Part shown: positions 1-64,000 of the stretch, piece after piece
Position numbering within the stretch: the first letter of the stretch is position 1
Layout of the letters: every line of letters begins with the position of its first letter
Source of the DNA: Wohlfahrtiimonas larvae
Lineage (GTDB): Bacteria > Pseudomonadota > Gammaproteobacteria > Cardiobacteriales > Wohlfahrtiimonadaceae
Direction of reading: 5' to 3'
NCBI GenBank assembly: GCA_040394195.1
Contig: JBEBSR010000001.1
Coordinates: 25,585 to 89,584, forward strand
DNA length: 64,000 nt
The notes under the pieces: generated by a model
Databases searched by the model: none
Told to the model about the DNA's origin: nothing
Seen by the model: the letters and a program-made list of their open reading frames with translations, nothing else
Made by a program: the position numbers and the translations under genes

Positions 1-271
1 CATAAGCAAAGTAAGCATTAATTCCCATTCCTGGTGCTAATGCGATTGGCAATTTTGCAACAGCACCCATTAAAACTGATGCGATGGCTGTGATTAAAAC
101 AGTTGTCACAAACACAGCTTGTGTATCCATACCTGCTGCGCCCAAAATTTTTGGGTTAACAAACGCGATATAAACCATTGTGATAAAGGTTGTGAAAGCA
201 GCAATTAATTCCTGCTTAATCGTTGTATTGTGGCGCTTTAGTTCGAAATATCGTTCTATAAAGGCTGACAC
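1..271 (-). CDS. NCS2/AzgA (COG2252) purine permease, 5' part (runs off the window)
   Basis: Manual translation from GTG at 271: VSAFIERYFELKRHNTTIKQELIAAFTTFITMVYIAFVNPKILGAAGMD...LPIALAPGMGINAYFAY, the typical AzgA/PurP N-terminus. AGGAG SD lies 6 nt upstream. Not in the ORF track. Confidence 0.9.
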   Translation of the reverse strand, partial: MSAFIERYFELKRHNTTIKQELIAAFTTFITMVYIAFVNPKILGAAGMDTQAVFVTTVLITAIASVLMGAVAKLPIALAPGMGINAYFAY

Positions 272-371
272 TTGTGACTCCTAGATAATTTAGATGAAGT
301 GCATCGATGAAGATGCTGATTTGAAAAGGTAACTTAAACATTTGCTTATATTTCTTTGGGTATGTCTTTAA

Positions 372-512
372 GTCACCTCCTTCACCTATTTAATCTAGCG
401 TCGCCTAGCGAATGTTAGAAAGGAAGGAGATACAGCTATGCTGATCCCGCTCTCGCGGTATCTTGGGGGGTATTAAAATGCGATAAAACATTTAAAAGTC
501 CTCTAGCTGTAT
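372..512 (-). ncRNA. Putative structured cis-regulatory leader RNA (unclassified)
   Basis: 8-bp helix 512-505/437-430 enclosing a CCGC-GAGA-GCGG GNRA hairpin; second helix CUCCUUC(429-423)/GAAGGAG(383-377). No family recognised. Confidence 0.45.
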
Positions 513-534
513 TCAACATGAAAATAAGTTTCGC

Positions 535-562
535 ATTGTAAGGATATTTTTTTGAATGTCAA
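535..562 (-). promoter_or_regulatory. sigma70 promoter driving the permease leader
   Basis: Minus strand TTGACA (562-557), 16-nt spacer, TACAAT (540-535). Confidence 0.7.
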
Positions 563-674
563 ATTTGAATAATCTAGTTAGTTGTTTTCTGAATTATTAA
601 ACTTATGCTGACAAACACTATAAATTCTAGCTATTTAGCGGTTAATGAGCGTATGATAAAACGATAATAAAAAG

Positions 675-1472
675 ATGGAGAATAATATGTCGACACACTA
701 TTTAAACCAAAACCAATCCTACTGGGATCAACAAGCAGCTCAGGATTCTCCATGGTCACAGCCAGTTTCTGATGAATTAGTGCTCAATGCTAAAAATGGT
801 AATTGGGATGTACATTTAATGCCATCAGCGATTTATAAAAATTGGCTTGGCGATATTCAAGGTAAGAAAATCTTGTGCCTAGCTTCTGCTGGTGGACAAC
901 AAGCACCAATTTTAGCAGCAGCTGGTGCAATTGTGACAGTATTGGATATTTCAGAAGGGCAACTGAAAAAAGATCAAGATATTGCTGATAAACATGAGCT
1001 TACACTCACAACTGTACAAGGCAACATGAATAATTTGAGCCAATTTGAAGATGGTAGTTTTGATTTAGTTTTTCACCCGATTTCTAATTTATATGTGCCA
1101 GATGTAAATCCTGTATGGAAAGAATGTTTCAGAGTTTTAAAAACTAACGGGAGATTATTGGCAAGTTTCTATAATCCCATTGTATTCGTGGATAATCATG
1201 ATGCTCTGCTTCGTCAAAAAGGATTGTTAAAGCCAACTTATAAAATTCCTTTCTCTGATATTCGTGATTTACCCAAAGATTTACTGCAACAGAAAATCGA
1301 TAAAGGTGAATCCTTAGTGTTTGGGCACTCTTTAACAGATTTAATTGGCGGACAAACTAAAGCAGGGTTTTTGATTAAAGATTTTATCGAAGAATTTGCA
1401 CCCCATGCGCGGTTCTTAATCGATGATTATCTACCAACCTTCATAGCAACTTATGCCATTAAGTTAGATTAA
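675..1472 (+). CDS. Class I SAM-dependent methyltransferase
   Basis: Motif I-like LCLASAGGQQA, VLDISEGQL, GNMNNL and FDLVF. True start may be ATG 687, behind GGAG. Confidence 0.85.
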   Translation: MENNMSTHYLNQNQSYWDQQAAQDSPWSQPVSDELVLNAKNGNWDVHLMPSAIYKNWLGDIQGKKILCLASAGGQQAPILAAAGAIVTVLDISEGQLKKDQDIADKHELTLTTVQGNMNNLSQFEDGSFDLVFHPISNLYVPDVNPVWKECFRVLKTNGRLLASFYNPIVFVDNHDALLRQKGLLKPTYKIPFSDIRDLPKDLLQQKIDKGESLVFGHSLTDLIGGQTKAGFLIKDFIEEFAPHARFLIDDYLPTFIATYAIKLD

Positions 1473-1475
1473 AAC

Positions 1476-1504
1476 AAAAGCCCAATGAAATTTCATTGGG
1501 CTTT
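1476..1504. terminator. Bidirectional intrinsic terminator
   Basis: Perfect inverted repeat AAAGCCCAATGAAA/TTTCATTGGGCTTT between convergent genes. Confidence 0.8.
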
Positions 1505-1522
1505 AACTTTTGCATCGACAGT

Positions 1523-2140
1523 TTAGTTACCTGCAATAAAACCTGCTGCAATGATTAACAAACTGCCTGAGAAACCTTCCACTAATCGACGGCGTTTATC
1601 ACTGGGTGCACTTTTACTACTTAAATTCGCTAAGCTTACACCAATGATCGTATAAACGATCGCACAACTCACAATAAATACAGCCGCCAATGACAATGCT
1701 TGCATGCCATAGTTACCAGATTTATCGATAAAATTCGGTAAAATTGCCAAATAAATCAATAAACCTTTTGGATTTAAGAAACTTGTTAAAAATCCTTTAC
1801 GATATAAATGCTTGTGAACTTTGGCATCTTTTTGTATTTCTAATAAGCCTTTTTTCATTGCTGAACGAATCATACAAAATGCCAAATACAGCAAATATGC
1901 AACGCCCACCCAACGAATCACATTAAATAATACAGGCGAAGCCGCAACCAATGCTGCAACACCCAACGCACTCAAAACTGCATGAACACAATAGCCAGTT
2001 AAAATCCCAGCATTTGCCTTCATCACTGCTTTTTTACCTGCTGTCAAACCCTGAGATGCAATGAATAACACATCAGGCCCTGGCGTACACACTAATGGAA
2101 AAACTGCCAAACCAAATAACAACAAATTATCAAAATACAT
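1523..2140 (-). CDS. LysE/RhtB family amino-acid exporter
   Basis: N-terminal TPGPD motif, LNPKG motif, hydrophobic helices. Confidence 0.9.
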   Translation of the reverse strand: MYFDNLLLFGLAVFPLVCTPGPDVLFIASQGLTAGKKAVMKANAGILTGYCVHAVLSALGVAALVAASPVLFNVIRWVGVAYLLYLAFCMIRSAMKKGLLEIQKDAKVHKHLYRKGFLTSFLNPKGLLIYLAILPNFIDKSGNYGMQALSLAAVFIVSCAIVYTIIGVSLANLSSKSAPSDKRRRLVEGFSGSLLIIAAGFIAGN

Positions 2141-2268
2141 GATCTACGATCCTCTCAAAAATCGGAGGCTATTGTAGTCCTTCACTCTTGAAATTTTTAC
2201 TTGTTGTTATCAATTACGAATGATAATTTAGCTATTAATTTCATTATCTTTAATATTGTTAAAATAAA

Positions 2269-2733
2269 ATGCCAATAAAATTAGATAGCATAGATCGTCA
2301 TATTTTGCGCATATTGCAAAAAGATGCCAGTATTCAAAACGCTGAACTTGCCCAAATCGTAGGATTATCACCTTCACCTTGCTTGCGCAGAGTTAAACTC
2401 TTGCAAGAAGCAGGCGTGATCAAGCGCTATATTGCAATCGTGGATGGTGCAAAAGTGGATGCAGGCTTAACGCTTTTCTCCCGTATTTGGTTCAAAGCGC
2501 AAGATGCCAAAACGATTGATAGCTTCATTGAAGCCATTCAAGATATGCCAGAAATCATTGAATGCCATTTGATGGCGGGCGAATGTGATGCGTGGCTTCG
2601 CATTGTCACCAAAGATTTAGACAGCTATCGCCAATTTCACGCTCATAAGCTCACGACTATTAAAGCCATTCAAAGTGTTAAAACAGATGTGCCGATGGAT
2701 ACAGTGAAACTCACATATAGCTTGCCGATTTAA
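2269..2733 (+). CDS. Lrp/AsnC family regulator, divergent from the LysE exporter
   Basis: LDSIDRHILRILQKDASIQNAELAQIVGLSPSPCLRRVK HTH; AsnC C-terminal domain. Confidence 0.92.
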   Translation: MPIKLDSIDRHILRILQKDASIQNAELAQIVGLSPSPCLRRVKLLQEAGVIKRYIAIVDGAKVDAGLTLFSRIWFKAQDAKTIDSFIEAIQDMPEIIECHLMAGECDAWLRIVTKDLDSYRQFHAHKLTTIKAIQSVKTDVPMDTVKLTYSLPI

Positions 2734-2759
2734 ATTATTATTTTTTTCATCCGTGCAAT

Positions 2760-2793
2760 AAAAAAGCCTTTAGAGAAATTCTAAAGGCTTTTT
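2760..2793. terminator. Bidirectional intrinsic terminator
   Basis: AAAAAGCCTTTAGA-GAAAT-TCTAAAGGCTTTTT. Confidence 0.8.
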
Positions 2794-2814
2794 AAATAAT
2801 ATGTTTTTAAGTGA

Positions 2815-3938
<1,124 letters not shown>

Positions 3939-3955
3939 AAAACAACTAAAATTTA

Positions 3956-4219
3956 TTAAGCAACGATTGGTTGGATGCTTACAAATTTACGGTTTTTTTG
4001 ACCTTTTACTTCGAATACAACGTGACCATCAGCTTTAGCGAATAAAGTATGATCTTTACCCAAACCTACGTTATCACCAGCGTGAAAACGAGTACCACGT
4101 TGACGAACGATGATAGAACCAGCTGGAACTAATTCACCGCCAAAACGCTTAACACCTAAGCGTTTACTTTCGGAATCGCGACCATTACGGCTCGAGCCGA
4201 CGCCTTTCTTCTGTGCCAT
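3956..4219 (-). CDS. rpmA: 50S ribosomal protein L27
   Basis: [28 protein letters not shown]...IIVRQRGT. Confidence 0.99.
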
Positions 4220-4254
4220 GTTTAAATCCTCTTATACGGCTAGGAATCTCGCAA

Positions 4255-4569
4255 TTATGCAGAGATGCTAGAAATTTTAACTTCAGTAAAGTGTTGACGA
4301 TGTCCTGCGTGCTTACGAGAGTGCTTGCGACGGCGGAACTTGATGATTTCGATCTTACGTCCACGACCTTGCTTCAATACTTCTGCAACTACTTTAGCAT
4401 TTGCAACAAGTGGTGTACCAACAGTTGTAGAACCATCTTTACCTACCAACAATACTTCTGCAAATTCTACATTAGAACCTTCAGCAGCGCCTTCTAATTT
4501 TTCGATGCGAAGGATTTGACCTTCAGCTACACGGTATTGTTTACCGCCTGTTTTGATTACAGCATACAT
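4255..4569 (-). CDS. rplU: 50S ribosomal protein L21
   Basis: [14 protein letters not shown]...[19 protein letters not shown]. Confidence 0.99.
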
Positions 4570-4661
4570 GTGTAATGCTCCAAATAGTTAAGTGAATCTG
4601 AATTCTTTTGCTATCACGTTGAACAAGCCAACAAGAAATAACAGTCCATAAAAAGGACGTG

Positions 4662-4690
4662 ATTGTATAAAAAAAAATGGTTTGCGTCAA
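4662..4690 (-). promoter_or_regulatory. sigma70 promoter of rplU-rpmA
   Basis: TTGACG (4690-4685), 17-nt spacer, TACAAT (4667-4662). Confidence 0.7.
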
Positions 4691-4798
4691 GATTAAGCAC
4701 CTTATTCTTGACATCTTTTTTTCCATATTAATATGTTAATCTTGTCGATTATAGCAAATAATCTTGCGTTTTTTAAGAAAAAATTTACTTTAAGCTTT

Positions 4799-5740
4799 TT
4801 ATTGTGAAGATTTTCTATCTTCCATTTTTGCAAAGATGTTAGCCAAAACTGCTCCGCTGATATTATGCCACACACTGAAAATTGCGCTTGGAACAGCCAC
4901 AATTGGGTCAAAATGCTTATTAGCCAACGCAGCGCCCAATCCGCTATTTTGCATACCCACTTCGATTGCGATTGCCTTACGTTGAGCTAATCCCAAGCCC
5001 ATAATTCTTGCTATCACATAGCCAATTAAATAACCCAATGTGTTATGCAACATAACAATTGCAATGATGATCAAACCAGTTTCCTGTAAACGAGCCTGAT
5101 TCAATGCCACAACGATTGCTACGATCATTACAATGCCAAATACAGATACAATTGGCAGCACAGGCATTACATATTTAACATTCGAACGTAAAGCCATACG
5201 CACAGCCAAACCCAATACAATAGGCACAATCACAAATTGAACAATTGACATCATCATTGCATAGAAAGAAACATTAATGCTTTCTGATGCTAATAATTTT
5301 AATAATAATGGTGTCATTAATGGTGCCAATAACGTTGTAATGCTTGTAATTGTTACGCTTAATGCTACATCTCCACGAGATAAATAAGTAATCACATTAC
5401 TGGATGTACCACCTGGACAAGAACCGACTAAAACAACGCCTAAAGCTAATAATGGATCGATATTAAAAATCTTAACCAAAGCAACAGCCAACAAAGGCAT
5501 AATCACAAACTGAGCAGCAATGCCCAATAGAACTTGCCAAGGTTTTTTAGCCACTTGAGAGAAATCTTCTAAAGTCAGCGTTAAACCCATTCCAAACATG
5601 ATAATGCCAAGGAAATAAGTGATGAGCCAACCTAACGAATTAAATAATGAAGGGATAAAAAAGCCCAACAACGCAAATAATAATGTCCAAAGCGCAAAAG
5701 TTTTGCCGATGAATTCTGAAAATAAATTTAACAAACGCAT
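4799..5740 (-). CDS. Bile acid:sodium symporter (BASS; PanS-like) family transporter
   Basis: IMFGMGLTL, QFVIMPLLA, SCPGGTSSN and IEVGMQNSGL motifs. Start placed at MRLLNLF. Confidence 0.9.
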   Translation of the reverse strand: MRLLNLFSEFIGKTFALWTLLFALLGFFIPSLFNSLGWLITYFLGIIMFGMGLTLTLEDFSQVAKKPWQVLLGIAAQFVIMPLLAVALVKIFNIDPLLALGVVLVGSCPGGTSSNVITYLSRGDVALSVTITSITTLLAPLMTPLLLKLLASESINVSFYAMMMSIVQFVIVPIVLGLAVRMALRSNVKYVMPVLPIVSVFGIVMIVAIVVALNQARLQETGLIIIAIVMLHNTLGYLIGYVIARIMGLGLAQRKAIAIEVGMQNSGLGAALANKHFDPIVAVPSAIFSVWHNISGAVLANIFAKMEDRKSSQ

Positions 5741-5957
5741 AAAACAGCCTTCAATCAATATCGAATAAATAAATTAATAGTTTTTTTGTACAAACTTTGG
5801 ATAGTGTGCTGATTGATGCGATTTTGTCGCTGATGTTGCACTCATTCGAGTATACATCGCCTATAAACACTGTAAAGTACAATTTTCAAGAAATAGTTTA
5901 CAAAATCTTTATAATGCTCCATTCGTTTAAATAATTTTTAAATCAGGTACTGATAAT

Positions 5958-6698
5958 ATGAATAATGATAAAGAATACGATGTAGTAATAATTAAAGATG
6001 AACATAATTCATCACAGAACTATTCCAATAATAATGATAAATACAGATCATTGAATGAAGCCATTAATTATGATTACGACTTCTCTATTTCTGACTTGAT
6101 TTCAGAAGCTTGGGGAATGGTGAACGGTAATAAATTGCCAATTTTCATCGCGATTGTTTTGGCTGGTATTTTAGGCACAATCGTTTCCTATATTGGCCAA
6201 ATTATTTCTGCCCTAGTGATTGCCATTCCAGTATTAAGCTTTGTTGTGAATATCGTTTTTGGTGCTGCAAGTTCGATTTTTGCCATTGGTGTGATCATCG
6301 TTGTTTTAAAATTAGCTAATCGTGAAAAAGTCGATGCGGCAAGTGATTTCTGCCAATTCACAAAATACTGGGTACCAATTTTAATTTTATCCATCGTAAT
6401 GTCGATCATCGTTGCAATTGGTTTTGCATTATTAATTATTCCTGGCATTTACTTAGCTGTTGCATATTCATTGGCTTATTGGATTTTAGTGATTCATCCA
6501 AACGCTTCATTTTGGGATATTTTAGAAGCATCACGCAAAATTGTAACCCGCCGCTGGTTTAAATTCTTCATCTTAAGCTTAGTATTGGGAGTGATTTTAT
6601 TCATCTCTGCAATTCCTTTAGGCATTGGCTTAATTTGGACATTGCCATTATGTAACTTTGCTTACGCTTTAATCTTTAAGAAGATTTTTGAAAAATAA
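5958..6698 (+). CDS. Multi-pass membrane protein of unknown function
   Basis: About 5 hydrophobic segments, LLIIPGIY motif; family (DUF975-like) uncertain. Confidence 0.7.
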   Translation: MNNDKEYDVVIIKDEHNSSQNYSNNNDKYRSLNEAINYDYDFSISDLISEAWGMVNGNKLPIFIAIVLAGILGTIVSYIGQIISALVIAIPVLSFVVNIVFGAASSIFAIGVIIVVLKLANREKVDAASDFCQFTKYWVPILILSIVMSIIVAIGFALLIIPGIYLAVAYSLAYWILVIHPNASFWDILEASRKIVTRRWFKFFILSLVLGVILFISAIPLGIGLIWTLPLCNFAYALIFKKIFEK

Positions 6699-6757
6699 TT
6701 TTAAACATTAATATTGCTTTCATTGATATCAGCTCTGTAAGCCAATTTTAATAATTA

Positions 6758-6790
6758 AAAAAGCCGATTTCATAATGAAATCGGCTTTTT
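6758..6790. terminator. Bidirectional intrinsic terminator downstream of glyQ
   Basis: AAAAAGCCGATTTCAT-A-ATGAAATCGGCTTTTT. Confidence 0.85.
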
Positions 6791-6812
6791 GTTGATTCAT
6801 AAGAATATTAAA

Positions 6813-7709
6813 CTATTTCTCTTTCAACATTGGGAAACCTAATGCTTCACGGCTTGCATAGTAAGCTTCAGCCACAGATTTAGCCAATTCACGTACACGT
6901 AAGATATATGATTGACGTTCTGTCACAGAGATCGCTTTACGCGCATCCAACAAGTTAAATGTATGAGAAGCTTTCAATACCATTTCATACGCTGGCAATG
7001 CTAATTTTGCTTCGATTAAACGCTTCGCTTCTTTCTCGAAGAAGTTGAATTGTTGTAATAAGAAATCTACATCAGCATGTTCAAAGTTGAATGTTGATTG
7101 TTCAACTTCATTTTGATGGAAAACATCGCCATAAGTTACAGTACCGAATGGCGTTTCTGACCAAACTAGATCATAAACGCTTTCAACGTTCTGTAAGTAC
7201 ATTGCTAAACGCTCTAAACCATAAGTGATTTCGCCCATCACTGGTTTGCATTCTAAGCCACCCACTTGTTGGAAATATGTGAACTGCGTTACTTCCATGC
7301 CGTTCAACCAAACTTCCCAACCTAAGCCCCAAGCACCCAATGTTGGTGATTCCCAGTTATCTTCCACAAAGCGAACATCGTGCACTTTTGTGTTGATGCC
7401 CAATACATTCAAGGATTCCAAATATAATTCTTGGAAGTTCTCTGGCGATGGCTTAACCACAACTTGGAATTGATAGTAATGTTGCAAACGGTTAGGGTTT
7501 TCACCATAGCGGCCATCTGTTGGACGGCGTGATGGCTGAACATAAGCAGAAGCCCAAGGCTCTGGCCCTAATGAACGCAAGAAAGTCGCTGAATGGAATG
7601 TACCAGCACCCACTTCCATATCGTATGGTTGTAACAACACACATCCTTGCTCTGCCCAGAATGTTTGCAGTTTTAGGATCATTTCCTGAAATGTTAATAC
7701 TTTTGACAT
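6813..7709 (-). CDS. glyQ: Glycine--tRNA ligase alpha subunit
   Basis: [56 protein letters not shown]. Confidence 0.99.
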
Positions 7710-7761
7710 AATTTCGTTTTACCTTAAAAAATTGGCGATATTATAGCGAGTTCACAGTTAT

Positions 7762-10050
7762 TTAATCACTTTTTTTAAATAATGATAACTGTGCATCACG
7801 AATATCATCTTTAAAACTCTTCTCAAATTCATCATCGTCATATGGCTTAATTGCCATTGCACTTTTCTCTCTGAAACGTAATTCACTTTGTGGCACTGGG
7901 ATTTCAATATTATTAGAACGAAGCGCAGTATCAATCGCCCACATATAAGCAGCATGCACAGCATTTGGTCGTTTAACTGCGCGCGCAGTCAACCAAACAA
8001 CCAATTCAAATTCATAATAATAATCACCAAAGCGATTGAGCCAAACTGCTGGATTACGCCCTGGAATCCCTTTCAATGTATGCGGTACTTCTTCTGCGGC
8101 TTTCAAAACAGCTTCGCGGACTAAATCTTTATCCACGCCATAAGCCACTTTAAATGGATAACGAATACGGCGATGCGGTTCTGTTAATGTCCAGTTCAGC
8201 ATCTTTGTATTAATGAGTTCTGAGTTTGGAATTACGATTTCAATATTGTCATTATCCGCAATGATCGTAGCACGAACGTTGATCGCACGGACTTCACCAC
8301 GCAAATTACGATCTTGCAATTCAATGAAATCACCCACTTTCAAAGAGCGTTCAAAAAGAATGATCAAGCCCGATACAAAGTTACTCAAGATGGATTGCAA
8401 GCCAAAACCCAAACCGATTGCCAGCGCACCCGCCACCAAAGCGAAGTTAGTGAAATCAATCCCGATGATGGTCAATCCACCTAAGAAACCAATAGAAATG
8501 ACTGAATAGTAAGTTAATCGCCCTGTTAAGTAATACGCAGGTAGTTTCTCGCCACCATTACGATTACCTACGCGAACGAGCAATTTATTCATCCAAAACG
8601 CAGCCCACCAAGCAACAAATAACACTAATACGAAACGTACTAAACCACTTGCTGTTACAGGTGTATCGCCCACTTTAAATAAAGCTGTAGATGTTGAATT
8701 TTTTACAAAACGCCAAGAATCGCTTAAAAATAAGCGCACTTTATAATATGTATTTCGCCAACCACCACTTAATGCCAGAATCTTTTCTTTGGAAAGATTA
8801 GAGATATATCCACTATCATCCAGCAATACATTTAAGCGTTGTAAATTAATGGCTGTATCTTGAATTAAATTAGAACGATCTTGAATAATATTACGTAGAA
8901 AAAGTGATTGATCACCTTCTGTTGGTGTTTCTGCCAATAATTCTGTTGAACGAATTCGTTCAATTTCATTTTGCTCTGTACGGCCTGCTGCTTTGACATT
9001 AAGCTCTTCCAGCTCAACATCATAACGACGTACATTTTTTAAAGCTGTTTCATAATCTGAATCCGGATCATGCAATAACTGCAACAAATTCAACTGCATC
9101 TTATAAAAGATAATTTGCGCTTGCGCTGCTGCTAAATGCACTTGAGTATTTAGCACACGAAGTTCACGATAACGGCCAACAGCGGCATCTTCTTTAGTAC
9201 CTGTTGAATCTAATGAAGCCAAATATTGCTGTTCACGGGAAAGTTTAGTTGTCACTTCTTGAACGCGTTGCTCTGATTGATTCACGGCTTCTTTAAGCTG
9301 AGCAATCTCTTCATCAGATGTGGAAATAGCATTAACAGCAACACCAATCACCACTTTGATATCATCCAAACGCTGATTAATATTATTCAGCTCGCGCTTC
9401 ATCGTTTTGTTACGTTCGTCAATCAAGACAGCTTCAGTCTGTATTAAAACGATATTTAAACCTTCGCCAAAACGATTATTATCAGTGCCCGTCATATCTA
9501 AATAACGTGCCAAATTATTATTTAATTGGCGATCCAATATTTTCAGCTGTTTTTCATATTCACTGATTTCTAAACGAATACGCTGTGCATTGCCTTTTAA
9601 CTCTCTTTCTTGATGCGTTAAGTCAATCAATTGCTTAATTGTATATTTCTCAGCAATGACTAATTTCGCTGTGCTCACTTCTGGCTGCTTCTTGCTCACC
9701 AAAGTTTCATAAGCCACCAAGTTTGCAGAAATTTGACTCAAAACTGGTTGGTATTTTTTCTGTTCATCCAATGGCAAATGGCTGATTTGTTCATTCACTC
9801 GCCCGATGAATCCTGCAATTCCTTGCTTTAATTCATCACCAGATTTTGTTGAAAAGTAACTCCACCATGTGGTTACTAATTTTAAAGGATCAGGTAAATC
9901 GTGAACTTTCTTATCGTTATTTTTAGTTCCCAATCCTTCAGATAAAATTGTATTCAGTGGTAATGCTTGGCTGAACGCAACATTTGTTGTTAACTGAAAT
10001 GCCAACAAATTAAACGTCAATATTGCCAAAGCTATAATTCTTTTTTTCAC
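7762..10050 (-). CDS. Large MscS/MscK-like mechanosensitive channel
   Basis: Signal peptide, long helical periplasmic region, C-terminal GLGFGLQSILSNFVSGLIILFERSLKVGDFI MscS core. Confidence 0.88.
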   Translation of the reverse strand: MKKRIIALAILTFNLLAFQLTTNVAFSQALPLNTILSEGLGTKNNDKKVHDLPDPLKLVTTWWSYFSTKSGDELKQGIAGFIGRVNEQISHLPLDEQKKYQPVLSQISANLVAYETLVSKKQPEVSTAKLVIAEKYTIKQLIDLTHQERELKGNAQRIRLEISEYEKQLKILDRQLNNNLARYLDMTGTDNNRFGEGLNIVLIQTEAVLIDERNKTMKRELNNINQRLDDIKVVIGVAVNAISTSDEEIAQLKEAVNQSEQRVQEVTTKLSREQQYLASLDSTGTKEDAAVGRYRELRVLNTQVHLAAAQAQIIFYKMQLNLLQLLHDPDSDYETALKNVRRYDVELEELNVKAAGRTEQNEIERIRSTELLAETPTEGDQSLFLRNIIQDRSNLIQDTAINLQRLNVLLDDSGYISNLSKEKILALSGGWRNTYYKVRLFLSDSWRFVKNSTSTALFKVGDTPVTASGLVRFVLVLFVAWWAAFWMNKLLVRVGNRNGGEKLPAYYLTGRLTYYSVISIGFLGGLTIIGIDFTNFALVAGALAIGLGFGLQSILSNFVSGLIILFERSLKVGDFIELQDRNLRGEVRAINVRATIIADNDNIEIVIPNSELINTKMLNWTLTEPHRRIRYPFKVAYGVDKDLVREAVLKAAEEVPHTLKGIPGRNPAVWLNRFGDYYYEFELVVWLTARAVKRPNAVHAAYMWAIDTALRSNNIEIPVPQSELRFREKSAMAIKPYDDDEFEKSFKDDIRDAQLSLFKKSD

Positions 10051-10210
10051 CTAACCACCTTAAGTCCCAAAATTTAATCTTACTTGATTATTATTGCATT
10101 AGTTGCTTTTTATGACCTAAAAAGACAAAGAGCTAGTATTATATACTTCATTTGAGTAAAATTGCAGAGTTTAACTCAGTCATTTAAGATTAAAAACACC
10201 GAGGATTATT

Positions 10211-10462
10211 GTGGCAAAAAGCAAAAATACGGATGAAACAATTGAAGGCAAATTGCATTCAATTGATACAATCATAGAGCAGCTAGAATCTGGCGAGCTA
10301 ACGCTTGAGCAATCATTAAAGTTATTCACTGATGGTACTCAACTCATTCATAATTGCCGTAATATTTTGGATCACACTGCCAAAAAAATTGAAGAAGTTT
10401 CGCAGTCAAAAGTTGCTGAATCACATTCAGATAGCTTTGATGACGATGACATTCCTTTTTAA
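10211..10462 (+). CDS. xseB: Exodeoxyribonuclease VII small subunit
   Basis: IIEQLESGELTLEQSLKLFTDGTQLI; conserved xseB-ispA-dxs order. Confidence 0.92.
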   Translation: MAKSKNTDETIEGKLHSIDTIIEQLESGELTLEQSLKLFTDGTQLIHNCRNILDHTAKKIEEVSQSKVAESHSDSFDDDDIPF

Positions 10463-10483
10463 GCCTCTGTTTAGGTATCAATT

Positions 10484-11347
10484 ATGTTTCAATTTAGAGA
10501 AGAATTTGAGTGCTACTTAGCCAAATATTTAGATAAACTTTCCACAGTTCCTTTATTAAAGGAAGCAATGGAATACAGTGCTTTGGATGGTGGCAAACGC
10601 ATTCGTCCATTACTTGCCTTTGCTGGCGGCCAACTAAGTGGTGCAAGCAATCAAGCACTATTACCTATAGCAGCTGCCATCGAAATGATCCATTGCTATT
10701 CATTAGTCCATGATGATCTCCCTGCTATGGATGATGATGATTTTCGCCGCGGCAAACCTAGCAACCATAAAGCCTATGATGAAGCCACTGCCATTTTAGT
10801 CGGCGATGCACTATTAACAGAAGCATTTGCTTTATTAGCTCATGATGAAAACTTCACAGCAGAAACTAAAGTTGAGCTATTGAAAATGCTTAGCACAGCC
10901 TCGGGCGCACTAGGCATGATCAAAGGTCAATTCCTAGATATGCAAGCAGAGCAAAAACCTGTGACGTTGGAAGAACTACAAGAAATACACAACAACAAAA
11001 CAGGTGCCTTAATTAAAGCAAGCATATTGATGGGCTATATTGCAGGTCAAAACCAATCAACAGAATCTTTGCAATCTTTGTCTTCTTTCTCACAAAAAGT
11101 TGGGCTTATGTTCCAAATTCAAGATGATATTTTAGATGCCACCAGTTCATCTGAAGTATTAGGCAAAAGTGCAGGCAAAGATGCTGAACAAGAAAAAGCC
11201 ACCTATGTTAATTTGCTAGGCATTGAAACTGCACAAGATTACATGCAAAAACTCAATACCGAAGCTTTAGCACTATTAACACCGTTTCAAACTAATGCAG
11301 ATCCTTTAAAAGCCTTAACGCTTTATGTGATCGAAAGGCAGAATTAA
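10484..11347 (+). CDS. ispA: Farnesyl diphosphate synthase
   Basis: GGKRIRP, HDDLPAMDDDDFRRG, KTGAL, FQIQDDILD. Confidence 0.95.
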   Translation: MFQFREEFECYLAKYLDKLSTVPLLKEAMEYSALDGGKRIRPLLAFAGGQLSGASNQALLPIAAAIEMIHCYSLVHDDLPAMDDDDFRRGKPSNHKAYDEATAILVGDALLTEAFALLAHDENFTAETKVELLKMLSTASGALGMIKGQFLDMQAEQKPVTLEELQEIHNNKTGALIKASILMGYIAGQNQSTESLQSLSSFSQKVGLMFQIQDDILDATSSSEVLGKSAGKDAEQEKATYVNLLGIETAQDYMQKLNTEALALLTPFQTNADPLKALTLYVIERQN

Positions 11348-11349
11348 CA

Positions 11350-13203
11350 ATGTCACTCTTAACCCAAATTCAAACCCCACAAGATTTAAAACGTCTCTCA
11401 CCGCAAGAGTTGCAACAACTTGTGAATGAATTGCGCCAGTTTTTAATTAACAGCGTATTAGAAAGTGGTGGGCATTTTGCATCTGGTTTAGGTGTGATCG
11501 AATTAACAGTTGCATTGCATTATGTATTTGATGCGCCGAATGATTCCATTGTTTGGGATGTTGGGCACCAAGCTTATCCACATAAAATTTTGACTGAACG
11601 TCGAGATCAACTTAAATCTATTCGTCAGAAAGATGGCTTAAAGCCATTTCCTTGCCCGAAAGAGAGCAAATACGATGCATTTACAGTTGGCCATTCTTCA
11701 ACATCAGTCAGCGCTGCTTTAGGTATGAGCATTGCTAATGAATTATTGCATGCACATCATCATGCTGTTGCTGTGATTGGCGACGGTGCTTTGACTGCTG
11801 GCATGGCTTTTGAAGCATTGAATCATGCAGGCGCAATCAAAGCAGATATGTTGGTTATCCTAAATGATAACAACATGTCTATCTCACCGAATGTTGGCGC
11901 ACTCAGCAACATGGTGACAAAAACATTATCCAACCCAATCATGCAATCACTCCGCTCTGAAGGTAAACGCTTCATCCAAAGTTTACCATTGCCACATGCT
12001 GTAGAGTTGGCAAAACGCACAGAAGAGCAAATCAAAAACATGGTTGCAGGTGATGGCGGATTATTTGAATCGTTAGATTTCCAATATTTTGGCCCTGTGG
12101 ATGGTCATGATTTACCATCATTGATCAAGATATTACAGAATTTGAAACAAAAACGTGGCCCAAAACTTTTACACTTGATCACGCAAAAAGGTAAAGGCTA
12201 CTCACAAGCAGAATCTGCACCTGTAAAATTCCATGCGGTTTCAGCACCCAAACCTGTTGATAAAGTTGAAACGAAACCTGCCGCAAAAACTTATACACAG
12301 ATTTTTTCACAGTGGATTTGTGATGTCGCAGAAAAAGATCACAAAATCGTTGCAGTGACGCCTGCAATGCGTGAAGGATCTGGCTTAGTCGAATTCGATA
12401 AACGTTTTCCTAAGCGTTTCTTTGACGTTGCGATCGCTGAACAGCATGCAGTAACAATCGCCGCTGGTATGGCAATGAATGGATTAAAACCTGTGGTTGC
12501 GATCTATTCAACATTCTTACAGCGCGCTTATGATCAATTGATTCATGATGTTGCTCTACAAGATTTACCAATTGTATTTGCCATTGATCGTGCTGGCGTT
12601 GTAGGCCCTGATGGCCCAACGCACATTGGTGCATTTGATTTAGCATATTTGCGCATTGTGCCAAACATGGTAATCATGGCGCCATCCGATGAAAATGAAC
12701 AATATCACATGCTAAATTTGGCATTAACTGTGCCGCATCCAACTGCTGTGCGCTATCCTCGCGGTTCAGGTGAAGGCATGGAAGTGACAGAAACATTGGA
12801 CATTCAATTTGGTAAAGCAAACATCATCCGTAAAGGCGTGGATACTGTAATCTTAGCAGTAGGCACAATGCTCCATGTTGCAGAAAAGACAGCAAATGCA
12901 CTCAATGCAACATTAGTAGATTTGCGTTTCGTAAAACCATTGGATGCAGAATTAATTATTGCTGAAGCTAAAAAGCATAGCATTATCATTACGATTGAAG
13001 ATGGCGTTGTGACTGGCGGCGTTGGTACTGCAATCCAAGAATTGTTGGCACAGAATTATATCTTCAAACCAATCAAAACATTTGGTTTACCTGATACATT
13101 CTTAGAGCATGGCGAGCGCCATGAAGTTCTAGAAATGGCAGGCTTAGAAGAAAATCAATTCTTGAAAGATGTAACAGAGTTTAGAGCAAAAATTTTAGAT
13201 TAA
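11350..13203 (+). CDS. dxs: 1-deoxy-D-xylulose-5-phosphate synthase
   Basis: WDVGHQAYPHKILT, GDGALTAGMAFEALNHAG, IAEQHAVT, DRAGVVGPDGPTH. Confidence 0.98.
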   Translation: MSLLTQIQTPQDLKRLSPQELQQLVNELRQFLINSVLESGGHFASGLGVIELTVALHYVFDAPNDSIVWDVGHQAYPHKILTERRDQLKSIRQKDGLKPFPCPKESKYDAFTVGHSSTSVSAALGMSIANELLHAHHHAVAVIGDGALTAGMAFEALNHAGAIKADMLVILNDNNMSISPNVGALSNMVTKTLSNPIMQSLRSEGKRFIQSLPLPHAVELAKRTEEQIKNMVAGDGGLFESLDFQYFGPVDGHDLPSLIKILQNLKQKRGPKLLHLITQKGKGYSQAESAPVKFHAVSAPKPVDKVETKPAAKTYTQIFSQWICDVAEKDHKIVAVTPAMREGSGLVEFDKRFPKRFFDVAIAEQHAVTIAAGMAMNGLKPVVAIYSTFLQRAYDQLIHDVALQDLPIVFAIDRAGVVGPDGPTHIGAFDLAYLRIVPNMVIMAPSDENEQYHMLNLALTVPHPTAVRYPRGSGEGMEVTETLDIQFGKANIIRKGVDTVILAVGTMLHVAEKTANALNATLVDLRFVKPLDAELIIAEAKKHSIIITIEDGVVTGGVGTAIQELLAQNYIFKPIKTFGLPDTFLEHGERHEVLEMAGLEENQFLKDVTEFRAKILD

Positions 13204-13208
13204 ATTCA

Positions 13209-14408
13209 TTATACATATTCAGATGCGGCATGTGCTGAAGCCCATGCCCATTGGAAGTTAAAGCCGCCCAATTGACCTGAAACATCCAAAACTTCACCCA
13301 CAAAAAACAATCCCTTTTGCTTTTGGCTTTCCATTGTTTTGGATGATATCTCTGTCGTATCTACGCCGCCTAAAGTAACTTCTGCAGTACGATAACCTTC
13401 GGTTCCTGCTGGTTTCACTTCAAATTGATGCAATGATGATGCAACTTGCAAAAGCTTTTCATCGCTCCATTGCCCTATCATAATTTCAGCAGTATCTTTC
13501 CATAGTAATTCTTGCAGCTCTATCACTAAACTTTTAGGTAAATATTCTGAGAGCAAAGTACGTAATAAGATCTTTGGCTGACTATTTTTCTTAGCTTTAA
13601 ATAGCTGTGCTAAATCTTCTCGCGGTAAAAAATCAATATTGAAACTCTGCCCTGCTTCCCAATAATTTGATAATTGTAATGAACTTGGACCACTTAAGCC
13701 TCGATGTGTAAACAATAATGCTTCTGTAAAGCTCTGCTGATCATTCGATAAAGTTGCATCAATCGCATTACCACTTAAGCGCCCAGCAATATCTTTCATA
13801 GCATCTGAAAATGTGAATGGCACTAATCCTGCACGCGTTGGAAATACTTTATGACCGAACTGTTTAGCGATTTCATAGCCAATACCAGATCCACCCAATG
13901 TTGGTATCGATAATCCACCTGTTGCCACAACCACAGATTCAGCTTCAAAATTTCCTGCAACTGCTTGAACTTTGAATCGCCCATTTTGTAAGGCATTCAC
14001 AGATTGCACTTCACTATGTGTGCGAATCTCTACATTTTTCGTATGCTCACACTCTTCAACCAACATCGCTAGAATTTGCTTTGCACCATTCAATGTGAAT
14101 AATCGCCCATGCGCACGTTCTTCATACTCAATGCCATGCTCACACACTAAACTAATGAAATCCCAGTTGGTATAACGCTTCAAAGCTGAAATCGTAAAAG
14201 GATGATTATGTGTGATGTAATTATTGGGTTCCACATCTAGATTGGTAAAATTGCATTTGCCACCACCAGACATTAAGATTTTTTTGCCAATCTTATTCGC
14301 TTTTTCTAATACGAGAACTTTGCGACCACGCTGCCCTGCCATAAATGCCAGCATTAAACCTGATGCGCCTGCACCAATAATAATCACATCATATTGTTTA
14401 TTCGACAT
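13209..14408 (-). CDS. NAD(P)/FAD-dependent oxidoreductase, HI0933/YhiN family
   Basis: GAGASG, KILMSGGGKCNFTN, AEVTLGGVD, GGFNFQWAWAS. Confidence 0.92.
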   Translation of the reverse strand: MSNKQYDVIIIGAGASGLMLAFMAGQRGRKVLVLEKANKIGKKILMSGGGKCNFTNLDVEPNNYITHNHPFTISALKRYTNWDFISLVCEHGIEYEERAHGRLFTLNGAKQILAMLVEECEHTKNVEIRTHSEVQSVNALQNGRFKVQAVAGNFEAESVVVATGGLSIPTLGGSGIGYEIAKQFGHKVFPTRAGLVPFTFSDAMKDIAGRLSGNAIDATLSNDQQSFTEALLFTHRGLSGPSSLQLSNYWEAGQSFNIDFLPREDLAQLFKAKKNSQPKILLRTLLSEYLPKSLVIELQELLWKDTAEIMIGQWSDEKLLQVASSLHQFEVKPAGTEGYRTAEVTLGGVDTTEISSKTMESQKQKGLFFVGEVLDVSGQLGGFNFQWAWASAHAASEYV

Positions 14409-14510
14409 AGTTCCACAGCTGATTGGCTAAAACGCGCCATTATATGTGATTTTATCAGCTTGTGCGACTTAACAAAAAAAGAGCCTTAAACAGGCTCGGT
14501 TCTTCTATAA

Positions 14511-14957
14511 CTATTCTGCTGACTTTGCTAGTTTCGTTCCTAACACATGTTTTTTTCCTGTCACTTCATCTACTAATTCTAAGCCAGCACCACCAACAAA
14601 TGCACCCATCTTAATATACTGACGAACAAAATAATTCATACCTTCAACTGCATTAAACTCTAATGTATTATCGCTAAATTCTGATTCAGTTTGCACTAAA
14701 GTCGGACCAGGCATAATTGGCTCATAGAAAAATACTTTATTTGCTGTTGCGCCTAGCTTTTTACCATTAACAGTAACATCTTTCTTAAGTGCCTTACCCA
14801 TCCAAGAATCACGATAAATATATACTGCAGCTTGTCCTTTTGGCGGCTCTGGAAATGCTTTCAACTGTTGATCTTTTTCTACAGATTCCATTGGAACACT
14901 TGCGCATCCTACTAAAAACAAACCTAATAATCCTACTGATAATAATTTCATTCGCAT
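14511..14957 (-). CDS. DUF2846-like lipoprotein
   Basis: Lipobox LVGC-ASVPM, AVYIYRDSWMGKALKKDV. Start placed at MRMKLL. Confidence 0.75.
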   Translation of the reverse strand: MRMKLLSVGLLGLFLVGCASVPMESVEKDQQLKAFPEPPKGQAAVYIYRDSWMGKALKKDVTVNGKKLGATANKVFFYEPIMPGPTLVQTESEFSDNTLEFNAVEGMNYFVRQYIKMGAFVGGAGLELVDEVTGKKHVLGTKLAKSAE

Positions 14958-15110
14958 TATAAGCACTTCCTGATTTATATTGAGGGCATGATGATACATA
15001 AAGTGATTAATTAATACTACCATTTGATTGGTAAGCCAAAGCTATATCGGTTAGAAGCGGACCTTTTTAGTTTTTTAACTATTAAAAAATACTAGGCAAT
15101 CACCAAAATG

Positions 15111-15392
15111 CTATTTGGGCAATTTTCTAATGCCATATCCATCTTCATTACAGAACAAAATACCATCATCCACTAGCTGATCCAATGCATCTGCAATCAG
15201 TACTGACATAATATAAGTATATTTTAATGGCGATGAAGCTTTAGTAATCATCGAACCTTTATTATCAGGATCATCAAAGTTCAAAGTTGGTGAATATTGC
15301 ATTTCATACATTTCTCCCACCTTCAATTTTTGATTAATAATATCTTTTCGGATTTCCAAGCTTACTGTTGAAAAATGCTTCTTCTTATACAT
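15111..15392 (-). CDS. Hypothetical protein
   Basis: 93-aa ORF with AAGG SD-like sequence upstream; no family recognised. Confidence 0.5.
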   Translation of the reverse strand: MYKKKHFSTVSLEIRKDIINQKLKVGEMYEMQYSPTLNFDDPDNKGSMITKASSPLKYTYIMSVLIADALDQLVDDGILFCNEDGYGIRKLPK

Positions 15393-15512
15393 AAATGTCC
15401 ATGCCTTTAAAAAACACCTAAGATTATACTAACTTCCTCAATATAATCACTAACTACTGTATGTTTTTACTTGCGCGACACCAAGGCGACACTGCCTTGG
15501 TGCTTACCCTTT

Positions 15513-16889
15513 TTAAGCCCCTTTTTTAAGAGGTTCGAAGCTAAGAGATAAGAAATACTCTAAGGTATCATCTTTAATCTCCAACCATGGCTTGGGTAAT
15601 TGTGGTGCCAAGGTATTGGTTTGTGTAGAGCGATAAGATTTTTCACGGAATCCCATAATGTCTTCCTTTTTATCCTCTTGCCACTCTTTTAAAATTTCTG
15701 CTTGTTTTTCAACAGCAAAATCAGGGTAATCAGTTAAATTCACAAGATCACGAACATATGATGCTTGAAAATCTATCGAATCATAACAAGTTTTTGTAGA
15801 TTGTCGTCTTGCTTGCCATTGATCCATATCCGTTTGTCGATCAGTTTCATTCGGTAATTCAAAACGATCAATCATATAATCACGAGCCAACCATGCTTGA
15901 GCATCAAACATATTGAATGTGAAATATTGATCCTGCATACCTAAATAAATTAACTGAGGATGCTCTTGCCAGAAAATACCTTTGTAAAGATTTTCAGGAT
16001 AGAGACAATTGTGCGTTTGTAAACGCAAGCGATCTTCCAAAAATGGAAAGTGGAACTGATAACCAGTACACAAAATAATGGCATCAAATTCTTGGCTAGT
16101 GCCGTCTTTGAAATACGCAACATTACCATCAAAATGCATCAATAATGGCACTTCTTTAATACCTTCAGGCCATTCAAAACCTAGTGGATTCGAGCGATAG
16201 CTAATCGTAATAGAGTTCGCACCATACTTGTAACATTGCGTCGCGATATCTTCTGCGGAATAACTACTGCCCACTAAAAGAATATCTCTCCCTTCAAATT
16301 CCAGAGCATCACGAAAATCATGCGCATGTAGGATTCTTCCAGGGAACTGATCTAAACCTTCAAAATACGGCATATTGGGCGTAGAGAAATGCCCCGTTGC
16401 CACAACAACATAATCGAATACTTCAGTTTCTTGTTGTTCTGTTTTGTGATTCATCACAGTGACTGTGAATTTTTGGGTTTCATCATCGAATGTTACCCAG
16501 CGGACAGGACATTCAAATTTAATATATTTGCAAATGTCTTGTTTATTGATGCGCCCCATAATGTAATCTTTTAAGACTGCACGAGGCGGATAAGATGGTA
16601 TAGGCTGACCAAAATGTTCTTCAAATGAGTAATCTGCAAATTCTAAACACTCTTTTGGACCATTTGACCAAAGATAACGGTACATGCTGCCATGAACAGG
16701 TTCGCCATGTTTATCTAGCCCTGTTCGCCATGTGTAATTCCACATTCCTCCTATATCATTTTGTTTTTCATAACATACGATTTCCGGCAAATTCTCTACA
16801 CCTTGTAATCGTGCTGCTTCAAAAGCACGTAACTGTGCTAACCCGCTTGGACCTGCGCCCAAAATTGCAATACGTTTCTTTTCGATCAA
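15513..16889 (-). CDS. tmm: Bacterial flavin-containing monooxygenase (trimethylamine monooxygenase-like)
   Basis: GAGPSG FAD motif, WNYTWRTGLD..GEPVHGSMYRYLWSNGPKECLEF, FMO motif FPGRILHAHDF, GSSYSAEDIA..CYKYGA. Likely TTG start at 16889, 6 nt after AAGGAG. Confidence 0.85.
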   Translation of the reverse strand: MIEKKRIAILGAGPSGLAQLRAFEAARLQGVENLPEIVCYEKQNDIGGMWNYTWRTGLDKHGEPVHGSMYRYLWSNGPKECLEFADYSFEEHFGQPIPSYPPRAVLKDYIMGRINKQDICKYIKFECPVRWVTFDDETQKFTVTVMNHKTEQQETEVFDYVVVATGHFSTPNMPYFEGLDQFPGRILHAHDFRDALEFEGRDILLVGSSYSAEDIATQCYKYGANSITISYRSNPLGFEWPEGIKEVPLLMHFDGNVAYFKDGTSQEFDAIILCTGYQFHFPFLEDRLRLQTHNCLYPENLYKGIFWQEHPQLIYLGMQDQYFTFNMFDAQAWLARDYMIDRFELPNETDRQTDMDQWQARRQSTKTCYDSIDFQASYVRDLVNLTDYPDFAVEKQAEILKEWQEDKKEDIMGFREKSYRSTQTNTLAPQLPKPWLEIKDDTLEYFLSLSFEPLKKGA

Positions 16890-17091
16890 AACATACTCCT
16901 TTTTTGTTGAGGACCTTTTACCGTATAAAATTATTTGACCTAAGTCAAATGAGTGTGTGGATAATTCAATATCCACATCCATCTGAAAATATTATTTTTC
17001 TTTTATGAAAATAGTTAATCTATTGATTATTTTTATAACAAATCAATACAAATTATTATGAATTTTTACAATAAATTTTCTCAATTGCGAC

Positions 17092-17445
17092 TTATGAACA
17101 CTGCGTTGTATAAGCTTTTTTGATTTTATGTACGCGCCCTCGTTCATCTTTTGTCACCAATTCTACAGGTAATAATTCTGAATCAAACGCGATATCAAAA
17201 ACACTGAATTGGTCATTGGGCCATTCTGCGACGGCATAATTAACATGAGGATTATAATTTTGAGATTTTGTGCCTTCATTAATGTATTCGCCTGAGACAA
17301 CAACATATCTCAAACGATGCGTTGCATTATAGGAACCATCGCTTTTTTGTGGCATCACACAAACTATGCCTTTATCTAAAATTTCCCCAAATGAAAGATT
17401 ACAAAATGATAATGCCATAATAGAAGCCATTAATATTTTTCTCAT
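17092..17445 (-). CDS. Secreted hypothetical protein
   Basis: N-terminal signal peptide MRKILMASIMALSFCNLSFG; no family recognised. Confidence 0.65.
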   Translation of the reverse strand: MRKILMASIMALSFCNLSFGEILDKGIVCVMPQKSDGSYNATHRLRYVVVSGEYINEGTKSQNYNPHVNYAVAEWPNDQFSVFDIAFDSELLPVELVTKDERGRVHKIKKAYTTQCS

Positions 17446-17510
17446 AATGATCTCGTTTTATTATAAAATTACTAACAATACACCATTTTAATATAAATTT
17501 TTTAAATAAT

Positions 17511-17536
17511 AAAAAAGCCCTGATAAATCAGGGCTT
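17511..17536 (-). terminator. Terminator of selC
   Basis: AAGCCCTGAT/ATCAGGGCTT stem followed by a T-tract on the minus strand. Confidence 0.75.
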
Positions 17537-17542
17537 CAAATA

Positions 17543-17632
17543 TGGCGGAAGCAGCAGGAATCGAACCTACCTCAGCCGATAGGCTGACAACGGTGTTGAA
17601 GACCGCGGAGCCCCCAGGACCCATTTACTTCC
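17543..17632 (-). tRNA. selC: tRNA-Sec (anticodon UCA), 12-bp acceptor/T-branch type
   Basis: GGAAGTA...GCGGT-CTTCAAC-ACCGT, long variable arm TCAGCC-TATC-GGCTGA, GTAGG-TTCGATT-CCTGC-TGCTTCC-GCCA; divergent from selAB. Confidence 0.95.
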
Positions 17633-17756
17633 AAGCACACTATACCATTCAGATAAGCAATTCACAAATCTAAGATTGATGATTGTTTCATCCCCTTTTT
17701 CTTTATTTTTCAATTATAATCAAACAATATTGTTATTAGAAAAATAGGCGAAAATC

Positions 17757-19100
17757 GTGCAATTATCCAATATCATCCAAGTGGGCAAACTACTAGATCG
17801 CCCTGAATTTTCATCGTACATCACAACATTAGGTCGACCTATCGTAAGCGAGATCATTCGCACAGCGATTGACCAATACAAAAACCAAATCATGGAAGCG
17901 CAGTTAGCAGTTAATTTGGATGACTTAACATCACAAATCACCCAGCAACTTAAACTCGTGATGCGTGAAAAAACTCAACCTGTGATCAATGGCACAGGAA
18001 TTCTAGTGCATACAAATCTTGGCCGATCACCTATAAATCAAGCTGTTTGGGATCAAGCAGGTGAAACAGTTTGTCGTTATTCTAATCTAGAATTTAGCCT
18101 GATTGATGGCAAACGCGGTAATCGTATGGGCATGCTCAATCGCGTAATTCGTGCTTATTTTGGTGGTGATGATAATGTGATCGTCAACAACAATGCTGCC
18201 GCAGTTCATCTAATATTAAAAGCCTTTGCAATTGATAAAGAAGTGATTGTATCTCGCAGTGAGCAAGTGCAAATTGGTGGAGGTTTTCGCATTCCTGATA
18301 TCTTAGAAGAATCAGGCGCGATCATGAAAGAAATAGGTACAACCAACATTACAACATTGGATGACTATTTAGATGCTGTGACAGAAAATACCTCAATGGT
18401 TTTATTGGTTCATCAATCCAACTATTTCATTGAAGGCTTTACTGAACAAGTTGATCCTAAAGAATTGAGAAAATATTTGCCTGAACATATCATGCTCGTC
18501 GTAGATCAAGGCTCAGGCAATCAATCACCCTTACTGCGTGATGAAACAACTGTGAGCTACTATGAAAAACTAGGCGCTGATATCATTTCATTCTCTGGAG
18601 ATAAAATGGTTGGTGGCCCACAAGCAGGCATTATCATTGGTAAAAAAGAATATATTCAAAAAATCAAAAAACACCCAATGATGCGAGTATTTCGCCCAGG
18701 CAAAGAAACCTATGCGTTATTAGAAGCACTATTGATCAACCAGCTCAATGATAAAAATAGCACTGTAAATCGTACAGAATGGGCTTTAAAACAACCTTTA
18801 AGCTGGCATAAATCATTAGCTGAAGAGCTAGCAAACAAAATTGGCGACTCAGTTAAAATCATTAAGTCTGAGTTTCTTGTGGGCGGTGGCACAACGCCAA
18901 AAGCAAAATACCCAACTTATGCTTTAGAAATCCAATCTAAACTATCCGCAGATGATCTATTAACTTTATTGAGAGAGCAACCAACGGCAATCATCGGTGT
19001 GATTCATCAAGGCAAAGTTTTGATCTACCCAATTTCCCTTCTCCCTTCTGAATATGATTATGTTGCTCGAGTACTAACTGAACTAAAGGATGCACAATGA
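17757..19100 (+). CDS. selA: L-seryl-tRNA(Sec) selenium transferase
   Basis: VINGTGILVHTNLGRSP, VNNNAAAV, EIGTTNIT, PLP-lysine motif FSGDKMVGGPQAG. Confidence 0.96.
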   Translation: MQLSNIIQVGKLLDRPEFSSYITTLGRPIVSEIIRTAIDQYKNQIMEAQLAVNLDDLTSQITQQLKLVMREKTQPVINGTGILVHTNLGRSPINQAVWDQAGETVCRYSNLEFSLIDGKRGNRMGMLNRVIRAYFGGDDNVIVNNNAAAVHLILKAFAIDKEVIVSRSEQVQIGGGFRIPDILEESGAIMKEIGTTNITTLDDYLDAVTENTSMVLLVHQSNYFIEGFTEQVDPKELRKYLPEHIMLVVDQGSGNQSPLLRDETTVSYYEKLGADIISFSGDKMVGGPQAGIIIGKKEYIQKIKKHPMMRVFRPGKETYALLEALLINQLNDKNSTVNRTEWALKQPLSWHKSLAEELANKIGDSVKIIKSEFLVGGGTTPKAKYPTYALEIQSKLSADDLLTLLREQPTAIIGVIHQGKVLIYPISLLPSEYDYVARVLTELKDAQ

Positions 19101-20884
19101 ATGCTGTTATTGGAACTGCTGGCCACGTTGATCACGGTAAATCATCTCTCATTCATGCATTAACTGGCATCAATCCTTCTCGATTACCACAAGAATTGGA
19201 ACGTGCAATGACCATCGACTTGGGCTTTGCACACTTTACATCACCCCGTGGCGATAAAATTGGCATCATCGATGTTCCTGGGCATGAGCGTTTTATTCGT
19301 AATATGGTGAGCGCTGTTTGGGGTTTAGATTTAGTTCTCTTTGTAGTTGCCGCAGATGAAGGCTGGGCCCCATTATCCATGGAACATTTACGTATTATCA
19401 CAGCAATGGGCAAACGTGAATGTATTCTTGTATTAACAAAATGTGATTTGGTGGATAAAGCGCAAATTCAATTGGTCGAAGATGAAGCTTTAGAACATTT
19501 CTTGGATACAATGGGAACATTGCCTGATGTTGTACATGTAAGTGCCCACACTGGCCAAAATATGGAACAACTTAAGCAAATCATTGTGGAAAAAACACAA
19601 AATTTACCTGAACGAGATGAGTTGGATCATGGTGCTCATTTATATGTAGATCGTGTGTTTTCCGTCAATGGGATTGGCACCACAATTACTGGTACATTAC
19701 GCGGCGCTGAAATTAAAGAGAACGATACATTAGCTTTATTCCCTGGCAATCAGTCTGTAAAAGTACGATCGCTACAACGATACCACAGCCAAGTGGAAAT
19801 CGCGGAACCTTACTCTAGAACCGCTGTTGGCTTAAAACAAGTGAATAAAAAATCAGTGAGCCGTGGCAGTTGCTTAGTTGCCAATCCTGATGCAATTACC
19901 ATGAGTACAGATTGGGTTGTTCAACTTGATCCTCAATTCAGTAGTTCATTGAAAAAACAAGGTGTTGTAGAAATTGCATTAGGCACATCTCATACACAAG
20001 CTAAATGCTTTGTCTATGCAGATGGGCAGTTAGCTAGATTGCAATTAGAAGAAGCAATTCCTGCATTTTGGGGGCAACCTATGTTGATCATTCAGCATGG
20101 TGGCAGCCAAATCATTGGCTCTGGCAAAGTTGCGTGGTTACATCCATTGAACCCTAAATTACGTAATTTATTACAAGAAGCTTTAACAACTATTAATATC
20201 AAAAGCGCTGATTTAGAATCTAAAATTGCCTTAGAAATTCAACTCAATGGTTATACTTTACGCCATGCTAATATTAAACAACCTGATAATTCTGAAGTTT
20301 TGGGTAGCTGGTGGATCTTGCCAAAAGCCAAGAAAAAATTACATGATGCTTGTGCTAATGTTTTAAATAATGCCATCAGTGCCATGCCAATCGAAGATAT
20401 TGCAAAAAATACATTCCATCCGCTCACACTAACAGAAGCAATGGTCGATCAAGGCTGTGTGAGCAATGAGTGGCAGAAGATCAAAGGTGGCATTGTTAAC
20501 TCATTCAATCTTGCCAGTGATGCATTGCCTGATAACCTCCAAAATTTATATGATGATATTAAAGCTTGTGGCATTTTAGGTTTTGAAGCAGGAAAATCAC
20601 GTATTGTCGGTATCAAACGATTACTTCGTGCTTTAACAGAGAAAGATCTGATTGTCCCAACAGAAGATGATATTTTCTTTGCTCTAGAAGTTTATAACGA
20701 CATTGTGAAACAAATCATGATCAATCGCAAAATTGGCGAGCGTTTTGCCATTGCAGATGCAAGAGAACGCATCGAGCTTTCTCGCAAGCAATTCATTCCA
20801 TTATTAAATCGAATGGAAAAAGATGGTTGGGTGAAACGTATCGAAAATGATCGTGAAGTTTGCAAAGAATATGTAGAAAATTAA
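19097..20884 (+). CDS. selB: Selenocysteine-specific elongation factor
   Basis: GTAGHVDHGKS, TIDLGF, DVPGHERFIRNM, C-terminal LSRKQFIPLL winged helix; overlaps the selA stop. Confidence 0.96.
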   Translation: MNAVIGTAGHVDHGKSSLIHALTGINPSRLPQELERAMTIDLGFAHFTSPRGDKIGIIDVPGHERFIRNMVSAVWGLDLVLFVVAADEGWAPLSMEHLRIITAMGKRECILVLTKCDLVDKAQIQLVEDEALEHFLDTMGTLPDVVHVSAHTGQNMEQLKQIIVEKTQNLPERDELDHGAHLYVDRVFSVNGIGTTITGTLRGAEIKENDTLALFPGNQSVKVRSLQRYHSQVEIAEPYSRTAVGLKQVNKKSVSRGSCLVANPDAITMSTDWVVQLDPQFSSSLKKQGVVEIALGTSHTQAKCFVYADGQLARLQLEEAIPAFWGQPMLIIQHGGSQIIGSGKVAWLHPLNPKLRNLLQEALTTINIKSADLESKIALEIQLNGYTLRHANIKQPDNSEVLGSWWILPKAKKKLHDACANVLNNAISAMPIEDIAKNTFHPLTLTEAMVDQGCVSNEWQKIKGGIVNSFNLASDALPDNLQNLYDDIKACGILGFEAGKSRIVGIKRLLRALTEKDLIVPTEDDIFFALEVYNDIVKQIMINRKIGERFAIADARERIELSRKQFIPLLNRMEKDGWVKRIENDREVCKEYVEN

Positions 20885-20894
20885 AGGAGTTAAA

Positions 20895-21245
20895 ATGATT
20901 GAAGTTTATGGCATTCCGAATTGTGATACAGTGAAAAAATCCCGCGTTTGGCTCACTGATAACAATATCGAATACACATTTCAAGATTTCAAAAAGATCA
21001 CTATAGAAACAGCAATGATTCAAAATTGGATCGATGCTTTTGGCTTAGATGTTGTGATCAATAAGCGAGGCACAACATGGCGCAAATTATCAGATGATGA
21101 AAAAGCACTATGTGAATCAGCAGATACTGCTATTCCACTAATTTTAAGTAATCTCAGTATGGTTAAACGCCCTATCTTAGTCCAAGATGGCAAAGCAACC
21201 TTAATTGGTTTTAAAGCAGAAGATTGGGCTAAGCATTTTCAGTAA
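20895..21245 (+). CDS. ArsC/Spx (YffB-like) family protein
   Basis: YGIPNCDTVKK...INKRGTTWRKL...KRPIL. Confidence 0.88.
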   Translation: MIEVYGIPNCDTVKKSRVWLTDNNIEYTFQDFKKITIETAMIQNWIDAFGLDVVINKRGTTWRKLSDDEKALCESADTAIPLILSNLSMVKRPILVQDGKATLIGFKAEDWAKHFQ

Positions 21246-21250
21246 CCCAT

Positions 21251-21279
21251 AAAAAATCCCCGAGCTATCGGGGATTTTT
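21251..21279. terminator. Bidirectional intrinsic terminator
   Basis: AAAAAATCCCCGA-GCTA-TCGGGGATTTTT. Confidence 0.85.
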
Positions 21280-21298
21280 ATTTTAGATCTTAAATTTA

Positions 21299-22651
21299 TT
21301 ATTTTTCATCTTTTGGGAAGATTAAATTCAAAATAATCGCAGTGAAACCACCAGCTGCAATCCCTGATGAGAACAATGTTTTAATCATATCTGGTGCAAA
21401 TTGTAAAATCATTGGTTGCTGAGAAACGCCCATACCAACTGCTAATGATAATGCCATGATCATAATTGCACGGCGATTCAATGCTTCACGGGAAACAATA
21501 CGAACACCTGAAGCTGCAATCGTACCAAACATTACCAATGTTGCACCACCTAAAACTGGCTCTGGAATACGCTGAACAAACTGTGCTACTGCTGGAAATA
21601 AACCCAATAAAATTAGCATCCCTGAAACTACAAAACCCACATAACGGCTAGCCACACCTGTTAGTTGGATTACACCATTATTTTGACCAAAACATGAATT
21701 TGGGAACGTATTGAATACTGCTGAAACCATAGAGTTTAAACCATTGGCTAAAACGCCACCTTTTAAGCGTTTCATATACAAAGGGCCTTCCACAGGTTGA
21801 TCTGATACATCTGATGTTGCCGTGATATCACCAATCGTTTCCAATGATGTCACCATGAAAATTAAGATCAATGGTAATAATAAATTCCAATCAAATGATA
21901 AGCCATAATAGAAAGGCTCAGGAATAGAAACTAATGGTACTTCTTCTAATACTTTTGTTGGCAACATATCCGTTGCCCATGCAACGATATAACCGACAGC
22001 CATCGCGATCACTAATGAAGCAATACGTAAGTAAGGATTTTTTTGGCGATTCAATAAAATAATTACTGCCAAAACAGATGCTGCTAATAATAAATATTTT
22101 GGTGAACCAAATGTATTATCTGCTAATGCATCATAACCGCCACCAATGGATGTTAAGCCCACTTGGATTAGCGATAAACCGATGATCATCACCACGATCC
22201 CTGAAACTAATGGCGTAATGATACGACGTGCTAAATGTAATGTACGAGACAAAATCACTTCTGTCATAGCTGCAACTAATAATGTACCGAATAACGCTGC
22301 CATCATTGCATTATCATCTAATCCGCCAGTTTTTAACGCTGTGCCACCCATAATTAATGGCGCAACAAAGTTAAAACTCGTACCCTGAATAGACAAAAGA
22401 CCAGATCCAACTGGTCCCCATGCGCGAATTTGAATCAATGATGCAATGCCCGATGCAAATAAGGACATGCTGATAATACGCTGAGTATCATGCGCAGATA
22501 AACCTAAAGCCTGGCAAATGATCATTGCTGGTGTAATCACTGCAACAAACATCGCTAGAAGATGCTGAAAAGCTGCAAAGATGGTTTGGGGCAATGGCGG
22601 TTTATCTTCTAAACCATAAATTAAATCACTTTTGACAGCCTGCTCTGACAT
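21299..22651 (-). CDS. xanP: Xanthine permease (NCS2 family, XanP-like)
   Basis: [16 protein letters not shown]2 signature [35 protein letters not shown]. Start placed at MSEQAV. Confidence 0.85.
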
Positions 22652-22772
22652 TCTGGGATTCTCCTGATCGCAAAATGCGCATTGTAATCTTGATAGAAAA
22701 AAAGGCAAGCAGATATTTATTTTTATTTAAAACAAATAAAAAAGGCTAGATTTTCATCTAGCCTTTCTATTA

Positions 22773-22848
22773 TGGTGGGTAGTGAGGGGTTCGAACCCCC
22801 GACCCTCGCCTTGTAAGGGCGATGCTCTACCAGCTGAGCTAACTACCC
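22773..22848 (-). tRNA. tRNA-Val (TAC), copy 2
   Basis: GGGTAGTTAGCTCAGCTGGTAGAGCATCGCCCTTACAAGGCGAGGGTCGGGGGTTCGAACCCCTCACTACCCACCA. Confidence 0.98.
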
Positions 22849-22860
22849 GAGTAGGTGCGT

Positions 22861-22889
22861 ATAATACTGAATGGCCTTGATCATGTCAA
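22861..22889 (-). promoter_or_regulatory. sigma70 promoter for tRNA-Val copy 2
   Basis: TTGACA (22889-22884), 17-nt spacer, TATTAT (22866-22861). Confidence 0.75.
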
Positions 22890-22972
22890 TCTCTTTCGAT
22901 GATCAATTTATTACCAATCAACTTGCTAACGACTTAAGCAATACAACACTAGATTTCTCTAGTCTTTCGATA

Positions 22973-23048
22973 TGGTGGGTAGTGAGGGGTTCGAACCCCC
23001 GACCCTCGCCTTGTAAGGGCGATGCTCTACCAGCTGAGCTAACTACCC
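22973..23048 (-). tRNA. tRNA-Val (TAC), copy 1
   Basis: Identical 76-nt copy exactly 200 nt upstream. Confidence 0.98.
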
Positions 23049-23061
23049 GAAAGAGGAACGT

Positions 23062-23090
23062 ATAATAACGAACAGATCATACGTTGTCAA
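23062..23090 (-). promoter_or_regulatory. sigma70 promoter for tRNA-Val copy 1
   Basis: TTGACA (23090-23085), 17-nt spacer, TATTAT (23067-23062). Confidence 0.75.
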
Positions 23091-23116
23091 TTTTATATTT
23101 GATCAAAGATTAACCA

Positions 23117-25036
23117 CTATGCTTCACTACCAACCAATGCTGATTTCAAAATATGCGGCTTGATCTTACCCATCACATGCATTTCACATGGTCGGCATTT
23201 GAATTCTAAGCGAATTTCTTCATCTTGATGCATTAAAACCATCGGCTCAGCACGAACTTGTCCTTGAACACCTTTCACACCTTTCGCTTGTTTTGGGCAT
23301 AAATTATACGCAAAACGTAAGCAGTGTTTCGTGATCATCACAGGCACTTCACCTTTTTCTTGGTGAGCTTCATACGCTGGTTCGATCAATTTTACGCCAT
23401 GCTCTTCATAAAACTCACGTGCTTTCTGATTATAAACATTCTCTAAGTATGTAATATGCTCAGAAGGATACGCTGCTTTATCTTCACTTTCATACAAACG
23501 AACACCACGTTCATTGCTTTCAATATAAGCAACACGCAATTGTTCAATCGCATCTCGACGAATTTGATTCAATAAGCTTTTAGGCATGAATGGTGCTGTT
23601 TTAACATTCACTGTCACACTCTTGGCTTCAAAGATTGTTTCACCTAATTTCTGTAAACCATCTTCCACGCCTTGCAATGTTTTTTCAACATTATTAGCTG
23701 CTTCAAATTCGCCTTCGATTGGATAAGTTACTGCTAAACCATCTTCACCAATCATTACCAAATCGTATTTGCCATCAGTTTCTTGGAAAATAATATCAAT
23801 GCCAATTTTGCGGCTCGATGATTCTCGTGTTAATAACTTCTGCCAAGCTGTATCTGCATTACGATATAGAACCTGCCCTGCTTTTACTTTATCAATATTC
23901 TCTGGTGCTTCTTCATGCCAATAAACTAAATAATGTTTATCACCAATCTCTTTCACTTCACTTGCACGGAAGCCTACAACTTCACGCTTGATTAAAACAT
24001 TTAAACCATCGCCATTCGCTAAAGGCTCAGCTGTTTTAACTTCTAAGTGATTACCACCAAATTTTAAAACCTCGCCCACTTCAACACCACGGAATTTTGG
24101 TGAATCAAATGCACCGATATCATCTTTTCTATCATTCACGAAGTAATCAGTTGAACCACGATTAAAAGTTTTATCAGGGTTAGGAATAAAATGATGAACT
24201 GTTGTGCCGAGTGAACTGCGAGAATAATCAGGATTCACATCCAAGAATTGATCCAACATTTGGCGATAATGCGCTGTGATATTCTTTGAATAAGCCATAT
24301 CTTTATAGCGCCCTTCAATCTTGAAGGATTGCACACCTGCATTGACCAATTCGCCTAAGTTTTCCGTTTGGTTATTATCCTTCATGGACAACAAGTGCTT
24401 ATCAAAAGCAACCACGCGCCCTTCCTTATCTTTCAAAGTATAAGGCAAGCGGCAAGCTTGAGAACAATCGCCACGATTTGCGCTTCGTCCTGTATCTGCA
24501 TGGGAAATATAACATTGCCCAGAGAACGCTACACACAAAGCACCATGAATGAAGAATTCTAAAGGCGTATCCACAGTGTCATTGATCGCTTTAATTTCTT
24601 TCAACGACAATTCACGCGCCAAAACTAACTGAGAGAAGCCCACTGTTGACAAGAATTTAGCACGATCTAAAGTACGGATATCCGTTTGCGTGGAAGCATG
24701 CAACTCAATGGATGGAATGTCCATTTTGAGAACGCCCATATCCTGCACGATCAAAGCATCTACACCCGCATCATACAATTCATGGATCAACTTGCGGCCT
24801 TTCTCCAATTCATCGTCATGCAAGATCGTGTTAAATGTCACAAAGATTTTCGCATGATACTGCGATGCAAAATCTACTAATTTTGCAATATCCGAAACAC
24901 TATTATCCGCATTGTAGCGCGCACCAAAACTTGGGCCACCCAAATAAACCGCATCTGCACCATGCAAAATTGCCTCACGCCCGATCTCAATGTCGCGCGC
25001 AGGACTTAAAAGTTCTAATTGATTATATTTTAACAT
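23117..25036 (-). CDS. rlhA: U32 family protein, 23S rRNA C2501 hydroxylase
   Basis: LELLSPARD..IGREAILHGADAVY, HGALCVAFSGQCYIS, RSANRGDCSQACRLPY, FKIEGRYK; length and C-terminal extension like E. coli RlhA/YdcP. Confidence 0.88.
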   Translation of the reverse strand: MLKYNQLELLSPARDIEIGREAILHGADAVYLGGPSFGARYNADNSVSDIAKLVDFASQYHAKIFVTFNTILHDDELEKGRKLIHELYDAGVDALIVQDMGVLKMDIPSIELHASTQTDIRTLDRAKFLSTVGFSQLVLARELSLKEIKAINDTVDTPLEFFIHGALCVAFSGQCYISHADTGRSANRGDCSQACRLPYTLKDKEGRVVAFDKHLLSMKDNNQTENLGELVNAGVQSFKIEGRYKDMAYSKNITAHYRQMLDQFLDVNPDYSRSSLGTTVHHFIPNPDKTFNRGSTDYFVNDRKDDIGAFDSPKFRGVEVGEVLKFGGNHLEVKTAEPLANGDGLNVLIKREVVGFRASEVKEIGDKHYLVYWHEEAPENIDKVKAGQVLYRNADTAWQKLLTRESSSRKIGIDIIFQETDGKYDLVMIGEDGLAVTYPIEGEFEAANNVEKTLQGVEDGLQKLGETIFEAKSVTVNVKTAPFMPKSLLNQIRRDAIEQLRVAYIESNERGVRLYESEDKAAYPSEHITYLENVYNQKAREFYEEHGVKLIEPAYEAHQEKGEVPVMITKHCLRFAYNLCPKQAKGVKGVQGQVRAEPMVLMHQDEEIRLEFKCRPCEMHVMGKIKPHILKSALVGSEA

Positions 25037-25058
25037 TTCTACAAATCTATAAAGTTGC

Positions 25059-26426
25059 TTAAGCGCTCTTGTCCATTTTCTTCTTGATTTGGTAACCCAT
25101 AAATGTGATGACTAACCAAGCAGGAATCACAAATACGGCAGGCTTAAAGCTACCCAACTGAGTCATTGCACCTACAACAATTAATAAGAAGATTAAACAA
25201 AAGTAGTTCACATAAGGGAAAAATGGTGTTTTAAATTTTAATTTTTCACCTGCATGCGCTTTTCTAAAACGCAAATGCATGATGATGATTAAGCCCCAAG
25301 TGATCACAGCTGCTGCAATCGCAACTGACATCACAATCATAAATGCACCATTTGGTACCAAAAGATTAATCACAACTGCAATTAAAGTCACAGCTGATGA
25401 GAATAGAATTGCCGAATAGGGCACGCTATTTTTGCTCAATTTCAAAAATACTTTAGGTGCATGTCTCTGTTCAGCTAAACCATACAACATACGACCATTA
25501 CTATAAATACCACTGTTATACACAGAAATTGCAGCTGTTAAAATGATGAAATTCAAAATACCCGCAACATTCGGCAAACCTAATTGATCAAACACTAATA
25601 CAAATGGGCTGATGCCAGCTTTGATATCAGTCCATGGTACCAATATCAACATAATCACAATTGAGCCAACATAAAACAATAAAATTCTCCACATCACTTG
25701 TTTAATCGCAATTGGAATCGTTTTTTCAGGATCTTCTGCTTCAGCAGCCGCAATCGCAATCATTTCTGTGCCACCAAATGAGAACATCACAATCACCAAT
25801 GAAACCCAAACACCCCAAGAACCATTCGGAAAAATATTACTCAATCCACCATTGCCATGATCCCAAAGGTTTGAAACTTTTACGGTAGATGTTTCAACAA
25901 ATAAGCCTTTGCCCACTAAATAAATGCCAAATACAATCATACCAACAACGGCTAAGACTTTAATTAAAGCGAGCCAAAATTCTGTTTCGCCAAAGAATTT
26001 TACGCTCGCAAGATTGATCGATGTGATGATGATAATGGTCGCAAGCACTGATGCCCACATTGGAAAATCTGGAAACCACTTAGTGATATAAACACCAATT
26101 GCTGATAATTCTGCCATACTCACGAGAATATAGAGCAACCAATAGTTCCAACCTGCGAGAAACCCTGCATATTCCCCACAATATTTATTTGCAAAGTAGC
26201 TAAAGGCACCTGAAACAGGCTCTTCTGTTGCCATTTCACCAATCATTCGCATGATCATATAGATCACAAAACCACCGAGCAAATAACCCAAAATTAAACC
26301 AGGGCCTGCTAATGGAATCGATTCCGCTGTACCATAAAATAGACCTGTACCAATACAACCGCCCAAAGCGATCATTTGGATATGTCTATTTTTCAAATTG
26401 CGCTTAAGCGCTTGCTTATTTTCCAT
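25059..26426 (-). CDS. APC amino-acid permease (AroP/PheP-like)
   Basis: LKNRHIQMIALGGCIGTGLF, GETEFWLALIKV, FSFGGTE, NSGIYSNGRMLY. Confidence 0.92.
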   Translation of the reverse strand: MENKQALKRNLKNRHIQMIALGGCIGTGLFYGTAESIPLAGPGLILGYLLGGFVIYMIMRMIGEMATEEPVSGAFSYFANKYCGEYAGFLAGWNYWLLYILVSMAELSAIGVYITKWFPDFPMWASVLATIIIITSINLASVKFFGETEFWLALIKVLAVVGMIVFGIYLVGKGLFVETSTVKVSNLWDHGNGGLSNIFPNGSWGVWVSLVIVMFSFGGTEMIAIAAAEAEDPEKTIPIAIKQVMWRILLFYVGSIVIMLILVPWTDIKAGISPFVLVFDQLGLPNVAGILNFIILTAAISVYNSGIYSNGRMLYGLAEQRHAPKVFLKLSKNSVPYSAILFSSAVTLIAVVINLLVPNGAFMIVMSVAIAAAVITWGLIIIMHLRFRKAHAGEKLKFKTPFFPYVNYFCLIFLLIVVGAMTQLGSFKPAVFVIPAWLVITFMGYQIKKKMDKSA

Positions 26427-26513
26427 GATTCATTTTTTTGAGTAATAAAGTAGCCATGATAAGTCATCTAAAAAAAATAACAAAGGGCTGGTGATATTAA
26501 ATAACAATCATAA

Positions 26514-26541
26514 AAAAACCTCTGTAACAACAGAGGTTTTT
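26514..26541 (-). terminator. ftsH terminator
   Basis: AAAAACCTCTGT/ACAGAGGTTTTT stem with a T-tract. Confidence 0.8.
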
Positions 26542-26556
26542 CAAATTCAAGATAGA

Positions 26557-28434
26557 TTATGCAAAATCTAAAGTTGGTGGTGTTGGTTCAGCCTTTGGAG
26601 CATTATTACCATCATCTTTTGATTTTGTATTCAATGAAGAATCACTCAACTCACGATCATTCATAATATCATCAACTTGTTTAGCATCAATTGTTTCGAC
26701 ATCTAACAATATTTCAGCCATACGATGTAAGCGATCAATGTCATCTTCTAAAACTTGCTTCGCTCTTGCATAGTTAGATTCAACAATGCGGCGAGTTTCT
26801 TCATCAATCAATTGTGCAGTTTCGTTAGAGATGATTTCTTGGCGTGATCCACGACCACCAATTCCGCCATCACCTTCACCAAAGAATAAGAAGCCAACTT
26901 TGTCAGATAATCCCCATTTAGTTACCATCTTACGAGCCATATCTGTTGAATGTTGAATATCACTCATTGCGCCTGTTGTTACTTTGTCATAACCGAAGAT
27001 GATCTCTTCAGCAATACGACCGCCGAACACCATCGCCATTTTATTATTCAACCATTCGCGAGAATTACTCACTTTATCATTTTCAGGCAATGTCCAAGTT
27101 ACACCCAAAGCTCTGCCACGAGGAATGATTGTTACTTTATACACAGGATCTGATTTCAAACGATAAGCAACGATTGCATGCCCAGCTTCATGATAAGCAG
27201 TTAGCTTCATTTCATCAGCTGTCATCATCAATGAACGGCGTTCTGCACCCATATAAATCTTATCTTTGGCATTCTCCATATCATCCATGCCAACTTCATT
27301 TTTATTTTCACGTGCTGCAAATAATGCACCTTCATTCACAAGGTTTGCTAAATCCGCACCCGAGAAACCTGGTGTGCCTTTTGCTAGGCTCAAGATATCA
27401 ACATCAGCAGCAATCGGCACTTTACGCAAATGTACTTTCAAGATCGCTTCACGACCTTTAATGTCTGGTAATGGTACTGTTACTTGGCGGTCAAAACGGC
27501 CAGGACGTAACAATGCAGGATCCAATACATCCACGCGGTTTGTGGCTGCAATAATGATGATGCCTGAATTATCACTAAAACCATCCATTTCAACCAACAT
27601 TTGGTTCAATGTTTGTTCACGCTCATCATGACCACCACCTAAACCTGAACCACGATGACGACCTACTGCATCGATTTCATCAATAAAGATGATGCATGGT
27701 GCATGCTTTTTAGCTTGCTCAAACATATCACGAACACGTGCAGCACCAACACCTACGAACATTTCCATGAAATCGGAACCTGAAATCGTAAAGAAAGGTA
27801 CGCCAGCTTCGCCTGCAATTGCTTTCGCCAACAATGTTTTACCCGTTCCTGGTGGCCCAACCATTAAAATGCCTTTTGGCATTTTTCCACCCAAACGCTG
27901 AAATCTTGTTGGATCTCTTAAGAAATCTACAACTTCACCCACTTCTTGTTTAGCTTCATCCGCACCTGCCACATCAGAAAAACGAGTTTTAACTTCGTCA
28001 GCTGATAGCATTTTTGCTTTAGATTTACCAAAACTCATAGGATTTTTACCACCACCACCTGATTGGCGCATCATGAACATGATTAAACCAAATAAGATTA
28101 AGATCGGTAATAAGTTCAATATGATAGATAGCAAAATTCCGCGAGAACGCATTTCTTTACCCACAATGGTAACGTTCTTATCACGTAATGTATCAATCAA
28201 CATACCATTACTAGTTTCAGGGTTATAAGTTGTAAAGCGCTGCCCACTACTATAGGTACCATTAATTTCTGGTCCAGCGATTGTTACTTCTTTCACACGC
28301 CCATCATTAATGGCATTCAAAAATTCTGAATAGGCAAGTCCCTGTCCTGGGGAACTGCCAAAGTTTTGAAATACAAGCAATACACCAAGTATTGCAACGA
28401 TCAAAACAATGATATCTCTTCCGTTATATTTCAA
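26557..28434 (-). CDS. ftsH: ATP-dependent Zn metalloprotease FtsH
   Basis: Two TM segments, [34 protein letters not shown] start. Confidence 0.99.
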
Positions 28435-28576
28435 AAGATTAACCTCTACGCTAAGTTAAAAAATTGTCGTTCATGAGAATAAATTTCAAACTGCAACTAT
28501 ACCGAATATCTTTAATTTAGTCATCATTCAGACAAGAATGGGGTTGAAATTATCGAATTCAATAGCTGTTACAAAC

Positions 28577-29212
28577 TTATTCTGGCTTACCTTTAAAACC
28601 ACGTGCTAATAAATAAATCTCTGCACTTCTTGCACGTGATGCTTTAGGCTTTCTCGTCAACACTTTATCGAAGTTTGCACGAAGCAACTTCAAATATTCT
28701 TCAAAACCTTCACCTTGGAAGATTTTCATTAAATAATCGCCACCTGGTTTTAAATGATGAATAGAGAAATCAAAAGCCAATTCCAATAAATACATCATAC
28801 GAGGCTGATCAACACCTTTCACACCACTTGTATTCGGCGCCATATCCGAAATTACGATATCAATTTTACGACCATCCAATAAAGTCTCTAATTCATTCAA
28901 CACTGAGTCTTCACGGAAGTCACCAGTGATAATATCAACCCCTGCAATTGCACTCATTGGTAAAATATCCAATGCAAACACTTTGCCATTGTGGCCCACT
29001 TTATGCATCGCATATTGTGACCAACTACCCGGTGCTGCACCTAAATCTACCACCGTCATACCTGATTTGAACAATAAATCTTTTTCATCCATCTCAGAGA
29101 TTTTATAAATCGCGCGTGAACGCCAGCCCTCTTTTCGTGCACGCAACACATATTCATCATCATGATGTTCTTTTAACCAACGAGAGCTACTCGGTGTACG
29201 TTTTTTTCCCAT
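28577..29212 (-). CDS. rlmE: 23S rRNA Um2552 methyltransferase
   Basis: [40 protein letters not shown]. Confidence 0.98.
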
Positions 29213-29226
29213 GCTTTAAATCACTT

Positions 29227-29940
29227 TTAATATTGCAATTGGGCGCAACCCCACAACATTTCCACTTCTTCAATGGTTAATGCTCGAAACTTGCCCGGTT
29301 GTAAATTATGATCCAGTTTCAACGGACCATACTGAATTCTTTGAAGATAAGTCACATATAAATTCACAGCCAAAAACATCTTTTTAACTTGATGGAACTT
29401 CCCTTCTGTAATTGTTACCCATGCTTCACTTTCATTTTGATTCGCATAGATAATCTCTAGTTTAGCAGGTGCACAACAAATTCCACCATAAAACTCAATA
29501 CCGCGCGCAAATTGTTCAATTTCTTGAGAAGTTAATAGACCATTTACTTTCACACGATAGACTTTTTCCACTTTATATTGTGGCATTGGTAAACGAAAGC
29601 TTAACTGACCATTATCTGTTAATAGCAATAGCCCTTCTGTATTTCTATCCAATCGACCAATTGGCCAAATGTCTTCAGAAAATTGATCGCATACAGTGGG
29701 CAATACTTTATCTTGTGTAGCAGAAATCAATCCCATTGGTTTATTTAACATATAATAATGATGCTGAATTAAACTATAGCTTTCACCACGAATAGACAAT
29801 TGATGGAATAAGCCATCCACTTCCATTTTATCATCAGCAACAATTTTACCATTAATACGAATAGCATTGGACTGAATGAGTTGATGAATTGCTTTTTTAG
29901 ATAGCTTCTGCTCTATTAATAAATACTGATAAAGATGCAT
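29227..29940 (-). CDS. RsuA-family pseudouridine synthase
   Basis: S4-like N-terminus, MLNKPMG, catalytic GRLDRNTEGLLLLT, EGKFHQVKKM. Confidence 0.9.
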   Translation of the reverse strand: MHLYQYLLIEQKLSKKAIHQLIQSNAIRINGKIVADDKMEVDGLFHQLSIRGESYSLIQHHYYMLNKPMGLISATQDKVLPTVCDQFSEDIWPIGRLDRNTEGLLLLTDNGQLSFRLPMPQYKVEKVYRVKVNGLLTSQEIEQFARGIEFYGGICCAPAKLEIIYANQNESEAWVTITEGKFHQVKKMFLAVNLYVTYLQRIQYGPLKLDHNLQPGKFRALTIEEVEMLWGCAQLQY

Positions 29941-30203
29941 TAACGATTTTTTTTCTGCTCTGATGCCAATATAAATGAACGAGCACGTGCCATCAAAAAT
30001 CCAGCACTCACAACACCATAAAAAAGCAATAGAATAAATTCATCTCTTTTAGATAAAGAAAAGAATGGTAAAATAATCACAAGGATTATACCCGCAACCA
30101 AAAACATTAGAGCCAACATTCTTAAACTTAAGAAAAGCTGGTGAATTCTTCGTGGTTGCGCTAAGCTTGCCTCCACTTTTTTTAGATTAGGATCGTTATT
30201 CAT
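29940..30203 (-). CDS. Small two-TM hypothetical protein
   Basis: Two hydrophobic helices; stop overlaps the next start; no SD at the annotated start. Confidence 0.45.
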   Translation of the reverse strand: MNNDPNLKKVEASLAQPRRIHQLFLSLRMLALMFLVAGIILVIILPFFSLSKRDEFILLLFYGVVSAGFLMARARSFILASEQKKNR

Positions 30204-30210
30204 GACTCAA

Positions 30211-30510
30211 ATGAAATTAACAAAAGAACACATACATGCTTTAAAAGGCCTCGCTCATCCAATGAAACCTGTATTAATTATGGGTGAAAAAGGCGTGACT
30301 GAATCATTCTTAGCAGAAGCAGAACGCGCTATAGAATATCATGAATTGATTAAAATCCGTATCTCTGGTGATGATCGTGAAGCAAAAAAAGCAATCGCTG
30401 CTGAAATCACAACTGCTTTGAATGCGGTGATGATTCAGCATATTGGCAACGTGATCACACTATTTAAACGTAATCATGAAGCACCAAAGATTTTCTTTTC
30501 AAATAAATAA
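30211..30510 (+). CDS. yhbY: YhbY/CRM RNA-binding ribosome assembly protein
   Basis: MKLTKEHIHALKGLAHPMKPV..MGEKGVT..HELIKIRI. Start 30202 or 30211. Confidence 0.92.
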   Translation: MKLTKEHIHALKGLAHPMKPVLIMGEKGVTESFLAEAERAIEYHELIKIRISGDDREAKKAIAAEITTALNAVMIQHIGNVITLFKRNHEAPKIFFSNK

Positions 30511-30514
30511 CATC

Positions 30515-30543
30515 AAAAACCCTTGTTCTCACAAGGGTTTTTT
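30515..30543. terminator. Bidirectional intrinsic terminator
   Basis: AAAAACCCTTGT-TCTC-ACAAGGGTTTTT. Confidence 0.85.
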
Positions 30544-30544
30544 C

Positions 30545-31168
30545 TTACTTTTCAGGGACCGCTGAAACTGCACTGATTACACTATAAGCATCTAAAACAC
30601 GTGCAATTATAGTAATTCTGAAATGCAGATACTTACATGATAGTTTATCATCACCCGTGCATTTACCTAAACCTAACTGTTGTACGATAAAAAACACACT
30701 ACCATCACCTGAAAATGTCCCCTTAAAGCCTTGTTGGATCAGATTATCCCAACCAGGTTTATTTGCTGTTGATCCTGTTAAACCACCTGTTTCTCTTAAT
30801 TCTGTCAATGCTTCATCAATCGTTTCATCTGAAATTGGATCACAGTTTTCTGCCCTATTTGCTAAAACATTGTTCCCCTCAGAATCTTTAATTGGATCAC
30901 CATTTGCATCTTTTGCAAATGCCCCGCAAATATCTCGCTTCGAGTATTTGGGTAAACCTCCAGCAGCAGTTATTAAGTTAGCTTCTAACTCATTCAAAGC
31001 TTGAATTGCCAAATCCTCCGCCTCTTGCTTAAACGTTACATACTGCACATTCAAAGTAGATGTTGTAGTTTGTTGATATAAACCAATACCTAAAATGGCA
31101 AAAATAATCAACATCATCAAAGTAATGAATAAAATAAAGCCTTTTTGTAATTGTTTTTGTATTCTCAT
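30545..31168 (-). CDS. PilX-like type IV minor pilin
   Basis: Class III signal QKG|FILFITLMMLIIFAILG without E5; C-terminal FRITIIAR motif. Confidence 0.75.
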   Translation of the reverse strand: MRIQKQLQKGFILFITLMMLIIFAILGIGLYQQTTTSTLNVQYVTFKQEAEDLAIQALNELEANLITAAGGLPKYSKRDICGAFAKDANGDPIKDSEGNNVLANRAENCDPISDETIDEALTELRETGGLTGSTANKPGWDNLIQQGFKGTFSGDGSVFFIVQQLGLGKCTGDDKLSCKYLHFRITIIARVLDAYSVISAVSAVPEK

Positions 31169-31179
31169 ATTTTTAATCT

Positions 31180-31548
31180 CTAGTGATCCCTTCCACTATA
31201 ATCAATAACTACTGTATATTTTTGAGCAGCTGTAACATTTTCTAAATTATCACCTTTATTTACAATAGTAATGGTTTGATCTGTCACTTTTATATCTTTC
31301 ATCATAGCATTCGCTGTAACCTCTAATTCACCAAAAGACTTATCTTCTAATTTATTATTCTGTGATAAATTTATTCTTGCAGTAAAATCATCAATTAAAA
31401 TTGGAATTGCCATATCAGTACCCAAATCACCCAAATCTGAGATTGCTCGATTCTGTAATTTCACTAAGCCAACAATTGCAATAGAGAAAATTCCTAAAGC
31501 AATTAGAAACTCTAGTAGAAATGAGCCTTTTTGTTGTTTTATTATCAT
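31180..31548 (-). CDS. PilV-like type IV minor pilin
   Basis: QKG|SFLLEFLIALGIFSIAIVGLVKLQ with E5. Confidence 0.72.
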   Translation of the reverse strand: MIIKQQKGSFLLEFLIALGIFSIAIVGLVKLQNRAISDLGDLGTDMAIPILIDDFTARINLSQNNKLEDKSFGELEVTANAMMKDIKVTDQTITIVNKGDNLENVTAAQKYTVVIDYSGRDH

Positions 31549-31641
31549 TTTACCCTCTAATTATCTCAGCATATTTCGACTATTCTATCAAAAATTATCA
31601 TTTTAGTAATCATCGCTGTCGTACTCACATGACCAAACAAA

Positions 31642-32217
31642 TTAATGGCATTGCGCCAATTTCAGCTGATCACCATAACTAATGCAATCAAACTCTAAAT
31701 TTTGATACAGAATTTCATCCAACACTTTAGCCATTTCTTGATTAATCTCATCAATTAATTGATCGCAGCTCTCATTATCTTTCACCGCTAAACCTAAGAT
31801 ATCCTGCTCAAAGTTTCTCAAGGAATCCTGCCAAATCTTTTCATGAAATTTTTCATGCTCCTCTAGTTTAATTTGCTCATTTTCAAAAGTTTGGCGGACC
31901 TTTAATGGATAATTGCCCATTTTCAAACGTGGCAATGTCATGACACTGTTTAATTCCATTTCGAAGGTTTTAGCTTTACATTGTCCATTATCATGCACCA
32001 AATTCATTCTACTAATCATGGTGGATGCTTCATAGCCACCAACAGTATGATTATCATTTGTCGACTCACTTAAATGTGAGGCTTCCATCATTGCTAACCT
32101 AATCATTTCAGCATTAGCAGGCGCAATATCATAATATTCTTTGGTTAAATTAACTTCTAACCCTTCAGCGAAGTTAACTAACATTAAAAAACTAATAAAA
32201 GCACCAATATTTTGCAT
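31642..32217 (-). CDS. DUF922-like secreted putative Zn protease
   Basis: Signal peptide, YYDI motif, MTLPRL, HEKFH (HExxH). Confidence 0.7.
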   Translation of the reverse strand: MQNIGAFISFLMLVNFAEGLEVNLTKEYYDIAPANAEMIRLAMMEASHLSESTNDNHTVGGYEASTMISRMNLVHDNGQCKAKTFEMELNSVMTLPRLKMGNYPLKVRQTFENEQIKLEEHEKFHEKIWQDSLRNFEQDILGLAVKDNESCDQLIDEINQEMAKVLDEILYQNLEFDCISYGDQLKLAQCH

Positions 32218-32225
32218 TTAATTCA

Positions 32226-34565
32226 TCACAATAAGTTTTTCAATAAGCCTTTAACGGCTGGGTTTTTCTGCAATTGTTTTTCTATTTCTCCATCTAGCTT
32301 ATCTTGCAACTTATCTTTTTGCTTATCAATCTCTTTGCGTGCTTTTTCCTTAATAGCATTTTCAGCTAAACCTGCAATAACGTTACCTAATTGGTCTGTA
32401 TCTAAACGGCATAACCCATCAGTTTTTTCCAAAGAACCTTCACAAATTAACGGAATTGGAATACCTTTGAAACGCTCATTAATCTGACAAGCAGGATCAG
32501 GATTAATGGAATGATCACCAGTTAATACAGCATTCATACGATAATTAATTGCCATGCGATTCAAATTCACATCACCTTTACCATTTATCGCTAAACCTGG
32601 TACCAACATTTGGAATGGATTATTCGTCACAACACCATTTTTAATTATAATTTTGCCAGAGAGCTTTTGGAAATCAGTATAGTTTCGATTGAATGAACCT
32701 GTTAAAGGTTTTTGGTTTAACAAAGCAACACCTTGACACATAAGCTTTTCATAATTCAAGTTATTAATCTTACCTTGTGCCAAATCAAAACTGGCATCGC
32801 CATTCAGATTTGCAATCACTTGATTTTGTAATCGCCCAGAAGTTGTGATGCCAAACTGAGCATTCAAAATACCTTCAACGTTGATGTTTTTATGATTTTG
32901 ATTCAAACGCGATAATAAAAAATCACTATCAATATAATCTTTCAAAGAAATTTGTGGCAAAACTTTCGTTAAATCAATCTTCTGGATTTTGCCATTAAAG
33001 ATAACTTTTGGCGTTTTCTGGCCTTTCAACGAACCACTGAATGATAAGTTGCCACCATAAATATTAGTTGATAATTGATCCAACACTGCATCACCATTTT
33101 TGAGTGAGCCTTTCACGCGATTATTCGCCAATTGTAATTGATCCAATGTTAAGCGCTCCCACTGAATATCCGCAATCACATTAATTGTTTTTGGCAATAC
33201 AGGAATTAACTCAGGATTAGTTGGCTCTTTTGTTTTAGGATGGGCTTTGGTAGTCTCTTGGCTTGTATTAGTTGCTTGTTTTTTAGGTGGCAAATAATGG
33301 TTCAATATTAATTGATCACCTTTCAACACAACTGCAATTGTTGGCACTTTATCCAAAGCAATCGCACCTGATCCTTTAACTTTTGTATCATCAAAAGCAA
33401 TCTCAATAGGATTGATATCAATATTTTTCAGGTTGCCATTGACGCTCATCTTAATAGAAGCTTTTTGTAATGCTGTTTTAGACTCAAATTGTGGCAACTC
33501 AATCTTCAATTGGTTCAACAATGCTTTTAAATTAAAAGTATTCGTTACAATATTGCCCGCAAATTTCAGCTGATCATTAGAATATTTTTCAACTATCACA
33601 TTGCCTGTTACAACTAAATCATCCATTGATAATTTCAACTGATCCACATTCAACAATTCTTTCTTCAAATCAGCTTTAACTACACTTTGAACTTGCAGAT
33701 TATTCACAGCAAAGTCTTTAACTTTCCCACTGCTTTGAATGGATAAATTAGACAATTGCAATAACTGTGTATTGAGATCCATATCCACAATCGTTGATAG
33801 CTCAGTTAATAGCTGAACATCATCCATTTTGATATCATTCTTCAATTTCAAATCACGCATTTGTAGACGTTTCTCTGCAGAATTAAAGTCAATAATAGTG
33901 GATGCTTCGATCTGCCCTTCTACTTTGGGATTAAATAACAAGTAACCGCTATTGAATGCAACAGAAACTGGCTGATTCAGCATTACTTCACCAGTCACTG
34001 CATTCAAATTTTTCAACGCCAATGCTTGATTCTTTTGTGCATCTTTATAGATAAAGTTCGCGTTTTTAATGCTGATACTTTTCACATATAAATTGGGCGT
34101 GGGCTTTGTATTAAAATTTTCTGATTGATTTGTCTCTGCCTCAGCTTTCGCCTCTGTTGTTTGTACTTTTTTAGGCAATGACCAATTTGTATTGCCATTA
34201 GCATCTTTCAACAATGAAACAGACAAGCCTTCCATCACAACATCATTGATATTGAGTTCTCGGTTGAAAAGGCTTTTTAACAAAATAGATGCTTGTGCCA
34301 ATTTAATATTGGCAATGGGAACTGTTGGTGTATTTGGGCTTGCTACAGAAATATTTTGTACTTTCAATCCCAACCAAGGATAAAAAGTCCATTCGATATC
34401 GCCATCGATGGTTAAAATAACATTGGCATTCTTTTGCACCAATTCTGTAATTTGTGGCTTAAATTGATTGGGATTGACAAACATTACAATTCCACCAATT
34501 GCTAAAGCAATAACGACAACAACCGTGAGAATCAAATAAACAAAAATTTTAATCAATTTTTTCAT
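32226..34565 (-). CDS. asmA: AsmA family protein
   Basis: N-terminal TM, FVNPNQFKPQI...IDGDIEWTFYPWLGL; C-terminal AsmA-like repeat. Confidence 0.85.
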   Translation of the reverse strand: MKKLIKIFVYLILTVVVVIALAIGGIVMFVNPNQFKPQITELVQKNANVILTIDGDIEWTFYPWLGLKVQNISVASPNTPTVPIANIKLAQASILLKSLFNRELNINDVVMEGLSVSLLKDANGNTNWSLPKKVQTTEAKAEAETNQSENFNTKPTPNLYVKSISIKNANFIYKDAQKNQALALKNLNAVTGEVMLNQPVSVAFNSGYLLFNPKVEGQIEASTIIDFNSAEKRLQMRDLKLKNDIKMDDVQLLTELSTIVDMDLNTQLLQLSNLSIQSSGKVKDFAVNNLQVQSVVKADLKKELLNVDQLKLSMDDLVVTGNVIVEKYSNDQLKFAGNIVTNTFNLKALLNQLKIELPQFESKTALQKASIKMSVNGNLKNIDINPIEIAFDDTKVKGSGAIALDKVPTIAVVLKGDQLILNHYLPPKKQATNTSQETTKAHPKTKEPTNPELIPVLPKTINVIADIQWERLTLDQLQLANNRVKGSLKNGDAVLDQLSTNIYGGNLSFSGSLKGQKTPKVIFNGKIQKIDLTKVLPQISLKDYIDSDFLLSRLNQNHKNINVEGILNAQFGITTSGRLQNQVIANLNGDASFDLAQGKINNLNYEKLMCQGVALLNQKPLTGSFNRNYTDFQKLSGKIIIKNGVVTNNPFQMLVPGLAINGKGDVNLNRMAINYRMNAVLTGDHSINPDPACQINERFKGIPIPLICEGSLEKTDGLCRLDTDQLGNVIAGLAENAIKEKARKEIDKQKDKLQDKLDGEIEKQLQKNPAVKGLLKNLL

Positions 34566-34613
34566 GGTAGTACCCAATGGATTCAATCATTAGGTTTTAG
34601 AATACAACAGTTT

Positions 34614-35819
34614 TTAATCTTGTGCTGTCTCTAATACGTTTCGCTTGCCGATATGATAAAAAAGCCCCAAGATTCCTACAGAGAAGAAAGCGCCAAAACA
34701 TACCATCAATGTAATGATAGAAACTTCATAATAAGCTAATGCGCCAAAAATAATCATCATCAAAATCATTACAAAGTTTTCTGAGAAATTCTGCACAGCA
34801 ACAGCAGTACCAGCACTTTCAAATAACTTTCCACGTTCTTGCAATAAGGCATTCATAGGAATCACAAAAGTACCGCCACAAGCACCAATCAATATTAAGA
34901 AGATATATACACTGTAGATATTTGTTTGGAATGAGAAAATTGTTGCAATTACGCCCATTGCTAAGCCTGCCCACAAACACCATTTGATATTTTTCACGCT
35001 GATGAATAGTGAAGCAATCAATGCACCAAATACAATCCCAATGCTTACAATAGCGCTGAGCATTGCGACCATTTCTGTGCCACCATCCAATACAACGCGT
35101 ACCCAATCATTCAGCAATAAACGTAGCGTTGTTGCAGCTCCCCAGAATAAGCTTGTGCCTAAGATTGCAAAGCGCGCTTGTTTATCACAAGCTAATTTCA
35201 CCAAAATACTGCCAAAACTTTTCAGCAATGCTTTTGGTGCAAAGCTATCTTTACGCACAGCCTGAATTTTAGGAATGAAGATATTGAACACAACCGCAAC
35301 TGCGTACATCCCGCCAGCAAAAACAAAAGCCATCACAATATTGCGCTCTGCTAATAATCCACCTAAATACGCTCCCAATAAAATTGCCATAATTGTAGAG
35401 CCTTCAACCATGCCATTCACTTTGACTAACAAACGAGTTGTCACCAATTCACCCAAAATACCGAATTTGGCAGGAGAATAAACAGCAGCACCAACACCCA
35501 CTATTGCGTAACATAAGAATGGGCTTGCATCGAAGAACAACAAAGCAACACCCAATAACTTCATTCCGTTACCAATCATCAACACACGCGATTTTGGCTG
35601 ATTATCAGCAAATAAACCCACAACTGGTGCTAACAAAATATATGAGATTAAAAAGCATGCTTGCAATAAATAGGTACTTTCTTTCAAAGCACCCAATTTA
35701 TCCAAAAGCTCCAATAAGGCGAAGAAGAGTGCGTTATCTGCTAATGCTGAAAAAAATTGAGCATTAACAACACTGATGACGCCTTTATTGAATAATTTAT
35801 CTGATGGTTCTTGTTTCAT
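34614..35819 (-). CDS. lplT: Lysophospholipid transporter
   Basis: AQFFSALADNALFF, YSPAKFGIL, QNFSENF; directly downstream of aas. Confidence 0.92.
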   Translation of the reverse strand: MKQEPSDKLFNKGVISVVNAQFFSALADNALFFALLELLDKLGALKESTYLLQACFLISYILLAPVVGLFADNQPKSRVLMIGNGMKLLGVALLFFDASPFLCYAIVGVGAAVYSPAKFGILGELVTTRLLVKVNGMVEGSTIMAILLGAYLGGLLAERNIVMAFVFAGGMYAVAVVFNIFIPKIQAVRKDSFAPKALLKSFGSILVKLACDKQARFAILGTSLFWGAATTLRLLLNDWVRVVLDGGTEMVAMLSAIVSIGIVFGALIASLFISVKNIKWCLWAGLAMGVIATIFSFQTNIYSVYIFLILIGACGGTFVIPMNALLQERGKLFESAGTAVAVQNFSENFVMILMMIIFGALAYYEVSIITLMVCFGAFFSVGILGLFYHIGKRNVLETAQD

Positions 35820-35822
35820 TAA

Positions 35823-37946
35823 TTACACTTCCTGAGCCATTTTTGTCAAAGTCACATAATCTACTTTACCTGAACCTAACAATGGAATTGTTACTAAAGT
35901 TCTCACATCTCGTGCTACTGCTAATTCTGGCATACCCAATGATTTTGCCATTGCCGCGACATCTGCACGCACAACATCTTTTTGTGTTGTGAACAATACA
36001 ATAGCCTCACCTTTGCTTGGATCTTTACGGACAACTGCAGCATGATCATCTTCTGAATACACTGACTTAAATAAGCGTTCTGTCGTTTCCAATGTCACCA
36101 TTTCACCTGCAATTTTTGCAAAGCGTTTCACACGGCCTTTAATTGCCATATAGCCATCTTGATCAATTGCAACTACATCGCCTGTATCGTACCAACCTTT
36201 TTCACCATTGTATTCTGATAGTACCAATTGCCCTGGGCGATCATAGAACAAATAACCTTTCATCACATTTTTACCCTTAACAACTAATTTACCGCCTTCA
36301 GCAATGCCATCGATTTTTTCTAATTCATAATCCATGCCCGGTAAAATGCGACCAATACTGTGATCTTTATAACTCATTGGCACGTTGATGGACACAACTG
36401 GTGAGCATTCTGTTGCGCCATAACCTTCCAAAATACGAATACCAAACTTATCCATCCAAAGATCACGTACAGATTCTGATAAACGTTCAGCCCCTGCAAC
36501 TGTATAGCGTAATGTCGTAAAATCATAAGGGTTTGCGTATTTCGCATAATTTTGTAAAAACGTTGATGTACCAAATAATACTGTTGCTTGAATGTCATAA
36601 ACAATTTCTGGAATTACACGATAATGCAACGGTGATGGATACAAAAATGTTTTACAACCTGCACGCAAAGGCAAAATCACACCTGCAGTTAAGCCAAATG
36701 CATGGAAAATTGGCAATGGGCTCATGAACACATCCTTCGTTGTAAAATCTGCTACTGTGCATAGTTGCTCTACGTTAGTTAATAAAGAGCGATTCGTATG
36801 CACTACGCCTTTTGGCTTGCCTTCTGAACCCGATGTAAACAATACAACAGCTTCATCATCTGGGTTAGGTTTTGGTAGATATTTCTTAGGCATGAATTTA
36901 GCTTTCAATACCCATAATTTGTCTTCATTCGTGATTTGCTTACGTAAATCTTCAGCATAAACCCAGTTAATCTCAGGGAATGCTTCTACTAAATATTCTA
37001 ATTTGCCTTTATCTAAGAAAATACGAGAAGTTAAAATTGTTTTCACTTCTGCCGCTGTAATTGCGGCTGCCATGCCATCAACACCAGCTGTATAGTTCAA
37101 TAATGCTGAAACACGTTTGGTTAAGTTTAATGCCAAAACTGTTGCCATTGAACCAATTGCATTTGGTAGCAACACGCCAACTCTTTCATTTTCTGTTGTA
37201 AAACGTGTAACAATTCTGCTGACACCTAAAATTTTTGTGATGAACTGATCATACGTTTCAGGCTTACGCTGAATATCTTCAATACAATAAGCATCACCAC
37301 CAAATCTTTGTTTTGACAATAAAACTGTATCAAACAAAGAAGTTGGCTCAAATAAATTCACACGCATATCCATCATCAAATCATGTGTATATTTCGCTAA
37401 ATATTGGCGGCGTTTTTTGCCAAATAAATCTTCTGGCACTGTAATATCTAACGGCGCACCCATTGTAATTTTAATTGGCGTGAATAAGCGTTGTTTAACT
37501 AAACCCTTTAAACGGCTTAAATATGTATATTCTGCACCATCTAAAATAACAGGAATCAAAGGCACTTTAGCTTTATTCGCTATGAAAGCTGCACCTTCAT
37601 AAACCTTCATGAAGCTCCCTGTTAACGTAATACGACCTTCTGGAAAAATAACAATTGTGCGACCATTCATCACTTCTTTTGTGAGCATTTTAATTGCCAT
37701 TGGATGCAATGGATCCACTGTTACATGATCAATCAATTTTAAAAAAGGTTTAAAATACCAACGATTCGCAATGTCTGTATTCACAACAAATACTGGCTTT
37801 TGTGGCAAAAATGCACCGAGCAAAACGCCATCCAAAAATGATTGATGATTACAAACTATCACACCATGTGTTTTACACGCTTGTGCATCCAATTGTGTTT
37901 CCACATTAAAGAAGAATTTCAATAAAACCTTAAAGATCGTTCTCAT
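35823..37946 (-). CDS. aas: Bifunctional 2-acyl-GPE acyltransferase / acyl-ACP synthetase
   Basis: NHQSFLD and FPEGRIT (PlsC domain); FTSGSEGKPKGV and YGATE (AMP-binding domain). Confidence 0.95.
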   Translation of the reverse strand: MRTIFKVLLKFFFNVETQLDAQACKTHGVIVCNHQSFLDGVLLGAFLPQKPVFVVNTDIANRWYFKPFLKLIDHVTVDPLHPMAIKMLTKEVMNGRTIVIFPEGRITLTGSFMKVYEGAAFIANKAKVPLIPVILDGAEYTYLSRLKGLVKQRLFTPIKITMGAPLDITVPEDLFGKKRRQYLAKYTHDLMMDMRVNLFEPTSLFDTVLLSKQRFGGDAYCIEDIQRKPETYDQFITKILGVSRIVTRFTTENERVGVLLPNAIGSMATVLALNLTKRVSALLNYTAGVDGMAAAITAAEVKTILTSRIFLDKGKLEYLVEAFPEINWVYAEDLRKQITNEDKLWVLKAKFMPKKYLPKPNPDDEAVVLFTSGSEGKPKGVVHTNRSLLTNVEQLCTVADFTTKDVFMSPLPIFHAFGLTAGVILPLRAGCKTFLYPSPLHYRVIPEIVYDIQATVLFGTSTFLQNYAKYANPYDFTTLRYTVAGAERLSESVRDLWMDKFGIRILEGYGATECSPVVSINVPMSYKDHSIGRILPGMDYELEKIDGIAEGGKLVVKGKNVMKGYLFYDRPGQLVLSEYNGEKGWYDTGDVVAIDQDGYMAIKGRVKRFAKIAGEMVTLETTERLFKSVYSEDDHAAVVRKDPSKGEAIVLFTTQKDVVRADVAAMAKSLGMPELAVARDVRTLVTIPLLGSGKVDYVTLTKMAQEV

Positions 37947-38183
37947 GATTTAGTACCACTGCTTTTTATTAATGAACAACGTTTAGTTTATAGATTATTT
38001 TTAATTAATCAATGTTTATTTAAAAACACAATCAAATAAATATTTCTCTGTGCGCATACTCTAAAACATTTTGTTTATAAGGAACATTAGAAAATTTAAT
38101 AAAAGGATATTACAGTCAATTATCATTATCTTTTTGAGTTGCGTATAATCCAATGATAATACATATTTAAGGAAGGGTTTTAG

Positions 38184-38702
38184 ATGTCATCCACCACTAT
38201 TTCTTTGATCGTTGCCATCGCTGAAAATGGCACAATTGGAATTAACAATTCATTGCCGTGGCACCTTCCTGATGATTTAGCATTCTTCAAAAAAAATACT
38301 GTCAATAAACCTATCATCATGGGTAGAAAAACTTATGAATCATTAGGCCGCCCTTTACCAAAGCGCGACAACATTATAATCAGTCGTCATCCTGCACCTG
38401 ACAACTTACCTGAAAATGTTTTCTATTTTGATTCATTAGATAAAGCCATTGCTGCTTATCAACATGTGCCTGAAGTGATGATTATTGGTGGTGCACAATT
38501 ATATTGCTCAGCCTTACCTTATATGAATAAGCTTTATCTCACAATTGTGGAAAGTGAAGTGGCTGGCGATACATTTTTACCTGAAGTTTTGGCATTACCG
38601 TTTTCAAATGCAAAAATCCTCCATACCGAAAATCATCCCGAAGATGAAAAACATAGCTACCCATTCAGATTCGAAATTTGGGAATTCCCAACAAAATCTT
38701 GA
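38184..38702 (+). CDS. folA: Dihydrofolate reductase
   Basis: IVAIAENGTIG..LPWHLPDDLAFFK, IMGRKTYES, LPKR, IIGGAQLY. Confidence 0.97.
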   Translation: MSSTTISLIVAIAENGTIGINNSLPWHLPDDLAFFKKNTVNKPIIMGRKTYESLGRPLPKRDNIIISRHPAPDNLPENVFYFDSLDKAIAAYQHVPEVMIIGGAQLYCSALPYMNKLYLTIVESEVAGDTFLPEVLALPFSNAKILHTENHPEDEKHSYPFRFEIWEFPTKS

Positions 38703-38712
38703 TCAAAATCGA
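38699..38712. promoter_or_regulatory. Possible FNR box upstream of the ccm operon
   Basis: TTGAT-CAAA-ATCGA, 9/10 match to TTGAT-N4-ATCAA; TATAAT at 38764-38769. Confidence 0.3.
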
Positions 38713-38798
38713 CATTTACAAACGTTTACTTCCTGCTAGTACTGCAAAATTTGGCAATTTCGTTATAATTGTGCATTACATTTTATATTGAGTGAATT

Positions 38799-39539
38799 AT
38801 GGCTGTTTCAACAAAAAAAGTGAGCTGGTATAAAAAATATGCAAGCTATAAATACTACATTCCTTTGGCAAACGCGATCATTCCTTATTGTTTCTGGGGA
38901 AGCGTGATCCTTGCGATTGTGGGATTGGCTTTAGGCTTAGGTTTTGCACCTGCTGATTACCAACAAGGAAACAGCTTTAGAATCATCTATATTCACGTGC
39001 CTGCGGCAATGTTATCGACATCTTTATATATGGCGATGGCAATCACAAGTTTATGCTTCTTGGTTTGGAAAGTTAAATTATTACCGTTGGTTGCACGAAG
39101 CATGGCAACCATTGGTGCAGTATTAACATTGCTTTCCTTATTCACTGGTGCAGTTTGGGGTGCACCAACCTGGGGCACTTGGTGGGTTTGGGACATTCGC
39201 TTAACATCACAATTATTATTACTATTTTTCTACATTGGCTATATTGCTTTTGATCATGCCATTGAAGATCGCCAAACAGCTGATATTTTCACATCTATTC
39301 TAGCAGTCATCGGTATCGCGGTTGCATTGCTCGTTAAACTTTCAGTGTACTTTTTCAATTCTCTACATCAAAAGAGCACACTTTTTGCATCCGGCGGGCC
39401 GAAAATTCCGATGGATATGTTGTTACCATTGATTTTAATGATCGTAGCTTACTCACTATTTACGACTGGTTACATTCTGAAAAAGAGCGTGAATCTAATC
39501 AATCGTGACAGAGTTATGAAACATTATCTAAATCAATAA
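38799..39539 (+). CDS. ccmC: Heme chaperone-loading protein CcmC
   Basis: YIHVPAA, WGAPTWGTWWVWDIRLTS, LHQ. Confidence 0.97.
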   Translation: MAVSTKKVSWYKKYASYKYYIPLANAIIPYCFWGSVILAIVGLALGLGFAPADYQQGNSFRIIYIHVPAAMLSTSLYMAMAITSLCFLVWKVKLLPLVARSMATIGAVLTLLSLFTGAVWGAPTWGTWWVWDIRLTSQLLLLFFYIGYIAFDHAIEDRQTADIFTSILAVIGIAVALLVKLSVYFFNSLHQKSTLFASGGPKIPMDMLLPLILMIVAYSLFTTGYILKKSVNLINRDRVMKHYLNQ

Positions 39540-39557
39540 TTATATAGTGGGGGCGCT

Positions 39558-39728
39558 ATGACGTTTGCATTTGGGAGCTTTGCAGAATTTCTGCAAATGG
39601 GAAAACATGGTCTCTATGTTTGGTTGAGTTATGGATTTTTCTTAATCTGTGTACTTGGCCTAATTATTCCGCTATTTGGCGAGAGTAAAAAGTTAAAACA
39701 AATTATGAAGCAGGAAGGAATTGAATAA
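39558..39728 (+). CDS. ccmD: Heme exporter protein CcmD (missing from the ORF track)
   Basis: Manual translation MTFAFGSFAEFLQMGKHGLYVWLSYGFFLICVLGLIIPLFGESKKLKQIMKQEGIE; stop overlaps the ccmE ATG. Confidence 0.9.
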   Translation: MTFAFGSFAEFLQMGKHGLYVWLSYGFFLICVLGLIIPLFGESKKLKQIMKQEGIE

Positions 39729-40195
39729 TGACACCAAAACAGAAACAACGTGGCATCATCGTTGTTGCGTTAGTGGTTATCACACTCGCAGCAATCGGCT
39801 TACTCATTTACGCATCAAGAAGTGAATTGAATTACTATTATTCACCCATTGAAGTGAAAGAAGGTAAAGCACCTTTAGAACGTTCGATCCGTATTGGTGG
39901 CTTAGTTGCACCTGGTTCAATTGTGAAAAGTACTGAAACAATCGATATCGCGTTTGACATTATGGATGGTAAGGATCGTGTTCGTGTCACTTACGACAAA
40001 ATGTTACCTGACTTATTCCGTGAAGGCCAAGGCGTGATTGCAACAGGACTTTTGAAAGATCAAAATAACTTTGTTGCGACCGAAATTTTAGCGAAGCATG
40101 ATGAAACATACATGCCACCTGAAGTGAAAGAATCTTTAGAAAAATCTGGCATCGTGATCGATGAAAATTCCAGACATCCTGGCTCACAGCCTTAA
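39728..40195 (+). CDS. ccmE: Heme chaperone CcmE
   Basis: LPDLFREGQGV, LAKHDETYMPPEV. Confidence 0.97.
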   Translation: MTPKQKQRGIIVVALVVITLAAIGLLIYASRSELNYYYSPIEVKEGKAPLERSIRIGGLVAPGSIVKSTETIDIAFDIMDGKDRVRVTYDKMLPDLFREGQGVIATGLLKDQNNFVATEILAKHDETYMPPEVKESLEKSGIVIDENSRHPGSQP

Positions 40196-40208
40196 TTGAG
40201 GAGCTAGC

Positions 40209-42188
40209 ATGTTACCATTTGGCGAATTAGCACTTTATATTGCACTAGCAGCATCTTTGTTACTGCTATTCCTACCATTAGTAGGATTATCTACTCATAA
40301 TATTAAACTCATGCAAACAGCAAAACCGCTGACAGCATGGGTTTTCTTTATGCTTTTAGTTTCATTCTTATTTTTAGGCTACGCCTTTTATGTGAATGAT
40401 TTCAGTTACTCTTATGTATTCAAAAACTCCAATACACAATTACCTGCAATCTTCAGATTCACAGCAATCTGGGGTAGCCATGAAGGTTCTGTATTACTTT
40501 GGGTACTAACATTATCTTTATGGATGTACGTTGCGACTCTATTCATGCGCAAAGTACCTATTGAATTGACAGCAACAACACTTGCAATCCTCGGTGCAAT
40601 TTCAGCTGCATTCATCGCATTTGTCATCTTTACATCCAACCCATTTGATCGCATGTTGGATAATCTTGCATTTGATGGTCGTGACTTGAATCCATTATTA
40701 CAAGATGTTGGCTTAATCATTCATCCACCATTGCTTTATATGGGCTATGTTGGTTTTGCAATTCCTTATGCTTTCGTATGTGCAATCTTAATCAATGGTT
40801 ATATTGACCGCACAACTGTACGTTGGTTGCGCCCTTGGGTATTAGCAGCTTGGGGCTTTTTAACATTAGGTATCACCGTTGGTAGCTGGTGGGCTTATTA
40901 TGAATTAGGCTGGGGCGGCTGGTGGTTCTGGGATCCAGTTGAAAACTCATCACTGATTCCTTGGATTTTATCAACAGCATTGCTTCACTCATTGATTACT
41001 ACTGAAAAACGCCAAGTATTCTCTGTTTGGTCAGTATTGATGGCAATCTTATGTTTCTGCTTAAGCGTATTGGGTACATTCCTTGTTCGTTCAGGCGTAT
41101 TAACATCTGTTCACTCATTTGCTGCTGATCCTCGCCGTGGTGCAATCATCTTGATGATTTTGGCAATGGTTGTGATCTTTGGTATTGCATTATTGTTATT
41201 CCGTTCTGGTCGTATTCGCCAGCAAGCTACTGTTGCTTTGGTTTCTAAAGAAACAGGTATTCTATTGAATAACATCTTCTTATCAGTAATCTGCTTCATT
41301 GTTGTGTTAGGCACATTGTATCCATTGATTGTTGACATGTTGGCAATTGGTAAAATCTCAGTGGGTCCGAACTTCTTCAACAAAACTGTTAATCCTTTAG
41401 CAATGATCTTATTAGTGATCATGGGTGTAACGCCAATGATTCGCTTTAAGAAAGATCAATTGAGCCGTATTAAGAAGCCACTCATTTTCATGGCAATCGC
41501 ATCGTTGATCATGGGTCCATTATCCAATGCGCTTTATGTGATGTATGTGAATAACTTAAGCCATAACAATGAACCAGCACTGCCTTTAATTAACCCAATG
41601 GTGACATTGTCATTGATCTTATGTTATTGGGTGATCTTCGGCATCTTGGCTGAAATTTTCGTTCATAAACCAAAAAATGCAGGATTCATCAAAGGTTTCT
41701 TCTCTCAGTCATTGTCACGTGTTGCAATGAACTTAGGTCACTTTGGTACTGTAATTTTAATCATTGGTGTCACAATGACAAGCTATTACAGCGTTGAAGC
41801 AGACCGTTTATTACGCGTTGGCCAAACTGAAGCTGTTCAAGGTTATGACTTTAAATTGGAAAACCTCCAAGATATTAAAGGCCCGAACTATACAGCAACA
41901 AAAGGCACATTCTCAGTGAGTTTCCAAGGTGAATTCTTGAAGATGATGTATCCAGAAAAACGTGTTTATGCTGCAAGCGGCATGCCAATCAGTGAAGTTG
42001 CATTACGTGCATCATTATTGGATGACTTATACATCGCATTATCTGAAGAGCGCCCAGGCGAGAGCTGGGCAATCCGTTTATATGTTAAACCATTCATTCG
42101 TTGGATTTGGTTAGGTGGCATCATCATGGCTGTTGCAGCTTTGGTGGCAATGTTCAGCTTACGCCGTCCAGAACGCTCTGAGAAATAA
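40209..42188 (+). CDS. ccmF: Cytochrome c heme lyase CcmF
   Basis: WGSHEGS, LNPLLQD..HPPLLYMGY, WGGWWFWDPVEN, LTSVHSFA. Confidence 0.98.
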   Translation: MLPFGELALYIALAASLLLLFLPLVGLSTHNIKLMQTAKPLTAWVFFMLLVSFLFLGYAFYVNDFSYSYVFKNSNTQLPAIFRFTAIWGSHEGSVLLWVLTLSLWMYVATLFMRKVPIELTATTLAILGAISAAFIAFVIFTSNPFDRMLDNLAFDGRDLNPLLQDVGLIIHPPLLYMGYVGFAIPYAFVCAILINGYIDRTTVRWLRPWVLAAWGFLTLGITVGSWWAYYELGWGGWWFWDPVENSSLIPWILSTALLHSLITTEKRQVFSVWSVLMAILCFCLSVLGTFLVRSGVLTSVHSFAADPRRGAIILMILAMVVIFGIALLLFRSGRIRQQATVALVSKETGILLNNIFLSVICFIVVLGTLYPLIVDMLAIGKISVGPNFFNKTVNPLAMILLVIMGVTPMIRFKKDQLSRIKKPLIFMAIASLIMGPLSNALYVMYVNNLSHNNEPALPLINPMVTLSLILCYWVIFGILAEIFVHKPKNAGFIKGFFSQSLSRVAMNLGHFGTVILIIGVTMTSYYSVEADRLLRVGQTEAVQGYDFKLENLQDIKGPNYTATKGTFSVSFQGEFLKMMYPEKRVYAASGMPISEVALRASLLDDLYIALSEERPGESWAIRLYVKPFIRWIWLGGIIMAVAALVAMFSLRRPERSEK

Positions 42189-42197
42189 GGAGTTAAT

Positions 42198-42749
42198 ATG
42201 AAAAAACCTATGATTGTTGGTATTACTGTTGCGGCTTTAGTGGGAATTTTTGGTTTCTTCTTTACAACATTATGGAATGATCCAAGTAAGTTACCTTCTC
42301 AATTAGAAGGTAAAGCAATGCCTGAATTCAGCACAAATAAGCTTTCAGCACCTGGCAGTATTTCACAAATTCTAACAAATGATGACATCAAAGGCCCTGC
42401 ATTAGTGAATGTTTGGGCAACTTGGTGCCCTACTTGTAAAGAAGAACATGAAACATTGAATGTATTGAAAACTCAAGGCGTCAATATCTATGGTGTGAAC
42501 TATAAAGATGATTCTAAGTTGGCTCATGAATGGCTACAAGATTTAGGCGATCCTTATCTTTTCAGTTTTTCAGATGCTAGCGGTGCAATTGGTATTGAAT
42601 TGGGTGTTTATGGCGCACCAGAAACATTCTTCGTAGATAAAAACAATGTGATCCAATATCGTCATGTGGGTGCAATCCTGCCTGATATTTGGAACAGCAA
42701 GTTAAAAGCGATTTATGAGTCTCTTGATAAACAAGGAGCGCAACCATAA
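42198..42749 (+). CDS. ccmG: Thiol:disulfide oxidoreductase CcmG/DsbE
   Basis: NVWATWCPTC, GVYGAPETF. Confidence 0.95.
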   Translation: MKKPMIVGITVAALVGIFGFFFTTLWNDPSKLPSQLEGKAMPEFSTNKLSAPGSISQILTNDDIKGPALVNVWATWCPTCKEEHETLNVLKTQGVNIYGVNYKDDSKLAHEWLQDLGDPYLFSFSDASGAIGIELGVYGAPETFFVDKNNVIQYRHVGAILPDIWNSKLKAIYESLDKQGAQP

Positions 42750-43207
42750 TGAAAAAGTTATTAATGCTTGCATTATTCTTGGGCGCAATTGCAACAGCAA
42801 ACGTCAATATTTATTCATTCAGTGATCAAGTGAGCGAAAAACGTTTCAACTCACTCATCACAGATTTACGTTGCCCTAAATGTCAAAACCAAAACTTGGC
42901 AGATTCAGATGCGCCGTTGGCTAAAGACTTGAAAGATCGTGTTTATAGCATGATCAATGATGGCAGAAGTGATGGTGAAATTTTAACATTCATGGTGGAT
43001 CGCTACGGTGATTTCGTATTGTATACGCCGCCAGTTAAACCTCTCACTTGGTTCTTATGGTTCGGCCCTGCCGCAGTTTTAATTGGCGTTTTGATCATCA
43101 TCTTTGCGCGCCGTCGTAAACCTGCCGTTGACACTGTACAACCTTTATCACAATCAGAAACAGAGCAATTGGCTGAGCTGTTAAATAAAAAGGATACTCA
43201 TCAATGA
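42749..43207 (+). CDS. ccmH: Cytochrome c biogenesis protein CcmH
   Basis: LRCPKCQNQNLADS, RYGDFVLYTPP. Confidence 0.95.
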   Translation: MKKLLMLALFLGAIATANVNIYSFSDQVSEKRFNSLITDLRCPKCQNQNLADSDAPLAKDLKDRVYSMINDGRSDGEILTFMVDRYGDFVLYTPPVKPLTWFLWFGPAAVLIGVLIIIFARRRKPAVDTVQPLSQSETEQLAELLNKKDTHQ

Positions 43208-44940
43208 TTTTTGCATCTTTCCTCCTTTTCGCGCTGACAATATTGGTAATTTTTTACCCATTGACTCGCTCCAAATCAGCACAGCAAGAAGTAACATTGC
43301 TAGAGATCTATCAAAAGAACTATGTTGCAACGGAAAAGCGTCTGTCAGCTGAACTAAGCAGTGGTAAATTAACACAAGCAGAATATGATGCTCAAAATGC
43401 AGAAGCTGCACGTGATTTATTAAAAATGAGTAAAAAAGATAGTACAAATCTCTCTAAACCTGCGCGTTTATTGGTTGTATTGATTGCTTTGCTCTTCCCT
43501 GTTTTGGCAATTGGTGGCTTCTGGGCATTTTCATATACGCCAGAAACTCGCACATTTGATGCTGAACGCTCTCGTTTAATCAATGAATTTACAGAATGGC
43601 GTGAAATCATTCCGACATCTGAATTGGATTCATTGAATGGGATCTTAGCCATTGAACCTCAACCACGTAATCCTGAGATCTTCAATGAATTGAAATATGG
43701 CTTCCCTGCTTTATTCTTTATGAGTGCAAAAGATACACATGACAATATCCCAACTTTAAAATTATTGGGTAAACTGTTGTACGATGTGAAATGGCTCAGT
43801 GCTTCCCACGAAGTTTACACGCGCGTTTTATCATTAACACCAACTGATTTCATTGCTAATGCAATGATCATCGACATTGAAATGCAAAGTGCTAACAACA
43901 AGTTAACACCTGCAATCATGGGAAAAATGGAACGTTTCTTCGCTTTGTATCCTGCAGAAACTTCTATGCGTGTGATGTATGCACAAGCTTTGTATGACAA
44001 TCAAATGATTGACAAATCTGTAGAGCAATGGCGCATTTTGCGCGAACTATTCGCACAAAACAGCGACCCTTCACGTAAAGAACAGATGCAACAAACATTG
44101 CAAGCAATTGATATGATCATTACTTCAGTTTCTCAACAAGCGATGGAAACAGCGCAAGTTCGCAACTATGTGATCGATTTAAAAACATTTGCTGATCTAG
44201 ATTGGAGTAAGTTATCTACACCATCTATTTTGACGTTGTATATGATCGATCAAGAAGAAAATACTTCTGTGGCTTATAAAGAAGTATTGATCACGCCAGA
44301 TGCTAAATTCCCAACAGAATTATCATTGAATGACTTTGATCGCTTTGATGATGTGAAAAGCCCTATCCGCAATTTTGAGCATTTAGCTGTATTTGGTGAA
44401 ATCACTAATGTTGATAATGGCGAATCAGTTTATGTAACGGATATGTCTCAATTGGCAAAAGGTGCTTATGAAAGCGCAGTAATGTTCGAGCCAAACTCAG
44501 AAGATCATGCATTCTCTGAACCAATGCAAAAAACTGTGGATTTAGTGAAAGCGAAAAAAGATCAACGCTTCTTAGTGCAAGTGAATGCACCCAATGTTGA
44601 TTTAAGCGCTTGGCCTGATGATGCAACTTTAAACTTGTTCATTTCTCCTGCGGGTTCTCGTATGCCATTAGCAGCTAAGAAAATTCCTTCAGCGAAAAGC
44701 TTAACGTTCCCATTAACAGTTAAAATCACGGATGACAACAAATTAATACAAGGCTCGCCAAGCTTATTCACTATGGAAAACTTGGAAGTGGGTGGTCGTT
44801 TGAGCCAAGGTTCAGATGTTGTGGGTAAAGCTGGTGACATTGAAAGTGCTAAACAAGCAGTTTCGCCAAGCAAAGCAAACGTAATTATTTTAGATCAAGT
44901 GCGTGAAGAATCTAAAGCTTCACCCATCATGGCTCAATGA
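43204..44940 (+). CDS. ccmI: CcmI/CycH apocytochrome chaperone (extended C-terminus)
   Basis: Two N-terminal TMs around a helical loop, TPR-like helices, C-terminal MPLAAKK..FPLTVKITDD domain. Confidence 0.8.
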   Translation: MIFASFLLFALTILVIFYPLTRSKSAQQEVTLLEIYQKNYVATEKRLSAELSSGKLTQAEYDAQNAEAARDLLKMSKKDSTNLSKPARLLVVLIALLFPVLAIGGFWAFSYTPETRTFDAERSRLINEFTEWREIIPTSELDSLNGILAIEPQPRNPEIFNELKYGFPALFFMSAKDTHDNIPTLKLLGKLLYDVKWLSASHEVYTRVLSLTPTDFIANAMIIDIEMQSANNKLTPAIMGKMERFFALYPAETSMRVMYAQALYDNQMIDKSVEQWRILRELFAQNSDPSRKEQMQQTLQAIDMIITSVSQQAMETAQVRNYVIDLKTFADLDWSKLSTPSILTLYMIDQEENTSVAYKEVLITPDAKFPTELSLNDFDRFDDVKSPIRNFEHLAVFGEITNVDNGESVYVTDMSQLAKGAYESAVMFEPNSEDHAFSEPMQKTVDLVKAKKDQRFLVQVNAPNVDLSAWPDDATLNLFISPAGSRMPLAAKKIPSAKSLTFPLTVKITDDNKLIQGSPSLFTMENLEVGGRLSQGSDVVGKAGDIESAKQAVSPSKANVIILDQVREESKASPIMAQ

Positions 44941-45584
44941 TAATGACATTTGCTGAATTCACATTAGCTATTGACGATGTCAGCGCAACGCGTAATTACC
45001 GTAAGGTTTTTACACCTGTTTCGCTGACATTGAAAAATGGCATGAGCCTTTATATCGAAGGTGAAAATGGCGCAGGAAAGACAACTTTCCTGCGTGTTGT
45101 TGCGGGCTTAAATAATATCTACTTGGGTAATATTCTCTATAACGATGTTGATCGCAAAGAACTTGCTCACACTTATAATCACAATATTCTCTATGTTGGG
45201 CATGCACTTGGCTTAAAAGAAGATCTTACAGCCTTTGAAAACATTCAAGCGATGCTTAAAATTCAAAATGTACAACGTACAGATGAAGAGATCAGAACAG
45301 TATTTGAAATGCTTTCCATTCCTGCACAAGATCGTGCCATTCGCTTTTTATCCGCAGGGCAAAGACGCAGAGTTGCATTGTCTCGCTTATGGTTAGAACC
45401 CAAAACTATTTGGATTCTCGATGAGCCATTTACAGCATTAGATAAGCGTTCCATTGAGATTTTAGAAGCCGCCATCACAGAACATTATCAAAAAGGTGGC
45501 ACAGTTATTTTCACTTCTCATCAAACGCCTTCAGAAGGTGTGTATAATCATCACCATGTTATTGAAAGCTACAGGAAAGAATGA
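44937..45584 (+). CDS. ccmA: ABC ATPase CcmA
   Basis: GENGAGKT, YVGHALGLK, LSAGQRRRVALSRL, WILDEPFTALD. Confidence 0.95.
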   Translation: MIMTFAEFTLAIDDVSATRNYRKVFTPVSLTLKNGMSLYIEGENGAGKTTFLRVVAGLNNIYLGNILYNDVDRKELAHTYNHNILYVGHALGLKEDLTAFENIQAMLKIQNVQRTDEEIRTVFEMLSIPAQDRAIRFLSAGQRRRVALSRLWLEPKTIWILDEPFTALDKRSIEILEAAITEHYQKGGTVIFTSHQTPSEGVYNHHHVIESYRKE

Positions 45585-46249
45585 GTGTATTCACCGCGAT
45601 CATTCAACGTGATCTACAACTAGGCATGCGCCAACGCACAGAATTACTGACGCCCATGATCTTTTTCTTGATCGTTGTGAGTCTGTTTCCGCTCGGTTTA
45701 GGGTTGGATAATGAAAAAGTCATGCGTGATGTTTCGCCTGCCATTTTATGGATTGGTGCTCTATTGTCGAACATGTTGATTATGGATCGCTTATTCAAAA
45801 GTGATTATGATGATGGCTCTTTAGAACAATTGATGCTCTCTGGCTCGCCACTTGTTGTGGTTGTATTTGCTAAGATTATTGCACATTGGTGCTTAACTGC
45901 TGTGCCACTCATCATCATTTCACCAATTTTAGGCTTAATGCTCTACTTTTCTGTGCCACAAGCACTAGAAACCACATTCCTTTTACTCATTGGCACGCCA
46001 GTTTTAAGTTGCATTGGTGCCATTTGTACAGCTTTAACACTACAATTAAAACGTGCAGGCTTATTATTGAGTATCATTGCACTACCATTATTTTTACCCG
46101 TACTAATTTTTGGCGTACAGGCAACACTTCGCATCGTTGAAGGACATTCTGTGATCGGCTTTTATGCTGTATTTGCAGCCCTCGACTTGATCACGCTTGC
46201 CGTCGCCCCATTGATTACAGCTTTTGCACTGCGCATCAGTCTTAACTAA
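45581..46249 (+). CDS. ccmB: Heme exporter permease CcmB
   Basis: LFKSDYDDGSLEQL, AHW, LLLSIIALPLFLPVLIFG. Confidence 0.96.
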   Translation: MSVFTAIIQRDLQLGMRQRTELLTPMIFFLIVVSLFPLGLGLDNEKVMRDVSPAILWIGALLSNMLIMDRLFKSDYDDGSLEQLMLSGSPLVVVVFAKIIAHWCLTAVPLIIISPILGLMLYFSVPQALETTFLLLIGTPVLSCIGAICTALTLQLKRAGLLLSIIALPLFLPVLIFGVQATLRIVEGHSVIGFYAVFAALDLITLAVAPLITAFALRISLN

Positions 46250-46266
46250 ATTTTCTTGAGTTTTAC

Positions 46267-48363
46267 ATGACAAAAAAAACAACACCATCCACCAACATGG
46301 AATATTCTGAACAATTACCGCCATTGGTACAATCGTGGATTTTAACCATTATTTTGGATTTAGGTGGCCATCGTGAATTTATCCATAAGGATTTTTTCAG
46401 TGATGATCAACTAGCTACAGCGCTTTCATTGGATAAATGGATCAACCATAAACCACCATTGAACCGTGCAGATATTTTAAAAACATTACGCGAGCAGCAA
46501 GAGAAACTCTTGGCTGATCCAACATTGTTCACAACAGCATATAATCATGATCTTCGCCACAACTTGGACAATCTCAAAACATTGATAGATCTCTCTGATG
46601 TGGAATGTACTTTATTAGAATTCACATTGATCACTTACAATGAAACATTGTTGAACAATGCGTTAGATTTATTGGGCGCAATCAGTTCAGATCAAATGTA
46701 TCGCATTTTATCTGTGCTCTTACAGAAAACACCGCAAGAAATTCGCACGGCATTTGCATCAGATGGCACATTAGCGCGCACAGGTTTAGTTCGTGTTCAT
46801 CATGGCCCTTCTCTATTCTTCCGTGGCAAAGTAGATTTATTGTCTCGCAACTTTATTGAAGCAATGTTTTCACATGAAACAACACCGTACAATATCTTAA
46901 AAGATGTTGTTTCTAAGTCTAAACCAACAGAATTAACTTTAGATAATTTCGGTTACTTAAAAACTGAATTATCTGTTTTAGTGCCTTATTTACAGCATGC
47001 TTTGGACAATAATGAAAAAGGTGTGAATATCCTTGTGTACGGTGAACCTGGTACAGGGAAAACAGAACTCGCACGCGTTTTGGTGGAATATTTTAAAGTT
47101 TCTGCTTATGAAGTGGTTTCTGAATCCATACAAGGTGAAGGCGTAGAAAAAGGCGAACAGCGCTTATATGCTTATTTAGCTGCGCAAAACTTCTTCTGTA
47201 ATCAAAAATCATTGATCATTTTTGATGAAATTGAAGATGTATTCTTTGATGCTTCATCAGAAGGCTTACCAAACTTCTCCAAAGCCTGGTTCAACCATAT
47301 TTTGGAAACCAATAAAATTCCAACCATTTGGATTTGTAACGATACTTACGAAATTGATCCTGCCATCATTCGCCGTTTCGATTTCACATTCCATTTGGCA
47401 CCACCACCAAAATCAGAACGTAAAGCAATGCTCGAATCAGCATTGAAAGGTTCACTCAGCCCAAATACTTTGAATGCTTTAGCATTATCGAAAGATTTGG
47501 TGCCTGCAATCATTGATCGCACTGCAAAAGTTCTCAATACCATCGAGAAATCTTTGGATGTGAGCTACGATGAAGCTGCCGCTGCCATCATCAATGGTAC
47601 TTTGAAAGCACAAGGCAATGATGAAATTCGTATCGCTAAAATTGGTGGTTTGAGTGATATTTATAACCCAGCATTCACAAATACAGATAACAATTTGGCA
47701 CTATTAGCTGAGCGTTTGAAAGTATTCAATGAAGCTCGTATTTGTTTATACGGTGCTTCGGGCACTGGTAAATCAGCGTTTGCACATTACTTATCGGATT
47801 ATCTCAACAAGCCTTTGCTCATCAAAAAAGTATCAGACTTGATGGATAAATACGTGGGCGAAACTGAAAAACAGATCGCTGCTGCATTCCATGAAGCCAA
47901 TACAACAGGCGCAATCTTGTTGATGGATGAAGTGGATAGTTTCTTGCGTGATCGCCGCCATGCTCAGCAGAATTATGAAGTCACAATGGTGAATGAAATG
48001 CTGACACAAATGGAAGAATTTTCAGGCATTTTCATTGCGACCACAAACTTGATGGATCATTTGGATCAAGCAATGCTCCGCCGTTTTGACTTTAAAGTGA
48101 AGTTTAGTTACTTAACATCAGAACAAGCTTGGTTACTCTTCAACGAGCAATGCCGTTATTTGGGCTTTAAAGAGATTGATCCTGCATTGGAAGAGAGCTT
48201 TAAGAAACTCACAAGCCTAGCACCTGGCGACTTTGCAATTTCTGCCCGCCAAGCAAAATTGGGCGTAATCACAAAACCTGAAGAGATCATCACACAGCTT
48301 GTTAAGGAAAATGATTTGAAACAAGCCAAAGGCACTACAATCGGGTTTGTGGCAAGTAAATAG
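46267..48363 (+). CDS. Double-domain AAA+ ATPase with N-terminal helical domain
   Basis: AAA1: GEPGTGKT, IIFDEIED, ICN, IIRRF. AAA2: GASGTGKS, LLMDEVD, ATTN, MLRRFD. C-terminal IGF. Confidence 0.92.
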   Translation: MTKKTTPSTNMEYSEQLPPLVQSWILTIILDLGGHREFIHKDFFSDDQLATALSLDKWINHKPPLNRADILKTLREQQEKLLADPTLFTTAYNHDLRHNLDNLKTLIDLSDVECTLLEFTLITYNETLLNNALDLLGAISSDQMYRILSVLLQKTPQEIRTAFASDGTLARTGLVRVHHGPSLFFRGKVDLLSRNFIEAMFSHETTPYNILKDVVSKSKPTELTLDNFGYLKTELSVLVPYLQHALDNNEKGVNILVYGEPGTGKTELARVLVEYFKVSAYEVVSESIQGEGVEKGEQRLYAYLAAQNFFCNQKSLIIFDEIEDVFFDASSEGLPNFSKAWFNHILETNKIPTIWICNDTYEIDPAIIRRFDFTFHLAPPPKSERKAMLESALKGSLSPNTLNALALSKDLVPAIIDRTAKVLNTIEKSLDVSYDEAAAAIINGTLKAQGNDEIRIAKIGGLSDIYNPAFTNTDNNLALLAERLKVFNEARICLYGASGTGKSAFAHYLSDYLNKPLLIKKVSDLMDKYVGETEKQIAAAFHEANTTGAILLMDEVDSFLRDRRHAQQNYEVTMVNEMLTQMEEFSGIFIATTNLMDHLDQAMLRRFDFKVKFSYLTSEQAWLLFNEQCRYLGFKEIDPALEESFKKLTSLAPGDFAISARQAKLGVITKPEEIITQLVKENDLKQAKGTTIGFVASK

Positions 48364-48369
48364 GAAAGC

Positions 48370-48960
48370 ATTATAAAAATCCTCCATGTTACAGATATAC
48401 ATTTTAGAAGCTTTGTTTTTGATTGGATTCAAGAACAACAAAATCTCTATGATGCGATCTGTTTAACAGGGGATTTTTTAGATGAAACTTGTGATACAGA
48501 TATCATTGGTCAAATCACTTGGATAAAAGAATGGCTTTTATCCTTTGAAATCCCTGTATTTGTTTGTAGTGGTAATCATGATGTAATTGCAGGTTCAACC
48601 AAATGGCTGGCTAAATTGCCTTATGGCGATGGCTCAATCACTAAAATTAATAATATAACTATTGGTTGTGCGCCTGAGGATTGCGAAGATTTTTATAAAT
48701 ATCGTAACTGCGATATTTTACTTCATCATTATCCACCATCAGGCAGTAAAGCTGCGACAGATGAATATGGCAATAATTTTGGTAATTTTTTTCTAAAACA
48801 AGATCTCAAAATACTGAATTGCACATATATTCTATGTGGGCATATTCACCAACCAACCGCCCGAATGGTTCGAAGAACTCAAAACCCTGATCGATTTATC
48901 TATAATGCAGGCGGAAATCATAAACCAGATAAGGTTCGACATTTAGTTATTGAAATATAA
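48370..48960 (+). CDS. Calcineurin-like metallophosphoesterase (non-canonical or lost start)
   Basis: Extending the 48616 ORF upstream gives IIKILHVTDIH...LTGDFLD...SGNHD...LLHH...CGHIH, i.e. all five motifs. No ATG/GTG/TTG precedes motif I. Confidence 0.85.
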   Translation: MIKILHVTDIHFRSFVFDWIQEQQNLYDAICLTGDFLDETCDTDIIGQITWIKEWLLSFEIPVFVCSGNHDVIAGSTKWLAKLPYGDGSITKINNITIGCAPEDCEDFYKYRNCDILLHHYPPSGSKAATDEYGNNFGNFFLKQDLKILNCTYILCGHIHQPTARMVRRTQNPDRFIYNAGGNHKPDKVRHLVIEI

Positions 48961-48969
48961 TAGGAGAAG

Positions 48970-50199
48970 ATGATGGATCAAAAAGAAAGAGATTCACTTT
49001 CCAATGAGCTACTGAAATATAAAAAATTCCTACAACAACGTGAAGAAGAAATTCGCCAAGGTAAAAACAACTATAGCTTGATTGGCTCTTTACTTGGCAT
49101 TCATGATGAAGTGAGATTACATTCACGTTTTATATATTCAATGATTAATCCTAATGGCTCGCATTTTCAGAATGATCTTTTCTTAAAATTATTCATTGAA
49201 TGTATTGATCCTGAAATTTTGAAAAACTTTAATTTAAGTAATGCTCTGGTTTTTAAAGAAAGAGATAACATTGATCTATTAATTGAAGATGGTAATACAT
49301 TTATTATCATTGAAAATAAATTACATGCTCTTGATCAAAAAGCCCAAATTTCACGTTATATCAAAGAAGTGCAGAATAATAACAACGATGCCAATATTAC
49401 AATTATTGTCGTCTATCTTTCTATTGCAGGAAAAGACCCCGATGATATATCACTTCAAGACGATGAAGAACCAAAAAATTTAGAGAAAGCATATAAAATC
49501 AAAAATCATCAATTAATTAACGATCAATACATTTTTGAGTATTATCCTATAAGTTATCAATATAATATTTCTCAGTGGATTCAACAAAGTCTTGTAAAAA
49601 TAAACAATGTCAGTAATTTATATAATGCTTTTTCTGAATATCAGAATATTGTTAATAGAGTAAATAAACTTATGAACCATAATTCAGTATCAACATTTAC
49701 AGATTTTATTTTGAAACAGGATGTTATAGAAATAAATAAATATCTACAGTTTTCAGCTAATGTTGTACAAAATCTCCATAAAATTTGGGCTACACAGATC
49801 ATTAATACTATTTACTCTGCGCATCAATTATCTGAGCTCATCATATCTGATGAACAAAATGATTTAATCATCACAGAAGATAACTGTGATATTGCTATTA
49901 ATAAATTATGTAATTGGCTTAATCGCTCAGGAAATCCTGAAGACTACAAAAATATGAAACTATATTTCTACAATAAAAATAGAAATAAAAAAAATGTTTT
50001 AGTCTTTGGAGTGATTGTTCTTTATATTGGTGCCTACAATAAAAGTTTTTCAGACGTTGCCAATACTGAAAATAAGAAAAAAAATGCATTATTTGGTGTA
50101 GGTAAAGATTTTAGAAATATCATTACTCATCCAAATATGGCAGCACAGGTATGTTCAAAAATTAAAGAACGTATTGAACAATTAATTAACCAAGAATAA
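48970..50199 (+). CDS. PD-(D/E)XK nuclease (PDDEXK_4-like)
   Basis: DEVRLHSRFIYSMINPNGSH, IDLLI...IIIENK...DQKAQISRY; GGAG SD directly after the upstream stop. Confidence 0.85.
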   Translation: MMDQKERDSLSNELLKYKKFLQQREEEIRQGKNNYSLIGSLLGIHDEVRLHSRFIYSMINPNGSHFQNDLFLKLFIECIDPEILKNFNLSNALVFKERDNIDLLIEDGNTFIIIENKLHALDQKAQISRYIKEVQNNNNDANITIIVVYLSIAGKDPDDISLQDDEEPKNLEKAYKIKNHQLINDQYIFEYYPISYQYNISQWIQQSLVKINNVSNLYNAFSEYQNIVNRVNKLMNHNSVSTFTDFILKQDVIEINKYLQFSANVVQNLHKIWATQIINTIYSAHQLSELIISDEQNDLIITEDNCDIAINKLCNWLNRSGNPEDYKNMKLYFYNKNRNKKNVLVFGVIVLYIGAYNKSFSDVANTENKKKNALFGVGKDFRNIITHPNMAAQVCSKIKERIEQLINQE

Positions 50200-50201
50200 C
50201 C

Positions 50202-50226
50202 AAAAGCCCTCAACGAGGGCTTTTTT
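50202..50226. terminator. Terminator between the nuclease and PIN genes
   Basis: AAAAGCCCTC-AAC-GAGGGCTTTTTT. Confidence 0.85.
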
Positions 50227-50233
50227 ATTGAGT

Positions 50234-50911
50234 TTAAGCAGTCATTTTAGTGAGGAAATCTTGCATTCGGTTGGCATTATATTTCACAAGATTGCCTTGG
50301 TTTTTGATGTGCACAACATCCAAAAACTCCATGCGGCTGATCACATGGCTCACTAAATGTTCGCGTGCTCTGTCCGTCATATCGCGGGCTTTAAGCTGTG
50401 CACGAATTGAATTCCGTAAGCCTTCCAATTTTACAGGGCGAGAGCAATCTTCGATCTTATGAAGCATTCTGCACATTTTAATGAGCACAGAATCGAACTG
50501 TAATTCTTTATCACTTCGTGTTGTGCCTACACGCTTGGCTTTTTTATCAGGTGCGCGATTCACTAGATTAATGATGGCATCGAAATCTTTATCATTAGAA
50601 TAAATTTCAAAGCGATCATATTGCTCAAAGTAACAGCCGAGCATAAAAGTAATGCCAAAATCCGCAGAATTATTAGCAGTATCGCCCATTTTGATGAGTT
50701 CTAAGCGACCTTGTATCACAAAGTTACTCAGTGCAGTTAGCCAATCTAGGGGAATTTTCACGCCAGTGTTGGCGTAGCAGATCACAACTTTATGATATTC
50801 TTTGAACTCTAGGATGAGTTCTGTGATCTTTGAGGGGCAGTTTTCAATATCTATGAACAGAATTGAGCGTTGAGAATTATCGGGTAAGTTAATAATTGTT
50901 TTATCTCGCAT
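50234..50911 (-). CDS. PIN/NYN-fold ribonuclease-like protein with C-terminal winged-helix-like domain
   Basis: LFIDIEN, NSADF, IYSNDKDF acidic PIN motifs; AAGGAG SD. Confidence 0.8.
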   Translation of the reverse strand: MRDKTIINLPDNSQRSILFIDIENCPSKITELILEFKEYHKVVICYANTGVKIPLDWLTALSNFVIQGRLELIKMGDTANNSADFGITFMLGCYFEQYDRFEIYSNDKDFDAIINLVNRAPDKKAKRVGTTRSDKELQFDSVLIKMCRMLHKIEDCSRPVKLEGLRNSIRAQLKARDMTDRAREHLVSHVISRMEFLDVVHIKNQGNLVKYNANRMQDFLTKMTA

Positions 50912-50998
50912 AGTTGCACTCCTTTGAAATGAAACTCACTTGATGCTATCAGTCTTTTTTGACAGTTTTTTGACAAACACAATTTTATTTTCACGCAT

Positions 50999-51022
50999 AA
51001 AAAAAAGCGGCTTTCGCCGCTT
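50999..51022 (-). terminator. Terminator of the YkvI-like gene
   Basis: AAGCGGC-GAAA-GCCGCTTTTTTTT on the minus strand. Confidence 0.85.
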
Positions 51023-51063
51023 CAAATGAGAACTACCAAAAGAATTATTATTATCAGTGAAAC

Positions 51064-52182
51064 TTAGCCATAAACAACTTTCGACAACTGCCCGTCTTTT
51101 TCCAACCTTTTCAACTTCAATGGGCCATAGAAGATGATTCCAATCAGCACAATGCCAGCATACCCAGCAAATGGATAGAAATAACCCATCAACTGAATGA
51201 AGCCCACGAAGCTGATACAAAAGCCAACTGCTAAAATAGCTAATACTGCGATGCGTGACTTTTTTGTTTCCATTTCAAAATAGCGTGATGTGAATACATA
51301 GAACATGCTCACAGCTGTACTATAGATCATCGCCAATGCAACCATACTTAACAATGAACTCAAAGCTGGCGCATAAGTATTCATGATCTGTAATGAAGGC
51401 ATTTGTGCCAATGTTTCAACGGTTGGTGCGATGATTTTGATTTGTGCAAACAATGCAAAGTGACCCATTGCTAAAACACCACCGATGATTAAACCACCCA
51501 AAGCACCGCCTAAACGTGCAACTTTTGGATCTTTTTCTTCACCACCGATCACTAATGACATACCAACGCCTGCAACTGTCATCATTGTTACGTGGTTAAT
51601 TGCTGCTACCCACCAATTTGGTAACGTACCTGGCAATGTTTTACCCACAGCCATCACATAATCATTCAACTCTGCAAATGTTTCTGTTTGGTTGGATAAA
51701 CCTTGATAAATCATGATAGATAACAAGGCAATCAATACAGGAGTAATCATACCAATCACTAAGATGATATTGCGTAAGCGAAGCATCAATGTGCCCACTA
51801 CAAGCAATGTCATGATCAAAGAACCCTGCCAATAAGGCATGCCATATTGTTGCTGAAACAGTGCTCCACTGCCCGCTAACATGATGATACCTGTACCAAT
51901 CATCATGATGATGATTAAGATATCTACAAATTTACCCGCTGTTTTACCGCCTACAAGATAAACAGCTTCTTTGTAGTTTTTGGATTGTAAGCGTTGACCT
52001 AAGCCCACAACAAAGTAACCCACAATGCCATATAAAGCTGTTGCAAGTAGTACACCTGTAGTTCCATTTAATCCAAATGATGTGTAATAAAAAAATGGTT
52101 CCATACCAGAAGCATTACCCGCACCAACGACGACGCTCGCATAAGCGAAGCCGATGATTAAAATTTCTAACACTTTCTTCAT
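51064..52182 (-). CDS. YkvI-like multi-TM transporter
   Basis: FAYASVVVGAGNASGMEPFFYY, about 10 TMs. Confidence 0.8.
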   Translation of the reverse strand: MKKVLEILIIGFAYASVVVGAGNASGMEPFFYYTSFGLNGTTGVLLATALYGIVGYFVVGLGQRLQSKNYKEAVYLVGGKTAGKFVDILIIIMMIGTGIIMLAGSGALFQQQYGMPYWQGSLIMTLLVVGTLMLRLRNIILVIGMITPVLIALLSIMIYQGLSNQTETFAELNDYVMAVGKTLPGTLPNWWVAAINHVTMMTVAGVGMSLVIGGEEKDPKVARLGGALGGLIIGGVLAMGHFALFAQIKIIAPTVETLAQMPSLQIMNTYAPALSSLLSMVALAMIYSTAVSMFYVFTSRYFEMETKKSRIAVLAILAVGFCISFVGFIQLMGYFYPFAGYAGIVLIGIIFYGPLKLKRLEKDGQLSKVVYG

Positions 52183-52410
52183 TCCAATCCTCCTCAGTAG
52201 TGATCCCTACTGATATTTTTTTGAGTTTCATGCCATTAATTAGTGTGAAAACTCTAAAGAATCACTGCTAATCAACTGTTTTAGATGAAATTTATAAATC
52301 TTTTGACCTACATCAGGTTATTCGATCATCACTTTTTCATACCAAAAGTGTCAAAAGATATGAATTCAGAACTTTATGAATTTTTTTCCTAGCAATGCTA
52401 AGTCAAAGAT

Positions 52411-52447
52411 TCATAAAGAATTTATGATTATCATTCCCAAAAGGAAT
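52411..52447. promoter_or_regulatory. Putative LysR-type operator
   Basis: ATTC-N7-GAAT (52433-52447) beside the dyad TCATAAA-gaa-TTTATGA (52411-52427). Confidence 0.4.
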
Positions 52448-52532
52448 AACTCTGTGCATATAGTTCGTTTGTCTAGGTTCGTAGTAAAGCTGTAGGATCA
52501 AGCCATCTACTATGTAACAAAGGAAAATTGAC

Positions 52533-54032
52533 ATGGATATTTCAACAAAAGTATTAAACAAGTTAGGCATTTCAGATGCAGTATTGAATGGCGGTACACA
52601 CGAAGTTCACAGCCCATTAGATGGCGCAGTGATCGCAAAACTTAAATTCATTGATGAAGCAGCAACAGATAAAATGATTGATGCAGCACATGATGCATTT
52701 TTGGAATGGCGTACAGTACCAGCACCAATTCGTGGTGAATTGGTTCGTGTATTAGGCGAAGTATTACGTGAGCACAAAGAAGACTTAGCAGCTGTAATCA
52801 CATTAGAAGCTGGTAAAATTCAATCAGAAGCATTGGGCGAAGTTCAAGAAATGATTGATATCTGTGACTTTGCAGTGGGCTTATCTCGCCAGTTGTACGG
52901 TTTGACAATCGCTTCAGAGCGCCCAGGCCACCACATGCGTGAAACATGGCATCCTTTAGGTGTTGTGGGTGTAATCACAGCATTTAACTTCCCAATGGCT
53001 GTTTGGTCTTGGAACTCTGCTTTGGCATTGATCTGTGGTAACCCAGTTGTTTGGAAGCCATCAGAAAAAACTCCTTTAACTGCATTGGCTTGCCAAGCAG
53101 TATTTGAGAAAGCGGTTGCTCGTTTTGGTTCAGCACCTAAAAACTTATCACAATTAGTAATGGGCGCACGTAACTGCGGTAATGCGATCGTTGAAAACCA
53201 CAAAGTAGCATTAGTGAGCGCAACAGGTAGTACTCGCATGGGTCGTGAAATTGGCCCTAAAGTTGCAGCGCGCTTCGGCCGTTCTATCCTAGAATTGGGC
53301 GGTAACAACGCGATGATCTTGACTGAATCAGCGGATCTAGAATTAGCAGTTCGCGCAATTCTATTCAGTGCTGTAGGTACAGCAGGTCAACGTTGTACAA
53401 CACTTCGCCGCTTGATCATTCATAAATCAGTGAAAGCACAAGTATTAGAGCGTTTGAAAGCATCTTACAACACAGTACCAGTAGGTTCACCACGTGATAC
53501 TAATAACTTAGTTGGACCATTAATTGATAAAGGTTCATTCGATGAAATGCAATCAGCATTAGCAAGAGCAAAAGCTTCTGGTGGTGTTGTTCATGGTGGC
53601 GAGCGCGTATTAGCAGCAGAAATGCCAAATGCATATTACGTGAAACCTGCAATCGTTGAAATGCCAGAGCAAAATGAAGTTGTAGAAACAGAAACATTTG
53701 CACCAATCCTATACGTTATGGAATACGAAAACTTTGCAGATGCAATGGCGATGAACAACGATGTTCCACAAGGCTTATCATCATGTATCTTCACAAATGA
53801 TGTAAGAGAAGCAGAGTTCTTCCAATCTGCTGCGGGTAGCGATTGTGGTATCGCGAACGTAAACATCGGCACAAGTGGTGCTGAAATTGGCGGTGCATTT
53901 GGTGGTGAAAAAGAAACTGGCGGTGGCCGTGAATCTGGTTCAGATTCTTGGAAAGGTTACATGCGTCGTCAAACTAACACGATCAACTATTCTCGTGAAT
54001 TACCACTAGCGCAAGGCGTTAAATTCGATTAA
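52533..54032 (+). CDS. amaB: Delta1-piperideine-6-carboxylate / aminoadipate-semialdehyde dehydrogenase (ALDH7)
   Basis: GEVQEMIDICDFAVGLSRQLYG, LELGGNNA, GTAGQRCTT, GGRESGSDSWK. Confidence 0.85.
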   Translation: MDISTKVLNKLGISDAVLNGGTHEVHSPLDGAVIAKLKFIDEAATDKMIDAAHDAFLEWRTVPAPIRGELVRVLGEVLREHKEDLAAVITLEAGKIQSEALGEVQEMIDICDFAVGLSRQLYGLTIASERPGHHMRETWHPLGVVGVITAFNFPMAVWSWNSALALICGNPVVWKPSEKTPLTALACQAVFEKAVARFGSAPKNLSQLVMGARNCGNAIVENHKVALVSATGSTRMGREIGPKVAARFGRSILELGGNNAMILTESADLELAVRAILFSAVGTAGQRCTTLRRLIIHKSVKAQVLERLKASYNTVPVGSPRDTNNLVGPLIDKGSFDEMQSALARAKASGGVVHGGERVLAAEMPNAYYVKPAIVEMPEQNEVVETETFAPILYVMEYENFADAMAMNNDVPQGLSSCIFTNDVREAEFFQSAAGSDCGIANVNIGTSGAEIGGAFGGEKETGGGRESGSDSWKGYMRRQTNTINYSRELPLAQGVKFD

Positions 54033-54183
54033 TGTAAATCTTCACAGACTGCGAAGAGTGATTGCTCCCCTGCATTGCTCTTCGCTGTTCTGGCCATCTA
54101 TTAAAGAGCTATATCAATAGCCGAATAATCAAAAACTACCGAGGAAACAATTGGATGATTAAAACATCCATTAGGAGGAGAGA

Positions 54184-55194
54184 ATGCAAATCTCTATTAA
54201 TCAACTACAGGAGCTTGTCGAGAAAATTTTAGATAGCAGAGGTTTTTCCAAACCTCAACGTGATGCTATTACTCAAAACCTCATCACAGCACAAGTTTCC
54301 GAATGTCATTCACATGGTGTATGGCGTTTATTAGAGTTAATCAAAAATCTAGATAAAGGGATGTTGAGCCCAACTGCAATCCCACAAATCACCCAAAATA
54401 AAGGCGCTGTTATTCGCGTAGATTGCCAAATGACAGCGGCACAATATGGCCATCAAGTTGGTATTCCGTTGCTGATTGAGCGTGCAAAAGAGTTAGGTAT
54501 CGCACTATTAGCTGTAAATCATTGCATTCACTTTTCTGCGCTTTGGGTGGAATTAGAGGAATTGACCAAACATAACTTAGTTGGCTTAGCGATGACAACG
54601 AGCCATGCTTGGGTCGCGCCACATGGTGGCACAATGCCTTTATTAGGCACTAACCCATTTGCATTTGCATGGCCTCGCACAAATGTTGATCGCCCTTATA
54701 TTTTTGACTTCGCAACGAGTGCAACAGCACGTGGTGAAATCCAACTGCATGCACGCAACAATACTCAGTTGCCTAATGATGTCGCAATTGACGCCAATGG
54801 CAAACCAACCAATAATCCTAATGAAGCCCTAAAAGGTGCAATGCTTGCGTTTGGTGGACATAAAGGTACAGCTATTTCTACTATGATCGAATTGATGGCT
54901 GGCCCATTGATCAATGATCTCACAAGCCAAGAATCACAAAAAGCAGCCAAAGATGGCGCAGCTTTACCGTATGGTGGTGAAATCATCATTGCGATTGACC
55001 CTGAAATCATTTTGGGTACAGATAGACAAAGTGCAGCACAACATGCAGAAGATTATCTCAACCAATTCAGCCAAGCAGGTGTTCGTTTACCTTCCGAAAG
55101 ACGTTTTGATGCTCGCGATCAAAATCGACAGCAAGGCACAATCAACATTGACGATACATTGATTGAAAATCTCAAAACATTGATTAGGAATTAA
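54184..55194 (+). CDS. dpkA: Ldh_2 family oxidoreductase, DpkA-like Pip2C/Pyr2C reductase
   Basis: SHGVWR, NHCIHFSALW, GTNPFAFAWP, FDFATS..ARGEI, FGGHKG. Confidence 0.75.
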   Translation: MQISINQLQELVEKILDSRGFSKPQRDAITQNLITAQVSECHSHGVWRLLELIKNLDKGMLSPTAIPQITQNKGAVIRVDCQMTAAQYGHQVGIPLLIERAKELGIALLAVNHCIHFSALWVELEELTKHNLVGLAMTTSHAWVAPHGGTMPLLGTNPFAFAWPRTNVDRPYIFDFATSATARGEIQLHARNNTQLPNDVAIDANGKPTNNPNEALKGAMLAFGGHKGTAISTMIELMAGPLINDLTSQESQKAAKDGAALPYGGEIIIAIDPEIILGTDRQSAAQHAEDYLNQFSQAGVRLPSERRFDARDQNRQQGTINIDDTLIENLKTLIRN

Positions 55195-55196
55195 AA

Positions 55197-56507
55197 ATGA
55201 CAACTTCTCAACATGCATTTAAATATGAAAACCTATGGCACACCTTAGTTGAAGATAAAGTTTCTTTCAAACCACTTCAAAATAATGAAACAGCAGATGT
55301 TTGTATCGTTGGTGCAGGTTTTACAGGATTATCCGCAGCCATTCATTTAGCAGAACAAGGTAAATCTGTTGTGATTTTAGAAGCTCGACATGTGGCTTTC
55401 GGCGGCAGTGGTCGTAACGTTGGCTTAGTGAATGCAGGTACATGGAATAAGCCTGATTTCATGGTGGATATTCTCGGCAAAGAAATGGGTGAAAACTTAG
55501 TGGCAGCATTGGGTGATGCACCCAAATTAGTATTCTCCATCATTCAAAAATATGGCATTGATGCACAGCAACAACAAGTTGGCACATTGCACATGGCACA
55601 TAGTGAAAAAGGCGTACCTGAATTACAAGATCGCTATGAGCAATTAACACGCCGTGGTGCGCCTGTTGAGCTATTAACAGGTGCTCGTATGGAAGAATAC
55701 TCAGGCAGTAAAAAAATTCCTGCAGCATTATTGGATCATCGTGCGGGTACTGTGAATCCATTTGCTTATGCAACTGGCTTAGCGAAAACAGCAGATAAAT
55801 TGGGCGTAAAAATCTTTGAAAACTCTCCAGTTGCTTCTGTGAACTGTGAAAAGGCTGGCGAATGGGTTGTAACAGCATTGGGTCACACAGTTCGCGCTGA
55901 GAAAGTCATCATTGCTACAAATGCTTATGCAGAAGGTGAATTATCCGAATACCGTAAGGCAGTTTACAGCGGTTATTATTATCAAGTGGCTTCAGAGCCA
56001 ATGGGTGAAGCTGGTGCAACTGTTCTACCTTATAAGCAAGGTTCTTGGGATACACGATTAGTATTGAGTAGTATTCGTTTAGATAAAGATGGTCGCTTAA
56101 TTTTAGGTAGTATGGGACGAGCACTCAATAAGCCTGATTGGTACCTCAAAACTTGGGCAGATCGCATTCAACAGCATTACTTCCCACAGCTTGGTACTAA
56201 AATGAACTGGCAATATAGCTGGTGTGGTCGCATTGGTTTTACTGATAACCATACGCCAAAAGTATTTGAGCCTGCCCCAGGTTTAATCGCCGCAATTGGC
56301 TATAACGGCCGTGGCATTACAACAGGAACATTGATTGGTAAGTTATTTGCAGATCATCTAACAGGACAAGAAACAGCACCAATTCCATTGCCATTCTTCT
56401 CTTCTGTGGATCAATCTAAGTGCAATTACTCACAAATGAAATCCCTATTCATTGAATCAGGATTTACAATGTACCATTTGGGTCAATGCTTGAAAGTGAT
56501 TCGTTAA
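55197..56507 (+). CDS. amaA: FAD-dependent L-pipecolate oxidase-like oxidoreductase
   Basis: GAGFTGLSAA, GGSGRNVGLVNAG, GTLHMAH, RRGAPVELLTG, LLDHRAGTVNP, YNGRGITTGT; same operon as amaB. Confidence 0.78.
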   Translation: MTTSQHAFKYENLWHTLVEDKVSFKPLQNNETADVCIVGAGFTGLSAAIHLAEQGKSVVILEARHVAFGGSGRNVGLVNAGTWNKPDFMVDILGKEMGENLVAALGDAPKLVFSIIQKYGIDAQQQQVGTLHMAHSEKGVPELQDRYEQLTRRGAPVELLTGARMEEYSGSKKIPAALLDHRAGTVNPFAYATGLAKTADKLGVKIFENSPVASVNCEKAGEWVVTALGHTVRAEKVIIATNAYAEGELSEYRKAVYSGYYYQVASEPMGEAGATVLPYKQGSWDTRLVLSSIRLDKDGRLILGSMGRALNKPDWYLKTWADRIQQHYFPQLGTKMNWQYSWCGRIGFTDNHTPKVFEPAPGLIAAIGYNGRGITTGTLIGKLFADHLTGQETAPIPLPFFSSVDQSKCNYSQMKSLFIESGFTMYHLGQCLKVIR

Positions 56508-56532
56508 ATCACGTTAAAAGATATGGAGTATC

Positions 56533-56559
56533 GATCTTCTCGCCATCGGCGAGAAGATC
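56533..56559. terminator. Strong hairpin between convergent genes
   Basis: GATCTTCTCGCC-ATC-GGCGAGAAGATC, 12-bp stem; no clear U-tract. Confidence 0.5.
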
Positions 56560-56635
56560 AAAACATAATAATCAACGACATTTTCTTGCGCACAGCAAGA
56601 AAATTAGCAATAAGAATAGAAGTTAAAAATAAATA

Positions 56636-57562
56636 TTATTCTTCAGGTAAATACTTTGGATCTTTGCCTAAATAATTTAAAATCCATTCACGAATAATTT
56701 TCACTTTAGGCTCAGCTGAATGGCTTTTGAGATAAGCCATATAATAAGAACCAACACCAGTTAAACGATGAGAAGATGCAGGCACTAGGCAACCATGTTT
56801 CAAATCGGCTTCCACTAGAATTTTTGGCACCAATGCCAAGCCACAACCTGTTTTCGCTGCGCTAATGCAAGATGACCAACGTTCAAATAACAATGAACGA
56901 TAACCATCAGGATAAATTTGATTAAAACGCTCAAAGAATTGATCCCACGTATTTAAGCGAGAACGGCATTCAATTAATCGAGTATTGAAGTAAATATCAA
57001 TTTCTGGCTTACCTTTATTGCGCTCCAAAACTTCTGGATTACACACTGGAATCATCTCTTCATCAAATAGTTCGATAGATTCCATGCCATGCCAACCACC
57101 ATAACCATAAACGAAAGCAACATCCACATCCACTTCAATCGGATCATAGGGCAACATCTGCTCATAAAATGAGAGCTGAACATCACCATAATGTGCAGTA
57201 AAGCCTTTCAATGCTTTCACCAACCATGCAGAACATAGTGATGGATGCGATGCAATGCGAATCACATCTTCAAATGTGCCGTAAGACAACATCTCTTTCG
57301 ATGTTTCTTCGATCTTGCGCAAGATTGTATTCACATGGGCAAGATATGTACTACCTGCTGGGGATAATTCTAATTTCTGTCGGTTACGTACAAATAACTG
57401 AACTTGCAAGCTGCTTTCTAATAGAGCAACCTGCTTGCTGATGGCACTTTGCGTCAGATTCAGCTCTGCCGCTGCCAAGGTAAAACTTAAGTGCTTCGCC
57501 GAGACTTGGAAACACCGCATTGTGTGCGTTGTTGGTAAATATAAACGACTCATTTTCTCCAT
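56636..57562 (-). CDS. LysR (GcvA-like) transcriptional regulator
   Basis: LSFTLAAAELNLTQSAISKQVALLE..LFVR HTH. Confidence 0.93.
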   Translation of the reverse strand: MEKMSRLYLPTTHTMRCFQVSAKHLSFTLAAAELNLTQSAISKQVALLESSLQVQLFVRNRQKLELSPAGSTYLAHVNTILRKIEETSKEMLSYGTFEDVIRIASHPSLCSAWLVKALKGFTAHYGDVQLSFYEQMLPYDPIEVDVDVAFVYGYGGWHGMESIELFDEEMIPVCNPEVLERNKGKPEIDIYFNTRLIECRSRLNTWDQFFERFNQIYPDGYRSLLFERWSSCISAAKTGCGLALVPKILVEADLKHGCLVPASSHRLTGVGSYYMAYLKSHSAEPKVKIIREWILNYLGKDPKYLPEE

Positions 57563-57661
57563 TCCTCTTTTCCATTGCTGGATATTTTTATCTATCTTTG
57601 TTAAATAAATCTAACAAATTAATGCTTTTGCATGCAACATGTATACCACACGCAAACTCAT

Positions 57662-57690
57662 AAAAAAAGCGGTGTTGCCACCGCTTTCTT
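57662..57690 (-). terminator. Terminator of the amine dehydrogenase gene
   Basis: AAAGCGGTG-GCAA-CACCGCTTTTTTT on the minus strand. Confidence 0.8.
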
Positions 57691-57714
57691 ACATTTGTCT
57701 AAATTCGTACAGAA

Positions 57715-58737
57715 TTAATCCACATAAAACTCCATTGGATAAGTCATGTAACCCACTTCTTCCAATTTATCTACCGTGATAAATCCTGCTGGTGCATTCA
57801 ATACAGAAGGAATACGATTCACAGCTGTTGCGCAAGTGTGCGCTACTGTATCTGGTTTCTGTACAGAGAAAGTAACATCAGGTTCACCAATGATCTTCCA
57901 ATCACAGCGATCGCCTTCGCCTTCACCATAAACATTCCCAACGCATTGCACCACAACTTCAATACCTTGATGTGTTTTAATCGTTGTCACAGCGCTCATA
58001 CCTGTTGCAATGCCTGCTTTAATAGTTTCGCCCATTGTTTCTGAATAGATATCTTTATCCAAGATGATTGGCACACTTTTTTGGCTGATGCTTGCAATCG
58101 TCCAACGCATTTTTGCGCACAAAGATTCCGCAGCATTCCACATATAAGATGGGAAGCTTTCCGCAGATGCGATCTCTTTATCAAATTGCTCAGCAGATAA
58201 ACCTACACCATGTGCTTTTGCTAAAGCCATACCGTAATGATCCACGTTATAACTCACAACGCCTTCCATTCGTGTGATTTTATTCACGCCACCCGCTACT
58301 AAATATGGCATGTTGATCCAATAGATATCTTGCATGCCAGAGCCTGTGAGTGTTACGCCATGTTCTTTTGCTAAACGATCTAAGCGATTCGTTTCTGCAG
58401 GTGAAGTATTCCAAGGATAAATGGCCTCTTCACAAATTGTAATGACACTGACGCCATTTTTTGCACAGAGTTCAAAGAAAGGATACATTTCTGGCATATA
58501 GCTAAAAACAGTGACGATTGCGATATCTGCATCACATGAATCAAATACACGCTGTGCATTATTATCAATTTTCACACCAGTTTTATGACCAAAATTTGCG
58601 AAATCACCAATATCCATGCCTTGTAATTCTGGCTTATTATCAATCGCGCCAACAATCTCCGCACCGTGATCACGCAAGTAACGCAACATCACTTCAGCCA
58701 TTTTTCCACAACCGTACTGAACCACACGAATTTTCAT
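57715..58737 (-). CDS. NAD(P)H-dependent amine dehydrogenase family (2,4-diaminopentanoate dehydrogenase-like, native AmDH)
   Basis: [11 protein letters not shown] Rossmann motif, [52 protein letters not shown]. Confidence 0.8.
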
Positions 58738-58784
58738 AATAAGCTCCTATTTATAGTATTGGTGAAACTTATCTGCATGGTAAC

Positions 58785-58810
58785 AAAAAAGGCGGTTACC
58801 CGCCTTTTTA
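58785..58810. terminator. Hairpin between carbamate kinase and amine dehydrogenase genes
   Basis: AAAAAAGGCGG-TTAC-CCGCCTTTTTT. Confidence 0.75.
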
Positions 58811-58827
58811 TCACAACTTTTTATACA

Positions 58828-59784
58828 CTATTTATGAATCTTTGTACCTTTTGTACCTTTAAGTGCATCAGCCATTGTTTCAAGCTTAGTCACAATGCCA
58901 ACGCCATGTGGACAAGCTTCAACATAATCCAATAAAGATTCTACTTTTGGCAACATGCTACCTGCTGGGAATTGACCTTCAGCTTTGTATTTTTCAGCAT
59001 CAGCCACTGATAATTCAGATAACCATTCTTGGTTTGGCTTACCAAAGTTCACAGCGATTTGCTCAACGCCTGTAGGAATCAAATATACGTCTGCTTTTAA
59101 ATCTGCTGCCAATAAAGAAGATACGCGATCTTTATCAATCACAGACTCAATACCGCTTACCGTATTATCTGCATTGCGTTGTACTGGAATACCGCCACCA
59201 CCACAAGCAATTACCAATGCATCAGCATCCACTAAGCTTTTAATCACATCCAATTCAACAATTGATTTTGGAGATGGTGAAGCAACAACTCTTCTCCAGC
59301 CACGACCTGAATCTTCTACAATGTTCCAGCCTTCAGTTGCCGCTTTATCTTTTGCAGTTGCTTCATCCATAAATACGCCAACTGGCTTATTAGGTGTTGC
59401 AAACGCAGGATCATTTGGATCAACTTCCACTTGTGTAATCACAGATACAACAGGTTTATTAATGCCACGACGCTTAAATTCATTACCAATTGCTGATTGC
59501 AATAAATAACCGATTTCGCCTTGTGTGCTAGAAACATGATGATCCAATGGATATTGCGGTAATTCTTTCGCCGCTGCATCCTGAATCAAATGGATGCCCA
59601 CATGAGGACCATTACCATGGGTTAACACAACACGCCAGCCTGCTTCAATTAAGTTCACAACATCCACAGCTAATTTATCTGCAACTTCACGTTGTGATTG
59701 CATATCAATGTGGTTGTTATCTTCGATTAATGCATTGCCACCAATTGCCAATACCATGACTGGCACTTTCTTCTGATCACTCAT
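58828..59784 (-). CDS. arcC: Carbamate kinase
   Basis: LAIGGNAL, THGNGPHVG, STQGEIGY, KPVG, RRVVASPSP, GGGGIPV, VIDKD, GSMLPKVE. Confidence 0.93.
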   Translation of the reverse strand: MSDQKKVPVMVLAIGGNALIEDNNHIDMQSQREVADKLAVDVVNLIEAGWRVVLTHGNGPHVGIHLIQDAAAKELPQYPLDHHVSSTQGEIGYLLQSAIGNEFKRRGINKPVVSVITQVEVDPNDPAFATPNKPVGVFMDEATAKDKAATEGWNIVEDSGRGWRRVVASPSPKSIVELDVIKSLVDADALVIACGGGGIPVQRNADNTVSGIESVIDKDRVSSLLAADLKADVYLIPTGVEQIAVNFGKPNQEWLSELSVADAEKYKAEGQFPAGSMLPKVESLLDYVEACPHGVGIVTKLETMADALKGTKGTKIHK

Positions 59785-59919
59785 ATGTTTTCCTCTCAAT
59801 TAAGTGTGTCAACATCCGCAGTTTAAAACAGAAAAAGCAAATAATGTGGCTATTAAAATAATTAAGTTAATCCTTATAAATTAATAAAAACAATTATTTG
59901 CTATTTTCTTAAAACTTGA

Positions 59920-61245
59920 TTACGACTCTTGACATCCCTTATAAGACAATGGAATACATGCAACAATGATCGCTAAAATTGCAACACTACCAATATACCA
60001 AGCTGCGCCCAATGGCGTTTTGCTTAATAACCAAATCGTTAATGCTGGTGTAATCGCACTGAATACTGCATAAGCTAAGTTATATGAGAAAGACAAACCT
60101 GAATAACGGATCTTCGCTGGGAATGCTCTTGTTCCAATGATTGGGGTAATTGCAATTGCACCTGTGAATAACCCCATCACTGCTGCGCCCATATAAATCA
60201 TTTCTAAACTTGGTTGCGTTGTTAATAATGAATAGAACAAGAATGATGTGATTGCTAAACCACCCCAAGCGATTAATGAAGTTAAACGCGTTTTTAGAAT
60301 ATCTTCCAACCAGCCGAATAATACGCAACCAATCGTTAACATCAATGCCATGATAGAACCTGTCACACGTGCATCAATGGATGATAGCTGATACATGCCA
60401 CCTAGAATTTTCACTGGTGTCATTAAGATTGCCACCATCACCGTTGTGGATAATGTCCATGTCATCAATGCTACGATCACACATGCCCATTTATGTTTTT
60501 TCATTACTGTTACAACAGGAATTTCTTTTGATAATTCTTTACGCTCAGCCATTTCTTGGAAGATTGGCGTTTCTGATAAATAACGGCGTAAGTAAACAGA
60601 AATTACACCAAATAAACCACCTGCAATGAATGGAATTCTCCAAGCGTAGCTCAGAATTTCTTCTCTTGTAAAAGTCAGATCGATCAAGATAGAGACTAGG
60701 AAACCTAATAAAATACCACCAGTGATACCGCTCGTTAATACGCCAATGCCTAAGCCATAACGATTTTTTGGAGTATGTTCTGCAATGAATACCCAAGCAC
60801 CTGGCATTTCTCCGCCAATTGCAGCGCCTTGGAACATACGCATGATAATCAATAAAATTGGTGCCATGATGCCGATTGTTTCGTATGTTGGCATGATACC
60901 AATCACAAATGTTGGCAATGCCATCATTGCAACACTTAATGTAAACATTTTCTTACGGCCTAAAATATCACCGAAGTGCGCCATAATAATTCCGCCGATT
61001 GGGCGAGCAATATAACCTGCTGCGAATCCGCCCCAAGCATAAATATCACCCCAAACTGTGCCTTGGAGATCTGATGGCAGAAACAGTGCTTTTACAACCA
61101 TTTCGATATACAATGCATAGATAACGAACTCGTAAAATTCTAATGTACCGCCTAAAGAAGATAAGCCTAATGTTTTATAATCTTCTTTATTTAATGGTCG
61201 CGCTGAGGGGGCGCCCGATGCCTCTTGACTCATTGTTACTGACAT
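59920..61245 (-). CDS. MFS transporter, MHS (metabolite:H+ symporter) family
   Basis: GGTLEFYEF, ARPIGGIIMAHFGDILGRK, QGAAIGGE, ETPIF. Confidence 0.9.
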   Translation of the reverse strand: MSVTMSQEASGAPSARPLNKEDYKTLGLSSLGGTLEFYEFVIYALYIEMVVKALFLPSDLQGTVWGDIYAWGGFAAGYIARPIGGIIMAHFGDILGRKKMFTLSVAMMALPTFVIGIMPTYETIGIMAPILLIIMRMFQGAAIGGEMPGAWVFIAEHTPKNRYGLGIGVLTSGITGGILLGFLVSILIDLTFTREEILSYAWRIPFIAGGLFGVISVYLRRYLSETPIFQEMAERKELSKEIPVVTVMKKHKWACVIVALMTWTLSTTVMVAILMTPVKILGGMYQLSSIDARVTGSIMALMLTIGCVLFGWLEDILKTRLTSLIAWGGLAITSFLFYSLLTTQPSLEMIYMGAAVMGLFTGAIAITPIIGTRAFPAKIRYSGLSFSYNLAYAVFSAITPALTIWLLSKTPLGAAWYIGSVAILAIIVACIPLSYKGCQES

Positions 61246-61553
61246 AAATATTTTCCTAAACTTATTTTGATCGAATCCCCATCATAGCTACTTATCTTTC
61301 AAAAATTCAATCCCTAAAGTGAAATATATTTACAATTCTGTGATTTTCATCGATGAATAGTGAATGATGTCACCAAAAATAGCATCAACAACTCACAATT
61401 TCATCGTCAACCATTAATTACATAATTCGATTAATACCAGTGTTTTATATAAATTTTTCTATATATTCCACTCTATTGCGTTGAATCATCTGGCGGTTAA
61501 TATGCAATATTATAATGATTAGACCATCCATATTACTTATGAGCAGGTAATGT

Positions 61554-62795
61554 ATGAATCATTCTAACCCAGCCCATCGTCCATTACCTTATTGGCAGCA
61601 AATCATCATGATTTTGACAGCTGGCTGGATAGTAATTTGGATTTATCGCACAGTTTTAACACCCATTTATCCCATCATTAGTGAGTTCTTTGGACAAGCC
61701 AGCGATGCACAATTAGGCAATATTTCTAGCTTCTATTTTCTTGGCTATGTTTGTATGCAAATTCCATCTGGCATATTGGTGGATAAACTGGGCAAGAAGC
61801 AAGTCATTATTCCTGGCTTTCTACTCTTTGGAATAGGCATATTGGTGGTTGCAACCGCAACTACACTTCCCATAGTTTATATCGGTAGCATCATGGCAGG
61901 CTTAGGCTGTGGAACATTTTATGGTGTTGCCTACTCCCTTACAACTGAATATGTACCAGAACATAAAAAAAGCTTAGCAACTGCCATTGTTAATAGTGGC
62001 ACAGCAGTTGGCAGTGGCATTGGTTTATTATCTTCAAGTTACTTAGTGAATCAAGGTATTCTCTCTTGGCAAACGCTTCTATACATCACAATTGTTCTAG
62101 TCATTGTTATGATTATAATCTTTGCTCGCTGTATCAAACCTAACTTAGGGCCGATTACTCCTCAAACAATCGAAGTAGCACCGATCTCACAAAAAAAATT
62201 GAAAGCATTATTTAAGCCACAGATGATTGCTGCTTATATCCTCTATTTTTCCACGCTCTATACTTATTATTTGATCGATACTTGGCTACCAAACTTTCTT
62301 GAAACAGAGAAAGGTTTTGAAGGTACCGCAGTTGGCCTAGCTTCATCTCTTGTCTTTTTTGTAGCGATCCCTGGTGCGTTAGCCTTTAGCTTTATGGCAG
62401 ATAAATTCCCAAAGCATAAAATTAGCTTAATTATCACATTAGAAATCATTGCTGCCTTGGCTTTATTATTTACAGTCAATGCATCACACCAAACAGCTGT
62501 TGTCATTGGAATCATTGCTTACGGTTTTTTTGGTAAATTGGCAGTAGAACCCATCATCATTGCTTGGCTCAGCCAATTTACTCATCGCAAAAGTATTGCG
62601 ACAACTTATGGTGTATTTAATTTCTTTGGAATGACTGCATCTGTGATTGTTCCTTCTTTAACAGGTATGATCTCTGATACAACAGGCTCTAAAATATATG
62701 CATTCTATTTAGCCGCTGCCATTATATTTATAGGTACATTTTTATTTTTCATCATTAATTTTTTAACCAATAAAAACAAAGCCATCACTGCATAA
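61554..62795 (+). CDS. MFS transporter
   Basis: 12-TM pattern, motif A-like GILVDKLGKK and FMADKFPK. Confidence 0.88.
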   Translation: MNHSNPAHRPLPYWQQIIMILTAGWIVIWIYRTVLTPIYPIISEFFGQASDAQLGNISSFYFLGYVCMQIPSGILVDKLGKKQVIIPGFLLFGIGILVVATATTLPIVYIGSIMAGLGCGTFYGVAYSLTTEYVPEHKKSLATAIVNSGTAVGSGIGLLSSSYLVNQGILSWQTLLYITIVLVIVMIIIFARCIKPNLGPITPQTIEVAPISQKKLKALFKPQMIAAYILYFSTLYTYYLIDTWLPNFLETEKGFEGTAVGLASSLVFFVAIPGALAFSFMADKFPKHKISLIITLEIIAALALLFTVNASHQTAVVIGIIAYGFFGKLAVEPIIIAWLSQFTHRKSIATTYGVFNFFGMTASVIVPSLTGMISDTTGSKIYAFYLAAAIIFIGTFLFFIINFLTNKNKAITA

Positions 62796-62826
62796 CAATG
62801 ATGGCTTTGCCAAAGATTACGGTAGG

Positions 62827-63744
62827 TTAATCTTTAGTTCTCGGTCTAACATGTGGCTTAAATTTAAACTGTATCTTCTTATTCACGCGTTGAGCGATGA
62901 TCACGCCTGTTAATGAAATAGCACCACCCACAATATGATACGTTTCTAATGATTCATTCAAGAATAAAATCGAAATGATCGCAGTGAACAATGGTGACAA
63001 GTTCATGAATAAAGATGTTTTACTTGCACCTAAGCGCGCCACACCTTGTAGCCACAAGAAGGGTGCAATAATGGAGGCTGGTATCCCGGCAAAAAGAATC
63101 AGCCCCACATTATTGCTAGTAATCGTCGCATCTTTAGTGATCATAAATAATGGAATTAAAATAATCACACCAGAGATGACTTGCCAGTACAACGATTGCC
63201 AAATTGAAACTTGAATTTTCCACTTCATCGTTAATACGCCATAAAGCGCATAAGCAGAAGCAGCCACAATCATCATCAATTCGCCTTTGCCAATACCACT
63301 TTCTAAAATCACAGCAGGATTGCCTGCGCTGATTAACCAAGTGATGCCAGAAAATGACAGAATACTACCCACAACCAAGCCAACAGTTAATGGCGAACGC
63401 AAAATGATGAAGCTTAATAAAATTGTTAATAACGGCGTCAATGAGAGGAAAATGCCAATCATCGTCGCTGAAATTGTATAAGCAGCGTAATACGCTAAGC
63501 ATTGATACAATGCCATACCAAGAAAACCTAAGAATGCAAACTTAGGCAACAATGGACGAATTTGCGCCCAATTTTTAATGGATTGACGCAAACAAAATGG
63601 CGTCAAAATAATAAATGCTAGTAACCAACGATAAAATGAAATGGCTTCAGGCTCAATCACACCTGCTGACAGTTTATTCACAACTGCATTCATCGCCCAA
63701 ATCAATACCGCCATTAATGGATACAGCATTGCAACAAAGTTCAT
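62827..63744 (-). CDS. DMT/EamA family transporter
   Basis: Two EamA repeats, IWAMNAVV, RLGASKTSLFMNLSPLF. Confidence 0.9.
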   Translation of the reverse strand: MNFVAMLYPLMAVLIWAMNAVVNKLSAGVIEPEAISFYRWLLAFIILTPFCLRQSIKNWAQIRPLLPKFAFLGFLGMALYQCLAYYAAYTISATMIGIFLSLTPLLTILLSFIILRSPLTVGLVVGSILSFSGITWLISAGNPAVILESGIGKGELMMIVAASAYALYGVLTMKWKIQVSIWQSLYWQVISGVIILIPLFMITKDATITSNNVGLILFAGIPASIIAPFLWLQGVARLGASKTSLFMNLSPLFTAIISILFLNESLETYHIVGGAISLTGVIIAQRVNKKIQFKFKPHVRPRTKD

Positions 63745-63809
63745 GTGTACTCCTATCTTTTCTTCAGGGCGCTAGTATAATTTGTCTTATATTAAATATA
63801 TAATGATAA

Positions 63810-63839
63810 TCAGACATTCGGACTCATTATTCTGACATT
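63810..63839. promoter_or_regulatory. Putative AraC-family tandem operator
   Basis: Direct repeats TCAGACATT/TCTGACATT with a 21-bp period between divergent DMT and AraC genes. Confidence 0.4.
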
Positions 63840-63861
63840 TTACGATAAAGGTTAATTACTT

Positions 63862-64000
63862 ATGTTGAAAAAGCGTTCTTTTCAAAATCTAACCTTCCAA
63901 AATGACCAACTCATTTTGCTTGCTAATGAAAATATTAATGAAGCTAGTGAATATCAGCCCCATCGACATACTTGGGGGCAAATTATTTTCGTCAAATATG
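63862..64000 (+). CDS. AraC-family (cupin sensor) regulator, partial
   Basis: MLKKRSFQNLTFQND...EYQPHRHTWGQIIFVKY; the HxHxWGQ cupin motif is typical of AraC regulators divergent from DMT exporters. Confidence 0.75.
   Translation, partial: MLKKRSFQNLTFQNDQLILLANENINEASEYQPHRHTWGQIIFVKY

Follow-up and report, generated by a model that had tools for sequence, protein, structure and literature searches.

The control of adenine uptake and deamination differs between bacterial groups: enterobacteria use PurR or H-NS, whereas Firmicutes and Vibrio rely on riboswitches. The purine riboswitch family (RF00167) is the obvious comparison for the leader considered here. Both are 5′ leaders with a three-way junction closed by a P1 helix, both are linked to purine transport and deaminase genes, and both occur in a gammaproteobacterium. 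The adenine-sensing add element of Vibrio vulnificus, a translational ON switch, offers two further parallels: an output likely to lie at the ribosome-binding site (RBS), and a sequence beside the 3′ strand of P1 that is able to enter an alternative pairing.

A second comparison is the COG2252 motif, described from 11 sequences of Pseudomonadales (Weinberg et al. 2010, Genome Biol 11:R31, PMC2864571). This element of 63 nt comprises two hairpins, and its 3′ end carries the SD (PMC2864571). Lying ahead of COG2252/NCS2 permease genes in Gammaproteobacteria, it is a cis-regulatory candidate, and the present leader likewise precedes an NCS2 permease gene. The authors rated its status as an RNA doubtful ('?') and did not class it as a riboswitch (PMC2864571), and it has no Rfam accession. 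The original prediction for this locus, which proposed a riboswitch-like leader ahead of a purine permease gene, had assigned this motif to Clostridiales; the published sequences are from Pseudomonadales (PMC2864571).

The window is the whole 64,000-nucleotide stretch of Wohlfahrtiimonas larvae (GCA_040394195.1) that was analysed, and all positions refer to it. Comparison and folding of the sequence indicate that an adenine-utilisation operon here has a genuine leader RNA, conserved and structured, that had not been catalogued before, and make it a credible candidate for a new purine-linked regulatory RNA. The features of the locus are collected in Table 1.

The operon and its promoter

The leader locus is a 403-nt gap, read on the minus strand, between a divergent SAM-methyltransferase gene (675-1472, plus strand) and a GTG-start open reading frame (271-2). 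The expected AzgA-type purine permease is encoded by this frame, as seen from a Pfam Xan_ur_permease match (6.4e-41) and from 57% identity to enterobacterial proteins named adenine permease PurP/AdeP. A second AzgA-type paralogue of the genus, present in 24 of the 25 other genomes of the family that were searched, is only 43% identical to it. Two tandem adenine deaminase paralogues, which overlap by 14 nt, lie 3′ of the permease gene just outside the window (G000:C1:20875-24490 = L063:1876-5491, minus strand; G000 is the source genome). Against the TIGR01178 ade profile, with a cut-off of 472.5 bits, the second paralogue scores 609 bits and the first 361 bits. The first, being below the cut-off, may act on another purine. 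From the annotation of the permease and the ade paralogues, the operon would import adenine and convert it to hypoxanthine.

Some features of the operon vary or have an uncertain history. The nearest relatives of the permease outside the family are found in a Neisseria sp. (78% identity) and in insect-associated Orbaceae (69-73%), closer than the genus's own second paralogue, which hints that the operon may have been acquired horizontally. In W. populi and in strains from three RNA-library runs, an insertion of ~725 nt is located at the position of window 604-644 (L004:1806-2465, minus strand); it is absent from the window's genome. This insertion encodes a membrane-protein-like open reading frame of 219 aa in the same direction as the permease, ending ~16 nt before the -35 hexamer. 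A metagenome-assembled genome (MAG), G007, has CCG at the position of the permease GTG (L006:82-110; window 271-269) and no nearby in-frame start. An error in sequencing or assembly could explain this, as could a dead gene; the contig stops ~80 nt into the permease gene.

The near-consensus promoter TTGACA-16-TACAAT that had been proposed upstream of the leader is borne out. It is the best site within positions 1-1500 and the sole one there to match 11 of 12 consensus positions, and its hexamers are retained in all seven genomes that carry the leader (TTGACA or TTGACT; TACAAT, TAAAAT or TATAAT). From this promoter we infer a transcription start at ~528-530 and a leader of ~257 nt. Logan contigs of RNA-library runs span the leader and the gene contiguously, although such contigs carry no start, strand or transcription information. 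In sp. G9077 (G003) a terminator hairpin abuts the -35 hexamer. An imperfect dyad, ATGCGAAAC-TTA-TTTTCAT (519-537, minus strand), extends across the predicted start. Six genomes conserve this dyad, which may serve as an operator for a protein or simply reflect conservation of the initial transcribed sequence. No intrinsic terminator or attenuator is predicted within the leader, so control is more likely to be translational. The sequence 3′ of helix H5 is U-rich in the source genome only.

Table 1. Features of the leader locus, in window coordinates
Feature	Position	Strand	Basis or remark
Sigma-70-type promoter: TTGACA 562-557, 16-nt spacer, TACAAT 540-535	535..562	-	11/12 consensus match
Domain I, predicted three-way junction P1/P2/P3	430..512	-	RNAalifold consensus
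P1: AUACAGCU with AGCUGUAU	512-505 with 437-430	-	Part of Domain I
P2, AU-rich hairpin	496-489 with 480-473	-	Part of Domain I
P3: GAUACCGC-GAGA-GCGGGAUC	462-455 with 450-443, loop 454-451	-	Part of Domain I
Pyrimidine tract CUCCUUCCUUUCU, anti-SD-like	417..429	-	Pyrimidine-rich in all lineages; sequence drifts
Pyrimidine tract segment CUCCUUCC	429-422	-	Located where originally predicted
Near-invariant core, ~73 nt	357..429	-	96-100% identical in 6 genomes
P4, predicted mini-hairpin UCGC-UAG-GCGA	401..411	-	RNAalifold
H4, 5′ strand: CUAGAU 398-393, UAGGUGAAG 388-380	380..398	-	Independent MFE folds, all five lineages
Start-less SD-like decoy GAAGGAGGUGA	373..383	-	Invariant in 7 genomes; predicted base-paired
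H5, predicted helix: GAGGUGACUUA 379-369 with UAAGUUACCUU 336-326	326..379	-	MFE of all five lineages and RNAalifold
H6, predicted hairpin: GCAUC 316-312 with GAUGC 305-301	301..316	-	Hairpin in every lineage
H4, 3′ strand: CUUCAUCUA 299-291, AUCUAG 286-281	281..299	-	Overlaps first two SD bases
Permease RBS AGGAG 282-278, GTG start 271-269, spacing 6 nt	269..282	-	UCUAGGAG invariant in 7 genomes
NCS2/AzgA-type permease gene, 5′ part	2..271	-	ORF call; gene extends beyond window; full product 433 aa

Conservation and distribution of the leader

BLAST searches found the leader in all seven Wohlfahrtiimonas genomes that carry the permease, namely the source genome and six of eight others. The two Wohlfahrtiimonas genomes without the leader (94% and 81% completeness) are also without the permease. 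The leader is therefore linked strictly to one operon of one pathway, and it is single-copy in the source genome. Conservation in the six other genomes runs from the -35 hexamer onward, and the sequence upstream of this hexamer is unalignable between species. Between the window and W. chitiniclastica or G9077, identity is 78% over the permease coding sequence and 48% at its third codon positions, versus 96% over positions 429-357. The same interval is 100% identical in W. larvae, and the leader of the source genome as a whole is 99% identical to that of W. populi. The most distant MAG retains 79% identity in the leader core versus 44% at third codon positions. Contigs from four other studies include strains ~10% divergent in the methyltransferase gene that show only a few changes in the leader. 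On these comparisons, conservation of the leader is far above the neutral level. The best-conserved part is not the 5′ multi-stem domain but the ~73 nt located 3′ of it, where positions 415-367 (49 nt) contain only two differing sites in the most distant genome.

Coding potential was considered as a source of this conservation and rejected. The core is noncoding, because stops occur in all sense frames and an antisense frame of 18 codons takes two non-synonymous changes. A 27-codon ATG frame at 519-436 was also dropped, as a 1-nt indel breaks it in W. populi, W. larvae and the G007 MAG, and no ATG is present in W. chitiniclastica or G9077.

The distribution of the leader is narrow. Among 185,579 GTDB species genomes, an exact 24-mer from the core occurs in Wohlfahrtiimonas only, carried by W. 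populi, W. chitiniclastica, W. larvae, sp. G9077 and two MAGs, and a 22-mer is absent from the JGI metagenomes. Covariance models of both domains, applied to 52 genomes of the order, matched only the seven known loci; two borderline matches to Domain I (E ~0.006) were dismissed, as they lie inside or behind unrelated open reading frames. No leader match was found upstream of permease orthologues in the permease-ade operons of a sister genus (74% identity) and of a metagenome bin (67%). Reuse of the element with other expression platforms was not seen, with one locus per genome in one genus. An origin in a mobile element was rejected on the lack of a second copy in the genome and of any plasmid or phage match.

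Predicted structure and the pairing switch

The sense strand of the leader folds better than its shuffled versions (z = -3.77, with 0 of 200 shuffles as good), and its score exceeds that of the antisense strand (z = -2.43). RNAalifold and separate MFE folds of the five distinct lineages agree on two domains. Pairing of GCGAA with UUCGC at the 5′ end, seen in the MFE fold of the source genome, was dropped as it is not kept in the G007 and G005 MAGs.

Much of Domain I had been anticipated. A multi-stem domain closed by helix 512-505/437-430 agrees with the coordinates, with RNAalifold and with the compensatory changes described below; its AU-rich inner hairpin is present as P2 (496-489/480-473), and the pyrimidine tract (429-422) follows directly 3′ of P1. 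A GNRA hairpin had also been placed correctly in the domain, but its description left out an internal A.G mismatch in P3, and the GNRA loop occurs only in the G000, W. populi and W. larvae lineages, with GACA, GACC or a 5-nt loop elsewhere. The P3 loop consequently has 4 nt (GAGA, GACA or GACC) in four lineages; that of P2 has 6-8 nt. The pyrimidine tract is mostly unpaired in the predicted ensembles.

In an alignment based on covariance models, 90% of the Domain I cells are paired versus 30-47% when the partners are slid. Three pairs change on both sides, one in each helix, a result matched by 2 of 500 shuffles across the five lineages. The innermost pair of P1, which stands outside this count, is U-A, A-U and G-C in three lineages and U.U in one. 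The compensatory support for Domain I thus appears real but thin, because there are only five lineages and most of the both-sided changes originate from one divergent MAG. The motif AUACCC(N)AAAG occurs twice on the minus strand, at 472-461 in J2/3 of Domain I and at 363-353 in the loop of H5, and is predicted to be single-stranded at both places. Both copies are altered together in the most divergent genome, and the pair may represent paired binding sites or tertiary contacts.

Domain II contains two pairings that the original prediction missed. The first, H4, is a predicted long-range helix that reaches the RBS (398-393 with 286-281 and 388-380 with 299-291); 98.6% of its cells are paired and both strands are invariant. 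H4 encloses H5 and H6, which gives a second predicted three-way junction. The second is the downstream, anti-SD-like strand 336-326, against which H5 buries the decoy SD. In H5 only one-sided changes occur, namely G.U to G-C and, in G005, a bulge; its loop is conserved in part (GACAUACCCA, 366-357). The sole substitution in P4 converts the loop from UAG to UAA in the most distant genome (G005), leaving the stem invariant. H6 is more variable, with loops of 3-6 nt and differing extension pairs, including ACACAUC/GAUGUGU in G005 (a G-C to A-U swap). Overall, H4, H5 and P4 are 89-100% paired with zero covariation, because their strands are invariant. The predicted fold of Domain II is thus supported thermodynamically, and comparatively only in a weak sense. 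The alignment of orthologous leaders that had been proposed as a check yields conservation in seven genomes, with compensatory changes in Domain I and in H6 and none in the rest of Domain II.

The lack of covariation in Domain II raises the question of whether conservation acts on the DNA, through transcription-factor operators or an internal promoter in the core, with the RNA folds being incidental. A direct repeat, CGCTAG-N3-CGCTAG (410-395), palindromic CTAG elements and the conserved dyad at the predicted start are compatible with this. Nonetheless, it is very unlikely. The compensatory changes in P1, P2, P3 and H6 favour selection at the RNA level, and the opposite strand folds less well and would carry A.C mismatches in place of several conserved G.U pairs. 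The block, at 110-170 nt downstream of the start, would also be oddly placed for an operator. In addition, the core contains no promoter-like site, and no LacI/PurR-type regulator was found in the genome.

The elements that could connect this structure to translation are the decoy and the permease RBS. The decoy was predicted as a perfect SD without a start codon at normal spacing, and its sequence is as described; the caveat is a two-codon start-stop mini-ORF, GUG-ACU-UAA (376-368), that lies inside it. This mini-ORF begins 5 nt after AGGUGA, which could itself serve as an SD, and the stretch concerned (387-368, minus strand) is invariant in seven genomes. The decoy (AAGGAGGUGA) is complementary to what we take to be the conserved 3′ end of 16S rRNA; this 3′ end was not found in the source draft assembly. 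Across the decoy region GAAGGAGG the predicted unpaired probability is mostly ≤0.2, with single positions at 0.8-1.0 in W. larvae (G008) and G9077 (G003). At the permease RBS, H4 is predicted to pair A282 and G281 with a probability of 0.96-1.0 in four of the lineages. G000 differs, as the strongest single partner reaches ~0.5 for A282 and ~0.2 for G281 (unpaired probability 0.49 and 0.67). The GAG of the real SD is largely unpaired in the equilibrium ensembles of four lineages, so occlusion of the RBS would be partial at best.

These features could also describe a constitutive folded 5′ UTR without a switch, acting as an mRNA stabiliser or ribosome-loading aid. The decoy would then be a 30S standby site, similar to STAB-SD, or a start-stop mini-ORF, which H4 sets beside the weaker RBS with its GTG start. 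In favour of this, no normal open reading frame follows the invariant 16S-complementary decoy, and in all lineages the predicted H4 brings the helix of the decoy and the permease RBS together at a single junction. The permease itself has a GTG start and a 5-nt SD, and no alternative fold is predicted to compete. However, the decoy would not be free for 30S subunits because it is predicted to be almost fully paired. Domain I, the tract and the long invariant flanks would also be superfluous, and a stabiliser does not explain ~250 nt of conservation. This reading is regarded as distinctly unlikely.

A switch had been proposed in which the pyrimidine tract pairs with either the decoy or the real RBS. 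The complementarity that this needs is present in all five lineages. Duplexes with the decoy have energies between -10.1 and -14.5 kcal/mol, those with the real SD between -4.8 and -9.5 kcal/mol; in G000 the tract and decoy can pair over 12 bp, a stretch that takes in the last three P1 bases. The equilibrium prediction differs, however: the decoy is nearly always in H5 and the tract is mostly free, and enforcing the pairing of tract and decoy costs 14-19 kcal/mol over the MFE. Hence, the scheme appears possible but not favoured, and any switch must be kinetic or driven by an effector. The order of synthesis is compatible with a kinetic route, as the hairpin of tract and decoy can form ~40 nt of transcription before the 3′ strand of H5 is made and ~90 nt before that of H4.

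The preferred reading is that the leader is a genus-specific structured cis-regulatory RNA that would control the permease, ade-like and ade genes of the operon. In this model H4 would bring the RBS to the base of the second three-way junction, with H5 and the variable H6 as its arms, and the inter-domain tract could pair with the decoy, the real SD or the GAGGA of the Domain I junction. During transcription the tract would first pair with the decoy, the duplex extending into the last three P1 bases. Strands made later would displace this duplex and allow H5 and H4 to form; these would clamp the SD at its first bases, and in some lineages the start codon with it. Binding of an effector would tip the choice of pairing, through a stabilised Domain I/P1 or a stabilised Domain II junction, and the accessibility of the RBS would follow from this. 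The effector would most plausibly be adenine or a related purine, given that the operon is annotated for adenine uptake and deamination. Rho-dependent attenuation could add to this control, as the leader contains long untranslated stretches that are C-rich and G-poor.

The steps of this model carry different weights. That the leader acts as a riboswitch-like translational control element is possible, at somewhat short of an even chance. Its most specific form is a new class of purine-sensing riboswitch confined to Wohlfahrtiimonas, probably responding to adenine or an adenine derivative, in which a two-domain sensor uses a start-less SD and two anti-SD-like strands to relay the ligand state of the 5′ junction to the RBS ~150 nt away. 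This form is doubtful, and the switching, its effector and the direction of control are inferred. Several points tell against a riboswitch. The fold of Domain II is predicted from near-identical sequences, the pairing of tract and decoy is modelled at 14-19 kcal/mol above the MFE, and the SD is predicted to be only partly paired. The leader is also confined to one genus, and orthologous operons in a sister genus and in a metagenome lack it.

The 73-nt invariant block is unusual for an aptamer, and fits a macromolecular binding site or several overlapping pairings equally well. The leader might thus be a structured regulatory RNA that is read by a trans-acting macromolecule in place of a small molecule, for example an RNA-binding protein, possibly a product of the operon, or an sRNA that binds the core and opens or closes the RBS. 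A block nearly free of substitutions more often marks a site under constraint from a conserved partner than an aptamer with covarying stems. Also in line with such a site are the several GGA motifs, the one-genus distribution and the two single-stranded copies of AUACCC(N)AAAG, which are changed together in the most distant genome. Conversely, there is no known candidate for the partner, searches of the genome found neither CsrA nor LacI-family proteins, there is no second genomic copy of the core or its complement that could be an sRNA gene, and the divergent upstream neighbour is not conserved across species. A macromolecular sensor is judged unlikely.

Regulation by a physical or global signal, such as an RNA thermometer or a Rho-dependent attenuator responding to translation or growth state with no purine specificity, is highly improbable. 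The leader is long, untranslated and C-rich and G-poor at 470-461, 429-412 and 362-357, and its SD-touching helices could melt with temperature in hosts that move between insects, wounds and plants. However, no fourU- or ROSE-like motif and no Rfam thermometer match was found in it, its SD is only partly paired, and the core is unlike devices of this kind, which tend to be short with little sequence conservation. Some other explanation altogether is given only a slim chance.

Significance and relation to known systems

Standard regulators of purine genes were sought in the source genome, which is 99.8% complete. LacI-family (PurR-type) regulators and CsrA were not found in it by searches that matched control genomes, which weakens the two standard protein explanations; readings of the leader as a PurR operator or a CsrA sponge were rejected on this basis. 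A genome-wide search with the RF00167 model, for which the gathering score is 37 bits, gave no match at E ≤ 0.01 and likewise matched control genomes. The genome thus contains no recognised purine sensor, in the sense of a LacI/PurR-type regulator or a purine riboswitch found by these searches, and the leader may therefore show how purines are sensed in a small gammaproteobacterium associated with insects and wounds. Discovery of a ligand would make the leader a further riboswitch class, set apart by an unusual SD/anti-SD relay, whereas a protein or the ribosome as partner would make it a new leader-binding system. The leader is short and single-copy with clear helix predictions, and is thus cheap to test. 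The reach of any such result would be limited by the narrow distribution, which spans one genus and five lineages.

The original prediction had also stated that the leader does not match the guanine, xanthine, ZTP or ykkC consensus, and this is upheld by cmscan. With Rfam 15, permissive filters and E ≤ 10, nothing was matched in the transcribed leader (272-530, minus strand), including by the models for the purine riboswitch (RF00167), 2'-dG, xanthine/NMT1, ZTP, the ykkC subtypes/PRPP/ppGpp and guanine-II. The only two matches within positions 1-1500 are at chance level (snoU83D and mir-16, E ~9) and both lie outside the leader. Scans of three orthologous loci gave nothing relevant.

The suggested comparison with the COG2252 motif did not reveal a relationship, as neither conserved half occurs in the leader at ≤3 mismatches. 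The 5′ half (GUGCWUUG-N-CUG-N-UGRRGUC) gave three matches in the window, none of them in 272-562, and the 3′ half (UCRAY-N-CAWUCAYGRCGC, a GC hairpin and GGRGAGC) gave none in 272-562. The hexamer ACAUUC is common to both RNAs but stands in a different structural context.

The differences from the RF00167 purine riboswitch are structural. The junction strands of the leader are much longer, and it has an extra invariant domain of ~150 nt that has no counterpart in the riboswitch. In the purine aptamer, the loops of P2 and P3 have ~7 nt each and kiss; kissing of P2 and P3 is unlikely in the leader because its P3 loop is a tetraloop in four lineages.

STAB-SD of Bacillus thuringiensis cryIIIA resembles the leader in having a perfect SD-like sequence without a start codon, which here lies ~90 nt upstream of the real RBS. 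In contrast to STAB-SD, the element in the leader is predicted to be buried in a helix within a larger conserved structure, and its host is Gram-negative. An element of the STAB-SD type would be expected to present an SD accessible to 30S subunits, and in the in silico folds the decoy is mostly paired.

The leader can finally be set beside the orphan riboswitch candidates of narrow distribution (e.g. Weinberg et al. 2017, PMC5737381). It differs from these in being outside Rfam 15 and in that its largest conserved block is without covariation. With them it shares few representatives and no assigned ligand, together with a multi-stem fold and conservation upstream of a single class of gene.

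Follow-up and report, generated by a model that had tools for sequence, protein, structure and literature searches.

Organization of the locus

In a 64,000-nucleotide stretch of Wohlfahrtiimonas larvae DNA (hereafter the window), three co-oriented genes coding for a tandem AAA+ ATPase, a calcineurin-like metallophosphoesterase and a PD-(D/E)XK nuclease follow ccmB, and the question raised by this locus is whether they constitute one discrete, new anti-phage system, as the original prediction proposed. The open reading frames (46267-48363, 48370-48960 and 48970-50199) were indeed separated by gaps of 6 and 9 nt and closed by an intrinsic terminator, which also serves a convergent gene (Table 1). 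The proposal of a single three-gene system was not supported, because the ATPase stands alone at the corresponding locus of W. chitiniclastica, sequencing reads include forms without the other two genes, and the nuclease is a catalogued single-gene candidate that is exchanged as a cassette. With a probability of about 0.6, the locus is a mosaic, that is, a defence-type hotspot anchored on the ATPase and not one system. Gene content, motifs and folds were observed directly, as were synteny, the exchange of cassettes, purifying selection and the neighbourhoods of the families, whereas the unfoldase activity, the reinitiation mechanism, the substrates and any anti-phage phenotype discussed below are inferred.

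The trio had also been described as inserted between ccmB and a metabolic cluster, but two further genes lie between it and the metabolic genes, one for a PIN7/NYN-domain protein and one for a 372-aa protein. Such an insertion applies only to the segment from 48364 to about 51000, since the ATPase occupies the same place in W. chitiniclastica. The PIN7 protein shares 98.7% amino acid identity with that of the sister strain L092 (dN/dS 0.019) and had no match in PADLOC, and the 372-aa protein had none in Pfam or NCBIfam.

Table 1. Features of the ATPase locus and its borders, in window coordinates
Feature	Coordinates	Strand	Evidence
ccmB, last gene of the ccmCDE-FGHI-AB cluster (left context)	45581..46249	+	ORF; PF03379 CcmB
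Tandem (type II) AAA+ ATPase, 698 aa	46267..48363	+	Pfam AAA x2, motifs, AF2, Foldseek, synteny
D2 pore-loop-1 codons, K528-Y-V-G531 (aromatic-hydrophobic-Gly loop)	47848..47859	+	Translation
ATPase-phosphoesterase junction: TAG 48361-48363, AGGA Shine-Dalgarno core 48362-48365, ATA 48373-48375	48361..48375	+	Sequence and alignment
Calcineurin-like metallophosphoesterase, ~195 aa, ATA start (or ATT 48370)	48373..48960	+	PF00149, motifs, AF2
Exchangeable low-G+C cassette slot: own ribosome-binding site AGGAG and PDDEXK_4 gene	48961..50201	+	L092 comparison, GC, reads
PD-(D/E)XK nuclease, family PDDEXK_4, 409 aa	48970..50199	+	PF14281, PADLOC PDC-S26, motifs
Bidirectional intrinsic terminator hairpin AAAAGCCCTC-AAC-GAGGGCTTTT	50202..50224	.	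Terminator scan
Predicted RNase of 225 aa with a PIN7/NYN domain, transcribed towards the trio	50234..50911	-	PF18475 (E 5.7e-17), PF01936
372-aa protein, right-hand anchor	51064..52182	-	ORF

A conserved ATPase behind ccmB

In L001, L082, L083 and L092 the identical gene carries PF03379 (CcmB), and the ATPase begins 17 nt after the end of ccmB, an arrangement seen in three Wohlfahrtiimonas-like genomes. The syntenic ATPases behind ccmB showed 85% amino acid identity in W. chitiniclastica (L082) and 66% in L083, and dN/dS relative to L092 was 0.021. In W. chitiniclastica, where the phosphoesterase, nuclease and PIN7 genes are absent, 65 nt separate the ATPase stop from the gene for the 372-aa protein (10163-11281 in that locus); in L083 the next gene is a different one, of 657 aa. 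Many Comamonadaceae loci also apparently hold the ATPase alone. The window ATPase is probably transcribed by read-through from the ccm genes.

The AAA family of Pfam matched this protein twice (E 2.9e-44), and complete motif sets were present in both D1 (Walker A GEPGTGKT 259-266, Walker B LIIFDE 316-321, RRFD 369-372) and D2 (Walker A GASGTGKS 496-503, Walker B ILLMDE 550-555, RRFD 605-608). The best Foldseek matches of its AF2 model (pLDDT 86.7) were Cdc48, Rix7, p97, AFG2 and NVL, with E-values of 1e-19 to 1e-17, and the type II unfoldases Cdc48/p97/VAT/Rix7/NVL/AFG2 were the best matches in both structure and sequence. The tandem D1-D2 arrangement, Walker A/B and RRFD in each domain and a canonical KYVG loop in D2 are common to these unfoldases and the ATPase, although sequence identity is only about 18-20% and D1 has no obvious aromatic pore loop. 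Further, the N-domain of Cdc48 is a double-psi barrel, whereas that of the ATPase is all-helical and about 200 aa long (approximately aa 19-215), a form found only in its own bacterial family of ~700-aa proteins (531 representatives). The best PADLOC and NCBIfam match was IetA of the IetAS system (Gao_Iet, E 9.6e-36; IteA, 107 bits), a member of the classical AAA clade to which the ATPase also belongs, but the match spans D2 alone (aa 484-656) and falls far short of the 510 bits that NCBIfam requires. Judging by the length of its models, IetA has about 370 aa and a single AAA domain, unlike the tandem ATPase, and there is no S8 protease partner as in IetAS at the window locus.

The ATPase has a Cdc48/p97-like fold and belongs to an uncharacterised family. 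A threading role of the aromatic-hydrophobic-Gly pore loop is established for classical AAA proteins, and in the D2 pore-loop region G531 and E534 were invariant in 66 ATPase homologues. We picture a vertically conserved, double-ring AAA+ ATPase that closes the ccm gene cluster in this lineage and most likely acts as a hexameric unfoldase or remodeller, whose helical N-domain would pick the substrate before it is threaded through the D2 pore loop.

A metallophosphoesterase without a canonical start codon

All catalytic motifs of the trio had been described as intact; the motifs are present and Pfam supports all three genes, but the middle gene lacks a canonical start codon. No ATG, GTG or TTG was found upstream of its DxH motif, and the mechanical ORF begins only at TTG 48616. 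The open frame of 196 codons nevertheless begins upstream of that TTG, in the reading frame of the ATPase, and ATA 48373, which lies 9 nt past the ATPase TAG stop, corresponds to ATG in the alignment of phosphoesterase homologues. TAG, AGGA and ATA are kept in four strains (window, L092, L187 and L181), with two varying codons in between. The dN/dS was 0.10 for the gene and 0.12 for the portion upstream of TTG 48616; the phosphoesterase, its N-terminal part included, is under purifying selection.

PF00149 (Metallophos) matched with 54.5 bits (cut-off 21.5), and the motifs DIH, GDF, GNHD, LLHH and GHIH were all present. Among 27 phosphoesterase homologues, D8, H10, GD, GNHD, H119, GH and H159 were invariant, as were three cysteines peculiar to this protein. 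The nearest folds of its AF2 model (pLDDT 96.4) were GpdQ, Rv0805, TT1561 and MPPED2, followed by Mre11/SbcD. The two-metal fold and all ligand motifs are common to the class III diesterases (Rv0805, GpdQ, MPPED2), Mre11/SbcD and the phosphoesterase, but TM-scores are only about 0.55-0.66 at 12-18% identity, and the capping domain of Mre11 and the SbcC/Rad50 partner are missing. PDC-S10 of PADLOC gave a partial match only (aa 113-166, E 1e-10). The protein is probably an accessory phosphodiesterase, its fold being closest to diesterases of small molecules and cyclic nucleotides.

Since the only start is an ATA 9 nt behind the ATPase stop, the phosphoesterase is probably translated by ribosomes that have finished the ATPase and reinitiate, and its level would then be low and tied to that of the ATPase. 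Such dependence argues for a functional tie between the two in this lineage, and counts against the mosaic.

An exchangeable nuclease cassette

Homology to L092 ends at 48960, the phosphoesterase stop, and restarts at 50202. The cassette in between has a GC content of 25-29%, compared with about 39% around it, and read depth declines from the ATPase to the phosphoesterase to the cassette. In runs X3 and X9 the cassette was about 99.4% identical and its flanks about 90%; its transfer is recent. The slot of L092 contains PDC-M18A (E 1.5e-26) and PDC-M18B (E 1.8e-53), while L187 has a PDDEXK_4 allele of only 52% identity between the same flanks. Further forms were a 1057-nt insert next after the phosphoesterase (X33 and X25), an 882-nt insert directly after the ATPase stop (X27) and a form connecting 48359 to 50233 (X9), although the content of some inserts was unreadable and most variant forms are metagenome assembler contigs, among which chimeras are possible. 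The right junctions of all variants seen fall within 50198-50233. The conserved right border is the G+C-rich terminator hairpin, also present in L092, which carries A-runs and T-runs on both sides and can thus end both the plus-strand genes and the convergent PIN7 gene.

The nuclease in this slot matched PF14281 (PDDEXK_4) with E 1.2e-26 (94.2 bits, cut-off 22.3), and the predicted catalytic residues D102 and E115-N-K117 are present. Several PADLOC models of PDC-S26 also matched, the best (E 4.7e-47) aligning aa 9-370 with positions 7-349 of its 413, so that a match to a described set was obtained for this third gene of the trio. PDC-S26 is a candidate only, taken from the PADLOC-DB set of candidate defence systems, and we found no experimental test of either PDC-S26 or PDC-M18. 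Like PDC-S26, the nuclease behaves as a self-contained, mobile single-gene cassette with its own ribosome-binding site, but it sits 9 nt behind a phosphoesterase. It may act as a DNA-cutting effector in a putative anti-phage phenotype, its C-terminal half (~185 aa) being the likely sensing or regulatory part.

PDC-S26 is reported as one of the systems that pipolins often carry; PDC-M18 is listed as cargo of P4-satellite hotspots. As in those elements, conserved flanks here surround alternative small defence candidates, with the sharply divergent alleles of exchangeable-cargo hotspots; unlike them, the flanks contain no integrase, att repeats, satellite or pipolin genes. Exchange appears to proceed via homology arms, the left one being the ATPase or phosphoesterase and the right one the terminator or PIN7 gene. 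On the mosaic reading, the region from the ATPase stop to the conserved terminator is a recombination hotspot, in which small defence-type cassettes are swapped via conserved flanks.

Neighbourhoods of the three families

Although the genes do not recur as a fixed operon, their families occur near one another elsewhere at a rate far above chance. Of 84 phosphoesterase-family loci, 10 had an ATPase-profile match no more than 5 kb away; these represent about five independent lineages, and one of them (L165) is divergent (27-33% identity) and partial. In the other 74 no ATPase was present on the stretch retrieved, which extended 5 kb or less to each side and was often a short contig. Conversely, the phosphoesterase was found at none of 80 distant ATPase loci. 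PDDEXK_4 was within 5 kb of 11 of the 84 loci, and L129 holds all three families on one strand within 5.6 kb. The co-occurrence islands contain WYL regulators and SIR2, Macro and DUF2779 genes. Neighbours of the ATPase and phosphoesterase families more generally comprise WYL-WCX regulators, restriction genes (GmrSD, McrBC-like, HsdR, PLD plus helicase sets), PDDEXK_4, DUF2779 (RecB-like plus RNase H-like) and TM0106 RecB-like nucleases, as well as Macro, classical SIR2, HDAC-like, MBL/beta-CASP-like and RtcB genes. Together with the PDC-S26 match and PDC-M18AB in the slot of the sister strain, these neighbours bear out the defence-like setting that had been predicted.

The family data bring up a generalised form of the original prediction, in which a modular defence or conflict system has the ATPase as its conserved sensor or motor and the downstream genes as interchangeable effectors (phosphoesterase and PDDEXK_4 in the window; SIR2, DUF2779 nuclease or DSP-phosphatase elsewhere), often under a WYL regulator. 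Many ATPase homologues, distant ones included, have varied enzymes at -10 to +40 nt downstream, namely SIR2 (overlapping by 10 nt in L014), a DSP-phosphatase (overlapping by 4 nt in L008), DUF2779 (L006, L019) and GGACT, which fits a motor with interchangeable partners. In L054 the ATPase is followed by PDDEXK_4. The co-localisation of the three families, the position of the phosphoesterase, without a canonical start codon, behind the ATPase stop and the variation of the post-ATPase gene within the genus point the same way. A WYL-WCX gene is present in 29 of 81 ATPase loci (36%), mostly directly adjacent, and a WYL regulator in 27% of phosphoesterase-family loci, usually adjacent; this type resembles the BrxR/CapW-type HTH-WYL-WCX regulators of immune operons, but the 64-kb window has no WYL gene. 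We nevertheless consider this explanation unlikely. A motor is not expected to be kept where its effector is missing, and so the ATPase-only loci, under strong constraint in W. chitiniclastica, count against it. Also against it, order and orientation are not fixed at the co-occurrence loci, and PDDEXK_4, which brings a ribosome-binding site of its own, is also found where the ATPase is absent, as in Ignatzschineria. Defence SIR2 effectors usually belong to families other than PF02146, but the SIR2 partners here match this classical sirtuin family.

That the phosphoesterase and PDDEXK_4 cooperate as a two-gene module, which landed behind the ATPase by chance, is quite improbable. The pair does recur, 57 nt apart and without an ATPase in L095 (56% and 42% identity, respectively), 200 nt apart in L149 and with one small gene between in L127; the divergent L187 allele follows the same phosphoesterase, and the X9 form appears to lack both genes together. 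However, the cassette border falls between the two genes, other content follows the phosphoesterase in L092 and X33, 73 of the 84 phosphoesterase-family loci had no PDDEXK_4 nearby, the phosphoesterase follows many other genes instead, and PADLOC handles PDC-S26 as a single-gene candidate. The mosaic is further favoured by the setting of the phosphoesterase, whose distance from a varied upstream gene is -10 to +20 nt in 42 of 69 related loci, and W. chitiniclastica has a homologue of 63% identity in a GmrSD/HsdR/YgjP/integrase island without the ATPase.

There is likewise a slim chance that the genes are no immunity genes at all and form a WYL-controlled set for DNA damage, repair and stress, in which the unfoldase would extract proteins from DNA, the processing of DNA ends would fall to the nucleases and phosphoesterase, and Macro and SIR2 would take off ADP-ribosyl or acyl marks. 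The WYL-WCX, Macro, classical SIR2, HDAC-like, MBL/beta-CASP-like, DUF2779, RtcB and TM0106 RecB-like neighbours and the strong conservation of the ATPase, the last gene of a housekeeping cluster, would suit such a set, and CapW/BrxR-type HTH-WYL regulators reportedly react both to DNA damage and to phage. The dedicated restriction genes nearby speak against it, as do the low GC, the exchange of cassettes and the occurrence of divergent alleles in a single slot, which are typical traits of defence genes, and a patchy distribution that includes plasmids.

Gene layout around the ATPase

The three co-oriented genes and the terminator of the original prediction were confirmed as open reading frames on the + strand followed by a hairpin at 50202-50224, and each of the catalytic motifs listed there as intact was found. 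With A-runs and T-runs on its flanks, the hairpin can serve as terminator for the + strand genes as well as for the convergent PIN7 gene. The PIN7 gene is missing in W. chitiniclastica, yet it shows strong constraint between the window and the sister strain L092 (dN/dS of 0.019); PADLOC gave no match for it, and it did not turn up at the loci of either the ATPase or the phosphoesterase family. The cytochrome c maturation cluster is preceded by a DHFR gene and followed after 17 nt by the ATPase, and this layout is identical in three related genomes.

Features of the locus and its surroundings, in window coordinates
Feature	Position	Strand	Description
tRNA-Sec gene	17543-17632	-	
tRNA-Val(TAC) genes	22773-23048	-	two, in tandem
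Cytochrome c maturation genes	38799-46249		order ccmC-D-E-F-G-H-I-A-B, ccmAB at the end
ATPase ORF	46267-48363	+	698 aa; two AAA modules, Pfam E 2.9e-44
Phosphoesterase ORF	48370-48960	+	calcineurin-like metallophosphoesterase, Pfam 54.5 bits, cut-off 21.5
Nuclease ORF	48970-50199	+	409 aa; PDDEXK_4, Pfam 94.2 bits, cut-off 22.3
G+C-rich hairpin	50202-50224		flanked by A-runs and T-runs
PIN7/NYN-domain gene	50234-50911	-	Pfam; convergent to the three genes

Conservation of the ATPase behind ccmB

In W. chitiniclastica, a protein 85% identical to the window ATPase is encoded directly behind ccmB, and its gene is followed by 65 nt including a terminator and then by the gene for a 372-aa protein, which corresponds to the window gene at 51064-52182. 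Phosphoesterase, nuclease and PIN7 genes are all missing at this site. A relative with 66% ATPase identity has ccmB, the ATPase and then a gene for a 657-aa protein (L083, 10295-12268), which had no counterpart in Pfam and nothing meaningful in PADLOC and may be a further occupant of the same hotspot. The sister strain, whose ATPase is 98.6% identical to that of the window, has ccmB, ATPase, phosphoesterase, two different genes, the terminator and PIN7 in this order. Since the ATPase is found behind ccmB across these relatives with varied followers, it is best regarded as an old, fixed resident of the site, and the downstream content as variable. Between the window and the sister strain, the dN/dS of the ATPase was 0.021. 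A functional tie between the ATPase and cytochrome c maturation was rejected, as ccm genes were present in 0 of 80 distant ATPase loci.

An exchangeable slot carrying a PDC-S26 nuclease

Alignment of the window with the sister strain showed about 90% identity as far as the stop codon of the phosphoesterase (48960) and again from the terminator (50202), with no likeness between. The window has this slot filled by the PDDEXK_4 gene, with a GC content of 25-29% against about 39% around it, while the sister strain carries a gene pair matching PADLOC PDC-M18A (E 1.5e-26) and PDC-M18B (E 1.8e-53). According to public runs, the PDDEXK_4 cassette is about 99.4% identical in strains that differ by about 10% in the flanks, and a second PDDEXK_4 allele, just 52% identical, occurs between the same flanks. 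Further slot forms (runs X9, X25, X27, X28 and X33) are a 1057-nt insert behind the phosphoesterase, an 882-nt insert straight behind the ATPase stop, with the phosphoesterase missing, and one form in which 48359 is joined to 50233. Within single samples, contig depth drops from ATPase to phosphoesterase to cassette. These variants are assembler contigs and singly provisional, nonetheless their borders are recurrent; RNA runs gave long, evenly covered contigs, possibly from DNA carry-over, and served for variant structure only.

Around 48364-51000 there were no notable direct or inverted repeats and no Rfam match, and no integrase was found in the window region. Because integrase and flanking repeats are absent, homologous recombination through the conserved flanks would be the simplest reading of the exchange. 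The hotspot architecture is of a familiar kind. The literature lists PDC-S26 as a common system in pipolins and PDC-M18 as part of the cargo carried at P4-satellite hotspots (PMC11551731, PMC11754643).

The nuclease gene is already catalogued, as the PADLOC candidate PDC-S26: the protein matched this profile with an E-value of 4.7e-47 (aa 9-370 on positions 7-349 of the 413-position model), and five other PDC-S26 models matched likewise. It also behaves as the single gene that PDC-S26 denotes, with its own AGGAG ribosome-binding site and exchange as one cassette with borders at 48960 and 50202. A 48% identical homologue in Ignatzschineria larvae (L185/L186, 5001-7874) occurs without ATPase or phosphoesterase. 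Two co-oriented genes stand tight behind that homologue, encoding proteins of 293 aa (faint HTH_19) and 243 aa (no match). Our literature search found no experimental report on the candidates PDC-S26 or PDC-M18.

Start, selection and fold of the phosphoesterase

No ATG, GTG or TTG precedes the first metal-binding motif of the phosphoesterase; mechanical ORF calling starts the gene at TTG 48616, and public gene calls shorten it to 114, 134, 145 or 160 aa. It lies in one reading frame with the ATPase, parted from it by a TAG stop, and 9 nt behind this stop is ATA 48373, the codon that is ATG in homologues. At the junction (48361-48375), four strains share the TAG, the ATA and the AGGA core lying 7 nt upstream, but they differ in the two codons in between. 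Compared between the window and the sister strain (dS about 0.38), dN/dS was 0.10 for the whole gene and 0.12 upstream of the TTG; protein divergence was about 10%, against 1.4% for the ATPase. Purifying selection that includes the part upstream of the TTG argues that the full-length protein is made and selected, and a pseudogene was rejected on the basis of this dN/dS, the intact frame in four strains and the retention of all motifs. Translation most likely proceeds through reinitiation by ribosomes terminating on the ATPase gene; the alternative is low-level read-through of the in-frame TAG, which would yield an ATPase-phosphoesterase fusion. Its conserved ATA start, placed after an in-frame stop codon, makes the gene a modest, testable example of translational coupling.

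PF00149 scored above its gathering threshold, and the motifs DxH, GD, GNHD, H and GHxH are invariant in homologues. The AlphaFold model (pLDDT 96.4) has GpdQ, Rv0805, TT1561 and MPPED2 as its nearest solved folds, before Mre11/SbcD, and by sequence SbcD matches at 3e-7. The model points weakly to a small diester or nucleotide as substrate rather than DNA ends.

Neighbourhoods of the phosphoesterase and co-occurrence of the three families

We collected 84 phosphoesterase loci, 80 from a metagenome scan and four fetched earlier. The gene is typically the last in a co-oriented row, with a gap of -10 to +20 nt to the upstream gene in 42 of 69 cases, and the upstream genes vary (DUF2779, MBL-fold, HDAC-like, a small FtsZ_C-like protein and others); tight gaps behind such varied genes indicate that tight packing is a habit of the phosphoesterase family, not specific to the ATPase. 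W. chitiniclastica carries a 63% identical homologue whose island also contains GmrSD, HsdR, YgjP-like, Rce1-like and integrase genes but no ATPase, and other homologues stand behind a lipocalin gene or behind a 215-aa gene adjoining a WYL regulator. The 214-aa and 215-aa genes of L095 and L087, considered as a shared upstream partner, were rejected, being dissimilar to each other and to the ATPase.

The loci L096-L175 (for example L129, L143, L150, L160, L166 and L128) share a recurring set of genes: WYL-WCX regulator, classical SIR2, Macro, HDAC-like, MBL-fold, DUF2779 and PDDEXK_4 genes, together with a small FtsZ_C-like protein and a NERD-helicase. We call this a guild, a set of genes frequenting the same WYL-associated islands; a literature search did not find it described. 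WYL, SIR2, DUF2779 and PDDEXK_4 are companions common to the ATPase and phosphoesterase families, and Macro, HDAC-like and MBL genes are extra companions on the phosphoesterase side.

When the phosphoesterase, nuclease and PIN7 protein were searched with phmmer against 80 distant ATPase genome loci, the phosphoesterase was found in none and PDDEXK_4 in one. This ATPase-side search suggested that the families do not co-occur at all, a picture corrected by a metagenome scan in the opposite direction, starting from the phosphoesterase. An ATPase-profile match lay within 5 kb of the phosphoesterase in 10 of 84 loci, from about five independent lineages between which the ATPases are 27-60% identical (that of L165 is divergent and partial), and 11 of the 84 loci had PDDEXK_4 inside the same distance. 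At one locus, L129, a single strand carries ATPase, PDDEXK_4, phosphoesterase, Macro and WYL genes; the order and orientation of the co-localised families are not conserved. By a rough estimate, this co-localization of ATPase, phosphoesterase and PDDEXK_4 is far above chance, because the ATPase family appears infrequent among the genomes scanned, judging from the matches listed.

Readings of the locus

We consider it probable (about 0.6) that the locus is a mosaic. The conserved ATPase would serve as the anchor of the site and a recombination hotspot would sit behind it; the PDC-S26 nuclease would be an independent cassette in this hotspot, and the phosphoesterase an accessory enzyme with its translation tied to the ATPase. 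On the mosaic reading, the locus would be a tidy natural case of a small chromosomal defence hotspot that lacks an integrase, its one sharp-bordered slot holding at least four or five different contents in closely related strains, two PADLOC candidates among them. PDC-S26 and PDC-M18 would then be easily tested, because natural isogenic-like variants exist.

A softer form of the predicted system, in which the ATPase is a motor with interchangeable partners, is doubtful, although tightly coupled downstream enzymes in distant ATPase relatives and the dependence of the phosphoesterase on ATPase translation speak for it. It is improbable that phosphoesterase and PDDEXK_4 form a functional pair: L095, where a 56% identical phosphoesterase is followed by a PDDEXK_4 gene 42% identical to that of the window, L149, L127 and the two PDDEXK_4 alleles in the window's slot favour it, but the slot also takes PDC-M18AB and other fillings, and many phosphoesterase loci have no PDDEXK_4 nearby. 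There is a small chance that the guild serves DNA damage or repair, a role that would fit the mosaic reading as far as the ATPase is concerned. The three-gene system as first proposed fails, because the ATPase occurs alone and is strongly constrained, the nuclease is cassette-like, and no fixed set was found elsewhere: the ATPase has no partner in W. chitiniclastica, the third gene is replaced in the sister strain, none of 80 distant ATPase loci showed the phosphoesterase, and co-localization is at family level without fixed order.

A Cdc48-like ATPase family beside WYL regulators

The ATPase is a type II AAA+ protein: it shows two PF00004 stretches, and both modules carry the Walker A and B motifs and arginine residues. 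Its model (pLDDT 86.7) divides into a helical N-domain (aa 19-215), D1 and D2, and its Foldseek neighbours are Cdc48, Rix7, p97, AFG2 and NVL (E 1e-19 to 1e-17), as matches of the tandem fold; a profile search of PDB sequences gave VAT, Cdc48 and p97. The N-domain differs from the Cdc48 type, which consists of a double-psi barrel and a beta-barrel, in that it is predicted to be all-helical. D2 contains the pore loop KYVG, with G531 and E534 invariant in the homologue alignment, and D1 has no obvious aromatic loop. The D2 pore loop and the fold are what suggest a hexameric ring with ATP-driven substrate threading, and we infer that the protein is probably a hexameric unfoldase or remodeller whose target would be chosen by the N-domain.

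The view that the named systems differ from this locus was upheld. IetA is the best defence-database match of the ATPase, with D2 alone aligned; the score against the IetA/IteA equivalog NF042959 was 107.3 bits, well below the curated cut-off of 510, and the adjacent subtilisin-like S8 protease (IetS) of Gao_Iet is absent, the neighbours here being Metallophos, PDDEXK_4 and PIN7. For Dodola, the DolB match (2.2e-12) is limited to a generic AAA stretch, aa 492-621 of the ATPase. The PADLOC check of Septu, Gabija and Ppl gave PtuA at E 0.003-0.006 and no GajA/B or PplA match.

Clustering at 50% identity left 531 representatives of the ATPase family, and the N-domain is always N-terminal and restricted to proteins about 700 aa long. 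Members are widespread in Proteobacteria and Campylobacterota, with some in Bacteroidota and Chlamydiota, and also occur on plasmids. A scan over 185,579 species genomes gave at least 350 family members among the 600 pattern matches listed, and from these matches the frequency among species genomes appears low. No Pfam, NCBIfam or PADLOC model in the searched sets spans the entire family, and our literature search found no paper on it; family and guild appear undescribed.

Among 81 ATPase loci, an HTH-WYL-WCX regulator was present in 29, mostly directly adjacent, a classical sirtuin (PF02146) in 9, DUF2779 in 7 and PDDEXK_4 in 4. Pantoea sp. At-9b and Rahnella sp. AA are isolates that carry an ATPase-WYL pair. 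DSP-phosphatase, GGACT, GmrSD, NTP_transf_8 and beta-flower protein genes also stood directly downstream of homologues, and several downstream genes overlap the ATPase stop. PADLOC on 120 neighbour proteins gave 19 matches to the WYL model and scattered matches to PDC-S01, PDC-S26, HEC-06 and SspE. As PMC11601596 summarises, HTH-WYL regulators of the CapW/BrxR type are reported to activate the immune operons associated with them in response to phage infection or to DNA damage.

It is possible, and we propose it tentatively, that the Cdc48-like family forms the core of an often WYL-controlled conflict or damage-response module with swappable small enzymes. The partners of the unfoldase would be phosphodiesterase, sirtuin, Macro, DSP-phosphatase, and DUF2779 or PDDEXK_4 nucleases, and the window would represent a minimal version with the phosphodiesterase slaved to the ATPase by the ATA start or, alternatively, occasionally fused to it by read-through of the in-frame TAG. 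The ATPase is the more interesting lead: it stands for a sizeable bacterial family in which about one third of the members lie beside a WYL regulator and in which sirtuin, Macro, nuclease and phosphoesterase genes recur as neighbours. Identifying the proteins that it would unfold could bring to light a new way of controlling phage defence or DNA-damage responses at the protein level.

Annotated plasmids showed three layouts: in the first, Macro, ATPase, DUF2779, WYL, PLD and helicase adjoin a McrBC-like pair; in the second, ATPase and WYL are followed by two uncharacterised genes and SNF2; the third consists of ATPase, RtcB, a PD-(D/E)XK gene and WYL. An unannotated contig deposited as 'Bacteriophage sp.', unverified (MT835507.1), carries an ATPase homologue of 37% identity, then WYL and then a convergent SIR2 gene.
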